Source of the DNA: Mobula hypostoma
Lineage: Eukaryota
NCBI RefSeq assembly: GCF_963921235.1
Contig: NW_026948178.1
Coordinates: forward strand, 372,001 to 436,000
Direction of reading: 5' to 3'
Length of the DNA: 64,000 nt
Under the pieces are notes generated by a model. The model saw only the letters and a program-made list of their open reading frames with translations, had not been told where the DNA came from and did no database searches. How positions within the stretch are numbered: the stretch's first letter is position 1; the number at the start of each line of letters is the position of its first letter. Positions 1-64,000 of the stretch are shown here, one piece after another. Both the position numbers and the translations under genes were made by a program.

Positions 1-310
1 CTGTTTATCGCCGTTTCTGTTCACTTGCCTGTGCCGTATGTCAGTTCGGTCTTTAACTCTATCAAGTAACTTTTTTTTGCTGTATTATACTATATTTTTG
101 AAAACGGACTGTTTTTCAAGCAGCTGGAAATAATCAGTCGTAATCATCCACCTGAAAGTTTAAATATGTTCCCCTCCCCAGTGCCGCCCACAAGTGAATG
201 ACAGTATATTGACAGCATTCTGTAGTTTTATCTCTGATCTGTGCATCTGTAGTATTTTGCTTCTTCCTGTAGTATACCTGTAGTATTTTTGCTTCTTTTT
301 GCTTCAAAAG

Positions 311-3195
311 TCTTCTGAGGTGTATATATTTCAATGCTAGGAGTAATGCGGGGAAGGCGGGTGAGTTGAGAGCGTGGATTGACACGTGGAATTATGATAT
401 TATATCAATTAGTGAAACTTGGCTACAGGAGGGGCAGGACTGGCAGCTTAATATTCCAGGGTTCCGATGTTTCAGATGGGATCGAGGTAGAGGAATGAAA
501 GGTGGGGGATTAGCATTGCTTGTTAGGGAAAATATTACAGCAGTTGTCAGGCTGGACAGATTAGAGGGCTTGTCTACTGAGTCTTTATGGGTGGAGCTGG
601 GAAACAGGAAAGGTATGGCCACATTAGTGGGATTGTATTACAGAACACCCAATAGTCAATGAGAATTGGAAGAGCAAATCTGCAGAGAGATAGCAGGCAA
701 CTGCAGGAAACATAAAGTTCTGGTGGTAGGGGATTTTAATTTTCCATATATTGATTGGTTCTCCCATACCTTTAGAGATCTAGATGGTTTAGAGTTTGTA
801 AAATGTATTCAGGAAAGTTTTCTAAATCAATATATAGAGGGACCAACTGGAGGGGATGCAATATTGGATCTCCTGTTAGGAAACGAGTTAGGACAAGTGA
901 CAGAAGTCTGTGTAGGGGAGCACTTTGGTTCCAGTGATCATAACACCATTAAATTCAACTTGATCATGGACAAGGATAGATCTGGTCCTAGGGTAGAGGT
1001 TCTTAACTGGAAGAAGGCCAGAATTGAAAAAAATGAGAAAGGATCTAAAAAGCGTGGTTTGGGACAGGTTGTTCTCTGGCAAGGACGTGATCGGTAGGTG
1101 GGAAGCCTTCAAAGGAGAAATTCTGAGACTGCAGAATTTGTATGTTCCTGTCAGGATTAAAGGCAAAGTGAATAGGAATAAGGAACCTTTGTTCTTAAGG
1201 GATATTGCAACTCTGATAAAGAAGAAGAGGGAGTTGTATGACATGTATAAGAAACAGAGAGTAAATAAGGTGCTTGAGGAGTATAAGAAGTGCAAGAAAA
1301 TACTTCAGAAAGTAATCAGGAGGGTAAAAGAAGACATGAGGTTGCATTGGCAGTCAAAGTGAAGGATAATCCAAAGAGCTTTTACAGGTATATTAAGAGC
1401 AAAAGGATTGTAAGGGATGAAATTGGTCCTCTTGAAGTTCAGAGTGGTCGGCTATGTGCGGAACCAAAGGAAATGGGGGAGATATTAAATATCTTTTGCT
1501 TCTGTATTTACTAAGGAAACTGGCATGAAGTCTTTGGAATTAAGGGAAACAAGTAATGAGATCATGGAGACTGTACAGATCGAAAAGGAGGAGGTCCTTG
1601 CTGTCGTGAGGAAAATTAAAGTGGATAAATCCCCGGGTCCTGACAGGGTGTTCCCTCGGACCTTGCAGGAGACTAGTCTTGAAATTGCAGGGGCCCTGGC
1701 AGAAATATTTAAAAAGTCGCTGTCTCTTCGTGAGGTGCTGGAGAGTTGGAGAGTGGCTCCTGTTGTTCCGTTGTTTGAAAAAGGATCGAAAAGTAATCCG
1801 GGAAATTATAGGCCAGTAAATTTAACGTCGATAGTAGGTAAGTTATTGGAGAGAGTACCAAAAGACAGAATCTACAAGCATTTGGATAGACAGGGACAAA
1901 TTAGGGAGAGTCAACATGGCTTTGTGCGTGGTAGGTCATGTTTGACCAATGTATTGGAGTTTTTCGAGGAGGTTACCAGGAAAGTGGATGAAGGGAAGGC
2001 AGTGGATATTGTCTACATGGACTTCAGTAAGGCCTTTGACAAGGTCCCGCATGGGAGGTTCTTAAGGAAAATTCAGTCGCTAGGTATACATGGAGAGGTG
2101 GTAAATTGGATTAGACATTGGCTCAATGGAAAAAGCCAAAGAGTGGTAGTAGAGAATTGCTTCACCGAGTGGAGGCCTGTGACTAGTGGTATGCTACAGG
2201 TATCAGTGCTGGGTCCCTTGTTATTTGTCATCTATATCAATGATTTGGATAATAATGTGGTAAATTGGATCAGCAAATTTGCAGATGATACTAAGATTTG
2301 AGGTGTAGTAGACAGTGAGGAAAGTTTTCAGAGCCTGCAGAAGGACTTGGACCAGCTGGAAAAATGGGCTGAAAAATGGCAGATGGAGTATAATACAGAC
2401 AAGTGTGAGGTATTGCACGTTGGAAGGACAAACCAAGGTAGAACAAACAGGGTTAATGGTAAGGCACTGAGGAGTGCAGTGGAACAGAGGGATCTGGGAA
2501 AACAGATGCAAAATTCCCTCAAAGTGGCGTTACAGGTAGATAGGGTCGTAAAGTGAGCTTTTGGTACATTGGCCTTTATTAATTGAAGTATTGAGTATTA
2601 GAGCTGGATTGTTATGATGAGGTTGTACAAGGCATTGGTGAGGCCGAATCTGGAGTATTGTGTTCAGTTTTGGTCACCAAATTACAGGAAGTATATAAAT
2701 AAGGTTGAAAGAGTGCAGAGAAGGTTTACAAGAATGTTGCCGGGACTTGAGAATCTCTGTTACAGAGAAAGGTTGAAAATGTTATGACTTTATTCCCTGG
2801 AGCGTAGAAGAATGAGGGGAGATTTGATAGAGGTATATAAAATTATGATGGGTATTGTAAGAGTGAATGCAAGCAGGCTTTTTCCACTGAGGCAAGGGGA
2901 GAAAAAAAAAAGGACATGGGTTAAGGGTGAGGGGGGAAAAGTTTAAAGGGAACATTAGTGGGGCTTCTTAACACAGAGAGTGGTGGGAGTATGGAATGAG
3001 CTGCCAGACGAGGTGGTAAATGCGGGATCTTTTTTAACATTTAAGAATAAATTGGACAGATACATGGACGGGATGTTTATGCAGTGATATGGACCGTGTG
3101 CAGGTCAGTGGGACTAGGCAGACAATGGTTCGGCACAGCCAATAAGGGCCAAAAAGCTTGTTTCTGTGCTGTAGTTTCTATGGTTTCTATGGTTT
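311..3195 (+). mobile_element. CR1 LINE, ORF2 (APE endonuclease plus RT), disrupted
   Basis: ISETW, VGDFN, SSDH endonuclease motifs; RT YMDFSKAFD, KFADD; stops and frameshifts; 3' (TTTCTATGG)n tail. Confidence 0.95.
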
Positions 3196-3239
3196 AACAG
3201 CACACAAGGTTTGATTCAGATCTGAGCAGAGTCCAGATT

Positions 3240-3356
3240 CTCTGATCCAATCAGCGCTGCCGCTTGTGACGTCAGCATCCAATTATCTGACGCGCAAACC
3301 CGGAAGTGCGGCTCAGTCTCCGAGTGTAACAGAGATCGGCGCTGCTCTCTGTCGGG
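3240..3356 (+). promoter_or_regulatory. TATA-less promoter of gene A cassette (CCAAT, CRE, ETS)
   Basis: CCAATCAG 3247, TGACGTCA 3267-3274, CCAAT 3279, ACCCGGAAGTG 3298-3308, just upstream of ATG 3357; conserved in all three cassettes. Confidence 0.65.
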
Positions 3357-3408
3357 ATGTCGGGACGGCCCTTCGCAGCGCTCCTTCTGTGTCTCTGCAT
3401 AACGGCGG
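3357..3408 (+). CDS. Gene A leader (signal peptide) exon MSGRPFAALLLCLCITA(G)
   Basis: ATG 3357, hydrophobic 17-mer, phase-1 donor G|gtgagg. Confidence 0.85.
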
Positions 3409-6400
3409 GTGAGGATCACTCTCTCTAACCAGTAGTGATCGTATAATCAACAGAACGACGGGTAGTTAGGTGAATGAAGGTGACTTTATAATTATCGACC
3501 GTACTGAGCTAAGAACCGATCCCTGGTATCTGTGCAGATTGAGTTAAGTGCAGTTCTGACGACTATCTACGTCGGTCGCTTTTTCCTCATATGATTTTCT
3601 CGTTCTTAGGTCAGTCCCAGCAGTTTACTATTACCGTTGAGAACAGCCAGATAAATGTCCCCGTTGGGGGTGATGCGCTTTTTTCAGTGCGGCCGTCGTC
3701 CAAGGTCAGAAGTGGAGACTGGTCTGTTAATGGGATATCAGTCGTCCGGTGGCTCGATCAGACCGTGTCTGTTGGCAATGAGTACACATCGCGGGCAGAG
3801 TTATTCACCTCCAATGGGTCGCTTCTGCTGAAATCGGTGAACGTGCGGGACAGCGGGGAATACCGTGTGAATATGGTTCCAGTCAGTGGCTCCCAAAGCT
3901 CAGCGACCATCACTCTGCGTGTTATTGGTAAGTGAGACAGAGTTATACACAGTCATGCGATCTCGGACTGTAAATTTCATTTTACTCCTGTGGTGAATGA
4001 ATACAATATAACCATTACGGTATCGCAGAACCTGGACTCCAGTGAACTCTGCCAGACCTATTTTCGGACTGTTCAGTTCTCACTGTTGTGCGTGGCTGTG
4101 TATCGAATTTCCTGTTTGCAGGTTCTCCGCACTCGTCTTTGCCGTATGTCAGTTCAGCGTTTAAGTCTACCAAATAACATTTTTTGCTGTATTATACTGT
4201 ATTTTTTTTAAACGGACTGTTTTTCAAGTCAGCTGGAAATGATCAGTTCTAAATCATCCACCTGAAAGTTTAACGATGCGCCCCTCCCCGGTGCCGCCCA
4301 CATGTCTATGAAACTATATTGACAGCATTCTGTAGTTTTATCTCTCATCTGTGCATCGGTAGTATTTTACTTTAAGCGGAATGTATATTCTTGGAGCCAT
4401 CATTTCAGCACAGTACGATACACGTGATACATGATATTAGTATTTTGACAGAAGCCGTATCTTGGCCCAACACCACATCAAATGCCGCTGGCTCTGTAGA
4501 ACACAATGACACGGTCAGTGTCGCTTGCTCGGCAAGAGGGGGACATGCTCCTTATTCGTGTTTAATGAAAAGCAAGACAGTTAGCTCTGCCGTTAGGATT
4601 ACGGTGAGCAGCACATCGACTGAACGTTTACTGCCAGTGTCGCTGTATTAGACCATGTGTCAAACACTGATTATATTTTCAAAGGAAACTTCGAGGCTCC
4701 GACACCGAGCCGGGAGCACCCCCTCTGCCGAGTGGCTTATGTTCACATGTTCCACGGAACAATTATGCTATAACCAAGTGCAATTCCGTTTATTCTGCTT
4801 TGATATTTGCTGCAGTGGGTAACCTCTGAAAGGAGAATATGTTGCTCACCGTCCCCTTAGTGAGTTCATTCCAGAGAAATCCATCAAACCAGAACGTGCT
4901 GCAGACGGGACGGGGTCAAACACGATTTGCCCCTTTTCGGCTGTATCCGACCCCTGTGGTCCTTTTACAATAATCTGGACAGCGTTGCATATTTGTCGAT
5001 TTATCCCCATTTTTTTTACGTGTGAAAATCCTCACATTTTAAGTTCCCTGGCCCCCACCGCTTTATTTTCACCATGGATGTCCAGTCCTTATATACTTCC
5101 ATCCCCCATCAGGAAGGTCTCAAAGCTCTACGCTTCTTGTTGGATTCCAGACCTAATCAGTTCCCCGTTACCACCACCCTGCTCCGTCTAGCGGAATTAG
5201 TCCTTACTCTTAACAATTTCTCCTTTGGCTCCTCCCACTTCCTCCAAACTAAAGATGAAGCTATGGGCACCCGTATGGGTCCTAACTATGCCTGCATTTT
5301 TGTTGGCTTTGTGGAACAATCGATGTTCCGTGTCTATTCTGGTATCTGTCCCCCACTTTTCCTTCGCTACATCGACGACTGCATTGGCGCTGCTTCCTGC
5401 ACGCATGCAGAGCGCGTTGAATTTATTAACTTTGCCTCCAACTTTCACCCTGCCCTCAAGTTTTCCGACACCTCCCTCCCCTTTCTAGATCTTTCTGTCT
5501 CTGTCTCTGGAGACAGCTTATCCACTGATGCCTACTATAAACCTACTGACTCTCACAGCTATCTGGACTATTCCTCTTCTCACCCTGTCTCTTGCAAAAA
5601 CGCCATCCCCTTCTCGCAATTCCTCCGTCTCCGCCGCATCTGCTCTCAGGAGGAGGCTTTTAATTCTAGGAAGAGGGAGATGTCTTCTTTTTTTTTCAAG
5701 AAAGGGGCTTCCCTTCCTCCACTATCAACTCTGCTCTTAAACGCATATCCCCCATTTCACGTACATCTGCTCTCACTCCATCCTCCCGCCACCCCACTAG
5801 GAATAGGGTTCCCCTGGTCCTCACCTACCACCCCACCAGCCTCCGGGTCCAACATATTATTCTCCGTAACTTCCACCACCTCCAACAGGATCCCACCACT
5901 AAGCACATCTTTCCCTCCCCCACCCCCCCCCCCGGCCTTCCGCAGGGATCGCTCCCTACGCGACTCCCTTGTCCATTCGTCCCCCCCATCCCTCCCCACT
6001 GATATCCCTCCTGGCACTTATCCGTGTAAGCGGAACAAGTGCTACACATGCCCTTACACTTCCTCCCTTACCACCATTCAGGGCCCCAAACAGTCTTTCA
6101 AGGTGAGGCAACACTTCAGCTGTGAGTCGGCTTGGGCTGAGGGCCAAAAGGACTGTTTCTGTGCTGTAGTTTCTATAGTTTCTATGGTTTCTCTCGTGAA
6201 CCCTGCCAATTCCCACTTTTCGGGCTGCTAAACTTCCACTTACAATCTGTAAAGCTGTAGATTAGTAACTATAACAGGATCAATGAACAATCCACGAGAG
6301 TGGACCAGACAGCATTCTGTGAAAATACTATTATAAATAAATAGTAATAAATATTGAGAATATGAAATGACGAAATATAATGTCCGCACAGTGAGATCAT

Positions 6401-9400
6401 TGGCTGTGGGAACATATCACTGGATGTCCAGTGAGCGTAGTTACCCGCTTTCTTTCAGAGCCTGATGCCTGAAGGGTTGTAACTGTTCTTGAACCAAGTG
6501 GTGCGAGTCCTGAGGTTCTTGTACCTTCTATCTGATGGGCAAGTGATTCTATACTCTACCCGCTCCCATACTCTATTCCTACAGAAATGAATGCCAAAAT
6601 TGCATTCGCCTTCTTCATCACCGACTCAACTAGGAGGTTAACCTTCAGGGTATCCGGCACGAGGACTCCCAGGTCCCGTTGCATCTCAGAACTTTGAATT
6701 CTTTCTCCATTTAAATAATAGTCTGCCCGTTTATTTCTTCTGTTAAAGTGCATAACCATACACTTTCCAACATTGTATTTCATTTGCCACTTCTCTGCCC
6801 ATTCTTCCAATCTATCCAAGTCTCTCTGCAGACTCTCCGTTTCCTCAGCACTACCGGCCCCTCCACCTATCTTCGTATCGTCAGCAAACTTAGCCACAAA
6901 GCAATCTATTCCATAATCCAAATCGTTGATGTACAATGTACAAAGGAGCGGCCCAAACACGGACCCTTGTGGAACACCGCTGGTAACCGGCAGCCAACCA
7001 GAATAGAATCCCTTTATTCCCACTCTCTGTTTCCTACCAATCAACCCCAATGCTCTATCCACGTATGTAACTTTAGTGTAATTCCATGGGCTCTTATCTT
7101 GTTATGCAGCCTCATGTGTGGCACCTTGACAAAGACCTGATGAAAATTCAAATATACAACATCCACTGCATCTCCCTTGTCTAGCCTACTTGTAATTTCC
7201 TCAAAAAATTGTAATAGGTTTGTCAGGCAGGATTTTGCTTTAAGGAAACAATGCTGAGTTCTGCCTATCTTGCCATATTCCTTCAGGTACTCCGTCACCT
7301 CATCCTTGGTAATCGACTCCAAGAACTGCCCAACCACCGATGTCAAGCTAACAGGTCTATAACTTCCTGCTTGCTTCCCTATCCCCTCCTTAAATAGTGG
7401 AGTGACGTTTGAAATCCTCCCGTTCTCCGGAACAATTCCGAAATCTACCGATTTTTGAAAGATCATCGCTAATGCCTCTGCAATTTCCACAGCTACTTCC
7501 TTCAGAACACGAGGGTGCATTTCATCTGGTCCGTGAGATATATCTCCCTTTAGACTAATCAGCTTCCTGAGTACTTTCTCTGTAACCCAGAAAAGTGTGA
7601 AGTGGTTCATTTGATTAGGTCCAATATGATGGCAGAATATAGTATTAATGGTAAGACTCCTGGCAGTGTGGAGGATCAGAGGGATCTTGTGGTCTCTAAA
7701 CAATACCCATGAGGGAATTTTACCACAGCTCTATAAACATTTGACATTTCTTCAGCTTTGTATCCCTTTTGCCAATCAACTTTCCAGCTCTTAGCTCCAC
7801 CCCTTCCTCTCCTGTCTTTTTCTGTCATTTCGAATCTCCCCCTCCCACTCCCACTTTCAGATCTCCTACTATCTCTTCTCTCAGTTCGTCCGGACGATTG
7901 GTCTCGGCCCGAAAACGTCGACGGTCCCCCTTCCTACATATGCCTCCCGCCCTGCTGCGTTCCACCAGCATTTTTGGGTGTGTTGCTCGAATTTCCAGCA
8001 TCTCAAGTGAAGTCACTTTTTTATTGTCATTTCAACCGGAAATGCTGGTACAGAACAAAGTAAAAATGAGACAATGTTTTCCAGTACATTGGCGCTGCAT
8101 GAAACAATACATAAACTACACTGAACCACGTGTGAATAAAACACATAAACTACCCTAGACTACAGATCCATCCAGGACTGCATAAGCGCACAAAACAGTG
8201 CAGGCTCTACAATAAATCATAATAATAAATAATAAGCAAGAGAGTAGGTCCAGTAGAGGGTATAGTAGATTGCCTCGAGTTTGCGCAGTAGATGGCACTT
8301 ATTCCAGACAATAACAGCATACGTCACAGGAGCGGATATCCGGCCATTACGCCCATCGAGACTCCTTCGCCATCACCAATGGGGGATCCTCAACCCCACT
8401 TCTTGGCCTTCTCCCCTTAACCTTTGAAGCCGTGTTCACTCAAGAACCTATCAAACTCTGCTTTAAATTCAGCCAACGAGGCGGACTCCACAGCTTCCTG
8501 TGGGAGCATTTTTTTTAATTCGACAACTTCTGGCAGACGAAATTTCTGCGTATCTCTTTTTTTTTAATTCAAGCCCCTCTATCCTGAGTTTGTGTCTCCA
8601 TATCTGAGACCCATCCACCATATGAAACATACTTTCCACATCTACTCTGTCTCGACCTTTCAACATTCGGAAAGTTTCAATGGGATGCCCCGTCGCCATC
8701 CTTCTAAATTCAAACGAGTGCACACCCAGAGCAATTAAACGTACGTTGCTCGTATGGTAACCCTCTCCTTCCGGGAATAATCCTTGTGACACAATTTCGA
8801 ACTCGAACCTGACCCAGTCAGATTGCTGTGAAAATAAATTTGCCACTGATAAAGGTGTGTTCTCGGAATGTTAAATATTCATTTGCTTTCTGTGTTAACA
8901 GCAAAAACAGATGACAAATATACCCTCGGCTCTGGCGCAATCGTGGGCATTGTGCTTGGTTTACTTGTCGTGGGACTGATTGGCGGAGTCAGTGGATTGT
9001 TGATGGCGAGGAAAATTGGCGGGTAAATGCATGTTTTCTCCGAAAATCGCATCGACTTTTAATTGGTGCGGTAGATTTCTTTTCTTTTTATTTTTGGCAG
9101 AAATTGTATATATTGGAAGCTTTTACACGAATTTGCGATTCGACAGGGTGATGAAGGAAGATACACAAGTTGGAGCTGGAGGGAACTCCAGACTCGGAGG
9201 GACAAAAGGGGAAAGTGTTGCACTGATTGTCAGAGAAAATATTACAGCTGTTCTCTGGCAGGATAGATAGAGGGCTCGTCTAGGGAGAATATTTGTGTGG
9301 AATTGAGGAATGGGTAAGCTGTTGTAACACTTACAGGGGTGTATTATAGATTACCGAATGGGGAGCGAGAACTGAAAGAGCTAATTTGTAAGGAGATAGC

Positions 9401-12400
9401 AGATATTTGTAGTAAGCGCAAGTGTGTGATTGTGCGAGATTTTAATTTTCCACACACCTTCTGTAAATGTCTGGATGGTTTGGAGTTTGTAAAATGAGCG
9501 CAGGATAGTTTTTTGCAGCAATTCATAGAGATACCAACTAGAGAAGGGGCAGTGTTGGATCTCCTGTTAGGGAATGAGATAGGTCAGGTGACGGAGGTAT
9601 GTATTGGGGAGCACTTCGTGTCCAGTGATCACAATGTCATTGGTTCAGTATAATTATGGAGAAGGATAGGTTTGGACCCAGGGTTGAGATTTTTCATTGC
9701 AGAAAGGTTAATTCTGAGGAGATGCGAAAGAATTTAGAAGGAGTGGATTGGGGCAATTTGTTTTATTGGAATAGTGTAATTGAGAAATGGAGGAAATTTT
9801 AATGTCAAATTTTGAGAGTACAGAATCTTTATGTTACTGGTAAGTTGAAAGGCAAGGTTAAAAGTTTGAGAGAGCCATGGTTTTAAAGGGGTATTGGAAA
9901 CTTGGTTAGAAAAAAAAAGAGATATCTACAATAAATATAGGCAGCATCGAGTAAATGAGGCGCTGGAGGAATATAAATAATGTAAAAAGAATCTTAACAA
10001 AGAAATTAGAAAAGCAAATAAAGATACGAGGTTCCTTTGCCAAGTAAGCTGAAAATAAATCCAAAGGGTTTCTTCAGTTATTTTAATAGCAAAAGGGTAG
10101 TGAGGGATAAAATTTGTCCCTTAGAGAATCAGAGTGAACAGTTTCGTGTGAAGCCAAAAGAGATGGGAGAGATTTTGAACAATTTCTTTTCTTCGGTATT
10201 CACTAGGAAGAAGGATATTGAATTGTGTCAGGTAAGGGGCGCAGTTAGGGAGGTTATGGAAACTATGATGATTAAAGAGAGGACGTACTGGCGCTTTTAA
10301 GGAATATAAAAATGGATATGACTCCGGGTCCTGACCAGATATTCCCTCGGACCATGAGTGATGTTAGTATAGAAATAGCAGGGGCCGGGGGATTGGCTAT
10401 TTGTTTTTCTTGCCCTTTGTTTAAAAAGGGTTCTAAGAGTAAACCTCGCAATTATCGGCCTGTGAGTCTGACGTCAGAGGTGGGTAAATTAATGGCACGT
10501 ATTCTTAGAGATGGTATATATAATTATCTGGATAGACAAGGTCTGATTAGAAAAAATCAACATGGATTTGTGCATGGAAGGTCATATTTGACAAACCTTA
10601 TCGAATTTTTGGAGAGGTTATTAGGGAAGTTGACGAGTGTAAAACTGTGGATGCTCTACATATGGCCTTCAGTAAGGCCTTTGACAAGGTTCCACACAGA
10701 AGGTCTGTTAGGAAGATTCAATCGTTAGGTATTAATATTGAAGTAGTATAATGTATTCAACAGTGGCTAGATGGGAGACGCCAGAGAGTAGTGGTGGATA
10801 ACAGTTTGTCAGATTGGAAGACGGTGTGTAGCGGTGTGCCTCAGGGATCTGTACTGGGTCCAATGTTGTTTGTCATATACATTATTATCTGAATGATGGG
10901 GTGGTAAATTAGATCAGTAGGTATGCAGATGATACTAAGATAAGTTCGGTTCTGGATAATGAAGCAGGTTTTCAAAGCTGGCAGAGAGATTTAAGCCTGT
11001 TAGAAGAGTGAGTTGAAAGATGGCAGATGGAGTGTAATGCTGGTAAGTGTGAGATGTTACATTTTAGCGGGGATGCAGGATGAATAGGTGTTTCACACGG
11101 CACAACAAGTTCTGGGATTTATTACAGAGGCAACAATTATTGGAGTCAGGAATGCGTACATAACAGGAACAGAAACATGGGCGGTGCTGAAAGTTTAATT
11201 TTCATTTCTCGTCACTCTGTGACCGGAGGCAAGCGAAGGATTCAGGAATGGTCCAGTAGAAATGTAGAAAAGCAGAAAATTGGTTCAGGGATCGAATGTG
11301 CTTTTGGGAGTCCACTGTTTCCTGGAAGGAATGCTGAGAGGAGTTTATACTGAAACACGTACACATCAGAGTTCGTGTGTGAGTTTGAAGTTGCTCTGCC
11401 ACATCAGTGAGTCCAAGATTAAAGGTCACAGATACAAGATGAACAGGCAGGCATTACACGTCAAGGAGAATGGTTTGTTTTCGAGCAGCGCGCTGGTGGA
11501 ACATGGGAGGCTTTGTTTGCAGATCTCCTGACAGCGGATCAGCTGTGGCAATGAAGAGGGAATTGGATAAATATCTGGTGACAATGTGCAGGGCTCAGGA
11601 ATGGAAAAATAACCGTGCATGGGTGTAGATCCCCACCAGACACTGCTGTCCCTCCGTGAGATAACGGATCTATGACTGAATATTACCCTGTCGATAACAA
11701 TCAGTTTCAGTCACAGTGGAGCAGTTGGTCAATCCGCACCGGTCAGTGTCCACCTGTTTGCATTTGTTTTAAAGTCTCGTTTCCCAGGGAGGTGCTAAAA
11801 TTAATTATCAATTCTGGAATTATCAGGGTCAGAAGTGGTCAGGATCAGCATTAATCTTTCATGTCGACGATGTTTTCCTCAAATTTGAACACTTGTCTGA
11901 ATTCGGGTTGCGTTCAGTGATACATGTGTCAATTTCTGCTGGAAAACGGATATCCGAACGAGCAAAACATTTTTACTCTGCTGAAACCATTATGATCACT
12001 GTTGTTCAGATCGAGTAGGGCTGGAATCGGATATCTGATAACCGGCTCAGTATCAAGGAATAACTAGAGACAAACGGAATTATAGGAGATGTTCTCATTC
12101 GGTTTATCAGTGCAGAAAAGTGACGTCCTGCCGAATTCATGTTTTGACCTTTGCTTCTGATTATTCAGGATCAAAGATATACCACAATCCAAGCACGACA
12201 GGAGCGTCAATTCCGGAAGAAAGAGTGAGTGAACTCCTTTTCAACTGTTCTGTGACTGAGCCCATGGAAATCTAAACATTGCATTTAAATATAGGATCTC
12301 ACAGTGCACGGAAGCTGGAGGTTTTCTTTTTATCTCGGCCAATGGTTGAGTATTCCAGTTTTAAAAAAAAGCTGAAATTTTGAACGAAAGATTAGAATAT

Positions 12401-12909
12401 CAGTGGAGAGATGGAACGGTTGTTTATTCAACTTCATTTGCCTTCTTATTGATCAATATCGGCCCTCAGTTACAGGTACTCTATACAAGGGAGTACATGT
12501 TTCTGGCAACTGGAGGGGATGTAGCTGACGCGATCGCTGGCATTTTGTTTGGGGCCCGGACTGACGTCTGCAGTACTAACAACGGTCCCTACTGCTCTTC
12601 ACCGTTGTGACATGTCCGTTTTGTTCCGACAGGCACGCCGGATACAAACACCGTGAACCCATCGCAAATCTATGAAAATTTCATGGGGATTGAACAGGTT
12701 GGATGTTTGTATTATGTTCACGGTCCCAGCCATTGTTTTTCAAATGGAAGTTAAGAACATAGGTGAAAGGGGTTTCTTCCTTTATGTTGCAGCGTAGGAT
12801 AATTAAAGTGACTTCTTTGTTGTGTGACGGGGTCCTGAATTACCCCTATGAACTGTGCTTTTGAAAAGAGAGAGAGAGAGTTATTTAACACCGATATCTC
12901 GTTTTGAAA

Positions 12910-12940
<31 letters not shown>

Positions 12941-15900
12941 AACAGAGACAAACGAACACTAACTTTTGGACTGTCACTCTAAGGCACGAGAATAACTTCA
13001 GGATTTCTGCTGAGTTAAGGAGAGACAGAGAGAGCACCAATCAACTCGTAAGTCGCTATGGTGACTGAGGGCGGCGTTATTTGATGGACTACCAGTTTAT
13101 AGTTTCTCTGGAGTATGTTTATACTTCCCTCAAGGACATTTGCCTGCTTGTACATTTCTCACACAGACAAAGCAAGGAGGAGTTATTTGAATGACAGTTG
13201 ATATTCAGTACGTTGAGGGAAATAGGAGGTCAGATGATAGACCTCAGGCAGATGTTTCTAAACACTGAATGAGCTTTATTGTGCCCAAAGAAAAAGTGGG
13301 CAGAAAGACAGAGACAGTTTAAAAGGGAGATGTCGTAGCTGAGAGGTTTAGTGTCGGACCCTGATCATTTTACAGCTTGGAAGGGCTCGTCTTGTTTGAT
13401 GAATTTAAAAGTTGTGTCCCCTATGCTGTAAGGGCATACCCGGATGCAGAGGATGTCGCCACCCTGCGGGGTCTGCTCAGAAAGCAGACGACGTTGTTTT
13501 AACCCACGGGGTTGAGTTTACTCCAGATGAGAGTTACCCAGAGTGTAGCTGGGAGATTCGGGGTGACCATGAATTTGAAACTGGGACAAGTGTTGACAGC
13601 CCAGAAGAGGCAGCTGTCCAGATTGCCTGTGTTCAGGTTGCTGAAGTACCTGTGAATTCACAGGTTTCTGAACCTTGTGTTGAAGCTCAGTTAAATTCTG
13701 AGGTGTCTGACTTAGTTGAAAAGGAATGCACATTTCTGTGTCAGATGATCTTGGTTCAGTGAATAAGAGGTTAACCTTGGTACCAGTGGGATGTGAGGAT
13801 TCTCAGTCACTTGCATTAGACAGCGAGCTAAAAGTGTGATATGGTGAAAATTCGTAAGCTAAGTGTTAATGGAAATAAGGGGAAAGTGCTGCTCCTGGAC
13901 TTTTGGATAAAGTATTGCGAAAGTTTGGATTGGTTGCGCGACCTTTGATCCTGCTTGCAGGACGAAGGCCTGCTGAGGAAAGATGTGGAACTCTGTTGAA
14001 TTTTGTTTGATGTTGTGAAGAAGAAGAATGGTTATGGTTCTGGGGTGGACGTTGCTATGGAGACAAGTCGGAGTGAAGGTCGTAATCAGATGAATGGATT
14101 GTTTGGTCTCTTCCACACTGTATACATGGTTCTCATAAGCCTGGTGATGGTGCTAAGTTTCGTAAACAATGGAGGAACGTTGACACCTCTCCAAGATAAT
14201 GTTGAATAGCTGTTCAATTGATGAGCCAAGTAGCTGCTGAGAATTCACACAGAACGACTGATAGTTATCCCACAGGCACAGATACTCGAAGTATGTTTAC
14301 GAAGCCTGTTGAGGCCCATGATAGCAAGACCCGAGGTTTAAATTATTATGTTGAGCCTCAGACTTTTCTTCCTTCCAGATTTCAGCAGGACTTAGGGGGT
14401 AGTAAGGCCGCTAAACGAAAGCGAGCTCAGCGACGCTGCGGCTTACCGGGGGCTGGCGGGGGGGCTACAATAGGTAATGAGATCGGTAGCGTCCAACGGA
14501 CCTTTCGGCACTGATTGGTCATTTAATAAGATCAGGGACGATCTCCCCGGTTCTCATTTCCAGTTAACTGAGGAACAACAACTCAAAGTAGACCCAAAAC
14601 AGATGGTACCTGTTCACTTCCCTCCTTTTGTATTCTACTCTCTGGACCCATTTCTCTTCACTTCAGATACCCATCAACTTCCCCTGGTCCCTTTCCATCT
14701 TTCATTTCTGCCATGGTCCAGTCTGCTCTGTAATCGGATTCATTTTCCTTCAGCGCTTTACTTTCCCCACACTCCAGGCTCACCATTCACCTTCCAAATA
14801 GACAACCTTCCTCTCCCCGACTTAATTATTCTGGCGCCTTTCTGCTTCCTTTTCAGTCCAGCGGAATGGTCTCGGCCCAAAACGTGGGCTGTTGATGCAT
14901 TTCCAGTCGGTGGTGGGGAAACTGCTGGAGTCAGTTATCAAAGATGTGATAACAGCACATTTGGAAAGCGGTGAAATCATCGGACAGAAGTCAGCATGGA
15001 TTTGTGAATGGAAAATCATGTCTGGCGAATTTCATACAATTTTTTGAGGATGTTACTAGTAGAGTGGATAGGGGAGAACTAGTGGATGTGGTATATTTGG
15101 ATTTTCAAAAGGGTTTTGACAAGGTCACACACAGGAGATTAGTGTGCAAACTTAAAGCACACGGTATTGGGGGTAAGGTATTGATGTGGATGGAGAATGG
15201 TTAGCAGAATAAACGGGACCTTTTCAGAATGGCAGGCGGTGACGAGTGGGGTACCACAAGGCTCAGTGCTGGGACCCTAGTTGTTTACAATATATATTAA
15301 TGACTTGGATGAGGGAATTAAATGCAACATCTCCAAGTTTGCGGATGACACGAAGCTGGGTGGCAGTGTTCGCTGTGAGGGGGGTGTTAAGAGAATGCAG
15401 AGTGACTTGGATAGGTTGGGTGAGTGGGCAAATTCATGGCAGATGCAATATAATGTGGATAAATGTGAGGTTATCCACTTTGGTAGCAAAAATAGGAAAA
15501 CAAATTATTATCTGAATGGTGGCCGATTAGGAAAAGGGGAGGTGCAACGAGACCTGGGTGTCATTATACACCAGTCATTGAAAGTGGGCATGCAGGTACA
15601 GCAGGCGGTGAAAAAGGCGAATGGTATGCTGGCATTTATAGCGAGAGGATTCGAGTACAGGAGCAGGGAGGTACTACTGCAGTTGTACAAGGCCTTGGTG
15701 AGACCACACCTGGAGTATTGTGTGCAGTTTTGGTCCCCTAATCTGAGGAAAGACATCCTTGCCATAGAGGGGCTACAAAGAAGGTTCACCAATTTGATTC
15801 CTGGGATGGCAGGCTTTTCATATGAAGAAAGACTGGATGAACTGGGCTTGTACTCGTTGGAATTTAGAAGATTGAGGGGGGATCTGATTGAAACGTATAA

Positions 15901-18070
15901 AATCCTAAAGGGATTGGACAGGCTAGATGCAGGAAGATTGTTCCCGATGTTGGGGAAGTCCAGAACAAGGGGTCACTGTTTGAGGATAAAGGGGGAGCCT
16001 TTTAGGACCGAGATTGGGAAAAACTTCTTCACACCGAGAGTGGTGAATCTGTGGAATTCTCTGCCACAGGAAACAGTTGAGGCCAGTTCATTGGCTATGT
16101 TTAAGAGGGAGTTAGATATGGCCCTTGTGGCTACGGGGATCAGGGGGTATGGAGGGAAGGCTGGGGCGGGGTTCTGAGTTGGATGATCAGCCATGATCAT
16201 AATAAATGGCGGTGCAGGCTCGAAGGGCCGAATGGCCTACTCCTGCACCTATTTTCTATGTTTCTATGTTTCTATTTCCAGTGATGCAACCAGAAATGCT
16301 GGGTTCCTCCGGCATTTTGTGTGCTTTGCACCGGATTTCCAGTACCTGCAGATTTTACTCACTGGAGTTATTTGCGGTTTCCACAGAATCCATAATGCTA
16401 GTACTATGCGAAAACATATCTTACTCTGGAATATATGTCAGGAAAGATCCGTTTTAAATGTGCGGTCAATGCGGGTGAGTCACAGAGGAAAAGCAGGGTC
16501 AGGTCTGCACCTGCCGGACTGTGATCAGCGATGATCCCGGTAGCGTTTAGAGAAATAACAAATACGCTCAGCATCCTGGGGCCACAAGCCCAGATCCCCA
16601 CTCTGTCACGTGCACGTTCTGATCCAGACTAATCTCTCAAGAGGATTGGTTCTGCATGCGAGCTCCTCGTCCAGCAACATGCATCCTGCTGTCCTTATCG
16701 CTGAATGCTTACGAATGAGTCCATGCTGTTCGGAAGCGTTCCTGGTGTCAGAGAAAATATATATTGCTCTGACACTGAATCAGACAGACACAGTGCATCG
16801 ACCGAGAATGGTGTCATATTGCTCAAGCAGCATAGAATATGAAAATTGATGCTGTCGGGAGTTTAATGTGGAGAGTCAGACTGCAATTGTTGTGCGCTTG
16901 GTTAAACGTCTCAATAGAAATCCTCGTCTTCTCTTTCCAGGGCACAAGGGACAATGCAGACGATGGAAGCTCTACTTATATGGTAAGGACTATATTTGCA
17001 TCAGTCTCTTTTTGAAGTAATTGTTTTAACTTCACACAATAAGAAACAGAACCTGAAGTGAGACATTCGATAGCGAAAATAAAGTAGAAGATGCAACAGA
17101 AGGGGATAGAGAAATGGCGGATCATCTCATGAAGTATGATGTGTCAGTCTTCACAGTGGAGCAAATCATCAGTGTAACAGTGTCAGTACAAGTGAGTGCT
17201 TGCAGTCACTATAATAAGGAGAATTTGCCAGGCAAGCTGGAAGGGCCGAAGGTAGATAAGTCACTTGGACTAAATGGACGAGATGAACTACACCACAACA
17301 TTCTGAAATGGGCCGCTGAAGAGGTATTAGACGGATTAGTACTGATATTCCCATCTGCAGATTGCTATGGAATTGTTTTTGAGGACCGGAAAGTTGCAAA
17401 TATCACTCTGATATTCTTGAAGGAAGGGAAGCGAATTGACAAGGGATTATGCTCCCTTTCGTTTGGGGATCATGCCTGTCTGTCTCGGATCCTCTTTTCA
17501 TCATGGTCTGACTATTCCGTGTTACTTTCAGACATAATTTATTAAATAAGCGGAAGTCATCTTCAATATTCCAGCTGTTCCCTTCTGTCACAAGTTGCTT
17601 TTGATTCAAAAAAATTCTGCTAATCATGCTGATTACGTTACATTGACAGGGACTTGTGCTGGAGGACCGATCTGTTTACAGTGATCTGAAGAGGTATGTG
17701 AATGGAATATTGGGCTGGCGATACACAGTGTCGCTTGTAAAGGAAACGTATCTACTAATTTCAGGTCTGTGAGTTATGCAGTGCCGTGTTTGTGCCCATG
17801 TATATATTACACTGTGATTAGCAGTTTCGAGACACTTAACAGGGCAAGATGCGAGTTAGGCGGTATCATACAGCGTTATATTGATATTGAAAGGAACAAA
17901 TTTCCTGGGCCCGTGGCGATATGAAAGATACAAGTTGTATGCAAAGTTGCATTGTCATGATGTTTGGCACAGAGTCTAAAATCATCATCCCGTAATTAAA
18001 ACTCACCAGCAGCAGCGCTTCCGGGTTGCTGACGTAGTCAACGTAAATGGTGTGTTGTTTCCTCAGATGA
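3357..18070 (+). CDS. CEACAM-like receptor gene A (leader, IgV N, TM, ITAM tail; 233 aa; spliced)
   Basis: Exons 3357-3408, 3610-3927, 8902-9022, 12169-12224, 12633-12697, 16941-16982, 17650-17693, 18067-18070. All introns GT-AG with compatible phases (1,1,2,1,0,0,2); total 702 nt, open to TGA. Every exon has a counterpart in gene B. Confidence 0.8.
3610..3927 (+). CDS. Gene A IgV-like N-domain exon (N1), no cysteines
   Basis: ttag acceptor, gtaagt donor, 318 nt; NGSLLL..V...DSGEY motif; lacks the canonical Ig disulfide as CEACAM N domains do. Confidence 0.9.
4452..4651 (+). pseudogene. Degenerate A-type IgC exon in gene A intron 2
   Basis: ttttgacag acceptor; EAVSWPNTTSNAAGSVEHNDTVSVACSARG aligns with exon 43090 (EPVSNVTVTSNATRLIEYNDTVTLTCLARG); loses similarity and stops at 4651 with no F-strand Cys. 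Confidence 0.7.
5023..6130 (+). mobile_element. Penelope-like element, truncated RT
   Basis: MDVQSLYTSIP, AMGTRMGP, RYIDD, YYKPT motifs; same insertion as 40180-41290. Confidence 0.9.
6545..7585 (-). mobile_element. CR1 LINE RT fragment
   Basis: Minus ORFs with YRPVSLTS, GVPQGS, KFADD. Confidence 0.9.
7755..8005 (+). mobile_element. Penelope terminal-repeat-derived fragment
   Basis: Similar to 41760-42005 (gtctcggcccgaaacgtcgac... motif). Confidence 0.7.
8330..8790 (-). mobile_element. CR1 3' end fragment
   Basis: Minus strand encodes IETFRMLKGRDRVDVE, typical CR1 ORF2 C-terminus. Confidence 0.75.
8902..9022 (+). CDS. Gene A transmembrane exon
   Basis: (A)KTDDKYTLGSGAIVGIVLGLLVVGLIGGVSGLLMARKIG(G); GxxxG-rich, resembles CEACAM1 GAIAGIVIG; phase 1 to phase 2. 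Confidence 0.85.
9150..11070 (+). mobile_element. CR1 LINE, degraded ORF2
   Basis: Similar to 311-2420; NYRPVSLTS, QHGFV motifs; many stops. Confidence 0.9.
12169..12224 (+). CDS. Gene A cytoplasmic exon 1 (IKDIPQSKHDRSVNSGRK)
   Basis: ttattcag/gtgagt; homologous to 47901-47938. Confidence 0.8.
12633..12697 (+). CDS. Gene A cytoplasmic exon 2 (STPDTNTVNPSQIYENFMGIEQ)
   Basis: ccgacag/gttgga; same 65-nt length as the homologue 48624-48688. Confidence 0.8.
12764..14469. mobile_element. LTR-type insertion (TG...CA, 5-bp TSD ATAGG) containing a Gypsy/Gmr1-like gag remnant
   Basis: ATAGG at 12759-12763 and 14470-14474; absent from the equivalent gene B intron; about 13365-13510 reads ...LVLFDEFKSCVPYAVRAY...ATLRGSAQKADDVVLTH (SCAN-like capsid). 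Confidence 0.7.
14908..16273 (+). mobile_element. Young 5'-truncated CR1 with 9-bp TSD
   Basis: TSD ATTTCCAGT at 14899-14907 and 16274-16282; 298-aa open RT C-terminus; (TTTCTATG)n tail. Confidence 0.92.
16941..16982 (+). CDS. Gene A cytoplasmic exon 3 (GTRDNADDGSSTYM), first part of ITAM
   Basis: ctttccag/gtaagg; 42 nt, phase 0/0; homologue 49918-49959. Confidence 0.8.
17650..17693 (+). CDS. Gene A cytoplasmic exon 4 (GLVLEDRSVYSDLKR), rest of ITAM
   Basis: ttgacag/gtatgt; 44 nt; homologue 51803-51846; stop follows in terminal exon at 18067 (cag|A TGA). Confidence 0.8.
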
Positions 18071-18939
18071 CGTCACTGGGGAACGGAAGAGGATGGTTGG
18101 CAGGTGAATTGACACAGAGGAAGGACAACCATCGAGGAAAAAGCCATCGTTCACAATGTCTTTCGTTATTTCTTTATAATTGTTCTCCATGTCTCCGCTA
18201 GATAGCTTCTGCGGTTAACATCCTCACGACGAAGACATCGCTGACGGTTCTGACTCGTTTGTACCATAGCAGCTTAGTTCGCTCAGCTCAGCCCAGACTT
18301 TACATCCCATAATTGTCACCTCCACACTGCCACCAACATATACCCTCTCAACGTTGCTGTGTGATACAATCTCTGTACCGTCCTGACCCACATCATGGGC
18401 CGATAGGTTTCTGACCACTTGGTACGCTCAGAAACATGAAATATCGTAGCGTGTCGCTCTCAACCCTCAGCGTCGCTCCGTTATTCACTTGGCGTGAGGC
18501 CGGTTCAGCGGCACAAGCGGCCAAGTGGGAATAATTCCATTAATTTCACCCTCAGCGTCACGGAGCTGGCTGTGAGCAAGGGATACGTATTCGCGCACTG
18601 AATACTGTGTCAGTCTCCTCGTATTCAGCTTCCGTTAGTGTCTCAGAGCCACAAACCCATTTGGACAGAGCGGTGGGGATACGAGAACGGAAGGCAGAAG
18701 TGCTTTTCCAGTGATTAGAAAATACCTAATGAGCTTTAGTGTTTCTAAGCAAAGCAGCAAATAACATAGTCTCTGTGCTCTTAGCTTCGATTAAAGCTAT
18801 TCTACTCTGGTGCTGTTAGCATTGCGAGTTCGGAGATGAAGTCCGGCGTCACGTGTAATAAATCTGTAGATCTCCCTGTCCAGAGTCCGGGAAGGTTAAT
18901 TGGTCATTGTAAAGTGTCCCGTGGTTAAGTTAGTGTCAG

Positions 18940-19575
18940 AACATCGAACACAGAACATAGACATCTACAGCAAATTACAGGCTCTTCGGCCTACAATGTT
19001 GTGCCGACCATGTCACCTACTCTGGAAACTGCCTTGAATTACCCTGCCACATCGCCCTGTATGTTTCTAAGCTCCATGCGCAGATCACAGAGACACTTAA
19101 AAGATCCCCACAACACGCTGGAGGAACTCAGCAGGTCGGGCAGCATCCGTGGAAAAGATTGGTCGACGTTTCTGGCCGGAACCCTTCGTCAGGACGTTCC
19201 GGCCCGAAACGTCGACCAAACTTTTCGACGGATACTGCCCGACCTACTGAATTCCTCCAGCGTGCAGTGAGTGTTGCTTTGACCCCAGCAGCTGCAGATT
19301 ATTTTGAGTTTGCACTTCAAAGATCCATTGCATCCGCCTTCGCTGGGAGTGCATTCCACGCACCCTGCACTCTCTGTGTGAAAATCTTACCCCTGACCTT
19401 CCCCTAGTACCTACCCCCAAATTCCATAAAGGTACGCGCTCTGGCGTTAGTCATTTCAGCCCTGGGGAAAAGCCTCTTGCAATCCGCACGATCAATCACC
19501 GTCATCGTCTTGTACACCTCTCTCAGTCACCTCTCATCCTCCGTCGCTCCAAGGAGAAAAGGCCGAGGTCACGCA
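18940..19575 (-). mobile_element. CR1 3' end with nested Penelope-derived short element (about 19110-19310)
   Basis: (AGAACAT)n tail on + strand; nested segment has the gaaacgtcgac motif. Confidence 0.65.
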
Positions 19576-20819
19576 ACCTATTCTCATAGGCCATGCTCCC
19601 CAACCCAGGCATTGCCCTCGTAAATTTACTCTGTTCGTGGGGTTTGTCGTCGGTTGCTGAAAGTCTATTCCGCGCTTTATGGCTGAATAATAAATGTAAT
19701 AAAATAGAAACCTTTGCTGAAACCCTGAGTTGCCTCCTGATTTCTGCGTGAATTAGCTCAGTAAATGATTATCAATCCGAGTCACTGTTTCAGCCCCCGT
19801 CACCAATGTTCCCGTACCCCGAGATTATGACGTCACTTCCTGTTTGAAAAACCCTGATTTACCCCATAACCCGTTCACATCCCCTGGTTCTTCCACCAGT
19901 CTCCCTGGTGTCTATGTTTCACTGTAACGCAGTTACGTGATTTTTTGCTGCGTATTATGGATTCAAATTTCTTTCTTTGCTCTTTGGTTCGGACAGCTCA
20001 AGGTGGCTGGGGGGTGGCGGGGGGGTGGGCGGGAACAGACGTGAATAGGAACTGACACCTCGGCCAACGAAAACCATCATGTGATATTAGAACAATACAT
20101 CTGCCGATATGAGATCAGCACACCTCCATTCCCCGCGTAAGTGCCCAAATGACACTTAAGCTGCGATTCTCTGCTTCCCCTGACAGTGCGTTCAAGGCAC
20201 CGACCACTCTCGGTATTTCATACAAATCTGGATTTCACTTTTCCTTCTCTCACCTGGTCACCAGTTCCTGTCGTATTTACCACCCGCCCCCGAATTTGTG
20301 CTTTCCGTTTTTTTTTTTCTTTCATTTGGATAACATGAATCAAATTATATCAGTATGGGCTCCTGCAGTCAATAACCCATAGTATTCAAGTTGACTGTGT
20401 TGTATTCTCTCACTGTTGCAATTCAACAATTCACCTTGCCGCTCTCCACCTGAATATAATTTTCTTCTCGCGTGTACCCCTGAATCCCACGCAGATCGCT
20501 TTGAATTCCAGTCAGTTACATTAAGATGATTTGATAACCTGAGTCTATTCGAGCTGCCCTGACTCCGGGACCAGTGGATTCTCTGTCACCATAGGGAGAG
20601 AGAGAGGCCTCCGGTAGCTCGCACAGCGCCTGCTGTCTCGACGTTTCCGTCTCTCCAGATGCTTCAGTCGGCAAAATCGGCGCGGAAAAGGGTCACACCC
20701 ACAGCCTCACCCCGAAAGCACACGTCGCCGAAGCAGCTCCAGGAAATCCGGAAATAATGCAGGCCGCTTGGCAGTTTCCCAGAACGGGAACACGTAGCCC
20801 GGGAAGGAGACGAAGGGTG

Positions 20820-21720
20820 GGAATAAAGGAAGCCTTTTCGGACTGGCAAACGGTGACGAGTGGTGTTTCACAGTGTCTGTGTTGGGAAAGGTTCCTTTCC
20901 GTCAGATGTCAGTGAGTGGGATGGTGGTAGTGATGGCTTTGTTGTAAGGTTTGCAGACGATTTGAAGAGAGATGAAGAGACATCAAATTAGAGAGGCTAA
21001 AGAAGGACTCAGACAGATTGGGAGTTTGGGTAAAAAAGGCACATTTAATGTACTTTCGGAAGTGTTGAAAATGCGCTTTGGGGGATGAAATGGAAGGTTG
21101 ACCATTTTCTAAACAAAAAAAAAAACAAGACAAAAACTGGGGTACAAAGGGACTTGAGATTCCCTGTGCAGGGTTCGCTAAAGGTTGACTTGCAGGATCA
21201 ATCTTTGATTACGAAGGTAAATGAGGTGTTGGAATTCATTTCAAGAGGACAATGCTCTGGTGACAGCTAAATTGCGGCATTGTAAGCAGGTCTGAGCCGT
21301 TTGTCTGACAAACGATGAGCTGAAACTGATGAAGAGTTCAAAGCAGTTGTGTGGAAGTCATTCCAGGATAGAATGGCTTGTCCGTTGAAGAGCTTTCAAT
21401 GGCTGTGGCCCTGTATACAGCGAGTTCAGAAGCAGGAGGGGTGACCTCAATTAAACCTATCGAATGGTGAACGGCGTTGAGAGATTGGATGTGGAGAGGA
21501 TGTTTTCCATAGTGGGGGAATCTAGGACCAGTTGACACAGAGAGAGTGGATGTGGAGAGGATGTTTCCTATAGTGGGGGAAGCTAGGACCAGTTGACACA
21601 GAGAGAGTGGATGTGGAGAGGCTGTTTCTTATGGTAGTGGAAACTAAGACCAGAAGACAAACCCTCAGGATTAGAAGGCGCACTTATAAGAAGAAGATGA
21701 CACTCGAAAAAAAAAGAGGC
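20820..21720 (+). mobile_element. Degraded CR1 with internal 61-bp triplication (21481-21660)
   Basis: CR1 RT/C-terminal similarity; three copies of ...gtggatgtggagaggatgttt...ctaggaccagttgacacag. Confidence 0.7.
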
Positions 21721-22239
21721 GATAAGAGATCTGAGATGGACGTGGTCTGTTCTGACGCACCCGCGGTGACCCGTGTTCAATCACGCTCCCCACCTTCTCT
21801 GTCTCTCTGTTGCTGTTTATAAAGAGTTAACTTTCTGTCGATCTAGTTTCTGCAGATTGCAATCGGCTGCTTCCTTTGTTGTAAACAAAGTTGGTTCCGA
21901 ACAAACTGGCGTTGTGTAACACATACTTCCCGAGCTCAATTCTAAGAAAAACAGGAGAAAAAAAAAACATCTCCCGAATGTCAGCCTTTGACGAGCTTAG
22001 TCCTATGTTGTCAGGTTAGAGATCCTGTCTCAAACTTTGTTTCATCCTTATACCCTCCGCACCACTTGTTGTCTGATGAGCACAGGGGAAAACAACATTA
22101 AACAATTCTCCGGTCCTCTAACATGCCCAACCATTCAGTACAATATGTCCCAAGCACTTCACTCCCAATTCCCTATCACCCTCTATCCCCTGCCAACTCA
22201 CCCCTCCCCGACCATTCCATTATTCTTCTTCCAGACTAG

Positions 22240-22600
22240 GAAGACTCTTGGAGTACTGTGCCCAATTCTGGTCACCTCACTATGGGAAGGATTTCGAAGC
22301 ACTGGAAAGGGTACAGAGGATATTTACCAGACGCTACCTGGTTTAGAGAGTATGCATTATGATCAGAGATCAAGGGAGCTAGGGCTTTACTGTTTGGAGA
22401 GAAGGAGGATGAGAGGAGACATGATAGAGGTGTACAAGGTAATAAGAGGAATAGACACAGTGGATAGCCAGCGCCTCTTCCCCAGGGCACCACTGCTCTA
22501 TACAAGAGAACATGGCTTTAAGGTAAGGGGTGGGAAGTTCAACGGTGATATTAGAGGAAGGTTTTTTACTCAGAGAGTGGTTGGTGCGTGGAATGCACCA
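22240..22600 (+). mobile_element. CR1 3' fragment
   Basis: LGLYCLERRRMRGDMIEVYK...FFTQRVVGAWNA. Confidence 0.85.
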
Positions 22601-23114
22601 GCCCTTAATGATGGGTCAGCAATGCCAACGTGATCAGCTTCATGCTGTTGGCTGTCAACATTTCAGAGTATCTAATCTGTGTCAAGCACATTAATGCAAC
22701 TACAGAGGATGAAAGAAAATAAAAACATAGCAATTGAGATATTTAACCGGGTGTTACGAAAGAGTGGTTGGGATTGTTGCTGAGTATTTTAAGGGATGAA
22801 TCTGTGTGTTGTTGGCAAGGTAGGAATTTATCACCGCTCCCTTACCAAAATGTTACTGAGGTGTTTCTGGTGGGCTCTCTCCTTAAACTATCAGAGTACG
22901 TGGTACGTCACCAATGATTGTAGAGAGAAATCTATAGATGTACCAGGGAGAGCATTTTAAAAACAAGGAGCAGACAGATTCAGCAGGAAGGATTGAGCTT
23001 CTCGGGATCGGGTGGTAAGGGAGGTTGGTTGATTTGTCCAATATCAATGTGTGTTGATAGATTACAGAAAGAACATAGTCTCTCCACTGAGACATACCTC
23101 AGCGAGATATGGTC

Positions 23115-23715
23115 ACCAGGAATGTAATGTTAAAATTGTACAAGGCATTGGAAAGGCAACATTTGGAGTACTGTGTACAGTTCTGTTCACCGAATTGCAG
23201 GAAAGATGTCAATAAAATAGAGAGAGTACAGAGATGATTTACAAGATGTTACCTGGATTTCAGCACCTAATTTACAGAGAAAGATTGAGCAAGTTGGGTC
23301 TTTATTCTTTGGAGCGTAGAAGGTTGAGGGGGGACTTGATAGAGGTATTTAAAATTATGATGTGGATAGATAGAGTTGACGTGGATAGGCTTTTTCCACT
23401 GAGAGTAGGGGAGATTCAAACAAGAGGACATGAATTGAGTTTTACAGGGCAAAATTTAGGGGTAACACGTGGGGGAACTTCTTTACTCAGCGAGTGGTAG
23501 TTGTGTGAACGAGCTTCCAGTAAAGAGGTAGAGGCAGTTTCGATATTGTCATTTAAAGTAAAAATGGACAGCTATATGGACAGGAAAGGAATGGAGGGTT
23601 ATGGGCTGAGTGCAGGTCGGTAGGACTAGGTGAGAATAAGAGTTCGGCACGAACTAGAAGGCCCGAGATGGCCCTTTCCCGTGCTGTAATTGCTATATGG
23701 TAAAATGGTTGTATG
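23115..23715 (+). mobile_element. CR1 3' end
   Basis: LGLYSLERRRLRGDLIEVFK plus 3' UTR. Confidence 0.85.
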
Positions 23716-24734
23716 GAAAACAATTCCCAGGGGAATATTTTCACCGGAGCGTTGTGGGGATTGTTCATTAATATTTTAAGGGATGAATCTGGGTGCTGTT
23801 GGCAAGGCCGGAATTCATCACTCCTCCCTTACCAAAACCCCTCACTGAGGTGTTACTGGTGGGTTCCCTCCTTGAACTGTCAGACCCTGTCTGGGGAAGG
23901 TGGTTCCAAAGTGCTGTCAGGTAGCGGGTTCCGGGAATCGGACCCGCACTGTGATGTAGGCAGGACAGGCAGATTTCCGAGTGGCGGGATAAGCGGGTGG
24001 CGCTATTCGTTCATCTTATTGCTGCCATTCGCCCTCACGGCGAGAGCGATAGAGAGGGTGCGAGGGAGGAGGTGGGAGGTGGGGTGCGGCGGTGGGTGTA
24101 GTGGTGGGAGTGGTGGTCGTAGGTTCACGTATAATAGTCCTGGTGAGTAACTGCACTGCATTCTATAGACTGTGCACACATCGGCTGTTAAGTGCCGGTG
24201 GTGGAGGCAGGGAACTTTAATGTTGTCATTGTATCCGTTAGTTCTGTTGCAGTGTCTAACGCTACACTGTCTGCTAGCAATAGATAAGAGAGAAATGGGG
24301 AACTGCGGTAATCACTTCCCATATTTCTTCAGCAGTTCAATCCAAACAGAAATGCTGTCAAAAACAACTCAGTTCCCCCTCCATCGATCCCCTCACCCCA
24401 CAGGCCAGTTCATGCTGAAAAACATACAAACAGTTTTACAGATCGATGTTAGTTATAGCTTGTTTTTTCCTCCCCCTTCAGGACTGAAGGCTGTAGTACG
24501 TATAGTACTCACACCTCGCCAAACCCTTCCTCACCCACTCTCAAGCATTAAGTCAGTTCCAAGGGACTGTAAAAAAATAAATAAACTACGAGCCACACAT
24601 CCCACCCCCCAACAAGTTTCCAGGGCATCGCAGGGGGAGCAAACACTCAATACTGGAGGAGCTGGGTAGGTTCAACAACACCTGTAGAAGATCAACGTTG
24701 TAGGTCGAGACCCTTCACCAGGAGTGGAAAGGAA

Positions 24735-25110
24735 GAGGTATATAAAATTATGATGGGTAGAGATAGAGTGAATGCAAGCAGGCTTTCTCCTCTGAGGCAA
24801 GGGGAGAAAATAAAACAGAGGACATGGGTTAAGGGTGAGGGGGGAAAAGTTTAAAGGAACATTAGGAGGGCTTCTTCACACAGAGAGTGGTGGGAGTAAG
24901 GAATGAGCTGCCGGGCGATGTGGTAAATGCGGGTTTTTTTTTTAACATTTAAGAATAAATTGGACAGATACATGGATGGGAGGTGTATGGAGGGATATGG
25001 TCCGTGTGCAGGTCAGTGGGACTAGGCAGAAAATGGTTCGGCACAGCCAAGAAGGGCCAAAAGGCCTGTTTCTGTGCTGTAGTTTTTCTATGGTTTCCAT
25101 GGTTTCAATG
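24735..25110 (+). mobile_element. CR1 3' end (same family as 311-3195)
   Basis: Matches 2830-3195. Confidence 0.85.
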
Positions 25111-25649
25111 GAAGGAGCCAAGAAGCTGGAACAAGAATGCGAGAGGAGGGCCAGTCGGTCAAACTGAAAGGTCAGTGATGGGGACTTCAGTGCTGACCGG
25201 ATTGTTGATCAAACCCATCTGCCGAGCAGTGACTGAATCCAGTCCGACCCCCGTGAAGCAGCAGGGTCACCAACAATGTGGCCACTTGGCAATGGCAGTG
25301 ATTCCGGGAGGCAGACTGGGAATGGGGTGAAGCTTCATTCAGCATGACAATGTTTTGAAAAGTAAACGGTGTCATCTCTCTTTCATCCTTCAAGAAGGCA
25401 ATGGGTCGCGGTGAAGACTACCGTCTCTCGGCAGAGTCCAGACATTGACTTGGGGGCAAAAGTGGTTTTAATCGCCTCGTTCCTTACATTTCTCAGACTC
25501 TGTGAATTCTGGGAGGTGACATGCTGTGGTTGAATGATTAATCGCATCATTTGCTGGATCTTTCACTCTTTAGGCTCCTTGTGCAACAGATACGAATCTA
25601 GCTCTCCCTCCCCCCCTCCAGCACCGCCGATCTTGTAGAGCCTGAAAAA

Positions 25650-26290
25650 TCCTACAGCACAATACAGGCCCGTCTGCGCACAAAGCTGTGCCGATCATGT
25701 GCTTATTCTAGAAACAAACTCGGATGTCCCACTTTCCTAATCTCCATGGGTACCTGTCCAGGGGTCTCTACCTTATCTGCCTCGACCTACAGTCCATTCC
25801 ACGCACTCACCACGCTCATCGTAAACATAATTTACCCCGGACATCTGCTCTGTACCAACTTCCAATCACCTTAAAACTCTGCCCTCTCGTGTTAGCCATT
25901 TCATCCCTGGGAAAAGTCCTCCGACTATCCACACGATCAATGCCTCTCACCATCTTGTACACCCCTATCAGGTCACCCCTCATCCTCTGTCACTCCGAGG
26001 AGTAAAGTCCGAGTTCACTCAACCTATTCTCATAAGGCATGCTCTCCAATCCAGGCAACGTCCTCGTAAATCTCCTCTGCACCCTTTCAATAGTTTCCAC
26101 ATCTCTCCTGTAGTGAGGCGACCATAACTGAGCACAGTACTCCAAGTGGGGTCTGACCGGGATCCTATATAGCTGCAACACTACCTGTCCGCTCTCAAAC
26201 TCAATCCCACGGTTGATGAGGGCCAACACATCATATGCCTTCTTAACCACAGAGTCAACCTGAGCAGCAGCTTGGAGAGACCTCTGGTGC
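25650..26290 (-). mobile_element. CR1 3' end
   Basis: Minus ORF VRPHLEYCAQLWSPHY...ERVQRRFT. Confidence 0.85.
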
Positions 26291-27499
26291 TGGATGTATT
26301 AACCTTGTTCTCCCTCCCCCCACCACCGCCGATCTTCATCTTCTTCCTCAGTCCTGATTACCACTGCTTCTTTCTTTCTTCCATTGTGTGTGAACCCGAC
26401 ATGATGGAGGAGCAGAGCCTACTTTGTAACGATAAGCCACAGGATCTGAACGAACGATATTAAATAGTAATTAACTGAGGACGACTTGGCGACGGTCTGT
26501 AAATAGGAAGAGGATGAAATGGCCGCTTGACCCACCAGTCAGCGAATCAGCTGCAGATCTCATCTTCTGTCTCATTTTGCCTGACCCTCAATCACCTAAC
26601 ATTCAATCATTTATCACCTCCCTACCTTCGAATTGCTGCAATTGGGGGAGGTGCGGGGGCATGAAGGCAGCAGGCAGGCAGTGAGCAATTCATGAACAGC
26701 TGCTTCCCTTCCCTTCGATTTCAAGTCGAAGATCCTCTGTCAGAACTGCTGGACACATGACCCTCCCTCTCCGGTGAAAGCTCATCTAACATATTATTGC
26801 CGCTTTATTGATTCCCCACCTTCCCATTCTGCTTTGCAATGTCGACTTTTGTATCTCCCTTCACAGATGCTGCCCGACCTGCTGAGTGTTTCCAGCAGTT
26901 TATGTTTCTCCCCATTAACGTTATGTTAGCTATACCCCCGGTAACTGGCTCGAAGATCTGTTCGTTCAGTACTTCCAGAGGCTGTATTTTATTCACAATT
27001 TGTTTCTTTCCTTAACTTAGTAAAGTCAGGCTTTCACTGCTCGCCATTCTGTCTTCTGAGAAACACATCTACTTCTCAAAACATCAGGAATTTCGCTCGA
27101 CAATACGTCGTGACGTCAACTGGAGCGGCTACTGTGAAGAACGGCTTTGAGTGATCCTGCTCACAAGCATGAACAGTTTGTCCCTCGGGTACTGAAGCAG
27201 ATAAACCGACATGGCACTCCGTAATTTTAACCGAATACTTCTACCTGCACTTTAATTCTCTATACTCTGGGAAACATGAAATACTATTCGCCGTAGACTT
27301 AAATGTAGATATCAAATTTCCGGCAAACTGACTTCTAAATAAATCACTCCAGACCCTCCATGGTATCTGCAACTCGGCTCCATATTTTTAACCTCTGGTA
27401 ACAGAAGTCGACAGAGGACCACAGCGTGAAAATTACAAAATTGCAAAAAAAAACTTGGACGTTTACGTTTAAGTCGTCGCTATCAACAGGAACATTTAT

Positions 27500-27727
27500 T
27501 TAGGCGCAAGCTGATGGTTACAGAAAGGCTGCTGTGTTGACAAGTATAATTCCGACTGTCAACGTTGATAAATCACTCGACGGTGATGCCCCGTCCTGTC
27601 CACTGATCAATTGCTCCATTGCGCCATCTATAGTCAGTATCGGGGACTGAACAAGTTAATTTCTGGCATGTGACAGTGTCTACGACAACCGGCCACTGCG
27701 GTTGAATCCTGATGTTGTTTGATCCAT
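27500..27727 (-). pseudogene. Inverted B-type IgC pseudo-exon
   Basis: Minus strand: ttccag|xGSNNIRIQPQWPVVVDTVTCQKLTCSVPDTDYRWRNG...VE*FINVDSRNYTCQ; similar to exon 46108; in-frame stop; 3' boundary approximate. Confidence 0.7.
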
Positions 27728-27813
27728 CTGGAACAGAAATACAGATTGTGCACTGTTTCTGTGATCGGAAATAGTGAATGGAAACTTATATAATGAGCGA
27801 CCTGCGTACCTAC

Positions 27814-28079
27814 GATTAACTTGCTGGTAGATCTCTGCACTGTCGCTGCTGTAATCAATACTGACAGTACGTGTATAATTTTTTTCTGAGTCATTTCTGT
27901 TAAGACGGATTATGTTCAGATTAGTTTTTTTCTGAAAGCAGAGATATTGGTTGGGTTAGATGTCTTCTAACCATGTTTTATCTGAATTGGGACCTTAGCA
28001 TCACAGGTGAATACAACTTTACCGTTGTTTTCCTGAGGACTGCAATAGTTGATGTTCACATTGAGATGAGACACGGGCT
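27814..28079 (-). pseudogene. Inverted A-type IgC pseudo-exon
   Basis: Minus strand: tttgcag|EPVSHLNVNINYCSPQENNGKVVFTCDAK..., then after frameshifts LNIIRLNRNDS...SSDSAEIYQQVN|gtaggt; similar to exon 45682. Confidence 0.7.
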
Positions 28080-28871
28080 CTGCAAATAGAACTGAAAGAG
28101 GAATGGAATTATTCCTTTCTACTGCAACTCAGTCATATCAGCTGGGACTCTCACACCAAGTTACAATCGTGGCCGACGTATTAACTTGAATAGCAAACAA
28201 ATTGGAGTTTATGAAAAGGAGTTCCCGGCTATAATTCTATGGAAGCATGGAGAAGATGCGTTTTATTTTGTCGGCCTCTTTTTTTTCTCTCTGCCTGCTT
28301 AATTGAATTTGATTTAGGATTGGTTTGTTCAGTATGTCCAGTGGCTGAAATTCATTCATAAATGGATCGATTCCTTCACTTCGTGTAGTCACGTCCGCAC
28401 TGCTCGGAGGTCTGTACTCTGAGAAACAGATCAAAACTCAGAGCTTCACTGCACAGTCGGTGGTGATTCCAAATGAAGCTGCCGGTGTGAAAGAGAAGCG
28501 CGGGGCAATCCTACTTACAAGCACGGGGAAGGAATGTCCCCGTGTGACACAGTCAGATAAACCGGCGTGGTTCTCCATTATTTTAAATGAAGAGTTGAAA
28601 TGCTTTGGGAAGCATGAGAGCTTATCCGCTGTAGACTTAAATGAAGATCACCGGAAATTTGACATAAACATGTCCGGGATCTTGACTTAAACCCTTTGAG
28701 GAGCTCCAGTATATCTGTTACCCTGTTCCACCTCCCCTGTCCCTGATAAACAGTTTTTTTTTCTTACGACTAAGGTATACAGAAAAGAAAAACGCGAAAA
28801 CTGCAATATAAAGTTGCTGAGAAGTTGAAGCGTTGGTTGGAAGCGGAATATCGACAGAAACTTCCATTTGC

Positions 28872-29129
28872 CCTGTTCAGTGATCTTTGCAGAAAGGCCG
28901 TTGTTTTCCATGGTTATTCTGTTCTCAACCTGGCAAGTATAATTTCTACATTCAACGTTGAGTACTGACTCGTTGACGTAGCCCTGTCCTGTCTGCACAT
29001 AGTTTGTCCCATTGCGCCATCTATCGTCAGCATTGGGAACTCACTGGGCAGAACCAATTAATTTCAGGGTTGTAACGATATCTGCCACAGGGAGACTCTG
29101 AAGCTGAATCGTGAAGTTGTCTGGCCCAT
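28872..29129 (-). pseudogene. Second inverted B-type IgC pseudo-exon
   Basis: xGPDNFTIQLQSLPVADIVTTLKLIGSAQ*VPNADDRWRNG...RNYTCQVENRIT; acceptor AG lost, in-frame stop. Confidence 0.7.
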
Positions 29130-29429
29130 TTTCAACAGAAATCGAGATCGTATGCTGAATCTGTATTGAGTAATACCGAACGTACACCTTCAACTGTCGT
29201 ATGGAAGCCAGACCAGCTCTCTCTGTCAATAACACAGTCGTTATTTGCCAATTAAAATGATCTGCAAAATACAGACCCGATCTGTCCTTCCGCACGCTGT
29301 GGTGTGGATTGGTGAGTTAATCGTCTCGTTTTTTCTTCAAGCGAACGTAGCTACAAAATAAACAAACCAACTTACAGACAAAGCACATAAATGAGGAAAT
29401 AGATGACAAAATTGAATGAAGGAATATTG

Positions 29430-29790
29430 AACTCAACCCAGGAAATAATAGACCAGTGAGCCTTCTTTCAGTGGTGGGCAGGATATTGGAGAAGATCGCG
29501 TGAGGGAGGATTTATGGTCATTCGGAGCAGAACAATCTGATCAGGGATAGTCAGCGTGGCTTTGTCAAAGGCAGGTTGTGCCTTAGGTGCCTGACTGAAT
29601 TATTAAAGGGTGCAAGAAACCAGACTGGTGAAGGAGGAACACTGGATGTAGTGTATATGGATTTCAGCAAGGTATATGCTAAGGTACCCATGCAAGGCTC
29701 ATTCAGAGAGTGAGGAGGCATGGGGGCCAAGGGGCCTTCCCTTGAGAATCCTGAATTAGTTTGTCCACAGAAGGCAAAGTTTCGTGTTGT
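29430..29790 (+). mobile_element. CR1 RT fragment
   Basis: Degenerate NPGNxRPVSL / SQxGFVKGR / VYMDFSK region. Confidence 0.7.
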
Positions 29791-30177
29791 TAAACTCGAT
29801 CGTTGGCTGACTTTGCTAAGTGTCTCGCAAGCGTAAGCGCCGATGTCACACAAGGCTGAGTTACCGAGGATTCAGCCTGGACAATGTGTTGAGCCATTAA
29901 AACAGTACCTACTTCCAGCACCGGGTTTCGAAGCAGCAAGCAAGAAAACAAAAATCGCCTTGGACTCCGTCTCACAAGAAGGAATTCTGGCTTGATGAAT
30001 ATGGTTCGATTTTCCAATCCATCACAGCCCGCTTGCAGGATTTCATCCGGCACTCTATACTAGATCTCCTTCCCGTCGCCAAGAAACTGCGCATGACTGA
30101 ACACAGAGCAGCCACAGCAAAACCAAATGCTACCTGCTCCCAACGAATGGGTTTGGAAACAGGATGTGACGAGTTAT

Positions 30178-30603
30178 AAGCAACACACATCAAAGTTGCT
30201 GGTGAACGCACCAGGCTAGGCAGCATCTACAGGAAGAGGTACAGTCGACGTTTCGGGCCGAGACCCTTCGTCGGAACTAACTGAAGGAAGAGTGAGTAAG
30301 GAATTTGAAAGTGGGAAGGGGAGGGGGAGATCCGAAATGATAAGAGAAGACATGAGGGGGAGGGATGAAGCCAAGAGCTGGACAGTTGATTGGCAAAAGG
30401 GATATGAGAGGATCATGGGACAGGAGTGGTGGGGAACTCAAGAGGATGGGCAAGGGGAACAGTGAGAGGGGCAGAGGGAGAAAAAGGAGAGAGAGAGAAA
30501 AAAATAATGTGTCTATATGACGGATAACGGATGGTGTACGAGGGGGAGGTGGGGCATTAGCGGAAGTTCGAGAAGTCAATGTTCATGCCATCAGGTTGGA
30601 GGC
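30178..30603 (-). mobile_element. Penelope 3' end and terminal repeat
   Basis: Minus strand SLQPDGMNIDFSNFR*; reverse complement of about 41535-41985. Confidence 0.85.
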
Positions 30604-31061
30604 TATGGTTGTTATGAGATGAGACTACCTCCCGGTTGGTAGTCGTGAGAAGACAGCATGTACCGAATGGTCGTCGGTTATGGTGAGGCTGGGATGCAAT
30701 TGTGTGTCCAACATTCTGCAATCGTTGTCGATCCTGTGCATTGGAGCCTACACAACAGAATGCTCCCCACCTTGCATGTACGTACACTTCCCACTCTTTG
30801 GTGACACTGTTACGAATTGTAACGTTTTAGGAACGAGCCAGCAGCAAGAGATTTCACTCTGAGTCAGGTTTTCATGCTAAAACCACTATCTTTATTATTA
30901 TCTACTCATAATATGGTAACTTAACGAGATAAACAAAAGTTAACAGTGTTATGTGTATATATGTGTAACTATCAAGCTTAGGAATAGTTATTGAAGTCTT
31001 AAGATGGAACATTAGTAAGGTTTAGTAATCCACGGAACAAATGATGGAGAGAGATTTTTCG

Positions 31062-32068
31062 TTATTCAGATTGGAGGTTTGTGACTCGTGGTGTCCCGCA
31101 AGGATTGGTTCCTGGACCTCTACTTTTCGTGATTTTTATTAACGACCTGGTTGTGGGGGTAGAAGGGTGGGTTGGCAAGTTTGCAGACGACACAAAGGTT
31201 GGTGGTGTTGTAGACAGTGTAGAGGATTGTCGAAGATTGCAGAGAGACATTGACAGGATGCAGAAGTGGGGTGAGAAGTGACAGATGGAGATCAACCCGG
31301 AGAAGTGTGAGGTGGTACACTTTGGAAGGACAAACTCCAAGGCAGAGTACAAAGTAAATGGCAGGATACTTGGTAGTATGGAGGAGTAGAGGGATCGAGG
31401 GGTACATGTCCACAGATCCCTGAAAGTTGCCTCACAGGTAGATAGGGTAGTTAAGAAAGCTTATGGGGTGTTAGCTTTCATAAATTGAGGGATACAGTTT
31501 AAGAGTCGTGGGGTAATGATACAGCTCTATAAAACTCTGGTTAGGCCACACTTGGAGTATTGTGTCCAGTTCTGGTCACCTCACTATAGGAAGGGTGTGG
31601 AAGCATTGGAAAGGGTACAGAGGAGATTTACCAGGATGCTGCCTGGTATAGAGAGTATGCATTATGATCAGAGGTTAAGGGAGCTAGGACTTTACTCTTT
31701 GGAGAGAAGAAGGATGAGAGGAGACATGATAGAAGTGTACAAGATAATAAGAGGAATAGATAGAGTGGATAGCCAGCGCCTCTTCCCCAGGGCACCACTG
31801 CTCAATACAAGAGGATATGGCTTTAAGGTAAAGGGTGGGAAGTTCAAGGGGGATATTAGAGGAAGGTTTTTTACTCAGAGAGTGGTTGGTGCGTGGAATG
31901 CACTGCCTGAGTCAGTGGTGGAGGCAGATACACTAGCGAAGTTTAAGAGACCACGAGACAGGTATATGGAGGAATTTAAGGTGGGGGGGGTTATACGGGA
32001 GGCAGGGTTTCAGGGTCAGTACAACATTGTTTGTTGAAGGGCCGGTACTGTGCTGTACTATTCTATGT
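31062..32068 (+). mobile_element. 5'-truncated CR1 nested in the LTR
   Basis: GVPQG, KFADD, LVRPHLEYC motifs, 3' tail. Confidence 0.9.
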
Positions 32069-32454
32069 AATCCGCGCTGTGATGTAGTGAAAAGGTAAGT
32101 ATGAAGTTTTCCAGAGGTTCCACGTCAGGTAAACAAAGTCATTGTCGCGGAAGATCTTGTCCGGAGAATCCGTCCACATCCAAATTCTCACCAAAAGTGC
32201 CTTGTCACAGGAATATCATCTTCGAGTAGTTACCAGACAACATACCCAGGCAAGGGTTAACACAAGTGGTCCCACAGGATATCTCCAATTCTGTGGATTA
32301 TACGAAATGACAGTCACGCGTTCGTTGTTCTCAGTATTGTCGATTAACCCAAACTTTTGGGTAATGGGAAAACTCTGGGCTTCACACACATTCTGGAGCA
32401 AACTTGCCCTGGTAGCTCGTAGTTCCAAGTCTTGCGAAGATTGCGATACTAACT

Positions 32455-32455
32455 T

Positions 32456-32510
<55 letters not shown>
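32455..32510. repeat. (CT)n microsatellite
   Basis: Directly visible. Confidence 0.95.
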
Positions 32511-32514
<4 letters not shown>

Positions 32515-32621
32515 CAGTCCACAGCAGACTGCCACAGCCTCTGACTGACGTCATACACCCGCCTCTCAGGCGCTCTTAAAGTAACACTCAAAAGGACAAC
32601 CGCAGGGTCGCAACAACACAC

Positions 32622-33210
32622 TGTTACGTACCCCGCAACTGGGTTGCCAAACCAGCAGAAATGGACCACTTAGTTGGAGTCTGGATTACTGGAACGAAGA
32701 AAGTTTTATTAAAGAAATAAGTAACACAGTTCTCTAATAGCAACGATATAAATGCAACAGGTTAGCAATGATAAAACACACATGTACACAGAACTAGGAT
32801 AATAGGATCAATCAAGCTCTAACGCAGTCTGGGGGTAAAATGATCAGTCTCAAGTGACACAGAGTTCAGTTCAGTTTCAGTTCGCAGTGATCGCCGTCGT
32901 GCCGTTGGGGAGAGAGAGAGAGAGCGAATGCTGATATTCAAATCGGAGTCCACAGACCGACCTTTGGTCTTCGCAGTTAGCTATCGGTGCGAGTCCTTTT
33001 TAATGTCTTCTCAGGTCACCGACTGTGACCCCCTCCGTTCCGGATACAACCGTGCTTCTGCGGTGAACCCGGCATCCAGGCAAGGGTGGACACACACACC
33101 AGGTTCCCGCCGACCGTACCTTCTCACCCTGTGCGTCTATGGCTGGTCCCGAGACCAGACCACCAAAACTTTCACCAACTTGTGGGGGCACACCGCTTTA
33201 TCCAGGGCCT
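32622..33210 (-). mobile_element. Second, truncated LTR-like element
   Basis: Starts TGTTACG after ACAC; shares the ccagcag...gagtc.gg...tttatta motif with the 30808 element; right end unclear. Confidence 0.55.
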
Positions 33211-33725
33211 TTATTATGCTGTTGGTCTTCTCTGTTTCTGTGTATTTATCACCTAATGGAATACAGCCGCTGACTTGCCTTTCTTTGTGAATGTATAACC
33301 ATGTGAGGCCAAGCAGAGATTCTCTCAGAAGGAGCTTAAAGCTGCTCACCCTTCCCACCGCCGATCCTTCAATGAGGACTGGTGTGTGTTCTCTCGACCT
33401 GTCCTCCGCGGAGTTCACAATCACATCTTGCTGTCTTTGTGTACAAGATTATTGCGGCGGCAACTCTCAACTCGTCTACCTATCCCGGAGGGAAGTAATT
33501 TTGAGGAAAATCCCACGTGATCTGGTGGAGGAAGACACCAGAGTATCGCGGGCCGAACGGCCTTCTGCTTCTTCAGTGTTATTGGTTGGTTCACTCTCCG
33601 CTCTCTCGCTCTGCGCTCCGATCAGCTCCGGCTTTTCAGGTAACGGGCTCCCGGGATCCGTCATGGAGACCAGGAAATGAGACTCACTCTCCGAATGTAA
33701 CAGAGACAGGCGCCGCTCTCTCGGG

Positions 33726-33777
33726 ATCGCGTGGACGACGCTCACTTTACTCTCTCTTTTACTCTTCATGTCTGTGG
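33726..33777 (+). pseudogene. Dead leader exon (ATG replaced by ATC) with degenerate promoter
   Basis: ATC GCG TGG ... GTG G|gtgata = IAWTTLTLLSLLLFMSV(G); same 52-nt length and the same upstream ...tgtaacagagacaggcgc.gctctctcggg context as the intact leaders. Confidence 0.65.
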
Positions 33778-33879
33778 GTGATAGAAACTCACTTTGAGAT
33801 CATTGTCGGATTCAACACAGCAGCAGATATTTGTAGAACAACACACAAGGTTTGATTCAGATCTGAGCAGAGTCCAGAT

Positions 33880-33997
33880 TCTCTGATCCAATCAGCGCTG
33901 CCGCCTGTGACGTCAGCATCCAATTATCTGACGCGCAAACCCGGAAGTGCGGCTCAGTCTCCGAGTGTAACAGAGATCGGCGCTGCTCTCTGTCGGG
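33880..33997 (+). promoter_or_regulatory. Promoter of upstream leader-N cassette (CCAAT, CRE, ETS)
   Basis: Near-identical copy of 3240-3356. Confidence 0.65.
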
Positions 33998-34049
33998 ATG
34001 TCGGGACTGCCCTTCGCAGCGCTCCTTCTGTGTCTCTGCATAACAGCCG
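33998..34049 (+). CDS. Leader exon of upstream cassette MSGLPFAALLLCLCITA(G)
   Basis: ATG 33998; donor G|gtaagg. Confidence 0.8.
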
Positions 34050-34251
34050 GTAAGGATCACTCTCTCTAACCAGTAGTGATCGTATAATCAACTGAACGAC
34101 GGGTAGTTAGGTGAATGAAGGTGACTTTATAATTATCGACCGTACTGAGCTAAGAACGGATCCCTGGTATCTGTACAGACTGAGTTAAGTGCAGTTTCTC
34201 ACGACTATCTGCGTCGGTCGCTTTTTCCTCATATGATTTTCTCGTTCTTAG

Positions 34252-34569
34252 GTCAGTCCCAGCAGTTTACTATTACCGTTGAGCACAGCCAGATAAATGT
34301 CCCCGTTGGGGGTGATGCGCTTTTTTCAGTGCGGCCGTCGTCCAAGGTCAGAAGTGGAGACTGGTCTGTTAATGGGATTTTAGCCGTCTGGTGGATCGAT
34401 CAGACCGTGTCTGTTGACAATGTTTACAAACCGCGGGCAGAGTTATTCACCTCCAATGGGTCGCTTCTGCTGAAATCGGTGAACGTGCGGGACAGCGGGG
34501 AATACCGTGTGAATATGGTTCCAGTCAGTGGCTCCCAAACCTCAGCGACCATCACTCTGCGTGTTATTG
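34252..34569 (+). CDS. IgV N-domain exon N2 (upstream cassette of gene B)
   Basis: Intact 318-nt exon, ttag/gtaagt; no constant exons of its own before the next cassette. Confidence 0.85.
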
Positions 34570-35047
34570 GTAAGTGAGACAGAGTTATACACAGTCATGC
34601 GATCTCGGACTGTAAATTTCATTTTATTCCTGTGGTGAAAGAATACAATATAACCATTACGGTATCGCAGAACCTGGACTCCAGTGAACTCTGCCAGACC
34701 TACTTTCGGACTGTTCAGTTCTCACTGTTGTGCGTGGCTGTTTATCGCCGTTTCTGTTCACTTGCCTGTGCCGTATGTCAGTTCGGTCTTTAACTCTATC
34801 AAGTAACTTTTTTTTGCTGTATTATACTATATTTTTGAAAACGGACTGTTTTTCAAGCAGCTGGAAATAATCAGTCGTAATCATCCACCTGAAAGTTTAA
34901 ATATGTTCCCCTCCCCAGTGCCGCCCACAAGTGAATGACAGTATATTGACAGCATTCTGTAGTTTTATCTCTGATCTGTGCATCTGTAGTATTTTGCTTC
35001 TTCCTGTAGTATACCTGTAGTATTTTTGCTTCTTTTTGCTTCAAAAG

Positions 35048-37932
35048 TCTTCTGAGGTGTATATATTTCAATGCTAGGAGTAATGCGGGGAAGGCGGGTG
35101 AGTTGAGAGCGTGGATTGACACGTGGAATTATGATATTATATCAATTAGTGAAACTTGGCTACAGGAGGGGCAGGACTGGCAGCTTAATATTCCAGGGTT
35201 CCGATGTTTCAGATGGGATCGAGGTAGAGGAATGAAAGGTGGGGGATTAGCATTGCTTGTTAGGGAAAATATTACAGCAGTTGTCAGGCTGGACAGATTA
35301 GAGGGCTTGTCTACTGAGTCTTTATGGGTGGAGCTGGGAAACAGGAAAGGTATGGCCACATTAGTGGGATTGTATTACAGAACACCCAATAGTCAATGAG
35401 AATTGGAAGAGCAAATCTGCAGAGAGATAGCAGGCAACTGCAGGAAACATAAAGTTCTGGTGGTAGGGGATTTTAATTTTCCATATATTGATTGGTTCTC
35501 CCATACCTTTAGAGATCTAGATGGTTTAGAGTTTGTAAAATGTATTCAGGAAAGTTTTCTAAATCAATATATAGAGGGACCAACTGGAGGGGATGCAATA
35601 TTGGATCTCCTGTTAGGAAACGAGTTAGGACAAGTGACAGAAGTCTGTGTAGGGGAGCACTTTGGTTCCAGTGATCATAACACCATTAAATTCAACTTGA
35701 TCATGGACAAGGATAGATCTGGTCCTAGGGTAGAGGTTCTTAACTGGAAGAAGGCCAGAATTGAAAAAAATGAGAAAGGATCTAAAAAGCGTGGTTTGGG
35801 ACAGGTTGTTCTCTGGCAAGGACGTGATCGGTAGGTGGGAAGCCTTCAAAGGAGAAATTCTGAGACTGCAGAATTTGTATGTTCCTGTCAGGATTAAAGG
35901 CAAAGTGAATAGGAATAAGGAACCTTTGTTCTTAAGGGATATTGCAACTCTGATAAAGAAGAAGAGGGAGTTGTATGACATGTATAAGAAACAGAGAGTA
36001 AATAAGGTGCTTGAGGAGTATAAGAAGTGCAAGAAAATACTTCAGAAAGTAATCAGGAGGGTAAAAGAAGACATGAGGTTGCATTGGCAGTCAAAGTGAA
36101 GGATAATCCAAAGAGCTTTTACAGGTATATTAAGAGCAAAAGGATTGTAAGGGATGAAATTGGTCCTCTTGAAGTTCAGAGTGGTCGGCTATGTGCGGAA
36201 CCAAAGGAAATGGGGGAGATATTAAATATCTTTTGCTTCTGTATTTACTAAGGAAACTGGCATGAAGTCTTTGGAATTAAGGGAAACAAGTAATGAGATC
36301 ATGGAGACTGTACAGATCGAAAAGGAGGAGGTCCTTGCTGTCGTGAGGAAAATTAAAGTGGATAAATCCCCGGGTCCTGACAGGGTGTTCCCTCGGACCT
36401 TGCAGGAGACTAGTCTTGAAATTGCAGGGGCCCTGGCAGAAATATTTAAAAAGTCGCTGTCTCTTCGTGAGGTGCTGGAGAGTTGGAGAGTGGCTCCTGT
36501 TGTTCCGTTGTTTGAAAAAGGATCGAAAAGTAATCCGGGAAATTATAGGCCAGTAAATTTAACGTCGATAGTAGGTAAGTTATTGGAGAGAGTACCAAAA
36601 GACAGAATCTACAAGCATTTGGATAGACAGGGACAAATTAGGGAGAGTCAACATGGCTTTGTGCGTGGTAGGTCATGTTTGACCAATGTATTGGAGTTTT
36701 TCGAGGAGGTTACCAGGAAAGTGGATGAAGGGAAGGCAGTGGATATTGTCTACATGGACTTCAGTAAGGCCTTTGACAAGGTCCCGCATGGGAGGTTCTT
36801 AAGGAAAATTCAGTCGCTAGGTATACATGGAGAGGTGGTAAATTGGATTAGACATTGGCTCAATGGAAAAAGCCAAAGAGTGGTAGTAGAGAATTGCTTC
36901 ACCGAGTGGAGGCCTGTGACTAGTGGTATGCTACAGGTATCAGTGCTGGGTCCCTTGTTATTTGTCATCTATATCAATGATTTGGATAATAATGTGGTAA
37001 ATTGGATCAGCAAATTTGCAGATGATACTAAGATTTGAGGTGTAGTAGACAGTGAGGAAAGTTTTCAGAGCCTGCAGAAGGACTTGGACCAGCTGGAAAA
37101 ATGGGCTGAAAATTGGCAGATGGAGTATAATACAGACAAGTGTGAGGTATTGCACGTTGGAAGGACAAACCAAGGTAGAACAAACAGGGTTAATGGTAAG
37201 GCACTGAGGAGTGCAGTGGAACAGAGGGATCTGGGAAAACAGATGCAAAATTCCCTCAAAGTGGCGTTACAGGTAGATAGGGTCGTAAAGTGAGCTTTTG
37301 GTACATTGGCCTTTATTAATTGAAGTATTGAGTATTAGAGCTGGATTGTTATGATGAGGTTGTACAAGGCATTGGTGAGGCCGAATCTGGAGTATTGTGT
37401 TCAGTTTTGGTCACCAAATTACAGGAAGTATATAAATAAGGTTGAAAGAGTGCAGAGAAGGTTTACAAGAATGTTGCCGGGACTTGAGAATCTCTGTTAC
37501 AGAGAAAGGTTGAAAATGTTATGACTTTATTCCCTGGAGCGTAGAAGAATGAGGGGAGATTTGATAGAGGTATATAAAATTATGATGGGTATTGTAAGAG
37601 TGAATGCAAGCAGGCTTTTTCCACTGAGGCAAGGGGAGAAAAAAAAAAGGACATGGGTTAAGGGTGAGGGGGGAAAAGTTTAAAGGGAACATTAGTGGGG
37701 CTTCTTAACACAGAGAGTGGTGGGAGTATGGAATGAGCTGCCAGACGAGGTGGTAAATGCGGGATCTTTTTTAACATTTAAGAATAAATTGGACAGATAC
37801 ATGGACGGGATGTTTATGCAGTGATATGGACCGTGTGCAGGTCAGTGGGACTAGGCAGACAATGGTTCGGCACAGCCAATAAGGGCCAAAAAGCTTGTTT
37901 CTGTGCTGTAGTTTCTATGGTTTCTATGGTTT
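35048..37932 (+). mobile_element. CR1 LINE, duplicate of 311-3195
   Basis: Same disabling mutations as the first copy. Confidence 0.95.
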
Positions 37933-37976
37933 AACAGCACACAAGGTTTGATTCAGATCTGAGCAGAGTCCAGATT

Positions 37977-38093
37977 CTCTGATCCAATCAGCGCTGCCGC
38001 TTGTGACGTCAGCATCCAATTATCTGACGCGCAAACCCGGAAGTGCGGCTCAGTCTCCGAGTGTAACAGAGATCGGCGCTGCTCTCTGTCGGG
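37977..38093 (+). promoter_or_regulatory. Promoter of gene B proximal cassette (CCAAT, CRE, ETS)
   Basis: Near-identical copy of 3240-3356. Confidence 0.65.
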
Positions 38094-38145
38094 ATGTCGG
38101 GACTGCCCTTCGCAGCGCTCCTTCTGTGTCTCTGCATAACGGCGG
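38094..38145 (+). CDS. Gene B leader exon MSGLPFAALLLCLCITA(G)
   Basis: ATG 38094; donor G|gtgagg. Confidence 0.85.
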
Positions 38146-41100
38146 GTGAGGATCACTCTCTCTAACCAGTAGTGATCGTATCATCAACAGAACGACGGGT
38201 AGTTAGGTGAATGAAGGTGATTTTATAATTATCGACCGTACTGAGCTGAGAACCGATCCCTGGTATCTGTACAGACTGAGTTAAGTGCAGTTTCTCACGA
38301 CTATCTGCGTCGGTCGCTTTTCCCTCATATGATTTTCTCTTTCTCAGGTGAGTCCCAGCAGTTTACTATTACCGTTGAGCACAGCCAGATAAATGTCCCC
38401 GTTGGGGGTGATGCGCTTTTTTCAGTACGGCCGTCGTCCATGGTCAGCAGGGGAGACTGGTCTGTTAATGGGATTTTAGCCGTCTGGTGGATCGATCAGA
38501 CCGTGTCTGTTGACAATGTTTACAAAACGCGGGCAGAGTTATTCACCTCCAATGGGTCGCTTCTGCTGAAATCGGTGAAAGTGCGGGACAGCGGGGAATA
38601 CCGTGTGAATATGATTCCAGTCAGTGGCTCCCAAAGCTCAGCGACCATCACTCTGCGTGTTATTGGTAAGTGAGACAGAGTTATACACAGTCATGCGATC
38701 TCGGACTGTAAATTTCATTTTATTCCTGTGGTGAAAGAATACAATATAACCATTACGGTATCGCAGAACCTGGACTCCAGTGAACTCTGCCAGACCTATT
38801 TTCGGACTGTTCAGTTCTCACTGTTTTGCGTGGCTGTGTATCGCCGTTTCTGTTTGCAGGTTCTCCGCACTTGTCTTTGCCGAATGTCAGTTCAGCTTTT
38901 AAGTCTACCAAATAACATTTTTTGCTGTATTATACTGTATTTTTTTTTAAACGGACTGTTTTTCAAGTCAGCTGGAAACGATCAGTTCTAAATCATCCAC
39001 CTGAAAGTTTAACGATGCGCCCCTCCCCGGTGCCGCCCACATGTCTATGAAAGTATATTGACAGCATTCTGTAGTTTTATCTCTCATCTGTGCATCGGTA
39101 GTATTTTACTTTAAGCGGAATGTATATTCTTGGAGCCATCATTTCAGCACAGTACGATACGCGTGATACATGGTATTAGTATTTTGACAGAAGCCGTATC
39201 CTGGCCCAACACCACATCAAATGCCGCTGGCTCTGTAGAACACAATGACACGGTCAGTGTCGCTTGCTCGGCAAGAGGGGGACATGCTCCTTATTCGTGG
39301 TTAATGAAAAGCAAGACAGTTAGCTCTGCCGTTAGGATTACGGTGAGCAGCACATCGACTGAACGTTTACTGCCAGTGTCGCTGTATTAGACCATGTGTC
39401 AAACATTGATTCTATTTTCAAAGGAAACTTCGAGGCTCCGACACCGAGCCGGGAGCACCCCCTCTGCCGAGTGGCTTATGTTCACATGTTCCACGGAACA
39501 ATTATGCTATAACCAAGTGCAATTCCGTTTATTCTGCTTTGATATTTGCTGCAGTGGGTAACCTCTGAGAGGAGAATATGTTGCTCACCGTCCCCTTAGT
39601 GAGTTCATTCCAGAGAAATCCATCAAACCAGAACGTGCTGCAGACGGGACGGGGTCAAACACGATTTGCCCCTTTTCGGCTGTATCCGACCCCTGTGGTC
39701 CTTTTACAATAATCTGGACAGCGTTGCATATTTGTCGATTTATCCCCATATTTTTATTTACGTGTGAGCATTTAACAATGCAAACCAACTATCCAGCTCA
39801 GTACACGAAATAATTTCTTCTAGGATACCGTTTGTATTATCCCCAGAGGTGGACAAAAAGTGTCTAACTTGCGTATCCATGAACACAGAGTTTATTTTTA
39901 TTTTTTTCAGTTATCAGCATCTGGTAAGGTGGAGTCCGGTGCTGAGTAAGATATTCTGATGTGTGTCATTACGCAGTACTGGGCTTGCAACGCATACTTT
40001 TAAGACGAACCCCAAATTATATCTAAAAGTTGCTGGTGAACGCAGGAGGCCAGGCGGCATCTCTAGGAAGAGGTGCAGTCGACGTTTCAGGCCGAGACCC
40101 TTCGTCAGGACTAACTGAAAGAAGAGTGAGTAAGGGATTTGAAAGTTGGAGCAGGAGGGGTGGGGGCCATGGAACTGAAAATCATCGAATTTTAAGTTCC
40201 CTGGCGCCCACCGCTTTATTTTCACCATGGATGTCCAGTCCCTATATACTTCCATCCCCCATCAGGAAGGTCTCAAAGCTCTACGCTTCTTGTTGGTTTC
40301 CAGCCCTAATCAGTTCCCCTCTACCACCACCCTGCTCCGTCTAGCGGAATTAGTCCTTACTCTTAATAATTTCTCCTTTGGCTCCTCCCACTTCCTCCAA
40401 ACTAAAGGTGTAGCTATGGGCACCCGTATGGGTCCTAGCTCTGCCTGCCTTTTTGTTGGCTTTGTGGAACAATCTATGTTCCGTGTCTATTCTGCTATCT
40501 GTCCCCCACTTTTCCTTCGCTACATCGATGACTGCATTGGCGCTGTTTCCTGCAGGCATGCAGAGCGCGTTGACTTTATTAACTTTGCCTCCAACTTTCA
40601 CCCTGCCCTCAAGTTTACCTGGTCCATTTCCGACACCTCCCTCCCCTTTCTAGATCTTTCTGTCTCTGTCTCTGGAGACAGCTTATCCACTGATGTCTAC
40701 TATAAGCCTACTGACTCTCACAGCTATCTGGACTATTCCTCTTCTCACCCTGTCTCTTGCAAAAACGCCATCCCCATCTCGCAATTCCTCCGTCTCCGCC
40801 GCATCTGCTCTCAGGATGAGGCTTTTCATTCTAGGAAGAGGGAGATGTCTTCCTTTTTTAAAGAAAGGGGCTTCCCTCCCTCCACTATCAACTCTGCTCT
40901 TAAAAGCATACTCCCCCATTTCACGTACATCTGGTCTCACTCCATCCTCCCGCCACCCCACTAGGAATAGGGTTCCCCTGGTCCTCACCTACCACCCCAC
41001 CAGCCTCCGGGTCCAACATATTATTCTCCATAACTTCCGCCACCTCCAACGGGATCCCACCACTAAGCACATCTATCGCTCCACCAATTTCTCTGCATTC

Positions 41101-44100
41101 CGCAGAGATCGCTCCCTACACAACTCCCTTGCCCATTCGTTCCCCCTCCCATCCCTCCCCACTGATCTCCCTCCTGGCACTTATCCGTGTAAGCGGAACA
41201 AGTGTTACACATGCCCTTACACTTCCTCCCTTACCACCATTCAGGGCCCCAAACAGTCCTTCCAGGTGAGGCATCACTTTACCTGTGAGTCGACTGGGGT
41301 GATAGACTGCGTCCGGTGCTTCCGATCTGGCCTCTTATATATTGCCGCAGACTGGGAGTCGTTTGCTGAACATCTACGCTCTGTCCGCCAGAGAAAGCAG
41401 GATCTCCCAGTGGCCAGACATTTTAATTCCACATCCCATTCACATTCTGACAGTTCTATCCACGGCCTCCTCTACTGTAAAGATGAAGCCACACTCAGGT
41501 TGGAGGAACAACACCTTATATTCCGACTGGGTAGCCTCCAACCTGATGGCATGAACATCGACTTCTCTAACTACCGCTAATGCCCCACCTCCCCCTCGTA
41601 CCCCACTGTTACTTATTTTTATACACACATTATTTCTCTCACTCTCCTTTTTCTCCCTCTGTCCCTCTGAATATACCCCTTGCTCATCCTCTGGATCCTC
41701 CCCCCCCCCCCCCGCCACCTCCTTGCCTTTCTTCCCGGACCTCCTGTCCCATGATCCTCTCGTATCCCTTTTGCCTATCACCTGTCCAGCTCTTGGCTCT
41801 ATCCCTTCCCCTCCTGTCTTCTCCTATCATTTTGGATCCCCCCTCCCCCTCCCACTTTCAAATCCCTTACTCACTCTTCCTTCAGTTAGTCCTGACGTAG
41901 GGTCTCGGCCTGAAACGTCGACTGCACCTCTTCATAGAGATGCTGCCTGGCCTGCTGCGTTCACCAGCAACTTTTATGTGTGTTGGTTGAATTTCCAGCA
42001 TCTGCAGAATTCCTGTTGTTCCCAAATTATATCTGTTCCGTCTCGTGTGATAACAATTTCCATTGGCTCCAAAACATTAACATTAACACTGAACTTTGGA
42101 TCATTTCAGTAGCGATAGATTCTCTGGATGATATTAGAAACTGTTGTCAGTATTTCTGTTCTGTGTTTGCCAGTGATTATGCATCATCTTTCTCATTGCC
42201 AAGTGACCCTTGCCTGAAGTGAATCATTTCCTACTTCCTCCTTCACGAGCTCCATTGATTTGCCATTTTTGTCGGGTTTGTTTTTGACATATGCAATTTC
42301 AAAACGCCATGGCGTCGCAGATTAAAACAGAGAGACAATATGGTTAATCTTCAACATCATGATCATAATGTAAGTCCTTCATCCTGAAGCCGCAAGCGGT
42401 CCAGAAAATGATTCACAATCGTCCAACTGGAATGGGAGTCTCTTGAACTTAGGAGGGTGGTTCGACCGAGACCTTACTCTCCGAGCGTGGCAGGTCGTGG
42501 CATGATCATACAGAAGTTTCTAAAATCACGAAAGGCACAAGTAATTTCGATGTTCACCTATTTTAGCAGGCTACAGTGGTCTAAAATAAAGAACTTAGAT
42601 TCATAGCTAGTGAGGTAAAGTAAAAGGGACAGCCTTATGCACAATGTGTTCCGCAAATGCTAGGAACTGCCAAAGGGAATGCTGGAGATGCGTGGAAATA
42701 TAATGTTCAGAAATCATGTAGACAACAGAAGTATATAACAGTTTATACATGGTCCAGTTGCAGGCAAATGGGAATAGTTCAACGAAATAGCTTGGTCAGC
42801 ATGAACGAGATCGGCAGAAGGGTCCTTGAGGCGATGAATGATATGGCTACACCTGAAGGGAGAGAATTTCAACATACTGTCTCTGAGTAAGCGATGAATA
42901 AAGAATGAAGTCACTTGTCTCAATTCTAGTGTCTCCATCTCAATCCTTAACTCAATCAAGTGGAATTATTTGTTAATGTTTACTTATTATGGAGAATAAT
43001 GATTTTATTTTAAGATTCAGAACAGAAGCCATAAACTGCCGGATTCTATTCCTGGGTCGTTCATTAACTTCTCCTGTCTGTTTTAACAGAACCTGTTTCC
43101 AATGTCACCGTAACATCTAATGCCACCAGACTGATAGAGTACAATGACACCGTCACTCTAACCTGCCTCGCAAGAGGCACGGCAGTCTCTTACCTGTGGC
43201 TTGAGGAGAATAGCATGATAATTCCTGGCGGCAGGATTGAACTAAGTGCGGACAACAGCACACTTATTGTTTCTGGAGTGCTACGGACAGACGGAACTTT
43301 CACCTGCAGAGCAAACAACCTGATTATTGAAATCACAAGCGCTCCGTTTTCTCTCGATGTCAACTGTAAGCACCCCGAGAGTTCCGTAGTAACACATAAT
43401 ATTACAGGTCGCGCTAGATACAGGGTTCCGGGAGTGTGTGATTATATCATTGAACGTTACATCAATGGACTAACACCGGAACAACTGAACAGTTAATTGG
43501 GAGACGGATCGGGGTCTATCGATATGCTTATGAGTGATGTGCATTGTATCCAGGTTGGAGAAGGAGACGGGTTTGGGGATAGGAGGTAACTGTGCATAGT
43601 TTCTTAAAACGTGTTTAATCTGACACTGTGACCTGACTCCCCTATTTACCGCGGGTGGCTTCCAGACCAATGCCGCCGTCGTTGTGTGGGAGCACTTTCT
43701 CTGCTGGTGGGCTGTTCTTCCTCTCGCGGCAAGAGGAATCCGTTTTGTCCGTTTCATTTCAGACGGACCGGATCGTCCACATATCATCACTGAACCGGAC
43801 TCTACTCTTCACGTTGCCGGAAGCAGCGTATCGTTAACATGTTTCACACTGTCGCACCCAGACGCTGAACTGAATTGGCAACTGAACGGTGCCCATCTCC
43901 AAAGTGGGCAGCTTCTCATCCTCGACAACATCTCTGTGAGCCAGACGGGAAGGTATACTTGTGAGGCTTATAACATGCTTACAATGAAGAAAAATTCCTC
44001 AACCAGGGAAATTGATGTTTACGGTAGGTAGTCTGCTCCTCCCTTTGTTGAGGTCGTATATAGCGGCGTTGGTGCAGCCAGGGCAGTGTAATTGAACTGA

Positions 44101-47100
44101 ATGCCTAAACCCGATTAGAATATTGACTAACAACCTTAATCCACAACGGTGAACATTGATGAAACAGAGTATTGATTAAGAGGCAAATCGGAATTGTTTT
44201 GACTTGTCGATTAAACTACAAATATTTACTTGCTGCAGTTAGGACCATAAGGCCATAAGGCATAGGCAGGAGATTTAGACAACTGGGCAATGGAGTCTGC
44301 TCCGCCATTTCATCGTGGTTAATCTAATATTCCTCACAGTTCCAATTACTGTACAAGCCTTCTCTGCATATGCATTGATGCACTGACCAATCAAGAATCT
44401 ATCATCCTCTCTTTACACTTACGGAAGGACATGGCCTCTACAGCTTCCCATGAAACATAATTTCCAGATTGACCACCCTCAGGCGAAATAAATTCCCTTT
44501 CGTCTCCGTTCTAAAAGGACGCCACTCTATTTAAAAGGTGTGCCTTTTGGTTTTAAACTCACCGCCATGGGAAACATCCTCTCCACATCCACTCTAATAA
44601 GGCCTTTCACAATTCGATAGGTCTCATGACGTCACCCCATATTCTTCTGATTTCCAGTCGGCAGAGGCCCAAAACCATCAAACACTCTGCTTATGAAAAG
44701 TTGTTCAATCCTGTTCATTCCACGAACTCACCACTCTCTGCGTAAAAAAAAACAAAAAAAAAACTTACGCCTGAGATCTCCTCTGTACCTACTCGCCAGC
44801 ACCTTAACCCTGCGCGCTCCTGTGGCAGCCATTTCAGCCCTGGAAAAATTCTCTGATTATCCACAGGATCGATTGCTCTCATCATCTGAGACTCCTCTAT
44901 CAGGTCACCTCTCATCCTCCGTCACTCCAAGGAGAAAAGGCCGAGTTTACTCCACCTATTCTCATAACGGGTTCTCCACGATCCAGGCAATATCCTTGTA
45001 AATCTCATCTGCCCCCTTTCTATGGCGGTCACATCCCTTCTATAGTGAAACAACCAGAACTAAACACAGCACCGCAAGTGGGGTCTGAAGAGGAACCTAT
45101 ATAGCTGCAACATTACCTCCCGGCTTCTAAATTCGATTCCACGATTAATGAAGGCCAATACAATGCATTCTCAACCACAGAGGTGACCTGAGCAGCTGCT
45201 TTGAGCGTCCTATCGTCTCGGACCCCAAGATCCCCCTGATCCTCCACACTGCCAAGAGTCTTACCATTAATACCGCATTCTGCCTTCATATTTGATCTAC
45301 CAAAATGAACCACTTCACGCTTATCTGTGTTGAACTCCGTCTGCCAGTTCTCCGCACAGTTTTCCATCCTACCAATGCTCTTCTGTAACTTCCGACAGCT
45401 CTCCACACTATCCACAACTCCCCCAACCTTTGTGACATCAGCTAACTTACTAACCCAACCCTCCGCTTCCTCATCCAGGTCATGTATGAACATCACGTAG
45501 AGTAAGAGTCCCAGAACGGATCCCCGAGGCACCTCACTGGTCACCGACCTCCAGGCAGAATATGAACCGTCTACGAACACGCTTTGTCTCATGTGCGCAA
45601 GCAGGTTCTGGATCCACGAAGCATGTACATGTTGCAGATCAAAGCAAGTGTAAAAGTGTTTGCATTTAATTGTATTTACAGAGCCGGTGACCGGTGTTAC
45701 TGTGGTGGCCAATGATTCCACTCCCCTGGAAAATCTTGATACCATCGCACTGAGTTGTGACGCGTCGGGCCCTGTTCAGGCCCGGGCATGGTTCAAGGAT
45801 AACCAACCCATCCAGGAAAACAACAGAATATTTACATCATCCGGGAAGGCGAAACTGATTATAATCAGTGTTTACAGAAACGACGCAGGGACGTACAAGT
45901 GCATCGCCAGCAACTCTTTCAGCAGTGGCTCTGGAGAGACCTACGTGCAAGTTTACTGTAAGTACTCAGTAAATCAACCGCGTTCATTTGTATCCGATAT
46001 TACATTTATCAAGATATGTAATCATTGTGGGGCGACCACATAAGAACGGAATATCCCGGATCCAGCGAGATATCACTCTAATCAGCATTTTTTTTTTTTC
46101 ATTTTAGATGGACCAGAGATGATCAGAATTGTACCGGAGCGTCCAGTTGTGTCCAATACTGTGTCAAACCTGACATTAACTTGCTTTGCTCTGTCAGTCC
46201 CCTGGGGCATATATGTATGGTACAACGGGAACAATCTCCTGCAGACAGGGCAGGAACTCCGTCTTTTGTCAGCCAGAATGGTTGACGTTGGGAGTTATAC
46301 ATGTCGGGTTACTAACCGCGTAACCAACAGGAACAGTAACCTTACTGTCCATGTCACCGCAGAAGGTGAGTGAATGTGTCTCTTATTCGTCCATGTAAAC
46401 CCGATGGTCAAAGATCCAAACCATTTCCCTCTCACGCCCTCCTCACGCCGTACCTTCATTCCCCCTTCCAAATTGCTTATCAGAGAGAATAATAATTGAT
46501 TTAAAGAGATTAAATATCGAGAGCAGCGACCAGAACTTTCGGGAGTTTCTAAAAAAAAAGATGAGTTTTCGCCATGTACAATATATGCTTGTTTTCTGTG
46601 TTAGCACCAAAAACAGATGACAATATCACCCTCACCGCCGGCGCGATCGTGGGCATTGTACTTGGTTTACTTGGCATGGGCCTGATCGGGGGAGTCACTG
46701 GATGGTTCATCGCAAGGAAAACGAGCGGGTAAACTCATCGCTCTCCGAATCTCGTTTCTACCTTTAATTATTTCATATAAACATAGAAACGTAGAAACCT
46801 ACAACACAAAACAGGCCTATCGGCCCGTGAAGAAATTACTAGACATCCCCATATCCCTCTATTTTACTGAGCTTCATGTACCTATCTAAAAGCCCCTTAA
46901 AAGACCAGATCTTATCCGCCTCCAACACCATTGCCGGCAGCCCCTTCCACGCACTCACCACACTCTGAGTAAAAAAAACTTACCTGTAATATCTCCTCTG
47001 TACCTATTCCCCAACACCTTAAACTTGTGTTCACTTGTTTCAACCATTTCAGCCTTGAGAAAGAGCCTCTGACTATCCACACGGTCAGTGCCTCTCATCA

Positions 47101-50100
47101 TCTTATCAGGTCACCTCTCATCCTCCGTCGCTCTAAGGAGAAAAGGCAGAGTTCACTCAAACTATTCTCATAAGGCATCCTCCCTATTCCAGCCAACATC
47201 CTTGTACACCTCCTCTGCACCCTTTCTGTGGCTTCCACATCCTTCCTCTAGTGAGGCGACCAGAACTGAGCACAGTACTCCAAGTTTGGTTTGCCCAGGG
47301 TTCTATATAGCTGCAACATTACCACTCGGGTCCTAAATTCAATTCCACGACTAATGAAGGTCAATACACCGTGTGCCTTCTTAACAACAGTGTCAAGCGG
47401 CGTAGCTGCTTTGAGCGTCCTATGGACTCGGACCCCAAGATCCCTCTGATCCTCCACACTGCCAAGAGTCTTACCATTAATACTATATTCTGCCATCAGA
47501 TTTGCCCTACCAAAACCAGATTTTTTGAGGATTTCGGCAGAACCGACTTCTGCCCGGATCCGGGATCATCTGTGGGCAGAATCAGCATTCCGCCTTCACG
47601 GTGACGTTCTTTGTCTGAAATCTGAACATCTGTCTGAAAGAGGCCTGTGTTCAGCAAGATTTCTGTAAACAGCATATATGTCAAAAAGGGCCAAAGCAAT
47701 TTTCTTTCCTTTACGAATTATGGTCACTGTTGTTGTGATCGAGTAGGGCTGGAATCCGGCGTCCAATAACCAGAACAGTATCAAGGAATAACAAGAGAGT
47801 ATCCAATGCAATTGTAGGAGCCGTTCTCATTCAGTGTATCCGTGCAGGAAAGTGACTTCCTGCCGAATCCATGTTTTGACCTTTGTTTCTGTTTATTCAG
47901 GATCAAAGATCCACCACAATCCAAATCCGGAAGGAAGAGTGAGTGAACTGCATTTGAAATTTTCTAACTTGGAGCCAATGGAAATCTTAACATTGATTTT
48001 AATTTGGGAGCTCATAGTGCACGGCATTGACAGAGTGGATGTGACAAAGTTGTTTCCCATGATGGGGGAGTCTAGTACGAGAGGGCATGACTTAAGGATT
48101 GAATGGAGCCGATTCAGAACAGAAATACGAAGATTTTTTTTTAGTCTGAGGGTGGCGAATCTATGGAATTTGTTGCCACGGGCAGCAGTGGAGGCCAAAT
48201 CATTGGGGAGTGGGACAAAAGGGGAGAATGGATCAGTTCATGGAAAAATGGCGGAGCAGACTCGATGGGCCGAATGGCCGTCTTCTGCTCCTTTGTCCTA
48301 TGGTCTTATGGAATATGGAGGTTTTCATCAGAGCGAATGGTCACGAATTACGCGACTTTTGTCGTGGAGTTTTCCATTTATATAAGGTGAAATTTTCTGC
48401 TCAAGATTAGAATATCAGCGGAGAGATGGGATAGCAGTTTATACAACGTAATTTCTCTTCATATTGATCAATATCGGTCCTCACTTCCTGGTTCTGGCGA
48501 TTGGTGGGACGGAAGCTCATGCTATCAATGGCGTTTTGTTTTGGGCCGGATTGACGTCTGCTGTGTTCAACAACGGCTCCTGCCGCTCTGCACCGTTGTC
48601 ACATATCTGTTTGGTTCCCACAGGCACCTTGGATACAAATACCGTGAACACACCGCAAAACTATGAGAATTTCCCCAGGAATGAACAGGTAGGGTGGTCA
48701 TGATCTCCGTCATGGTTTTGCCCAGGGACGATAAGAACACGAGTAATGCGACCGGTAGCGTCCATCGGGCCTTTCCGCTCTGATTGGTCATTTAATAAGA
48801 TCATGGTTCATCGATGTCGGATCTCATTGTCAGTTAATGGAGAAACAACACATCATATTCTGCAAAGTAAACCCAATCCTGATGGTATGAACATCGACCT
48901 TATCCCACCGGTATTTCTTTTCACCTCCGTCTTCTTCTATTGTCACTCTGGCCTCTTATCCCTTCTCCTTATCTGCCCATCATCTCCCCCTGGTGCCCCT
49001 CCTTCTTCCCTTTCTCCTATGGCACACTCGCCTCTGCAATCCGACTACTTTTTCTTCATCTTCCCTTGTCCCACCCGTCAGGCCTCACCTATCAGCTCCC
49101 AGCCAGGCCCCCTTCCCCTCGCCACCATTTTGTTCAGGCGTCTTCCTGCCTCCTTCTCAGCCCAGTAGATGTGTATCGTCACAAAACCTAAACGGATTAA
49201 TAAATTCTATTAATGCTGCCTGACACTCTGAGTTCCTTCGGCATTTTGTGCGTGTTGCTCTGATTTTCCAGCACCTGCAGAATTTCCACAGTATACCCCA
49301 GAATCTATTATACCTGTAAGATGCAAAAACATATCCGACCTTTGCTGCAACATTTTTCATGAAAGAGTCTTTTATAACGTCCGATCAATGTGAGTAACGC
49401 CGGAGACTCCACAATCACTCACAGAGTGAAGCCGTGGTCAGGTTTGCACATTTCTGTCTCTGATCAACAGTGATCTCTGTGAGCGTTCAAGAGAAACAGC
49501 AGCTTACGGTGAACAGCCTGAGGCCACGAGTCCGCATTCTGATCCAGACTTACCTGTCAAGATGAATGGCTTTCAATCCGCCGAGTGAACGTTCTGATCC
49601 AGACAAATCTCTCAGAAGGAATGGTTTTAAAGGCAAATTACTCCTCAAATAATATTCACCACGCTCCATGGTGACTGAATATTGACGAATGGTTTAATGA
49701 CATTCAGTAACATTGCTGACGTTGGGGAAAATGTATATTGCACTCGCTCTGAATCAGAAACTCGCAGAGCATCGAACGGTGACCGATACAATTTCGCTCC
49801 AAGCAGCAACGACTGTGACCATTGATACCCTCCGGGTTTATATGTGCAGAGTCAGAATACAATTGTTGTTCACTTGTTTAAACGTCATGATAAAAAAACG
49901 CCTTTTTCTCTTTGCAGGGCGCAAGTCACAATGCACAAGACGAAAACTCCACTTACATGGTATATGCGTCAATCTCTCATTGAAGTAATTGTTTCCATTT
50001 CATTGAGTAAGAAATAGACCCTGAAGTGAGACGTTCCATAGACTGCAGTGTTGAGCACAACATTAATATGTCAGTGTCAGGATACGAAAGTGATTGCGGT

Positions 50101-52222
50101 CACTATAATAAGGGGCAGTGTCATGGGAAGCTGAAAGGGAGGAAGGTAGAAGAGTCAACTGGACTAAATGGACGAGATGAGCTACACACTAGGGTTCTGA
50201 AATGGGCCGCTGAAGAGGGAGTGGAGGAATTAGCACTGATATTCCAAGCCTCACGTCACTATTGAATTGTTTTGAAGGACTGCAAAGTTGCAAATATCAC
50301 TACGCTCTTTACGAGGAAAGGGGCTGAACTGACAGGATGGGGTAAGACTGCACGATAAAAGAGGAGGTTTGAGGATAGATGGAGGCACGAGATAAAACGG
50401 GTGGCAGGCAGGAATGTTTTGCCCCTGCGAAAATCCTGCCTGGCAATGCTGTTGGAATTCTTGGAGGAAATCACATGTGCGATCGACAAAAGAGAGTCAG
50501 AGGGAGTTGTGCACTTGGATTTTCAGACGGCCTTTGACAAGGTAACGCACATCAGGCCACTGAACATAAGAGCGCATGGTATTACATGGCAGAAGACAGC
50601 ATGCACAGAGGTTTGTCCGACCGGAAGGAAGGGAAGAGTGGGATTGAATGGGATAGTTGTGTGTTGGGCTGCCGAATTGGGCTACCAGTGCGGTTCTGCT
50701 GGTGTCGGTGTTCGGCCGCTTCTTCCCGTGTTTCCAGTCAATGAGATCGACAAATGAGCTGGTGGATGTGTGGTCAGGCTTGGGGACGATGCAAAGATAG
50801 TTGTAGGGGGTGTGCAGGACTTAGGAAGCTGCGGGTCTGCAGAAGGAGTTGGAACAATGAGGGAAACAGAGAAACAACTGCAACTAAAATCCAGTGCATG
50901 GAAGCATTAGTTCGTGCTCTTTGACAGGCGTGAAGCCGGAGCCTATTTTCCGAAAGGGATTGAACTTACAAATCGGAGGTGAAAATGCCCTATGCAGTTG
51001 TAGTGCAAGGTTGCTGAAAGTCGAACTTTCAGGTTGCGTTAGTGATAAGGAAGGAAGGCAAGTGCATTGTTGTCCATCATTTTGACAGGTATCGAACACA
51101 AACGTGAAAGATATTGAAGGGATTTGTCAGAGAAGACTCAGAATATTTTGAAGAGTGTTGAAGACCTTTTCTTAGAAAGGACAGGGTGGCTTTGGAGGAA
51201 ATTAACGAGAATTATCTAAGGAGTGAAAGCGTTTAACGACTCTGAGTTCTCTACCCACTGTAGTTTGGCAGAATGACTTATTTGAAACATACTTATCGCG
51301 GGAGTGTCTCAGACCAAAGGGCACAGCCTGAGAGTACAATGAACGCCCTTTGGAACGGAGAGATAAGAAGGAATATCTTTAGACAGAGCGTGTTTTATCT
51401 GCGCTATTTATTGTCGCTTATGGCTGTGGAGGCCAATGTACTCTGTTATGAAGCGTTGATCGCGCCGAATGTTGCAGAGTGAAGGCGGGTGAATGGGGTT
51501 GAGAGTGACAGTAAATCGGACATGATAAAATGAGGGAGCGGGCTCCATGTCAGGAATTGATTAAACCTTCCCCTGCGTCTTCTCCTGGAGACTCATGGAA
51601 GTCTCGTTCCTCCCTCAATTTTCAATAACTACGTGTCTCAGAAAATCCTCTTTCCATCATGTTCTGGCTGATCCGCGGTTCTTTCAAAGCGAGATCGTTA
51701 AATACGGGCAGGTCCTTTCCAATATTCCTCCAATTCTCCTCTACCATGTCCTGATTTTGATAATATTTTTTGTTAATGCTGACGATTTCCTCACGTTAAC
51801 AGGAACTTAATCTGGGCGATCGATCTGTTTACAGTGATCTGAAGAGGTAAGTGAACAGAACATCCGGCTCTCGATGTAAAATGTTACCTACAAAAGAAAC
51901 ATATCGATAATGTTCAAGACTGTGAGTCGTGCAGGATATGTGATCGTTCCCGTGCACATATCACATTGTGATTAGCAATATACATAGATGTAACAGTGTA
52001 CGACTGGAATCAGGAGGCGTTGAGAGGCGATATATTGATAATCAAACGAACAATTTTCGTGGGGCCGTGGTCATATGAAACATGTAAATTGTATGCAAGG
52101 TTGCTTTGTCACGATGTTTGACACGGATTGAGAAAACACCGCTCGTCTTTCTCCTCACCAACAGCAACTCCTTCGGGTTGCCTGCGGAGTCAACATGAGT
52201 TGTGTATTGTTTCCGCAGGTGA
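38094..52222 (+). CDS. CEACAM-like receptor gene B (leader, N, A1-B1-A2-B2 IgC2, TM, ITAM tail; 585 aa; spliced)
   Basis: Exons 38094-38145, 38348-38665, 43090-43365, 43763-44023, 45682-45957, 46108-46365, 46605-46728, 47901-47938, 48624-48688, 49918-49959, 51803-51846, 52219-52222. GT-AG, consistent phases, 1758 nt open frame. Cys-less IgV followed by alternating EPV.../YGP... IgC2 exons is the CEACAM pattern. Confidence 0.88.
38348..38665 (+). CDS. Gene B IgV N-domain exon N3
   Basis: ctcag/gtaagt, 318 nt, Cys-less V-set, DSGEY. Confidence 0.9.
39191..39390 (+). pseudogene. Degenerate A-type IgC exon in gene B intron 2
   Basis: Copy of 4452-4651; retains the C-strand Trp (YSWL) but ends at the same stop. 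Confidence 0.7.
40020..42020 (+). mobile_element. Penelope-like element (RT plus GIY-YIG remnant) with inverted partial terminal repeat
   Basis: RT YIDD ORF 40227-40964; GVIDCVRC..SGLLYI (GIY-YIG-like) ...PDGMNIDF; 40020-40165 is an inverted copy of about 41840-41985. Confidence 0.9.
43090..43365 (+). CDS. Gene B IgC2 exon A1
   Basis: EPVSNVTVTSN...TLTC...YLW...TFTCRANN...LDVN; ttaacag/gtaagc; 276 nt. Confidence 0.9.
43763..44023 (+). CDS. Gene B IgC2 exon B1
   Basis: YGPDRPHI...SLTC...LNWQLNG...TGRYTCEAYN; tttcag/gtaggt; 261 nt. Confidence 0.9.
44245..45620 (-). mobile_element. Two adjacent CR1 fragments in gene B intron 4
   Basis: Minus ORFs with VPRGSVLG, KLADV, MRGDLIE; (CCATAAG)n tail at 44245. 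Confidence 0.85.
45682..45957 (+). CDS. Gene B IgC2 exon A2
   Basis: EPVTGVTV...LSCDASG...WFKDN...DAGTYKCIASN; tttacag/gtaagt; 276 nt. Confidence 0.9.
46108..46365 (+). CDS. Gene B IgC2 exon B2
   Basis: YGPEMIRI...LTLTC...YVWYNG...GSYTCRVTN; ttttag/gtgagt; 258 nt. Confidence 0.9.
46605..46728 (+). CDS. Gene B transmembrane exon
   Basis: (A)PKTDDNITLTAGAIVGIVLGLLGMGLIGGVTGWFIARKTS(G); ttag/gtaaac. Confidence 0.88.
46780..47510 (-). mobile_element. CR1 3' fragment
   Basis: DLGVRVHRTLK...LEYCAQFWSPH on minus; tail at 46780. Confidence 0.85.
47901..47938 (+). CDS. Gene B cytoplasmic exon 1 (IKDPPQSKSGRK)
   Basis: ttattcag/gtgagt; 18 nt shorter than the gene A exon, in frame. Confidence 0.8.
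48025..48310 (+). mobile_element. Short CR1 3' end, gene B-specific
   Basis: DRVDVTKLFP...TRGHDLRI; absent at the matching gene A position (about 12310). Confidence 0.75.
48624..48688 (+). CDS. Gene B cytoplasmic exon 2 (STLDTNTVNTPQNYENFPRNEQ)
   Basis: cccacag/gtaggg; 65 nt. Confidence 0.8.
49918..49959 (+). CDS. Gene B cytoplasmic exon 3 (GASHNAQDENSTYM)
   Basis: tttgcag/gtatat; 42 nt. Confidence 0.8.
50110..51570 (+). mobile_element. Old degraded CR1 (5' part shared with gene A about 17220-17440)
   Basis: KSCLAMLLEFLEEIT...HLDFQTAFDKV. Confidence 0.75.
51803..51846 (+). CDS. Gene B cytoplasmic exon 4 (ELNLGDRSVYSDLKR)
   Basis: ttaacag/gtaagt; 44 nt; terminal exon cag|G TGA at 52219-52222. 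Confidence 0.8.
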
Positions 52223-53029
52223 CGTCACTGGTGAATGGAAGAGGATGGTCGGGACGTGGACGGACACATCAGAAAGACAACCATCCAGGATGTTTACTGA
52301 AAACCTCTCTGACTATTTCTTTGCCATTCTTAATTCATATCTCCGTTAGATTTCTTCTGCGCGCTCACAGCTTGACGCCGGAGACATCACTGAAGATTTT
52401 GACTGATTTGCATCATAGAAGCTGAGTTCTCTCACCTCAAGCCAGACTCCTACATCCGATACTTGGCACCGTCACACTGCCACAGGCAGCTGCCCTCTCG
52501 ACATTTTGGTGCGATATACTCTCTATAAACTCTTCATCCACATCATGGACAGGTGTTTTTTGAAGTTTCCTGCTACCAAACAATAGATTTCGCTCACTGA
52601 ATACCGCGTCAGCTTCCGAGTATTCCCGTCCCACCTTCACGAAGTGTCACGGAGGCAGGAGCTCATTCGGGCTGAGTGGTGGCGATACGAGCACGGGCAG
52701 GAGAAGTGATTTCCCAATGATTTGAAGATACATACTCAGCGTTAGCGCTTGGTAAATGACTAGCAAATCAACATTGTTTATTTGTTCTTCATTTTCGATC
52801 AAGGAGTAATGTAAAGAATGATAAGGCATTGCTGTGAGCAAAGAATTATCAAATCCTGGCCTGGACCATGAACGTGAAAAGAGCATTGATATCGCGATGA
52901 CATAAGAACATAAGAAATAGGAGAAGGAGTTATCCATCCGGCCCACTGAGCCTGCCCCGCCATTCAATCACATCAAGACCTTTTGCCATCCCTGATTCGG
53001 AGTACTAGGAGTTGCTGTGTGTTTCATTT

Positions 53030-53822
53030 CTGGATGTCTAGGAGTACACGGCTGTTATTGTCACAGCGGTGTATATTCCTCCGCAGGCTGATACTGACCT
53101 GACTCTCGAGGAACTGTACGAGGCCATCAGCACCCTGGAGGCTGCGCTCCCGGAGGCTGCCTTCATCGTCGCCGGAGACTTTAATAGACCGTCACTGCAC
53201 AAAGTCTCTCCGAAGCTTTGTCAACACATCCAGGTGAGCTCACGGAGAAATAGCGCACTCGACACTGCTACTCTCCTTTCCGCCACGCTTACAAAGCGCT
53301 CCTTCGCCGCCCATTTGGAAAATTGGATCACTCCTCCAGCTTGATGCGGCCAAAGCATAGGCGGAAGCTGAAACTGAAGGCGGCCATAGACATTACCGTC
53401 CACTGTTGGTCCGACCAAATCGCCCTCCATGTTTCACGCCCAGGTCATCTGTAGATGTGAACTTCCCATGATTCAGCACATTTCCAAAGACGGATGTGTA
53501 AAACGGGTCCGAAGGATCATTGGGGACCCGAGTCACCCCAACCACAAACTGTTCCAGCTGCTACCATCCGGGAAACGGTACCGCAGCATAAAAGCCAGGC
53601 CCAACAGGCTCCGGGACGGTTTCTTCCACCAGGCCATCAGACCGCTTAATTCATACCGATGCAGCTTTATTCCGTTATAATGACTATCTTGTTATACATA
53701 CTATTTAGTATAAATTACTATAAATTACACATTGCAATTTAGAAGGAGACATAACGTGAGATATTCTACTCCTCATGTATCTGAGGGATATAAGTAATAA
53801 ACTCAAGTCAATTCAATTCAGA
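53030..53822 (+). mobile_element. Internally deleted non-LTR element, Rex1/Babar-like
   Basis: VYIPPQA...AAFIVAGDFN endonuclease fused to DPSHPNHKLFQLLPSGKRYRS C-terminus; (CAATT)n tail. Confidence 0.7.
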
Positions 53823-54149
53823 TCTATTCAATTGTATTCTATTACAGCTCCAGTCGATCCGGAGTTCAGAGTCAATTCCGGTGTCATCTGTAACATGTCT
53901 ATAGATATACCTCGTGGAATCCGTGTGTTATTGCAGGGGGCACACATCAAAGTGTGTTGCTTGAATATCCAGCATCTGCAGAATTCCTGTTGGTTGCGTT
54001 ATTCCAGGGTAATCCGCTTTCCACCCACTTAGCAAACTTAGATACATTACACTCTGTCCCCTCTTCCACATCGTTAATGTATATCGTGTACATCTGTGGG
54101 ACCAGCATCGACTACTGCGGGGTAAGACAATGCTCACCACTGATTGCTA

Positions 54150-56044
54150 ACCAGCGTAACACCCGTGCATCACAACTCTCTGCTTCCTGCTAGTTAACCG
54201 ATCTTCTATCCGTGCTGATACACCACCCCCAACACTGTGCATCCCTCCCTTATGGTTAGAACGTTTATGCGGCACCATATCGAACGCCTTCTGGAAATCC
54301 AAGTAACTATCACCCATTTGTTCCCCTCTATCCACTGCGCTCGCTAAATCCTCAAAGAACTCCAGCAGGTTCGTCAAACAGGGCCTGCCTTTTCTGAATC
54401 CATGCCGCGTCTGCCTGATGGATCAGTTTCTTTGCAGGTGATAGATTGAAGCGTTATACCTCTCCCTCCTTCTCACCAACTTACCATAGGGATTGTAACA
54501 TCAAGTCCTAGTAGCTCTACTACTGTTTGAGGAAGATATCGAGATTGCATTCTGTGAAGTTCTCTTCAATTCTGTCACGACCAACTTGATTCACCCAATC
54601 TACGCACAAGTTAAAATCCCCCATGATAGCTGTTGTTCCATTTTCACATGCCTTAGATATTTCTGTTGTCTATCGGTGGCCTATAGAAAACTCCCACCAA
54701 TGATTTTTTCACTTTACAATTTCTAATCTCTGCCCAGATGGATTTAACCTTCTGCTCTTTAGATCGTATATCATATTTCACAATCGCCATGATATCTTTA
54801 TCTAAGAGCCCTGCCTCAGCTCCCTTACCTTCTTGCTTATCCTTCCTTATTCCTTGATCTCCTGGGAAATTGAATTCGCAATCCCGGTCACCCTACAACC
54901 ACGTTTCTGTAATGACCACTAAATCATACCCCTCTGTACTTATTTGTGCCAAAATTTCACTGACCCTGCTTAGAATATGACGGGCATTAAGAAAAAAATT
55001 CCCCTTACACTCATTACACGATTGAAATCTTTTAAACTTTTTTTTCCCTTTCGCACTTGACTTGTCTTCACTCCAGTCTTACATTTCTCTTGTTTAATCT
55101 TTTGCCTTTGCTATATCTTCATCCACAATTTTCTCTTTTGCTAGATTCCAAGTGCATATCGTCCCATTGGTACAGCACCCTCCTTCCCAATACCGGTGTC
55201 AGTTCCCCCATGAATTCAAACCTACCTCTTCCAAACCAATCCTTAGATAACGCATTTAACTCTCCAATCTTCTTGGCCCTCTGCCAATTTGCCGTGGCTC
55301 TGGTGTTAATGCAGATATTACCACCCTTTTGTATCTGTTTTTTACTTTAGTCCCCAGCTGCCCAAATACACTCAGTAGAACACCCTTCCTCGTTCTACCT
55401 GAGTCGGTGCTACCCACATGGAATAGGCCAACTGGATATTTTCCCTCCCACTGCAAATTCCTTTGCTGGACGGAAACGGTCCCGCACCCGGACACCAGGC
55501 AGGCAACACAGCTTTGGCAACGCTCTGTCCCCGCGACAGGGAACTCTGTCTATTCCTCTTTCTGCATTATCCTCAATTACCGCTACATTTCTGTTCTCTC
55601 CCGTCTTGAATGACTCGCTGATCGACGGTGCCACGGTTAGGTTGCGCATCCTTCCTTCAGCCCCCACTCTCCTCCAAACTGGGAGCAAGGACCTCAGTCC
55701 TGTTGGACAGGCTAAAGGGCTGAGGCTCGTCCAGCACTGTCTCTCCAATCCCACTACCCACCTCAGTGGGAGTCACACCCTCTTGTTCCTGACCACAGGC
55801 CAAAACCTCGCTGTTTCGATGTTTCAATCTGCAGCATCGCTTATTCGACTTCGAGCCGAATCGCTGACACCATTGGGAGAGACACGGGGAGATCTGTCGA
55901 GGGCAGAGGCCTCCGACTGCCGTCGATTTTTCAGGAAAAGGTGCGTCACTATTGCAAAGCGTCAGCACTAACCCCAATATTGCTCCCTGGCACAAATGCA
56001 GGGCCTAAACACTGACACTCGTGTAGGGCAGGATCACTATCACT
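54150..56044 (-). mobile_element. CR1 with 5' region including ORF1 esterase remnant
   Basis: Minus: VIEDNAERGIDR...CCLPGVRVRD (SGNH-like ORF1) and TNLLEFFED...YLDFQKAFD (RT). Confidence 0.8.
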
Positions 56045-56179
56045 NNNNNNNNNNNNNNNNNNNNNNNNNNNNNNNNNNNNNNNNNNNNNNNNNNNNNNNN
56101 NNNNNNNNNNNNNNNNNNNNNNNNNNNNNNNNNNNNNNNNNNNNNNNNNNNNNNNNNNNNNNNNNNNNNNNNNNNNNNN
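56045..56179. other. Assembly gap (135 N)
   Basis: Run of N. Confidence 1.
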
Positions 56180-57759
56180 ATTTATCGATCCAACTCTTTT
56201 AACTGTTTACACAGACTCCAATGTGTGCTGGACAATCCCATACTTTGACGACATTGAAGTTTCTCAACTCCAAACTTGTTCACTTAACTTCTCTGCATCG
56301 CCCTCTCTCAAAGCGAGAAATTTTATTGCAGGCAAACTAATTATGAAAAATTGTGCTAATTACCTTTTCACCGATACTCCGTGACTGGTTGTTTTTCCCA
56401 TAAGTAAATATTCTTCCATACAAGTAGATTTTAAACCAGTAAAACACGCAGGCTAAATTCCTTTGCGACAGCTATCACAGAACCGCACGAGATCAGCCGT
56501 TAAACTACAGGGTCACACATTATGGAAGTGGGGAATTCGGCTCATATTATCCTTGCCTGTCCTAATTATATTGTCTCGTGAAACCCAGTTTCCAGGTCGA
56601 GTTCCACAACATTCCTAGACCTGGTATTTCATACGTTCATCTGACCATTCGCTTTATACTGCCAAATCTGGATGTGCATCTCATATACCTCCACCTTAAT
56701 CTGTACTTCTGGCAGAAAAGGAAATCTCCCATTTCCCTTCCACAGGCCGTTTCTCTCCTCAGCTGAATCGCATGGCGTCCGATTATAGATTAACCTGTCT
56801 GTTTATTTCTCAAGCGATAAGATTAAAAAAAAGAGACATCTTGCGAAACTTCGCTGAAGCAGCCCAGACTACAAATTCACTGCTGGATATTTATCAGCAG
56901 TGATAAAGTTACTAAAGGAGAACTTTGAAAGTCATACTGTGGGCATTATAAAAACCTAAAGTTAATATGTAATTCTGAGCAGAGATCAAACTACATTGAC
57001 AACTAATCCACAAGCTGACAATGCCATTTCAGGTCGGAAAACATGATTTGTTTGGATTTTTAATTCCATCCAAAGTTCACCTCGTTGCAGTTATTAGTTC
57101 ATAAAATATGTACAACGAGGCCTGCAGTCGACATTCAGTCTTATACCTACATTAACCTTTTAGGAAGATGATTAGTGATTGGTTAGCGGCATCTGCTCGA
57201 TTTTCCGGACTGCTCAATGCGACAATTGAACAATTAGAGCACTATCACAATTGAGAGGTTAGAGCGGAGGTTTATTGGAAGTATGCAGAATTATCAGCGA
57301 TAGAGAGAGGCTAATTGTTGGTTGGTACTTTTGGTGAGACTACAATAGAGGTCACGGTTTCAGGGTAAATGCTGAAATTTCAGATGGATAACCATTTTCT
57401 GCCAAATACTGCATATAATAACCCTGGTCCCTAAACCCTTAAATACGTGAATGCATTATTTTGTGGTAACACGTCTGTTGTTTCCATGAGGGTACAATCG
57501 AAGCCAGCAGGGTAGATGATCAGGTGATACAGCCTTTGGGTAAAGAGCAGAAACCAGTCGATCACGCCAAAGGTGGATAACTCCAACAGGCTTAATTTGT
57601 CGTGCAAACAATTTCTTTCCGTTGGCCCATAAGCTGGGGAACATTTGGGCTCATTCGCAGTAGGGTTTTAGGAAGTATCCAACGAAATCAGGTGTTTCGG
57701 AGGTAGAATTCCACCTGTTAAACAATCGGTCGTGAGTCTGTAATCACTTACGTTGCAAT

Positions 57760-59250
57760 AAGACCATAATAAAATCATAAGACTATACGATATAGGAGCA
57801 GAAGTAGGCCATTCGGTCCATCGAGTCTGCTCCGCTATTCAAACATGTGCTGTTCCAATTGTTCCAGTTATCCTCACTCCGCTGCCTTCACCCCATACCC
57901 TTTGACGCCCTGCCTAATCAAGAACCTGTCTATCTCTCGCTTAAATACACCCAATGACTTGGCCTCCACTGCCGCTCGAGTCAACGAATTCCACAGACAT
58001 ACTACCATCTGACTAAAGTAATTTCAGCCTATCTCAGTTCTAAATGGACTTCCTTCAATCCTGAAGTCGTGCCCTCTTGCCCTAGAATCCCCTACCACGG
58101 GGTATAACATTGCCATATCTAATCTGTTCAGGCCTGTTGACATTCAGAATGTTTCTATGAGATCACCCCCACCCCCGCCCCCTCATTCTCCTGAACTCCA
58201 GGGAATACAGTGTAAGAGCTGCAAGAGGTTCCTCATACGGTAACCCTTTCATTTCTGGAATCATTCACGTGAATCTTCTCTGACCGCTCTCCAATGTCAG
58301 TATATCTTTTCAAAAACAAAGAGCCTAAAACTGCACGCAATACTCCAAGTGTGATATCACGAGTGCCTTATAGAGCCTCAACATCACATTCTCTGCTCTT
58401 ATATTCTATACCTCTAGAAATGAATCCCAAAATTGCATTCCCCCTCTATACATCCGACTCAACCTGGAGGTTAATCTTTAGGATATTCTGCACAAGGAGT
58501 ACCAAGTTCCTTTGCATCTCTGCATTTTGAATTCCCTCCTCATCTAAATAATAGTCTGCCCGTTTATTTCTCCCACCAAGGTGCATGACCATACACTTTC
58601 TAACATTGTATTTCATTTGTCACTTCTCTGTCCATTGCCCTAAACTATCCGAGTCTCTCTGCAAGTTCTCTGTTTCCTCAACACTACTATCTTTGTATCA
58701 TCGGCAGATATAGCCACAAAACCATTAATACCGTTGTCCGAATCACTAACATATATCGTAACAAGCAGTGCCCCAACAACGACCCCTGTGGAACTCCACT
58801 GATAACCGACAGCCAGCCAGAATAATGCTTCATATATTCTCACTCTGTTTTCTGCCGATCAGCCAATGGTCCACCCATGCAATTAATTTCCGTGTCATTC
58901 CATGGGCTCTGCAGCACCTTGGCGAAGGCCTTCTGAAAATCCAAGTACACCAGGTCTACTGCATCTCCTTTGTCTACCCTGCTTGTAATTTCATTAAAGA
59001 CTTGCAATAGGTTTCTCAGGAAGGATTTTTCTTTCAGGAAACTATGCTGGTGTTGGCCTATCCTGTCATGTGTCTCCAGGTACTCCGCAACCTCATCCCT
59101 ATCAATCGATTCCAACAACTTTCCAACCACTGATGTCAGACTAACAGGCCTGTAGTCTCCTTACTGCCTCCTCCCACCCTTTTTATGTCGTGGAATAACA
59201 TTTGCAATTTTTCAGCCGCCCGGTACAGTGCCAGAATCTCTCAATTCCTG
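57760..59250 (-). mobile_element. CR1 LINE fragment
   Basis: Minus RT motifs YLDFQKAF, SADDTK; tail near 57765. Confidence 0.85.
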
Positions 59251-59349
59251 AAAGAATCGTGGTTTATTATGGAATACAGAGCAGATTTTCCAGTTTTCGG
59301 GTGATGCTAGAAGATGGGGAATGTCCGTTCAAAACCTCTAGGCAACCGT

Positions 59350-59930
59350 TCTGGTCACCAATTGCAATTCTGGTCACCGAATTATAGGAAAGATGTCAAT
59401 ACATTTGAGAGAGTACAGAGGAGATTCACTAAAATGTTGCCTGGGTTTCATCTCCTAAGTTACAGAGGAAGGTTGAACAAATTAGGTCTTTATTCTTTGG
59501 AGCGTATAATGTTGAGAAGCACATGACAGATGTGTTTAAAATTATGGGGGGTGGGATTGATGGAGTTGACGTGGACAGGCTTTTTCCATTGATTATGGGG
59601 GAGGTTCAAATAAGAGGACATGAGTTGAGAGTTATAGGGCCAAAGTTTAGGGTTAACATGAGGGGGAACTTCTTTACTCAGAGAGTGGTAGCTGTGTGGA
59701 ACGAGCTTCCAGCAGAAGTGGTTGAGGCGGGTTCGATGCTGTCGTTTAAAGTTAAGTTCGATAGGAATACGGGCAGGAAAGGAATGGAGGGTTATGGGCC
59801 GAGTGCAGGTCGGTGGGACTAGGTGAGAGTAAGAGTTCGGCACGGACTAGAAGGGCCGCGATGACCTGTTTCGATGCTGTAATTGTTATATGGTTCTATG
59901 TTTATATATGTGCTGGTTATATGGTTATAA
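59350..59930 (+). mobile_element. CR1 3' end
   Basis: QFWSPNYRKD...FFTQRVVAVWNELP. Confidence 0.85.
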
Positions 59931-60714
59931 GACGGTACGTGTTGACCCAGGGCCTAGTATTTACCCTACAACTAGTAAGAAAACTCTGGCAGAATGTCAC
60001 GACAGAAAGGCAACCAACGGAGAGACTTGCAGGCGACATCATCACTGAATGCTGTGTTGAATCAGAGGATGAGGAGCTTGGGGTGTGATAAACGTTACTT
60101 TATGCAAACACCCCCCAACCCAATAAATGTTGAAGATATTCGGAAACCACTCCAAGCTGACTTGCGGAGGGTGAGACTAGCAGTGGAAATACAGACTCAA
60201 TGCTTGATAATGAATTTGGACTCCTGCGTAATTGGGGATACACCGGAACGCCGTTAAGTGACGAAGTGACTTGAGTTTCCGGGAAGCACAAGTAATGGGC
60301 AGGGGAAGGCCGCCCTAGGGGGACAGAGAGATCTCAAGGAATGGACGATTCGATGAAGAATCGGATGAGAGGTTCTATCGGTTGCTGGTGAATAGGAGTT
60401 GATGCTGTGAGTACAAGGCTCTCCAGCCATTAGGAGACCTCGGCAACAACTTTGTGCACATTTGAATGATTGAATTATAATGTATTCTCCTATTTTTATC
60501 TTTTTTCTTTCTTCTTTAATAACTCTTTGGTTAAGTTAAATTTCATAAATATGCCTTTCTTATAACAGTCTGCATTGTATAATTTGTTATATCTTGCCGA
60601 CGCATAATTGCAAGTGGACACAGAATTCGCTCAGATTGGGGCGCGAGTGGTTGAAACATCCCTGCTCTCTGGGTCTGGTGGGGCTCAATTGTGAGACGCA
60701 CCGCGTTGGCGAAA

Positions 60715-62326
60715 GGTGGTTTTCTCACCGCTGACTCCATTGGCCCTGTTAACGAGCCGTGTTTCAGGAGGAGCCCGGTAAAAGGGAGTTTCACTCATTT
60801 GCCTGTAAGTGGACAGTTCCACCTGAGAAGGTGTGAATCCGGATTTACTGACCTCACCCCTACGGAAACTGTGCACAGTGAAAGCCCACGGCGCACACTA
60901 GATCTTCAGTGATCTACTCATCTCTCAATGTAAACACTCACATGTGAGCTCTCTCAGTCGTCCCAGTGGAGGCGTGAGACATCTTTACTCGCATATCCTG
61001 ATCTCTACACCACTCCAGGATGCTCAGGTGATCTCAGCAACATCTCATCATGTCTGTTCTCTTTGCCTCATTAAATTAAATCCTCTTCCATGCTCTACGC
61101 GCTTTACTTACCTTTCTTTGTGAAATTATAAATATGTGAGGCCAAGCAGAGATCCTCTCAGAAGTTCACGCCAAGAAGCTTAAAGCTGCTCACCACTTCC
61201 GGGAGGACGTGTGTCTGTTCGCTTGAATTCTCCTTCGTGAAGTCCACAATACATTCCTTCGTCTCGCTGTCTTGCTGTGCGGCTTCACTCAACCAGTCTA
61301 TCTATCTGGCAGTTAAGCAGTATTCAGAAAAATGACACGTGAGCTGGTAGAGGATGAAATAAGAGGAGCGAGGACGGATCGGCCTTCTCCTTCTTCCGCG
61401 TTTTCGGTTCGTTTATTCCCCTCGACACGTTCTCGCTCCGCGACCCATTCAGCTCCGCCTTTTCAGATGACGGGCTGCAGTGATCCGGCGCGGAGACCAG
61501 GAAGTGCGGCTCAGTCTCCGAGTGTAACAGACACAGGCGCTGCTCTCTCTCGGGATGGCGGGGTTGTCCATCTCAGAGCTTGCTCTTTGTCTGTTCATTC
61601 CTGCGGGTCACTCTCTCAGGAGCGTCTGCTCAGTCAATCAGGATGCTGGACAGTTGCTGAGAAAGCTGGGCTGACAGGGAACGGGACGGGGGCTTCTTCG
61701 GTGGGAGACGAAGAGAGAGGAAGGCCGAGGGAACCAGCGGGAGGATTCCATCCAATCGGAATGCTCCATACTATGGAGTCCAAGGGGAAAGTTCTTTCGA
61801 CGCCGTGAGTACAAGGACAGCGCCACCTTTTGGATGATTTGAGCTACAACGTCGTACAAATTTGACTACTTTAAAATAATGGCAGCTTTATTTATTTATT
61901 TATTTTTCTTCTGTTCCCTTACGTTGGCATTGATAAATTTAACTTTATTCTATTTCTGTGCAGTGTACAAGGGGACAAGGGGACAGCATTTACACTGTAT
62001 TCGCAGATATTTGGGGGCAGATGGTTGAAGCATTCGGACTCTCCCGGTCTGCTGGGTCCCAAGTCACAACGACGCAGGACGTACGGAGCTGTTGAAAGTC
62101 GGCTTTCTCACCGCTGAGTCCATTGGTTTGTTAACGAGGGGGTAACCAGCCATGTTTCTGGAGGCGCCCGCTAAAAGGGCGTTTCTCTCAGTTGTCTGTA
62201 GTTATCCACTCATCTCTCGGATGCGAACTCACATGGGCGCCTTTTCAGTCGACCCAGGGGAAGTTTACGACAACTGCATACCCATGTCCTAATTTCTGCT
62301 TCACGCCATGATTCTGGGGTGATTTA
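60715..62326 (+). repeat. Diverged local duplication (60715-61040 vs 62100-62326) around the orphan leader
   Basis: tttctcaccgctga.tccattgg...gttaacgag...tgtttc.ggagg.gcccg.taaaaggg.gttt shared by both copies. Confidence 0.6.
61555..61606 (+). pseudogene. Orphan leader exon MAGLSISELALCLFIPA(G) with ETS-containing promoter
   Basis: Same 52-nt length; upstream ggaagtgcggctcagtctccgagtgtaacaga identical to the other promoters; donor shortened to gtcact; no N exon about 200 nt downstream. Could belong to a gene beyond the window. Confidence 0.6.
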
Positions 62327-64000
62327 GAACATAGAACATAGAATAGCACAGCACAGTACAGGCCCTTCGGTCCAAAATTTTGTGCTGACCCTCAGACCCT
62401 GCCTCCCATATAAGCCACCACCTTAAATTCCTCCATATACCTGTCTAGTCGTCTCCTAAACTTCACTCGTGTATCTGCCTCCATCACTGACTCAGGCAGT
62501 GCATTCCACGCACCAACCACTCTCTGAGTAAAAAACCTTCCTCTAATATCCCCCTTGAACTTCCCACCCCTTACCTTAAAGCCATGTCCTCTTGTATTGA
62601 GCAGTGGTGCCCTGTGGCAGAGGCGCTGGCTATCCACTCTATCTATTCCTCTTATTATCTTGTACACCTCTATCATGTCTCCTCTCATCCTCCTTCTCTC
62701 CAAAGAGTAAAGCCCTAGCTCCCTTAATCTCTGATCATAATGCAGACATTCTAAACCAGGCATCATCCTGGTAAATCTCCTCTGTACCCTTTCCAATGCT
62801 TCCACATTCTTCCTGTAGTGAGGTGACCAGAACTGGGCACAGTACTCCAAGTGTGGCCTAACCAGAGTTTTATAGAGCTACACCATTACATCGCGACTCT
62901 TAAACTCTATCCCTCGACTTATGAAAGCTAATACCCCATAAGCTTTCTTAACTACCCTATCCACCTGTGAGGCAACTTTCAGGGATCTGTGGACATGTAC
63001 GCCGAGATCCCTCTGCTCCTCCACACTACCAAGTATCCTGCCATTTACTTTGTACTCTGCCTTGGAGTTTGTCCTTCCAAAGTGTACCACCTCACACTTC
63101 TCCGGGTTGAACTCCATCTGCCACTTCTCAGCCCACTTCTGCATCCTATCGATGTCTCTCTGCAATCTTTGACAATCCTCTACACTATCTACAACACCAC
63201 CAACCTTTGTGTCGTCTGCAAACTTGCCAACGCACCCTTCTACCCCCACATCCAGGTCGTTAATAAAAATCACGAAAAGTAGAGGACCCAGAATAGATCC
63301 TTGTGGGACACCACTAGTCACAATCCTCCAATCTGAATGCACTCTCTCCAGCACCACCCTCTGCCTTCTGCAGGCAAGCCAATTCTGAATCCACCTGGCC
63401 AAACTTCCCTGGATCCCATGCCTTCCAACTTTCTGAATAAGCCTACCGTATGGAATCTTGTCAAATGCCTTACTTTCGGTCGGTCAATTCATTGAGGACC
63501 TCGGTCACTTCCACAGCCTCCAGGCACATCTTCCCAGCTTTATCTCTAATCGGTCCTACCTTCACACCTGTCATCCCTTTTTTCTTCACATAATTGAAGA
63601 ATGCCTTGGGGTTTTCCTTTACCGTACTCGCCAAGGCCTTCTCATGCCCCCTTCTTGCTCTTCTCAGCCCCTTCTTAAGCTCCTTTCTTGTTTCCCTATA
63701 TTCCTCAATAGACGCATCTCATTCTTGCTTCCTAAACCTCATGTATGCTGCCTTCTTCCACCTGATTAGATTTTCCACCTCACTTGTCACCCATGGTTCC
63801 TTCACCCTACCATTCTTTATCTTCCTCACAGAGACAAATTTATCTCTTACATCCGGCAAGAGATCGCCAAACATCGACCACATGCCCACAGTACATTTGC
63901 CTGCATAAAACATCATCCCAATTCACACCCGCAAGTTCTAGCCTTATATCCTCCCTATTCGCCTTTCCCCACTTAAAAAAAAATTCTGTCCTCTCTGATT
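62327..64000 (-). mobile_element. CR1 LINE, young, runs off the window
   Basis: Minus ORFs GVPQGSILGP, KFADD, LEYCAQFW; (AGAACAT)n tail. Confidence 0.93.

Follow-up and report, generated by a model that had tools for sequence, protein, structure and literature searches.

A tandem of leader–N cassettes separated by a LINE in an ITAM receptor gene of the CEACAM family from the devil ray Mobula hypostoma

Tandem N exons are an already known feature of the CEACAM/PSG family, and in rodent PSG genes they are found in series, from N1 to N3. Repeated 5′ units are also present in clustered protocadherin and UGT1A genes, where a variable unit consists of one first exon that lacks a splice acceptor; for this reason the downstream units are skipped and exactly one unit is used. 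In Xenopus, CEACAM genes with multiple N exons have been described (PMC5112662). The N exons of the family evolve fast, with gene conversion, and in bovine CEACAMs the conversion starts at the leader exon and reaches ~1 kb beyond the N exon (PMC7042247). Direct tandem duplication bridged by a LINE is likewise a published mechanism, characterised for human L1 in cancer genomes (PMC7058536). With regard to sharks and rays, the annotation of many species includes CEACAM-like models that have several N domains and an ITAM-type tail, for instance with four N domains in M. birostris, an N-N-A2-B2-TM order in Hemitrygon, five N domains in the white shark and six in the basking shark; no description of such receptors was found in the CEACAM literature searched.

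The window considered here is a stretch of 64,000 nucleotides from an unplaced 667-kb scaffold of the devil ray Mobula hypostoma, which is rich in near-identical paralogs. The favoured reading, to which a probability of roughly 0.72 is given, is that a LINE-made duplication of the 5′ module left a gene in which a start at the first leader yields a two-N receptor and a start at the second leader a one-N receptor, with the tail in common.

Anatomy of the locus

Gene B is a CEACAM-family ITAM receptor gene, with all the features described below on the forward strand. Its sequence, splice sites and open reading frames show two leader–N cassettes followed by a single set of IgC, TM and ITAM exons. 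Both cassettes, proposed in a first-pass annotation made from the sequence alone, were recovered with their leader exons, N exons and splice sites, and each is part of a block, block X, whose copies at 33837-34999 and 37933-39111 are 94% identical over 1180 bp in a self-BLAST, far above chance. The upstream copy (1.17 kb), also supported by the alignment of the copies and by an RNA joint at 34049>34252, comprises a 5′ flank with a putative promoter (33837-33997), the leader exon L1 (33998-34049; 52 nt, that is 17 codons plus 1 nt, with a GT donor), intron 1 and the N2 exon (34252-34569; 318 nt, Cys-less and IgV-like, bounded by AG and GT, phase 1-1), and ends with 430 bp of intron 2. The downstream copy contains the corresponding flank (37933-38093), the leader exon L2 (38094-38145), intron 1, the N3 exon (38348-38665) and the proximal part of intron 2; the N3 acceptor is strong, with an AG preceded by a pyrimidine tract.

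The putative promoter flank carries CCAAT, TGACGTCA and CCGGAAGTG motifs. The two flanks are nearly identical, with 2 differences in 161 bp, and extra promoter constraint is not evident from a comparison with intron 1 (2/161 vs 9/202, p=0.12). As had been noted from the sequence, N2 is intact and unlike N3, from which it differs by 9 nt and 8 aa. The ratio of nonsynonymous to synonymous differences is 8:1 (pN/pS ~2.6); this ratio, drawn from 9 differences, is not significantly off neutral (binomial ~0.3, hand estimate) and does not warrant a claim of positive selection. Immediately upstream, alignment identifies a relic partial cassette (33655-33836) made of a diverged 5′UTR, a leader homolog and the start of its intron. 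The relic leader, at ~33735-33786, is a 52-nt homolog in which ATG has become ATC and the GT donor is kept. The cassette count at gene B is thus two, plus one dead relic leader.

The upstream cassette has no constant exons of its own: a LINE alone lies between the cassettes, and no Ig exon was found there. The single constant set further downstream is common to both cassettes and all its exons are bounded by GT-AG, in agreement with the earlier annotation. It is preceded by a pseudo A-type IgC exon (39191-39390) with a good acceptor and an in-frame TAG after 66 codons, which is skipped in the four RefSeq isoforms retrieved (X1, X3, X4 and X5). The A1 IgC2 exon (43090-43365) is intact, with phase 1-1, and absent from the same four isoforms. 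The B1 exon (43763-44023) starts with YGPD and has an internal acceptor at 43862 that is used by isoform X3. After it come the A2 IgC2 exon (45682-45957), the B2 IgC2 exon (46108-46365) and the TM exon (46605-46728). Four cytoplasmic exons follow (47901-51850), at 47901-47938, 48624-48688 (YENF), 49918-49959 (ending in STYM) and 51803-51850 (ELNLGDRSVYSDLKR, stop), and the last intron, between the last two of these, divides a canonical ITAM, YMEL-x7-YSDL.

The family assignment rests on several features. N2 and N3 are devoid of Cys and carry an R...DSGEY motif, and their Pfam V-set score is 24 bits, just below the 26-bit cut-off; the IgC exons match Ig_2, Ig_3 and I-set above the cut-off. The IgC2 domains alternate between A and B types, with one exon each, all in phase 1, and the B type starting with YGPD or YGPE. 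Furthermore, the gene has the split leader, N exon, TM exon and small cytoplasmic exons with an ITAM that are expected of a CEACAM. Most named protein matches are labelled CEACAM/PSG-like, these labels deriving from NCBI automatic naming.

The LINE between the copies and later homogenisation

The element between the block X copies (35043-37932) is a 5′-truncated and decayed CR1-like LINE, with endonuclease and reverse transcriptase ORF fragments (Pfam Exo_endo_phos, RVT_1), a 3′ end made of two GTTTCTATG units and a very high repeat depth in contigs. Contigs of the LINE family part from the locus sequence upstream of 35043, where a filler of 43 nt (35000-35042) is built up from incomplete repeats of CTGTAGTATTTTGCTTC, the neighbouring target motif. 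The LINE exactly fills the space that separates the copies: its 5′ end, with the filler, adjoins the end of the upstream copy (34999/35000) and its 3′ end the start of the downstream copy (37932/37933), the abutment being within a few bases. This exact fit points to a LINE-bridged tandem duplication, and the 5′ tandem was probably made by one aberrant retrotransposon integration. In such an event, the 3′ end of the CR1-like element would have joined at the present 37932/37933 and its truncated 5′ end at a point 1.17 kb further downstream, which probably lay on the sister chromatid; the outcome would be an X-LINE-X order. The duplicated module would run from the 5′ flank through the leader exon, intron 1 and the N exon into the first 430 bp of intron 2. 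Two other origins were considered and rejected. A LINE arriving by chance after the tandem duplication would have had a probability of ~0.4% of landing ~5 bp or less from the junction, and 3′ transduction by a LINE does not account for an upstream copy that is preceded by no LINE sequence and ends, tail-less, against the 5′ end of the LINE.

The copies differ at 25/924 positions (2.7%) in their 5′ part, 33837-34760, and at 29/238 (12%) in the distal part of intron 2 (p=3e-8 for the contrast). To judge from this distribution, gene conversion appears to have homogenised the 5′ 0.9 kb of the copies after the duplication.

A second paralog, gene A, has its 5′ module at 1-6140, with the end of an upstream block X, the LINE, a downstream cassette (leader 3357-3408, N exon 3610-3927), the pseudo-A exon, as a relic at ~4475-4612, and a second retroelement. 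Window positions 1-5025 match 34738-39767 at 98.9%, so gene A also has the cassette-LINE-cassette layout that the first-pass annotation had suspected; its 5′ module is also 93% identical to 40176-41302. The protein XP_062895386.1 (P0152) is 98-100% identical to the N, TM and cytoplasmic exons of gene A in tblastn. The 5′ modules of A and B are 98.9% identical versus 66-78% for the TM/cytoplasmic halves, and the whole 5′ module seems to have been copied between the two paralogs later. The CEACAM1-like gene of ITIM type (P0012) is found on a different contig, one of chromosome scale, and encodes an N domain that shares just 82% identity with N2.

Isoforms, RNA evidence and other readings

In-silico splicing of the window exons reproduces four RefSeq isoforms residue for residue, namely X1 (XP_062895393.1), X3 (XP_062895395.1), X4 (XP_062895396.1) and X5 (XP_062895397.1); this is the set analysed, and no protein cluster contained isoform X2 of gene B. 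In the RefSeq models X1, X3 and X4, L1 is the first exon and N3 follows N2 as an internal second N, before the constant exons, whereas in X5 (P0266, rebuilt exactly) L2 is the first coding exon and N3 the sole N domain. These exon orders indicate that an upstream start gives a two-N receptor and a downstream start a one-N receptor, and suggest that, as modelled, the choice of start site decides which N domain is at the tip. A transcript starting upstream would be spliced as L1>N2>N3>constant, with N2 at the tip; L2 would be ignored because it is of first-exon type, without an acceptor, and N3 would be included because its acceptor is a normal one. A transcript starting downstream would be spliced as L2>N3>constant, with N3 at the tip, and both forms would share the same IgC2 domains, TM segment and ITAM tail. 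The earlier proposal of an N2-N3 tandem is therefore encoded by X1, X3 and X4. Its suggestion that promoter choice gives N2- or N3-tipped receptors holds for the tip in the RefSeq models; the four isoforms include no N2-only product.

At the RNA level, the cassette at 33998, on whose transcription the first-pass annotation had staked its proposal in advance, is transcribed: the L1>N2 splice (34049>34252, GT..AG) was found in contigs of RNA run X1 only. The L2>N3 splice (38145>38348, GT..AG) was found in RNA runs X1 and X3, and both joints are absent in DNA run X9. An N2-type RNA contig covers 34255-34517 with 1 mismatch. The N2>N3 junction of the RefSeq models, which presumably has an RNA basis, was not seen among the RNA joints listed (15/37), and a search of a 5.8-billion-protein collection with N2 as query, for peptides across N>N or N>constant junctions, returned annotated short proteins only. 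RNA coverage in run X1 drops to zero over the pseudo-A exon, with none from 39237. An alternative poly(A) signal (AATAAA/ATTAAA) that might account for this stop was looked for after the N exons, and none was found in 34570-35100, 38666-39500 or 3929-4760. One RNA contig of run X1 over 33837-33972 extends a further 233 nt upstream, over the relic cassette, with 3 mismatches; since it crosses the putative upstream promoter, at least some transcripts, possibly of a paralog, start further upstream.

In RNA run X1, contig depth is ~180 for N2-type sequence versus ~40-70 for N3, a measure that is not quantitative and to which near-identical paralog cassettes may contribute. If N3 were part of every N2 transcript, a greater depth for N2 than for N3 would not be expected.

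Three other readings bear on this evidence. The upstream cassette might be a by-product of the LINE without productive output, kept intact-looking by conversion, with RNAs that are unspliced or end in the LINE and with two-N isoforms that are prediction artefacts. The conversion tract over 33837-34760 would fit this, as would the unspliced contigs found, for both cassettes, over intron 1 and the proximal part of intron 2 (e.g. 34541-34741 and 34712-34969), the missing N2>N3 joint and the near-neutral 8:1 ratio. However, the L1>N2 joint does occur in RNA, where the contig of the N2-type exon is also abundant, L1-N2-N3 is common to three distinct RefSeq isoforms, and the N-N-A2-B2-TM order recurs in Hemitrygon akajei, with a four-N version in M. 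birostris, which makes a mere by-product unlikely.

Rather more doubtful is the notion of a variable-cassette system, where promoter choice picks one cassette and its N exon is joined directly to the constant exons, the outcome being a single-N receptor with either N2 or N3. Both cassettes are intact and their 5′ flanks nearly identical, all junctions are in phase 1, with an open frame of 585 aa for L1-N2-A1 and onwards, and the depth difference in run X1 would fit some skipping of N3. On the other hand, the N3 acceptor is strong, N3 is present in each of the three retrieved isoforms with L1 as their first exon, and an N2-only form is not among the four; moreover, the cassettes are only two in number and the relatives are annotated with serial N domains. 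An assembly artefact, in which the 4.1-kb tandem and perhaps the similarity of A and B would stem from mis-joined paralogs or haplotigs, might be suspected on an unplaced scaffold full of near-identical paralogs, with no DNA contig across the LINE junctions among those listed, but it is highly improbable given that the layout occurs twice in the window with a 1.1% divergence that indicates distinct copies, that the block X copies are 12% apart in distal intron 2 and thus not collapsed alleles, that no DNA joint 34999>39112 is among the joints listed, and that multi-N genes are found in the assemblies of other species.

Significance and comparison with known systems

Under the favoured reading, a LINE-made duplication with start-dependent output, the locus would be a clean germline case of a single retrotransposon integration duplicating a putative promoter-bearing exon module. 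Through that event, an immune receptor would have acquired one more ligand-binding domain along with another start site, which suggests a specific way for the multi-N CEACAM receptors in shark and ray annotations to have arisen. It poses the testable question of whether the choice of start switches between two forms, an N2-tipped receptor with two N domains and an N3-tipped receptor with a single one. It does not amount to a new diversification principle on the level of protocadherin promoter choice or V(D)J recombination.

More tentatively, 5′ duplications of this kind, bridged by retroelements or similar, might repeatedly have added promoter-leader-N cassettes to the CEACAM ITAM receptors of elasmobranchs, an idea of N-domain accretion that is possible rather than probable. 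With each new cassette the tip would be taken over by a new N domain and the former tip would become internal, retained internal starts would produce nested isoforms with 1 to n N domains and one signalling tail, and old leaders would decay, as the dead ATC leader at ~33735-33786 may have done. If true, this would explain the receptors with three to six N domains annotated in sharks and rays, and promoter choice would control both the identity of the tip and the length of the ectodomain, for example to counter pathogen adhesins.

As in the cancer genome cases (PMC7058536), a lone LINE lies exactly between direct copies, with its 3′ end at the primary site and its truncated 5′ end further downstream. 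Those events are somatic, involve L1 and span megabases, whereas the event in the ray would be germline, fixed, 1.17 kb long and CR1-like. Genes A (N-TM-ITAM) and B (N-N-IgC-TM-ITAM) resemble paired receptors of the CEACAM1/CEACAM3 type in having alike 5′ modules and old, diverged 3′ halves, and in conversion tracts that begin at the leader exon and extend past the N exon into the next intron; unlike in such pairs, both genes of the window encode an ITAM.

The ray locus is like the clustered protocadherin and UGT1A genes in that its 5′ units are repeated, may each have a promoter and precede constant exons common to all, as in a variable-first-exon gene. The analogy, drawn in the first-pass annotation, does not extend to exclusive choice, because the units are not acceptor-less: N3, as an internal exon, has a normal acceptor and follows N2 in the RefSeq models X1, X3 and X4. 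The ray unit is a leader plus an internal N exon, the downstream N is added in series, and there are two units only.

The closest likeness is to the rodent PSG and Xenopus multi-N genes of the same family, where IgV-like N exons of phase 1-1 are also joined N to N within one gene. Unlike in those genes, the duplicated unit in the ray includes the 5′ flank and the leader, so that a start cassette of its own remains in front of the internal N, and RefSeq models a one-N isoform that begins there; and whereas PSG is secreted, the ray product is a TM/ITAM receptor.

Tandem cassettes and a shared constant module

Gene B, the CEACAM-like ITAM receptor gene under study, contains two blocks (33837-34999 and 37933-39111) that share 94% identity over 1180 bp, as determined by self-BLAST of the window and subsequent alignment. 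Each block includes a 5' flank of about 160 bp, a 52-nt leader exon ending at a GT donor (L1, 33998-34049, upstream; L2, 38094-38145, downstream), a 202-nt intron 1 and a 318-nt, phase 1-1 N exon encoding a Cys-less IgV-like domain (N2, 34252-34569; N3, 38348-38665). No Ig-like sequence was found in the interval separating the blocks. Self-BLAST, exon structure and translation thus show that the two tandem cassettes reported in the first-pass annotation are real. The constant module that it had assigned to both cassettes also stands, since a single set of such exons lies 3' of both: the GT-AG, phase-1 IgC2 exons A1 (43090-43365), B1 (43763-44023), A2 (45682-45957) and B2 (46108-46365), the TM exon at 46605-46728 and four small cytoplasmic exons (47901-47938, 48624-48688, 49918-49959 and 51803-51850). 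YENF lies in the tail, as does a canonical ITAM (YMEL-x7-YSDL) that the last intron interrupts.

N2 served as the query of an exhaustive HMMER search which, together with cluster look-ups, led to Mobula hypostoma RefSeq proteins encoded on a 667,102-bp scaffold of GCA_963921235.1. In-silico splicing of the window exons reproduces four of them residue for residue: isoforms X1 (XP_062895393.1, 599 aa, L1-N2-N3-B1-A2-B2-TM-cyt), X3 (XP_062895395.1, 566 aa, the same chain with a partial B1 from an acceptor at 43862), X4 (XP_062895396.1, 512 aa, L1-N2-N3-A2-B2-TM-cyt) and X5 (XP_062895397.1, 493 aa, L2-N3-B1-A2-B2-TM-cyt). The N2-N3 tandem that had been envisaged, with an upstream start, is therefore already in the public annotation (isoforms X1, X3 and X4), as is an N3-only form with a downstream start (X5), and the start site sets the tip of the receptor as suggested, N2 in the three L1 models and N3 in the L2 model. 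None of the four retrieved isoforms of gene B is an N2-only product, and isoform X2 was not found in the protein-cluster look-ups. Gene A, the paralog at the 5' end of the window, corresponds to LOC134341460; its protein (XP_062895386.1) has 233 aa and is built as L-N-TM-ITAM. As both genes have an ITAM, they do not form an inhibitory/activating pair.

In gene B, A1 is an intact phase 1-1 exon, yet it is used by none of the four isoforms; XP_062895373.1, a near-identical paralog encoded on the same scaffold, includes its A1. A decayed A-type IgC exon, pseudo-A (39191-39390), lies 80 bp 3' of the duplicated block; its acceptor is good and its frame is interrupted by a TAG after 66 codons. It is skipped by isoforms X1, X3, X4 and X5, and its gene A counterpart is at about 4475-4612. 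The intron separating pseudo-A from A1 harbours a fragment of a second retroelement (40179-41577), whose RT domain (RVT_1) scores below cut-off; the fragment is common to genes A (5023-6140) and B with 93% identity. On the minus strand between the two genes, A/B-type IgC2 exon homologs at 27537-29127, 33-41% identical to A2 and B2 of gene B, may represent another CEACAM-like gene or a relic. A 1-kb inverted repeat (31064-32068 versus 62336-63338, 92.6% identity), with related copies at 22244-22598, is probably a dispersed repeat.

Start-site choice and RNA evidence

The leader exon is a first exon devoid of an acceptor and the N exon offers a strong one, so that L2 is predicted to be skipped and N3 included in a transcript from the upstream start. 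Such a transcript would encode a two-N receptor with N2 as its membrane-distal tip, and the downstream start a one-N receptor with N3 at the tip, both with the same variably spliced IgC2 stalk, TM segment and ITAM. Most likely, the alternative start drives an N-terminal extension and not a mutually exclusive cassette choice. The main analogy of the first-pass annotation, a variable-cassette system, is consequently wrong, given the strong N3 acceptor and the serial arrangement of the cassettes in the models.

For the region 33837-39836, contigs were mapped from four sequencing runs of the same species, three putatively RNA and one DNA. The GT..AG joint 34049>34252 was found in run X1 and 38145>38348 in runs X1 and X3, and neither in the DNA run, so that these runs are RNA and splicing removes both leader-N introns. 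Word depth in run X1 was high for an N2-type contig (34255-34517, one mismatch). No N2>N3 joint appears among the 15 joints listed out of 37. Another run X1 contig, which has three mismatches, covers 33837-33972 and extends 233 nt further upstream, so that at least one copy of the 160-bp flank, a putative promoter, is transcribed.

Some contigs are unspliced; these span intron 1 of the downstream cassette (38121-38376) and, in both cassettes, proximal intron 2. Coverage in run X1 dwindles to zero by about 39236, with none from 39237, over pseudo-A, and the DNA run goes on; a search for canonical poly(A) signals in the regions of unspliced RNA coverage past the N exons gave none. Contigs of run X1 cross both N-exon donors into intron 2 (34570-34969 and 38666-39236), fading within about 500 nt, and such read-through would append Gly-Lys and a stop to the N domain, with a secreted leader-N product as a possible outcome. 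In run X13, a 1503-nt RNA contig mapped at 34312-34566 has an N exon unlike all three in the window, resembling the gene A type most closely (A>G at 34395), and 1248 nt more of non-N sequence; its probable source is another N-TM-ITAM paralog, for example LOC134341456.

Origin and homogenisation of the blocks

The 2.9 kb separating the blocks is a decayed plus-strand LINE with endonuclease and RT ORF fragments. Its 3' end, two copies of GTTTCTATG followed by GTTT, directly adjoins the downstream block (37932/37933), and from this terminal repeat we take the element to be CR1-like. Similarity to other genomic LINE copies begins at 35043, and 35000-35042 is filler composed of partial repeats of the adjoining target motif. 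Two direct copies bridged exactly by one LINE are the hallmark of LINE-bridged tandem duplication, in which the cDNA becomes linked to a second, downstream break on the sister chromatid (PMC7058536), and the arrangement of block, LINE and block points to this origin. An older tandem duplication with a LINE inserted later at its junction has a chance of about 0.4% from position alone. Directly upstream lies a diverged dead partial cassette (33655-33836). It comprises a stretch resembling 5'UTR, a leader homolog of 52 nt in which ATG has become ATC, and a GT donor, and it may reflect an earlier round of 5' duplication. A run X1 RNA contig appears to run over this relic.

The divergence of the two blocks is uneven along their length, with 2/161 differences in the 5' flank, 2/52 in the leader exon, 9/202 in intron 1, 9/318 in the N exon, 3/191 in proximal intron 2 and 29/238 in distal intron 2 (pooled, 25/924 in the 5' part versus 29/238 distally, p=3e-8). 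Since introns are homogenised as well, the 5' part is a gene-conversion tract and not the product of purifying selection. N2 and N3 differ at eight amino acids, with 8 nonsynonymous to 1 synonymous changes, too few for a selection test. In gene A, the downstream cassette is mosaic: it resembles the upstream cassette of gene B from intron 1 to where the N exon ends, and it bears changes of its own clustered in the C-C' region. The 5' module common to both genes (block end, LINE, block, pseudo-A and second retroelement; 1-6140 versus 34738-41302) is 98.9% identical, and 93% further on, whereas the TM and cytoplasmic halves (8851-18794 versus 46557-52802) share only 66-78%; the module has thus moved recently between old paralogs. 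In CEACAM genes, documented conversion starts at the leader exon and reaches about 1 kb past the N exon (PMC7042247; PMC5112662).

Serial N domains in other species

The gene models themselves are already public; the present analysis contributes the proposed LINE-bridged origin, the history of conversion and module transfer, and a mechanistic reason for serial cassette use. The CEACAM literature searched mentions cartilaginous fish just in passing. In the protein searches, many annotated CEACAM-like proteins of elasmobranchs had N domains in series, with three in whale shark and horn shark, four in zebra shark and cloudy catshark, five in white shark and six in basking shark. Among rays, M. 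birostris has an annotated L-N-N-N-N-A2-B2-TM-ITAM chain, Hemitrygon akajei N-N-A2-B2-TM and also a 4-N model, and M. hypostoma a 4-N model, named titin-like, on the same scaffold as gene B. In a Pristis pectinata model, 5'UTR and leader are translated as coding sequence between a partial and a full N, which suggests that a leader-bearing cassette lies 3' of an N exon there too. Multi-N CEACAM genes have likewise been described in Xenopus (PMC5112662).

Follow-up and report, generated by a model that had tools for sequence, protein, structure and literature searches.

A diverged N-exon patch between more similar tracts in a putative CEACAM-like receptor cluster of the ray Mobula hypostoma

The window analysed here, a stretch of 64,000 nucleotides from Mobula hypostoma, is probably part of a CEACAM-like receptor cluster containing two old paralogous genes, termed A and B, and the sharp contrast in divergence between its N exons and the DNA nearby is probably best accounted for by concerted evolution of the 5' modules of these genes, whereby homogenised tracts end on either side of the N exon. 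N-domain diversification together with gene conversion is a hallmark of the mammalian CEACAM receptors that are exploited by microbes. The original prediction compared two N exons, N1 and N3, with the almost invariant dead CR1 element adjacent to them, and read the contrast as pathogen-driven selection acting on the exon. A diverged exon beside identical junk DNA in a multigene cluster is, however, the signature of mosaic concerted evolution, and the neutral yardstick for such an exon is provided by the introns which share its history, not by the nearest repeat.

Organisation of the locus

Gene A has the layout leader-N1-TM-tail, and its tail carries the tyrosine motif YMGL-x7-YSDL. The N1 exon (3610-3927, forward strand), the copy with which N3 was compared, codes for residues 19-123 of P0151 (XP_062895386) at 100% identity; this Mobula hypostoma protein of 233 aa consists of an N domain, TM and tail, and matches each of the gene-A exons at 100%. 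Gene B includes the N2 and N3 cassettes, IgC exons at 43-46 kb, in which Pfam detects Ig_2, Ig_3 and I-set, and a TM exon and tail exons of its own. Its N3 exon (38348-38665, forward strand) is 318 nt long, in phase 1-1, and encodes a cysteine-free IgV (N) domain in an open frame, flanked by an AG acceptor and a GTAAGT donor; the reading frame of these phase 1-1 N exons begins at the third base of the exon. The leader exon of the N3 cassette (38094-38145, forward strand) contributes 17 codons and 1 nt of coding sequence and is followed by a GTGAGG donor, and by cassette homology the corresponding leader exons lie at 3357-3408 (N1) and 33998-34049 (N2), also on the forward strand. Self-comparison of the window revealed a third copy of the cassette, about 1.18 kb in length, which holds the N2 exon (34252-34569, forward strand); N2 differs from N1 by 12 nt and from N3 by 9 nt, and its own branch is very short. 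The ATG, GT donors, AG acceptors and open frames are intact in all three cassettes, and the three cassettes and both genes are located on one strand.

An additional protein, P0162, comprises two IgC domains, a TM segment and the same type of tail as P0151, and its constant, TM and tail exons match gene B at 100%. P0162 has an N domain with 94% identity to N2 that is absent from the window and would sit just upstream of position 1, because positions 1-262 are homologous to the intron that follows N2.

Several features of the locus correspond to those of the CEACAM family. N1, N2 and N3 contain no cysteines, as in CEACAM N domains, which are devoid of the canonical intradomain disulphide; each is encoded by a single phase 1-1 exon behind a short leader exon, which is the layout of CEACAM N exons; and in genes A and B the N domain is followed by IgC2-type domains and/or a TM exon and by a tail with tyrosine motifs, in keeping with the CEACAM architecture. 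AlphaFold (AF2) models the N domain with confidence as an IgV fold (pLDDT 95.8), while the Pfam V-set score is just under threshold and a weak match is found to 2B4 of the CD2 family. A HMMER search of the whole library recovered 278 relatives, with the top matches in batoid rays, and homologues bear the automatic NCBI name 'CEACAM-like'. Searching for further proteins of N-domain size yielded annotated proteins and no fragments from short contigs. With a profile built from 73 N domains, the top PDB sequences are human and mouse CEACAM1 and CEA, at E values of 1e-12 to 1e-11 which derive from scores summed over several Ig domains. Foldseek places PD-L1, CEACAM7, TIGIT and CEA at like rank, the fold alone being that of a generic IgV, and CEACAM is not separable in this comparison from other IgV folds. 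Flanking marker genes indicative of CEACAM-locus synteny were not found within the window. The existence of CEACAMs in cartilaginous fishes has been described (PMC5112662, PMC13278318).

N exons of the family, either N3 or a close copy of it, are transcribed and spliced to the leader: the splice 38145>38348 appears in RNA contigs from runs X1 and X6, and RNA contigs were also observed in which a paralogue N exon is joined straight to a TM exon. Paralogues are numerous, and run X2 yields 120 contigs at 88-100% likeness.

Strata of divergence around the N exon

Self-comparison of the window shows a duplication of 5 kb (1-5025 versus 34738-39767) with an overall identity of 98.9%, in which the differences are arranged in strata. 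The first stratum, 34738-38103 in copy B and 1-3366 in copy A (forward strand), takes in the dead LINE together with the promoter and the first part of the leader, and differs at one of 3366 positions (0.03%), namely 2376; the single difference previously seen by eye in the adjacent dead CR1 is in agreement with this count. The left end of the tract lies beyond the window, and its 3366 bp are thus a lower bound. The LINE retains Exo_endo_phos and RVT_1 fragments with broken endonuclease and RT frames. The second stratum is a diverged patch (38104-39053 in copy B, 3367-4314 in copy A, forward strand) which extends over the leader, intron 1, the N exon and intron 2 and carries 41 substitutions in 948 bp (~4%). 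Within it, intron 1 (3410-3609) differs at 10 of 200 positions (5.0%) and by one indel, and intron 2 (3928-4314) at 12 of 387 and by one indel, its first part (3928-4127) accounting for 7 differences in 200 (3.5%). Divergence amounts to 5/245 (2.0%) with one indel in the segment 4128-4372, and to 8/653 (1.2%) in an intermediate tract (39112-39767 in copy B, 4373-5025 in copy A, forward strand).

The exon is no more diverged than intron 1 (Fisher p=0.84) or than both flanks pooled (23/630; p=0.18), whereas the flanking introns are clearly distinct from the near-identical tract (p=5e-18). The intermediate tract in turn differs both from 1-3366 (p=4e-6) and from the introns of the patch (p=0.006). 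The earlier step from an invariant neighbour to selection specific to the exon is consequently lost, as the introns touching the exon are diverged to an equal degree (p=0.18-0.84). A check of identity along 1-5020 versus 34738-39765 upholds the near-invariance for 1-3366 only, and not for the introns beside the exon, which differ by 3-5%. Since the divergence of the introns equals that of the exon, the step at ~3367 represents a boundary between DNA of different histories and not the limit of an exon under selection; no selection acting on a protein could make introns a hundred-fold more diverged, and the argument for exon-specific selection therefore fails. A comparison between the two genes as a whole is informative in this respect: the TM-exon regions of genes A and B share 80% nucleotide identity, while the 5' modules are 95-99.97% identical. 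The 5' modules are thus far more alike than the gene bodies, which argues for concerted evolution of the 5' module.

The events behind this arrangement may be outlined as follows. The 5' modules of two old paralogues would have been homogenised repeatedly, by non-allelic gene conversion or by segmental copying, of which gene conversion is the mechanism suggested by the data. The younger of two tracts, which measures 3.4 kb or more, ends within the leader exon at ~3367, and an older homogenised tract would start near 4315-4373, such that the patch of ~950 bp between the two, comprising the exon and its adjoining introns, would retain an older divergence of 3-5%. Inside this patch N1, N2 and N3 would be related in a star-like and partly mosaic manner. 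The sparing of the N patch may reflect selection that disfavours alike ligand-binding domains and hence opposes their equalisation; given just two flanking tracts, it could also be due to chance.

Next to the duplication, 5023-6140 pairs collinearly with 40176-41302 at 92.9% identity, behind an insertion of 408 bp in copy B. This pair may be part of the same duplication, or consist of separate copies of one repeat, and the reading given here does not draw on it.

Replacements in the N domain and the history of the patch

The alignment of N1 with N3 is free of gaps and shows 18 differences in 318 nt (5.66%). The 15 replacements from N1 to N3 are Q1E, N11H, K31M, R33S, S34R, S43L, V44A, R46W, L48I, G55D, E57V, T59K, S60T, N77K and V89I, and the Nei-Gojobori method assigns 15.5 nonsynonymous and 2.5 synonymous differences to 236.7 and 78.3 sites, respectively. 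The counts of the original prediction (18 nt, 15 amino-acid changes and 2 clearly synonymous ones) were all correct on recount, and its clustering of changes in the middle of the exon was confirmed as well, 14 of the 18 differences falling within 101 nt (scan statistic within the patch, 100-nt windows, P=0.008). This hot centre (38427-38527 in N3, 3689-3789 in N1, forward strand) encodes the BC loop, strands C and C' and the C''-D loop, and its divergence of 13.9% exceeds that of the flanking introns (23/630; p=1.5e-4), with only 4 differences in the other 217 nt of the exon. The synonymous differences (2.5) are all inside the centre, where pS is ~0.10, compared to 0 elsewhere. The transition:transversion ratio is 6:12 in the exon and 11:12 in the flanks; neither this ratio nor CpG context, both considered as a cause of the pattern, explains any of it.

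In the AF2 model, the strands of the N domain occupy residues 7-9 (A), 13-16 (A'), 22-28 (B), 32-39 (C), 42-48 (C'), 51-54 (C''), 62-65 (D), 70-73 (E), 82-90 (F) and 96-104 (G). The BC loop, strands C and C', the C''-D loop or strand F hold 12 of the 15 replacements, located at residue 31 (BC loop), 33 and 34 (C), 43, 44, 46 and 48 (C'), 55, 57, 59 and 60 (C''-D loop) and 89 (F, V89I), whereas strands B, D, E and G have none; the other three are found at the N-terminus (1), in the A-A' loop (11) and in the E-F loop (77). The clustering in BC, C, C' and C''D of the IgV model is clear and agrees in part with the proposed ligand-binding face, F and G being nearly invariant. The 15 changed sites are also the most variable ones in 70 other elasmobranch N domains (entropy of 2.10 versus 1.26 bits, P=2e-4), and the centre is the hypervariable part of the N-domain family as a whole.

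The relationships among the three cassettes suggest a composite history for the patch. Pairwise differences in intron 1 are star-like (7, 9 and 10 of 201 among N1, N2 and N3), those in the exon number 12 (N1-N2), 9 (N2-N3) and 18 (N1-N3) of 318, and the maximum-likelihood branch lengths are 0.110 for N1, 0.011 for N2 and 0.078 for N3. Branch-specific differences are distributed in blocks over 3196-4100 (10 runs for 17+14 sites, P=0.015; P=0.001 with three labels), while the runs test on the noncoding sites of the three sequences alone is not significant (P=0.11). Tight clusters of intron differences are present at 3534-3569 and 4106-4111 too. If rates are allowed to differ, a simple ((N2,N3),N1) tree describes the patch almost as well as a mosaic. 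Among the proteins, N1-type and N3-type states are variously combined in eight close N domains of M. hypostoma, and of the 78 informative pairs of sites in these, 34 do not pass the four-gamete test.

When the tree is built on the centre (residues 29-61), N3 and the adjacent tandem cassette N2 come out as sisters (95/85), followed by P0162 and P0166, and N1 is placed near P0161; N3 thus groups apart from N1 in the centre, although the two have flanks in common. Forcing a clade of N1, N2 and N3 in this tree costs 17.8 lnL, yet the clade is not rejected (AU p=0.13), and the AU tests for discordance between the framework and centre segments are suggestive only, none being significant (p=0.13-0.47). 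In the framework tree, all close M. hypostoma copies fall into one poorly resolved group. The N3 states L43, A44, W46, I48, D55, V57 and K59 are common to other paralogues, and most of the N3 centre states are common to N2 and two or three further M. hypostoma paralogues. Similarly, R46, E57, T59 and S60 of N1 are present in other M. hypostoma copies, and M. birostris proteins carry its T59 and S60 with G55 and E57, i.e., the motif GNEYTS, which looks ancestral on this basis. The idea that both types of centre motif are ancient across species was weakened by the centre tree, which keeps the M. hypostoma sequences together, and by the sharing of N3-type states within M. hypostoma. As most of the centre states are common to paralogues, these differences must either predate the event that equalised the flanks or have been spread by conversion. 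To judge from the sequences, they would not be fresh point substitutions accumulated after the duplication.

Diversifying or diversity-maintaining selection on the C-C'-C'' face, imposed by pathogens or other ligands, may itself be the main cause of the contrast, whereby equalising conversions were removed and the introns diverged by linkage only; this possibility is a serious one, albeit with a chance somewhat short of even. The pairwise dN/dS between N1 and N3 is 2.1-3.1, depending on the method, and a fit of the GY94 model to the star tree of the three sequences gives an omega of 2.55; dN in the centre is ~0.15, compared to a divergence of 0.037 in the flanking introns. These values were obtained from the DNA of N1, N2 and N3 (n=3), for GY94 with a home-made implementation, and none of the tests on them reaches significance: p=0.16 in the likelihood-ratio test against omega=1, p=0.29 for M1a versus M2a, and p=0.13 in a one-sided Fisher test on the N and S counts of N1 and N3. 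The predicted dN/dS above 1 thus stands as a point estimate (2.1-3.1), but is not significantly above 1 (p=0.13-0.29). Selection is also in line with the concentration of replacements in the BC loop, C, C', the C''-D loop or F, at sites which are hypervariable across rays and sharks, and with homogenised tracts that stop short of the exon at either side, a situation also seen in bovine CEACAM32 (PMC7042247). Contigs of a related species bear on the same point: within the stretch of the exon and intron 2, they break off over 38413-38532 only, failing to align there at 88% likeness, while the rest of the exon and intron 2 align with ~8-10% difference. Against selection as the sole cause, the restriction of all synonymous differences to the centre points to an older segment history, clustered differences occur in the introns too, and elasmobranch CEACAM-like proteins have no known ligand or pathogen. 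The excess of replacements in the three sequences hints at selection that maintains diversity, and diversity-maintaining or pathogen-driven selection on the N domain is a plausible suggestion.

Relaxed constraint in the absence of adaptation is unlikely to be the explanation. In that case, interchangeable leader-N cassettes would drift nearly neutrally, and their mismatches would suppress conversion and allow an island of divergence to persist. The divergence of the exon (5.7%) is indeed statistically the same as that of the introns (3.65-5%), the N:S ratio of 15.5:2.5 is not different from a neutral expectation of ~13.5:4.5, omega=1 is not rejected, and the changed sites are those which vary freely across the family. 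The framework is nevertheless highly conserved (4/217 nt), while the centre, at 13.9%, reaches three to four times the intron level; frames and splice sites are intact in all three cassettes, N exons of the family are transcribed, and the replacements R46W, K31M and G55D are radical.

An assembly artefact, i.e., mis-assembly or haplotype mixing on an unplaced, repeat-rich scaffold that produced the near-identical 3.4 kb or the N3-private block, is highly improbable: the annotated homologous genes are located on a 667-kb scaffold, and the N3-private exon states at 38427, 38441, 38448, 38451 and 38580 are missing from all contigs examined (Logan contigs of three runs), yet such contigs systematically retain the majority paralogue path and drop minority variants, so that absence from them is not evidence of absence, run X1 provides an independent contig of 256 nt that is identical to N3 intron 1 and the start of the exon, including seven N3-private states, genes A and B differ in architecture and are 80% identical in their TM exons, and P0151 of the public annotation matches every exon of gene A at 100%.

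Comparison with CEACAMs of other vertebrates

Concerted evolution of the 5' modules, interrupted at the N exon, matches the known behaviour of CEACAM N domains, in which conversion and diversification occur together in primates, cattle, Xenopus and reptiles. The literature searched contained no analysis of selection or conversion in the CEACAMs of elasmobranchs.

The N domains of primate CEACAM1/3/5/6 are subject to positive selection and to recurrent N-domain gene conversion (Baker et al. 2022, PMC8860441), and conversion of the N exon is accompanied there by diversification of the CC'C''FG face (PMC8860441). Primates and the ray have in common a multigene cluster with a cysteine-free, membrane-distal IgV on its own phase-1 exon, as well as variation focused on one part of the domain, mosaic states among paralogues and signs of conversion. 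In primates, selection was demonstrated by means of many orthologues, GARD-informed site models and adhesin-binding assays, compared to three DNA sequences and a non-significant omega in the ray. The variable part in the ray comprises BC-C-C'-C''D, with F and G almost invariant (V89I alone), unlike that of primate N domains.

A closer parallel in terms of the arrangement of tracts is bovine CEACAM32, which escapes concerted evolution, its conversion covering the leader exon and introns and sparing the Ig-domain exon (Hanske et al. 2020, PMC7042247); the authors interpreted this as selection against homogenising the mature protein (PMC7042247). In both systems a diverged coding island lies amid homogenised surroundings. 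The island of the ray, unlike the bovine one, takes in ~240 bp of intron 1 and ~390 bp of intron 2, and its flanking tracts are of two ages; furthermore, the lineage and the gene architecture are different, and expression specialisation is not known in the ray.

The tandem N cassettes of the ray may be actively kept different in their C-C'-C'' face while the promoters, leaders and introns in their surroundings are homogenised, a tentative view that we regard as rather doubtful. If true, the receptor and decoy diversification of mammal, amphibian and reptile CEACAMs, under the pressure of pathogens or other ligands, would already operate in elasmobranchs, and would make use there of alternative leader-N cassettes before a shared constant module. 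Its demonstration in the ray would date this evolutionary mode to the base of the jawed vertebrates and would suggest the existence of elasmobranch ligands.

In Xenopus, conversion of the N exon goes along with diversification of CC'C''FG (Zimmermann and Kammerer 2016, PMC5112662), and the same combination was described for the CEACAM paired receptors of reptiles (2026 preprint, PMC13278318). These animals share with the ray large lineage-specific clusters with members bearing ITAM- or ITIM-type tails, conversion of N exons and a fast nonsynonymous evolution of CC'C''FG that follows conversion. The outcome of conversion is opposite, however: in Xenopus and reptiles it makes the N exons more alike than the introns, whereas in the ray the region of the N exon is less alike than its surroundings. 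The paired genes of Xenopus and reptiles also face each other, in contrast to the same-strand arrangement of the three cassettes and both genes in the ray.

A probable fourth cassette upstream of the window

The public M. hypostoma isoform P0162, a protein with two IgC domains, joins the constant exons of gene B to an N domain that lies outside the window. This N domain, which is absent from the window, is 94% identical to that of N2 (34252-34569), and the intron that follows N2 is homologous to the very beginning of the window (1-262, with its counterpart at 34738-34999). From these sequence comparisons, a fourth cassette, here termed N0, is probably located just upstream of position 1. If so, the duplicated unit would comprise N0-LINE-N1 in one copy versus N2-LINE-N3 in the other.

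Duplication boundary, cassette fragments and exon remnants

Where the 5-kb duplication ends, copy B carries a 408-bp insertion (39768-40175) relative to copy A, beyond which collinear similarity returns at only 92.9% (5023-6140 versus 40176-41302). The repeat that holds this resumed similarity includes a long ORF without a Pfam match. Two short segments match the promoter and 5'UTR portion of the cassette (3285-3367), one at 61483-61562 (87.5%) and the other at 33669-33737 (80%), with no N exon near either of them within the window; they may be relics or beginnings of further cassettes. Loose contig ends at 38028 show this alternative upstream sequence to be present in other paralogues. An IgC-like exon remnant, weakly similar to the IgC exon of P0012 and lacking a Pfam hit, is located downstream of both N1 (4376-4648) and N3 (39115-39387), and in gene A it is left out of the annotated product P0151 (XP_062895386). 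A run of 135 N at 56045-56179 represents an assembly gap or mask.

Domain architectures and cytoplasmic tails

In one contig of the RNA run X6 (loose end at 38662), the end of an N exon runs directly into TM-exon sequence coding for AKTDDKYTL. This contig derives from a paralogue with RVS at the end of its N domain, and its N-TM architecture is that of gene A and of P0011. The M. hypostoma "titin-like" protein P0001 (468 aa), P0002 and P0003, all predicted proteins, exhibit the N domain in four or five tandem copies; they are genuine receptors with multiple V domains or else the product of gene models in which adjacent N cassettes have been strung together.

Genes A and B both end in a tail that reads STYMGL/STYMEL ... 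SVYSDL, put together by splicing from segments at 16938-16982 and 17650-17694 in gene A, and at 49915-49959 and 51803-51847 in gene B. The spliced motif reads as an ITAM (YxxL-x7-YxxL), and each of its halves is also compatible with the ITIM consensus.

Follow-up and report, generated by a model that had tools for sequence, protein, structure and literature searches.

Genes A and B of the devil ray Mobula hypostoma are very probably tandem members of an expanded CEACAM cluster, each encoding a classical ITAM that is split between two short cytoplasmic exons and assembled by splicing, and the signal that they send is expected to be activating or endocytic and to oppose that of a CEACAM1-like partner. 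The split layout of the ITAM is a standard, published feature of activating CEACAM-family receptors and is not special in itself, and the splice-assembled motif of these two genes is already contained in public gene models. What the genes add is a chondrichthyan example, with exon coordinates and transcript support, of activating (ITAM) and inhibitory (ITSM/ITIM) CEACAM partners at the base of the jawed vertebrates.

The locus and its two receptor genes

The window, i.e., the whole 64-kb stretch of DNA that was analysed, consists of these Ig genes and repeats only. It is a repeat-rich tandem duplication, in which positions 1-5025 equal positions 34738-39767 at 99%. LINE fragments are abundant across the window, and a truncated Ig pseudo-exon lies after each N exon (4376-4648 and 39115-39387). 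With Pfam, neither the truncated Ig pseudo-exons (4376-4648) nor the ORFs of the minus strand at 28690-29316 gave a match.

Gene A is the M. hypostoma RefSeq protein that we label P0182 (XP_062895386.1, LOC134341460, 233 aa); when this protein was placed on the window by tblastn, all of the tail exons that aligned (TM, Cyt1, Cyt3 and Cyt4) were 100% identical. The gene encodes a minimal receptor, consisting of a leader, an N domain, the TM and the tail, with IgC exons absent. Its exons are as follows.

3610-3927, plus strand: N (IgV-like) exon, 98% to P0182
8902-9022, plus strand: TM exon, 100% to P0182
12169-12224, plus strand: Cyt1, 56 nt
12633-12697, plus strand: Cyt2, carries IYENF
16941-16982, plus strand: Cyt3, encodes GTRDNADDGSSTYM and ends in STYM
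17650-17693, plus strand: Cyt4, encodes GLVLEDRSVYSDLK and adds AG
18067-18070, plus strand: start of the last exon, in which A completes AGA (Arg) and TGA follows

All exons of gene A have open frames and canonical splice sites, and the support for its junctions is the matching RefSeq gene model P0182 alone. With exon borders marked by slashes, its full tail reads ARKIGG/IKDIPQSKHDRSVNSGRK/STPDTNTVNPSQIYENFMGIEQ/GTRDNADDGSSTYM/GLVLEDRSVYSDLKR and then stops.

Gene B encodes an ectodomain with one or two N domains and as many as four IgC2 domains, followed by the TM and the tail, and is represented in RefSeq by P0181, P0174, P0177 and P0180 (XP_062895393-97), which are CEACAM5/1-like isoforms X1-X5 whose tail exons and IgC exons all match the window by tblastn. 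P0181 and P0174 are 100% identical to gene B over the TM and Cyt1-4. The N exons sit in two leader-plus-N cassettes, and isoform X1 of the gene model unites N1 and N2 in a single protein. The four IgC2 exons score above the cut-offs of Pfam for Ig_2, Ig_3 and I-set. The exons of gene B are listed below.

34252-34569, plus strand: N1, cysteine-free IgV-like exon, 99% to residues 18-125 of P0181
38348-38665, plus strand: N2 exon, 100% to residues 124-229 of P0174
43090-43365, plus strand: A1, IgC2-like exon, phase 1
43763-44023, plus strand: B1, IgC2-like exon, phase 1
45682-45957, plus strand: A2, IgC2-like exon, phase 1
46108-46365, plus strand: B2, IgC2-like exon, phase 1
46605-46728, plus strand: TM exon, membrane span without a charged residue; contigs begin at 46603/46605
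47901-47938, plus strand: Cyt1, 38 nt, from contig joints and direct reading
48624-48688, plus strand: Cyt2, encodes STLDTNTVNTPQNYENFPRNEQ and bears a YxN (Grb2-type) motif, from contig joints and direct reading
49918-49959, plus strand: Cyt3, 42 nt, phase 0/0, encodes GASHNAQDENSTYM, the first half of the ITAM; read directly and from joints 48688>49918 and 49959>51803; 100% match to P0181 and P0174
51803-51846, plus strand: Cyt4, 44 nt, ends in phase 2, encodes ELNLGDRSVYSDLK and adds AG of the final Arg codon; joints 49959>51803 and 51846>52219
52219-52222, plus strand: start of the last exon, in which G completes AGG (Arg) and TGA follows, from contig evidence

The full tail of gene B reads ARKTSG/IKDPPQSKSGRK/STLDTNTVNTPQNYENFPRNEQ/GASHNAQDENSTYM/ELNLGDRSVYSDLKR and then stops. 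Cyt3 is bordered by ...ctctttgcag/GGC...ATG/gtatat, with a peptide that ends in ...STYM, and Cyt4 by ...cgttaacag/GAA...AAGAG/gtaagt. The coordinates and peptides that a preliminary description of this DNA had given for the tail exons proved exact on direct reading of both genes.

Splicing of the gene B tail

Contigs of public runs were placed on positions 46550-52549, which cover gene B only; they come from three runs of one study whose type is given only as "RNA?". In run X1 there are five consecutive GT..AG joints (46728>47901, 47938>48624, 48688>49918, 49959>51803 and 51846>52219), all of them at the predicted borders, with depths of 218-285 at the joints (~285 at 49959>51803) as compared to 15-30 in the introns, i.e., roughly a tenfold difference. 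The first three of these joints recur in run X2 within one 1001-nt contig. The 3' UTR extends to at least 52549 (contig 52217-52549, depth 218). Since the contigs have no differing letters in the tail exons, the transcript is gene B's own. Five canonical joints at about ten times the intron depth have the look of RNA plus some pre-mRNA, the RNA type of the runs being guessed. The preliminary description had proposed that the junctions be confirmed in cDNA, and for gene B all five tail joints are now seen in these RNA-like contigs. The evidence on splicing consists of contigs; joints that skip Cyt3 or Cyt4 were not found among the best-supported 15 of the 28 gene B joints in the contigs.

The assembled motif and its conservation

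When Cyt3 and Cyt4 are joined, both genes encode YxxL-x7-YxxL, and the splice sites are canonical AG/GT everywhere. A phase-0 intron cuts the first YxxL between Y-M and x-L in each gene. The tail phases are likewise the same in the two genes, namely (2)Cyt1(1)Cyt2(0)Cyt3(0)Cyt4, after which the last exon, preceded by a good pyrimidine tract that is kept in both, adds one base and the stop. The earlier view that an ITAM is assembled here by splicing over a phase-0 intron is thus upheld by the exons and phases as read and, in gene B, by the junction 49959>51803 in the contigs.

The gene B motif, N-S-T-Y-M-E-L-NLGDRSV-Y-S-D-L, shows the full classical consensus D/E/N-x-x-Y-x-x-L/I-x7-Y-x-x-L/I. 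That of gene A, S-S-T-Y-M-G-L-VLEDRSV-Y-S-D-L, fits the core and has Ser rather than D/E/N at the -3 position of the first tyrosine. The ITAM core turns up in just 0.1-0.2% of composition-preserving shuffles of the tails. A third tyrosine, outside the ITAM and within a YENF (YxN) site, is present in each tail. The TM, AIVGIVLGLLGMGLIGGVTGWFIA, lacks a charged residue, and the ectodomain comprises one to six Ig domains.

Genes A and B share the 26 nt CGATCTGTTTACAGTGATCTGAAGAG without a difference; Cyt4 as a whole is 84% identical, as compared to 66-68% in its 100-nt flanks. Conservation of Cyt1 and Cyt3 between the two genes is no higher than in their own flanks. Over Cyt3 and Cyt4 together the genes differ by nine non-synonymous and five synonymous codon changes, every one of which falls at a non-motif position.

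Relatives in the sequence databases

Traits of the CEACAM family are present in the ectodomains. The N exons at 3610-3927, 34252-34569 and 38348-38665 encode V-set-like domains that have no cysteine and occupy a phase-1 exon, and gene B has IgC2-like A and B domains with a Cys pair, one phase-1 exon each; gene A, like CEACAM3, has none of the latter. When 1.84 billion representatives were searched with the A1 Ig exon, 1299 proteins came up, the best of which bear the same tail, and these matches include proteins named CEACAM5/6/1-like in Hemitrygon akajei, Hypanus sabinus, M. hypostoma, M. birostris, Amblyraja radiata, Callorhinchus milii and Acipenser, as well as elephant CEACAM1 and other ITIM types. 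The best matches of the A1 exon, the tail and the N domains go by the names CEACAM-like or PSG-like, which come from automatic annotation. A search with the tail only returned 19 ray proteins, the majority named CEACAM-like, and an Atlas search with the N domain returned V-set clusters of a generic kind, the CEA clusters standing at rank 15-16. Gene models for proteins with the N-TM-tail build exist in two Mobula species (233 aa) and in Hemitrygon (232 aa). That these are CEACAM-like receptors of an early-branching jawed vertebrate, as first suggested, is in keeping with their nearest proteins, which are RefSeq CEACAM-like proteins of rays, sharks and chimaera. The CD2/SLAM family, raised by weak Receptor_2B4 matches in Pfam, was rejected, since every named relative is a CEACAM and the tail has the CEACAM layout.

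Rays, skates, sharks, chimaera, sturgeon, gar, frog and alligator have CEACAM-like proteins with the same tail: a YxN site, then S/A-T-Y-x and x-L-x7-Y-x-x-L on the two sides of the split, and a K/R-R end. The ITAM core is present in Mobula, Hemitrygon, Hypanus, Pristis, Narcine, Amblyraja, Cetorhinus, Chiloscyllium, Heterodontus, Callorhinchus, Acipenser, a frog and an alligator, and it is retained in most of the related tails compared, including 14 of the 23 from rays and skates. The shark ITAM tails (Cetorhinus, YTQLNLEDQSIYYSL; Chiloscyllium, YTGLQMQDRSVYSEL; Heterodontus, YMDLKLEDQSIYHDL) were reached by the N-domain search, which also detects an ITAM tail in sawfish and electric ray. Two further M. 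hypostoma proteins, the CEACAM1-like P0026 and P0206, have ITSM tails (TEYAEI, TDYAEV) and an N domain 86% identical to that of gene A. An ITSM-tailed relative with so similar an N domain is, as judged by sequence, the paired-receptor pattern described for CEACAM1/CEACAM3.

Predicted signalling and alternative readings

By analogy with ITAMs in general and with CEACAM3-type receptors, a Src-family kinase would phosphorylate both ITAM tyrosines after ligand binding. The doubly phosphorylated ITAM could then recruit the tandem SH2 domains of the Syk/ZAP-70 kinase, and pYENF might recruit Grb2. The predicted output would be an activating or endocytic signal against an inhibitory CEACAM1-like partner, in a paired or decoy receptor system. 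We infer the activating function of the ray tails from this analogy.

The closest alternative takes human CEACAM3 as its model: the two YxxL modules would chiefly give an endocytic or "ITAM-like" signal, and the uptake of bound particles would go by way of Vav, Nck, PI3K or AP-2-type recognition of YxxPhi and depend on Syk little or not at all. Gene A does have the minimal N-TM-tail build of CEACAM3, and both YxxL modules fit YxxPhi too; moreover, human CEACAM3 signals largely without Syk, and for this reason the downstream route in the ray may differ. We nevertheless regard this alternative as unlikely, if far from negligible, given that the exact 7-residue spacer and both Leu residues, needless for a single endocytic YxxPhi, are retained from chimaera to alligator, and that gene B shows the full classical consensus NxxYxxL-x7-YxxL. 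Much less probable is a tandem ITIM, or a tail switchable between ITAM and ITIM, that would recruit SHP-1/2 and be inhibitory, an alternative named in the preliminary description, which noted that both modules match (S/I/V/L)xYxx(L/V). The match itself holds, since STYMEL (or STYMGL) and SVYSDL do fit (S/I/V/L)xYxx(L/V/I); the -2 Ser of the second tyrosine is also retained in those tails of cartilaginous fish, sturgeon and gar in which this module is seen, and RefSeq models without Cyt3 (P0018) would keep a lone SVYSDL. Nothing beyond the pattern speaks for switching, however. Ser is the weakest ITIM residue at -2, and in other lineages this position is taken by Ala, Pro, Gly or Asp (at the first tyrosine, Ala in skate and chimaera; at the second, Asp or Gly in Xenopus, a second frog and alligator), a replacement across lineages that is contrary to the prediction of a hydrophobic contact at -2. 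The phase-0 split and the x7 spacer are hallmarks of ITAMs, and separate ITSM-tailed paralogues in the same genome take the inhibitory role, all of which makes an inhibitory tail very improbable.

It is also conceivable, at the lowest probability of the readings weighed here, that the motif exists in the DNA and that the genes, or at least gene A, are silent copies or pseudogenes of a repeat-rich cluster. The window is filled with LINEs and has truncated Ig pseudo-exons after its N exons, gene A has lost all of its IgC exons, and the contig support is for gene B only. Against this, gene B is spliced and well covered, the exons of gene A are all open with canonical splice sites, and there are gene models of equal build from two Mobula species and from Hemitrygon. 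The reading that we prefer remains that of tandem CEACAM genes with a classical, activating or endocytic ITAM.

A possible splice switch, and significance

RefSeq isoform models that skip one ITAM half-exon exist in four ray species (P0018, P0183, P0152, P0209 and P0228), and genes A and B are conserved at the start of the last exon. Elasmobranch CEACAM genes might use the splicing of two skippable ITAM mini-exons as a signalling switch, a speculation to which we give only a small chance of being right. Retention of both exons would give the ITAM; skipping of the in-frame 42-nt Cyt3 would leave a single S-V-Y-S-D-L module (ITIM or hemITAM-like); and skipping of the 44-nt Cyt4 would shift the frame into the last exon and yield an ITAM-less tail beginning (M/L/V)TSL.... 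The skipping models are only a mildly new lead, and the locus raises no new question: family, motif and split-exon rule are all in the literature, and RefSeq has the proteins. Its value lies in a motif, YxN site, exon order and phase-0 split that are almost unchanged from ray to frog, which helps with annotation and with tracing the origin of the ITAM exons.

Comparison with known systems

The classical ITAM is always split within its first tyrosine module (PMC4536121), and the split-exon layout has also been published for CEACAM ITAMs (PMC5112662). ITAM-bearing CEACAMs were described "from cartilaginous fish to humans", a range that draws on ESTs of skate (PMC3628338, PMC4079198). The nearest described counterparts of the ray genes are the Xenopus group-2 ITAM Ceacams (Ceacam351, Ceacam387) and opossum CEACAM110 (Zimmermann & Kammerer 2016, PMC5112662), which have a cysteine-free N domain and IgC2 domains as in rays. 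Xenopus tails such as ...PSRVYENIPNTAK/AHPAKEEGPYM/GLQYPSQDTYSELKK and stop, and the (2)(1)(0)(0) phases of opossum CEACAM110, are documented in Additional file 1 of PMC5112662, and the tail phases of both ray genes equal the latter; the ray tails can be aligned to these exon by exon. The Xenopus group-2 genes share with the ray genes the exon order, i.e., a YxN exon, an exon ending in ...Y-M and an exon G/E-L...Y-S-D/E-L-K-R/K followed by the stop, with the phase-0 intron inside the first YxxL, the YM/GL split and the ...YSxLKR end. The ray genes differ from those of Xenopus and opossum by one additional intron, which cuts the last Arg codon just ahead of the stop, and by Ser, not Asp, at -2 of the second tyrosine. 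Because of lineage-specific expansions, orthology between the ray genes and those of Xenopus or opossum is not assignable.

A further close system is that of human CEACAM3 and CEACAM4/19/20. CEACAM3 shares with gene A the minimal build of N domain, TM and tyrosine-motif tail, and a likely pairing with an inhibitory CEACAM1-like receptor of similar N domain. The human motif is ITAM-like and not classical (PMC5112662), whereas the ray motif shows the classical consensus together with an upstream YENF.

The adaptors DAP12 (TYROBP), FcR-gamma and CD3-zeta have the same consensus, coded by two exons that meet inside the first tyrosine module according to the published rule (PMC4536121). DAP12 has the terminus SDVYSDLNTQRPYYK, and its ITAM ends in SDVYSDL (PMC2192947), so that the VYSDL ending given for it in the preliminary description is correct; the likeness to the ray second module is a local one. 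A PDB search with the 25-residue ITAM peptide had as its sole match ITAM1 of CD3-zeta (YNELNLGRREEYDVL, as compared to YMELNLGDRSVYSDL in the ray), a likeness of motif and not homology, with a non-significant E of 0.49. The ITAM adaptors have a tiny ectodomain and an acidic TM residue, whereas the ray ITAM is carried by a ligand-binding Ig receptor with an uncharged TM. The term "DAP12/FcR-gamma-like" is therefore apt for the motif but not for the protein, which is a full Ig receptor, and identity as an adaptor of the DAP12/FcR-gamma type was rejected on account of the uncharged TM and the large ectodomain.

CEACAM1 belongs to the same family, shares the N-A-B-A-B ectodomain, and has a terminal tyrosine module near a basic C-terminus (...YSEVKKK as compared to ...YSDLKR in the ray, each followed by the stop). 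Its last coding exon alone carries both ITIM and ITSM, about 20 residues apart, and in rays tails of this kind are found on other genes (P0026, P0012).

Duplication within the window and the two N cassettes of gene B

Window positions 1-5025 correspond to 34738-39767 at 99% identity, and a shorter unit is present three times, at 3196-4372, 33837-34999 and 37933-39111, with about 94% identity among the copies. This segmental duplication is very recent, and the duplicated segment takes in the N cassette, which encodes the cysteine-free IgV-like domain, together with a LINE that carries endonuclease and reverse-transcriptase frames. In gene B, the stretch 33837-39111 holds two leader-plus-N cassettes with a LINE insertion between them. 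The intron between Cyt3 and Cyt4, the small cytoplasmic exons that each code one ITAM half, also contains a reverse-transcriptase fragment in gene B (about 50359-50754), which is in part missing from gene A. A run of 135 N at 56045-56179 is either masked sequence or an assembly gap. The features discussed here are as follows.

Features of the two genes and the interval between them
about 33998-34054 and 38094-38150, gene B leaders
34252-34569, gene B N1 exon
38348-38665, gene B N2 exon
4376-4648 and 39115-39387, truncated IgC-like pseudo-exons, one after each N exon
27492-27803 and 28852-29148, pair of Ig-like open frames on the minus strand, in the interval from gene A to gene B
18067-18309 (gene A) and 52219-52420 (gene B), start of the last exon, open in frame 0

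In the RefSeq isoform models P0181, P0174 and P0177, N1 is followed immediately by N2 and the protein has two N domains in tandem; other gene B isoform models have a single N domain.

Skipping of ITAM half-exons

Frame 0 of the last exon reads (M/V)TSL(G/V)NGRGW.... In RefSeq isoforms P0183, P0152, P0209 and P0228, from paralogues and other rays, Cyt4 is skipped and the frame continues into the last exon, so that these models read ...STYM followed directly by MTSL... and lose the second ITAM half; model P0018 lacks Cyt3 instead. Neither type of skipping joint is present among the 15 best-supported joints of gene B.

Other Ig-like sequences

The pseudo-exons are about 41-43% identical to one Ig domain of P0026, an M. 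hypostoma CEACAM1-like protein; a strong in-phase donor is absent from both, and Pfam returned a weak match or none. The minus-strand frames, which include ...YTCQVEN..., show 38-42% identity to Ig domains of the same protein and may represent either a pseudogene or part of a third Ig-superfamily gene. Stretches 62-64% identical to the present N domain occur in P0224 and P0226, which are NACHT/LRR (NLRP3-like) gene models from other loci, in Hemitrygon and M. birostris, and in the GPCR-like model P0225; all three may be chimeric or fused gene models adjoining CEACAM-like exons.
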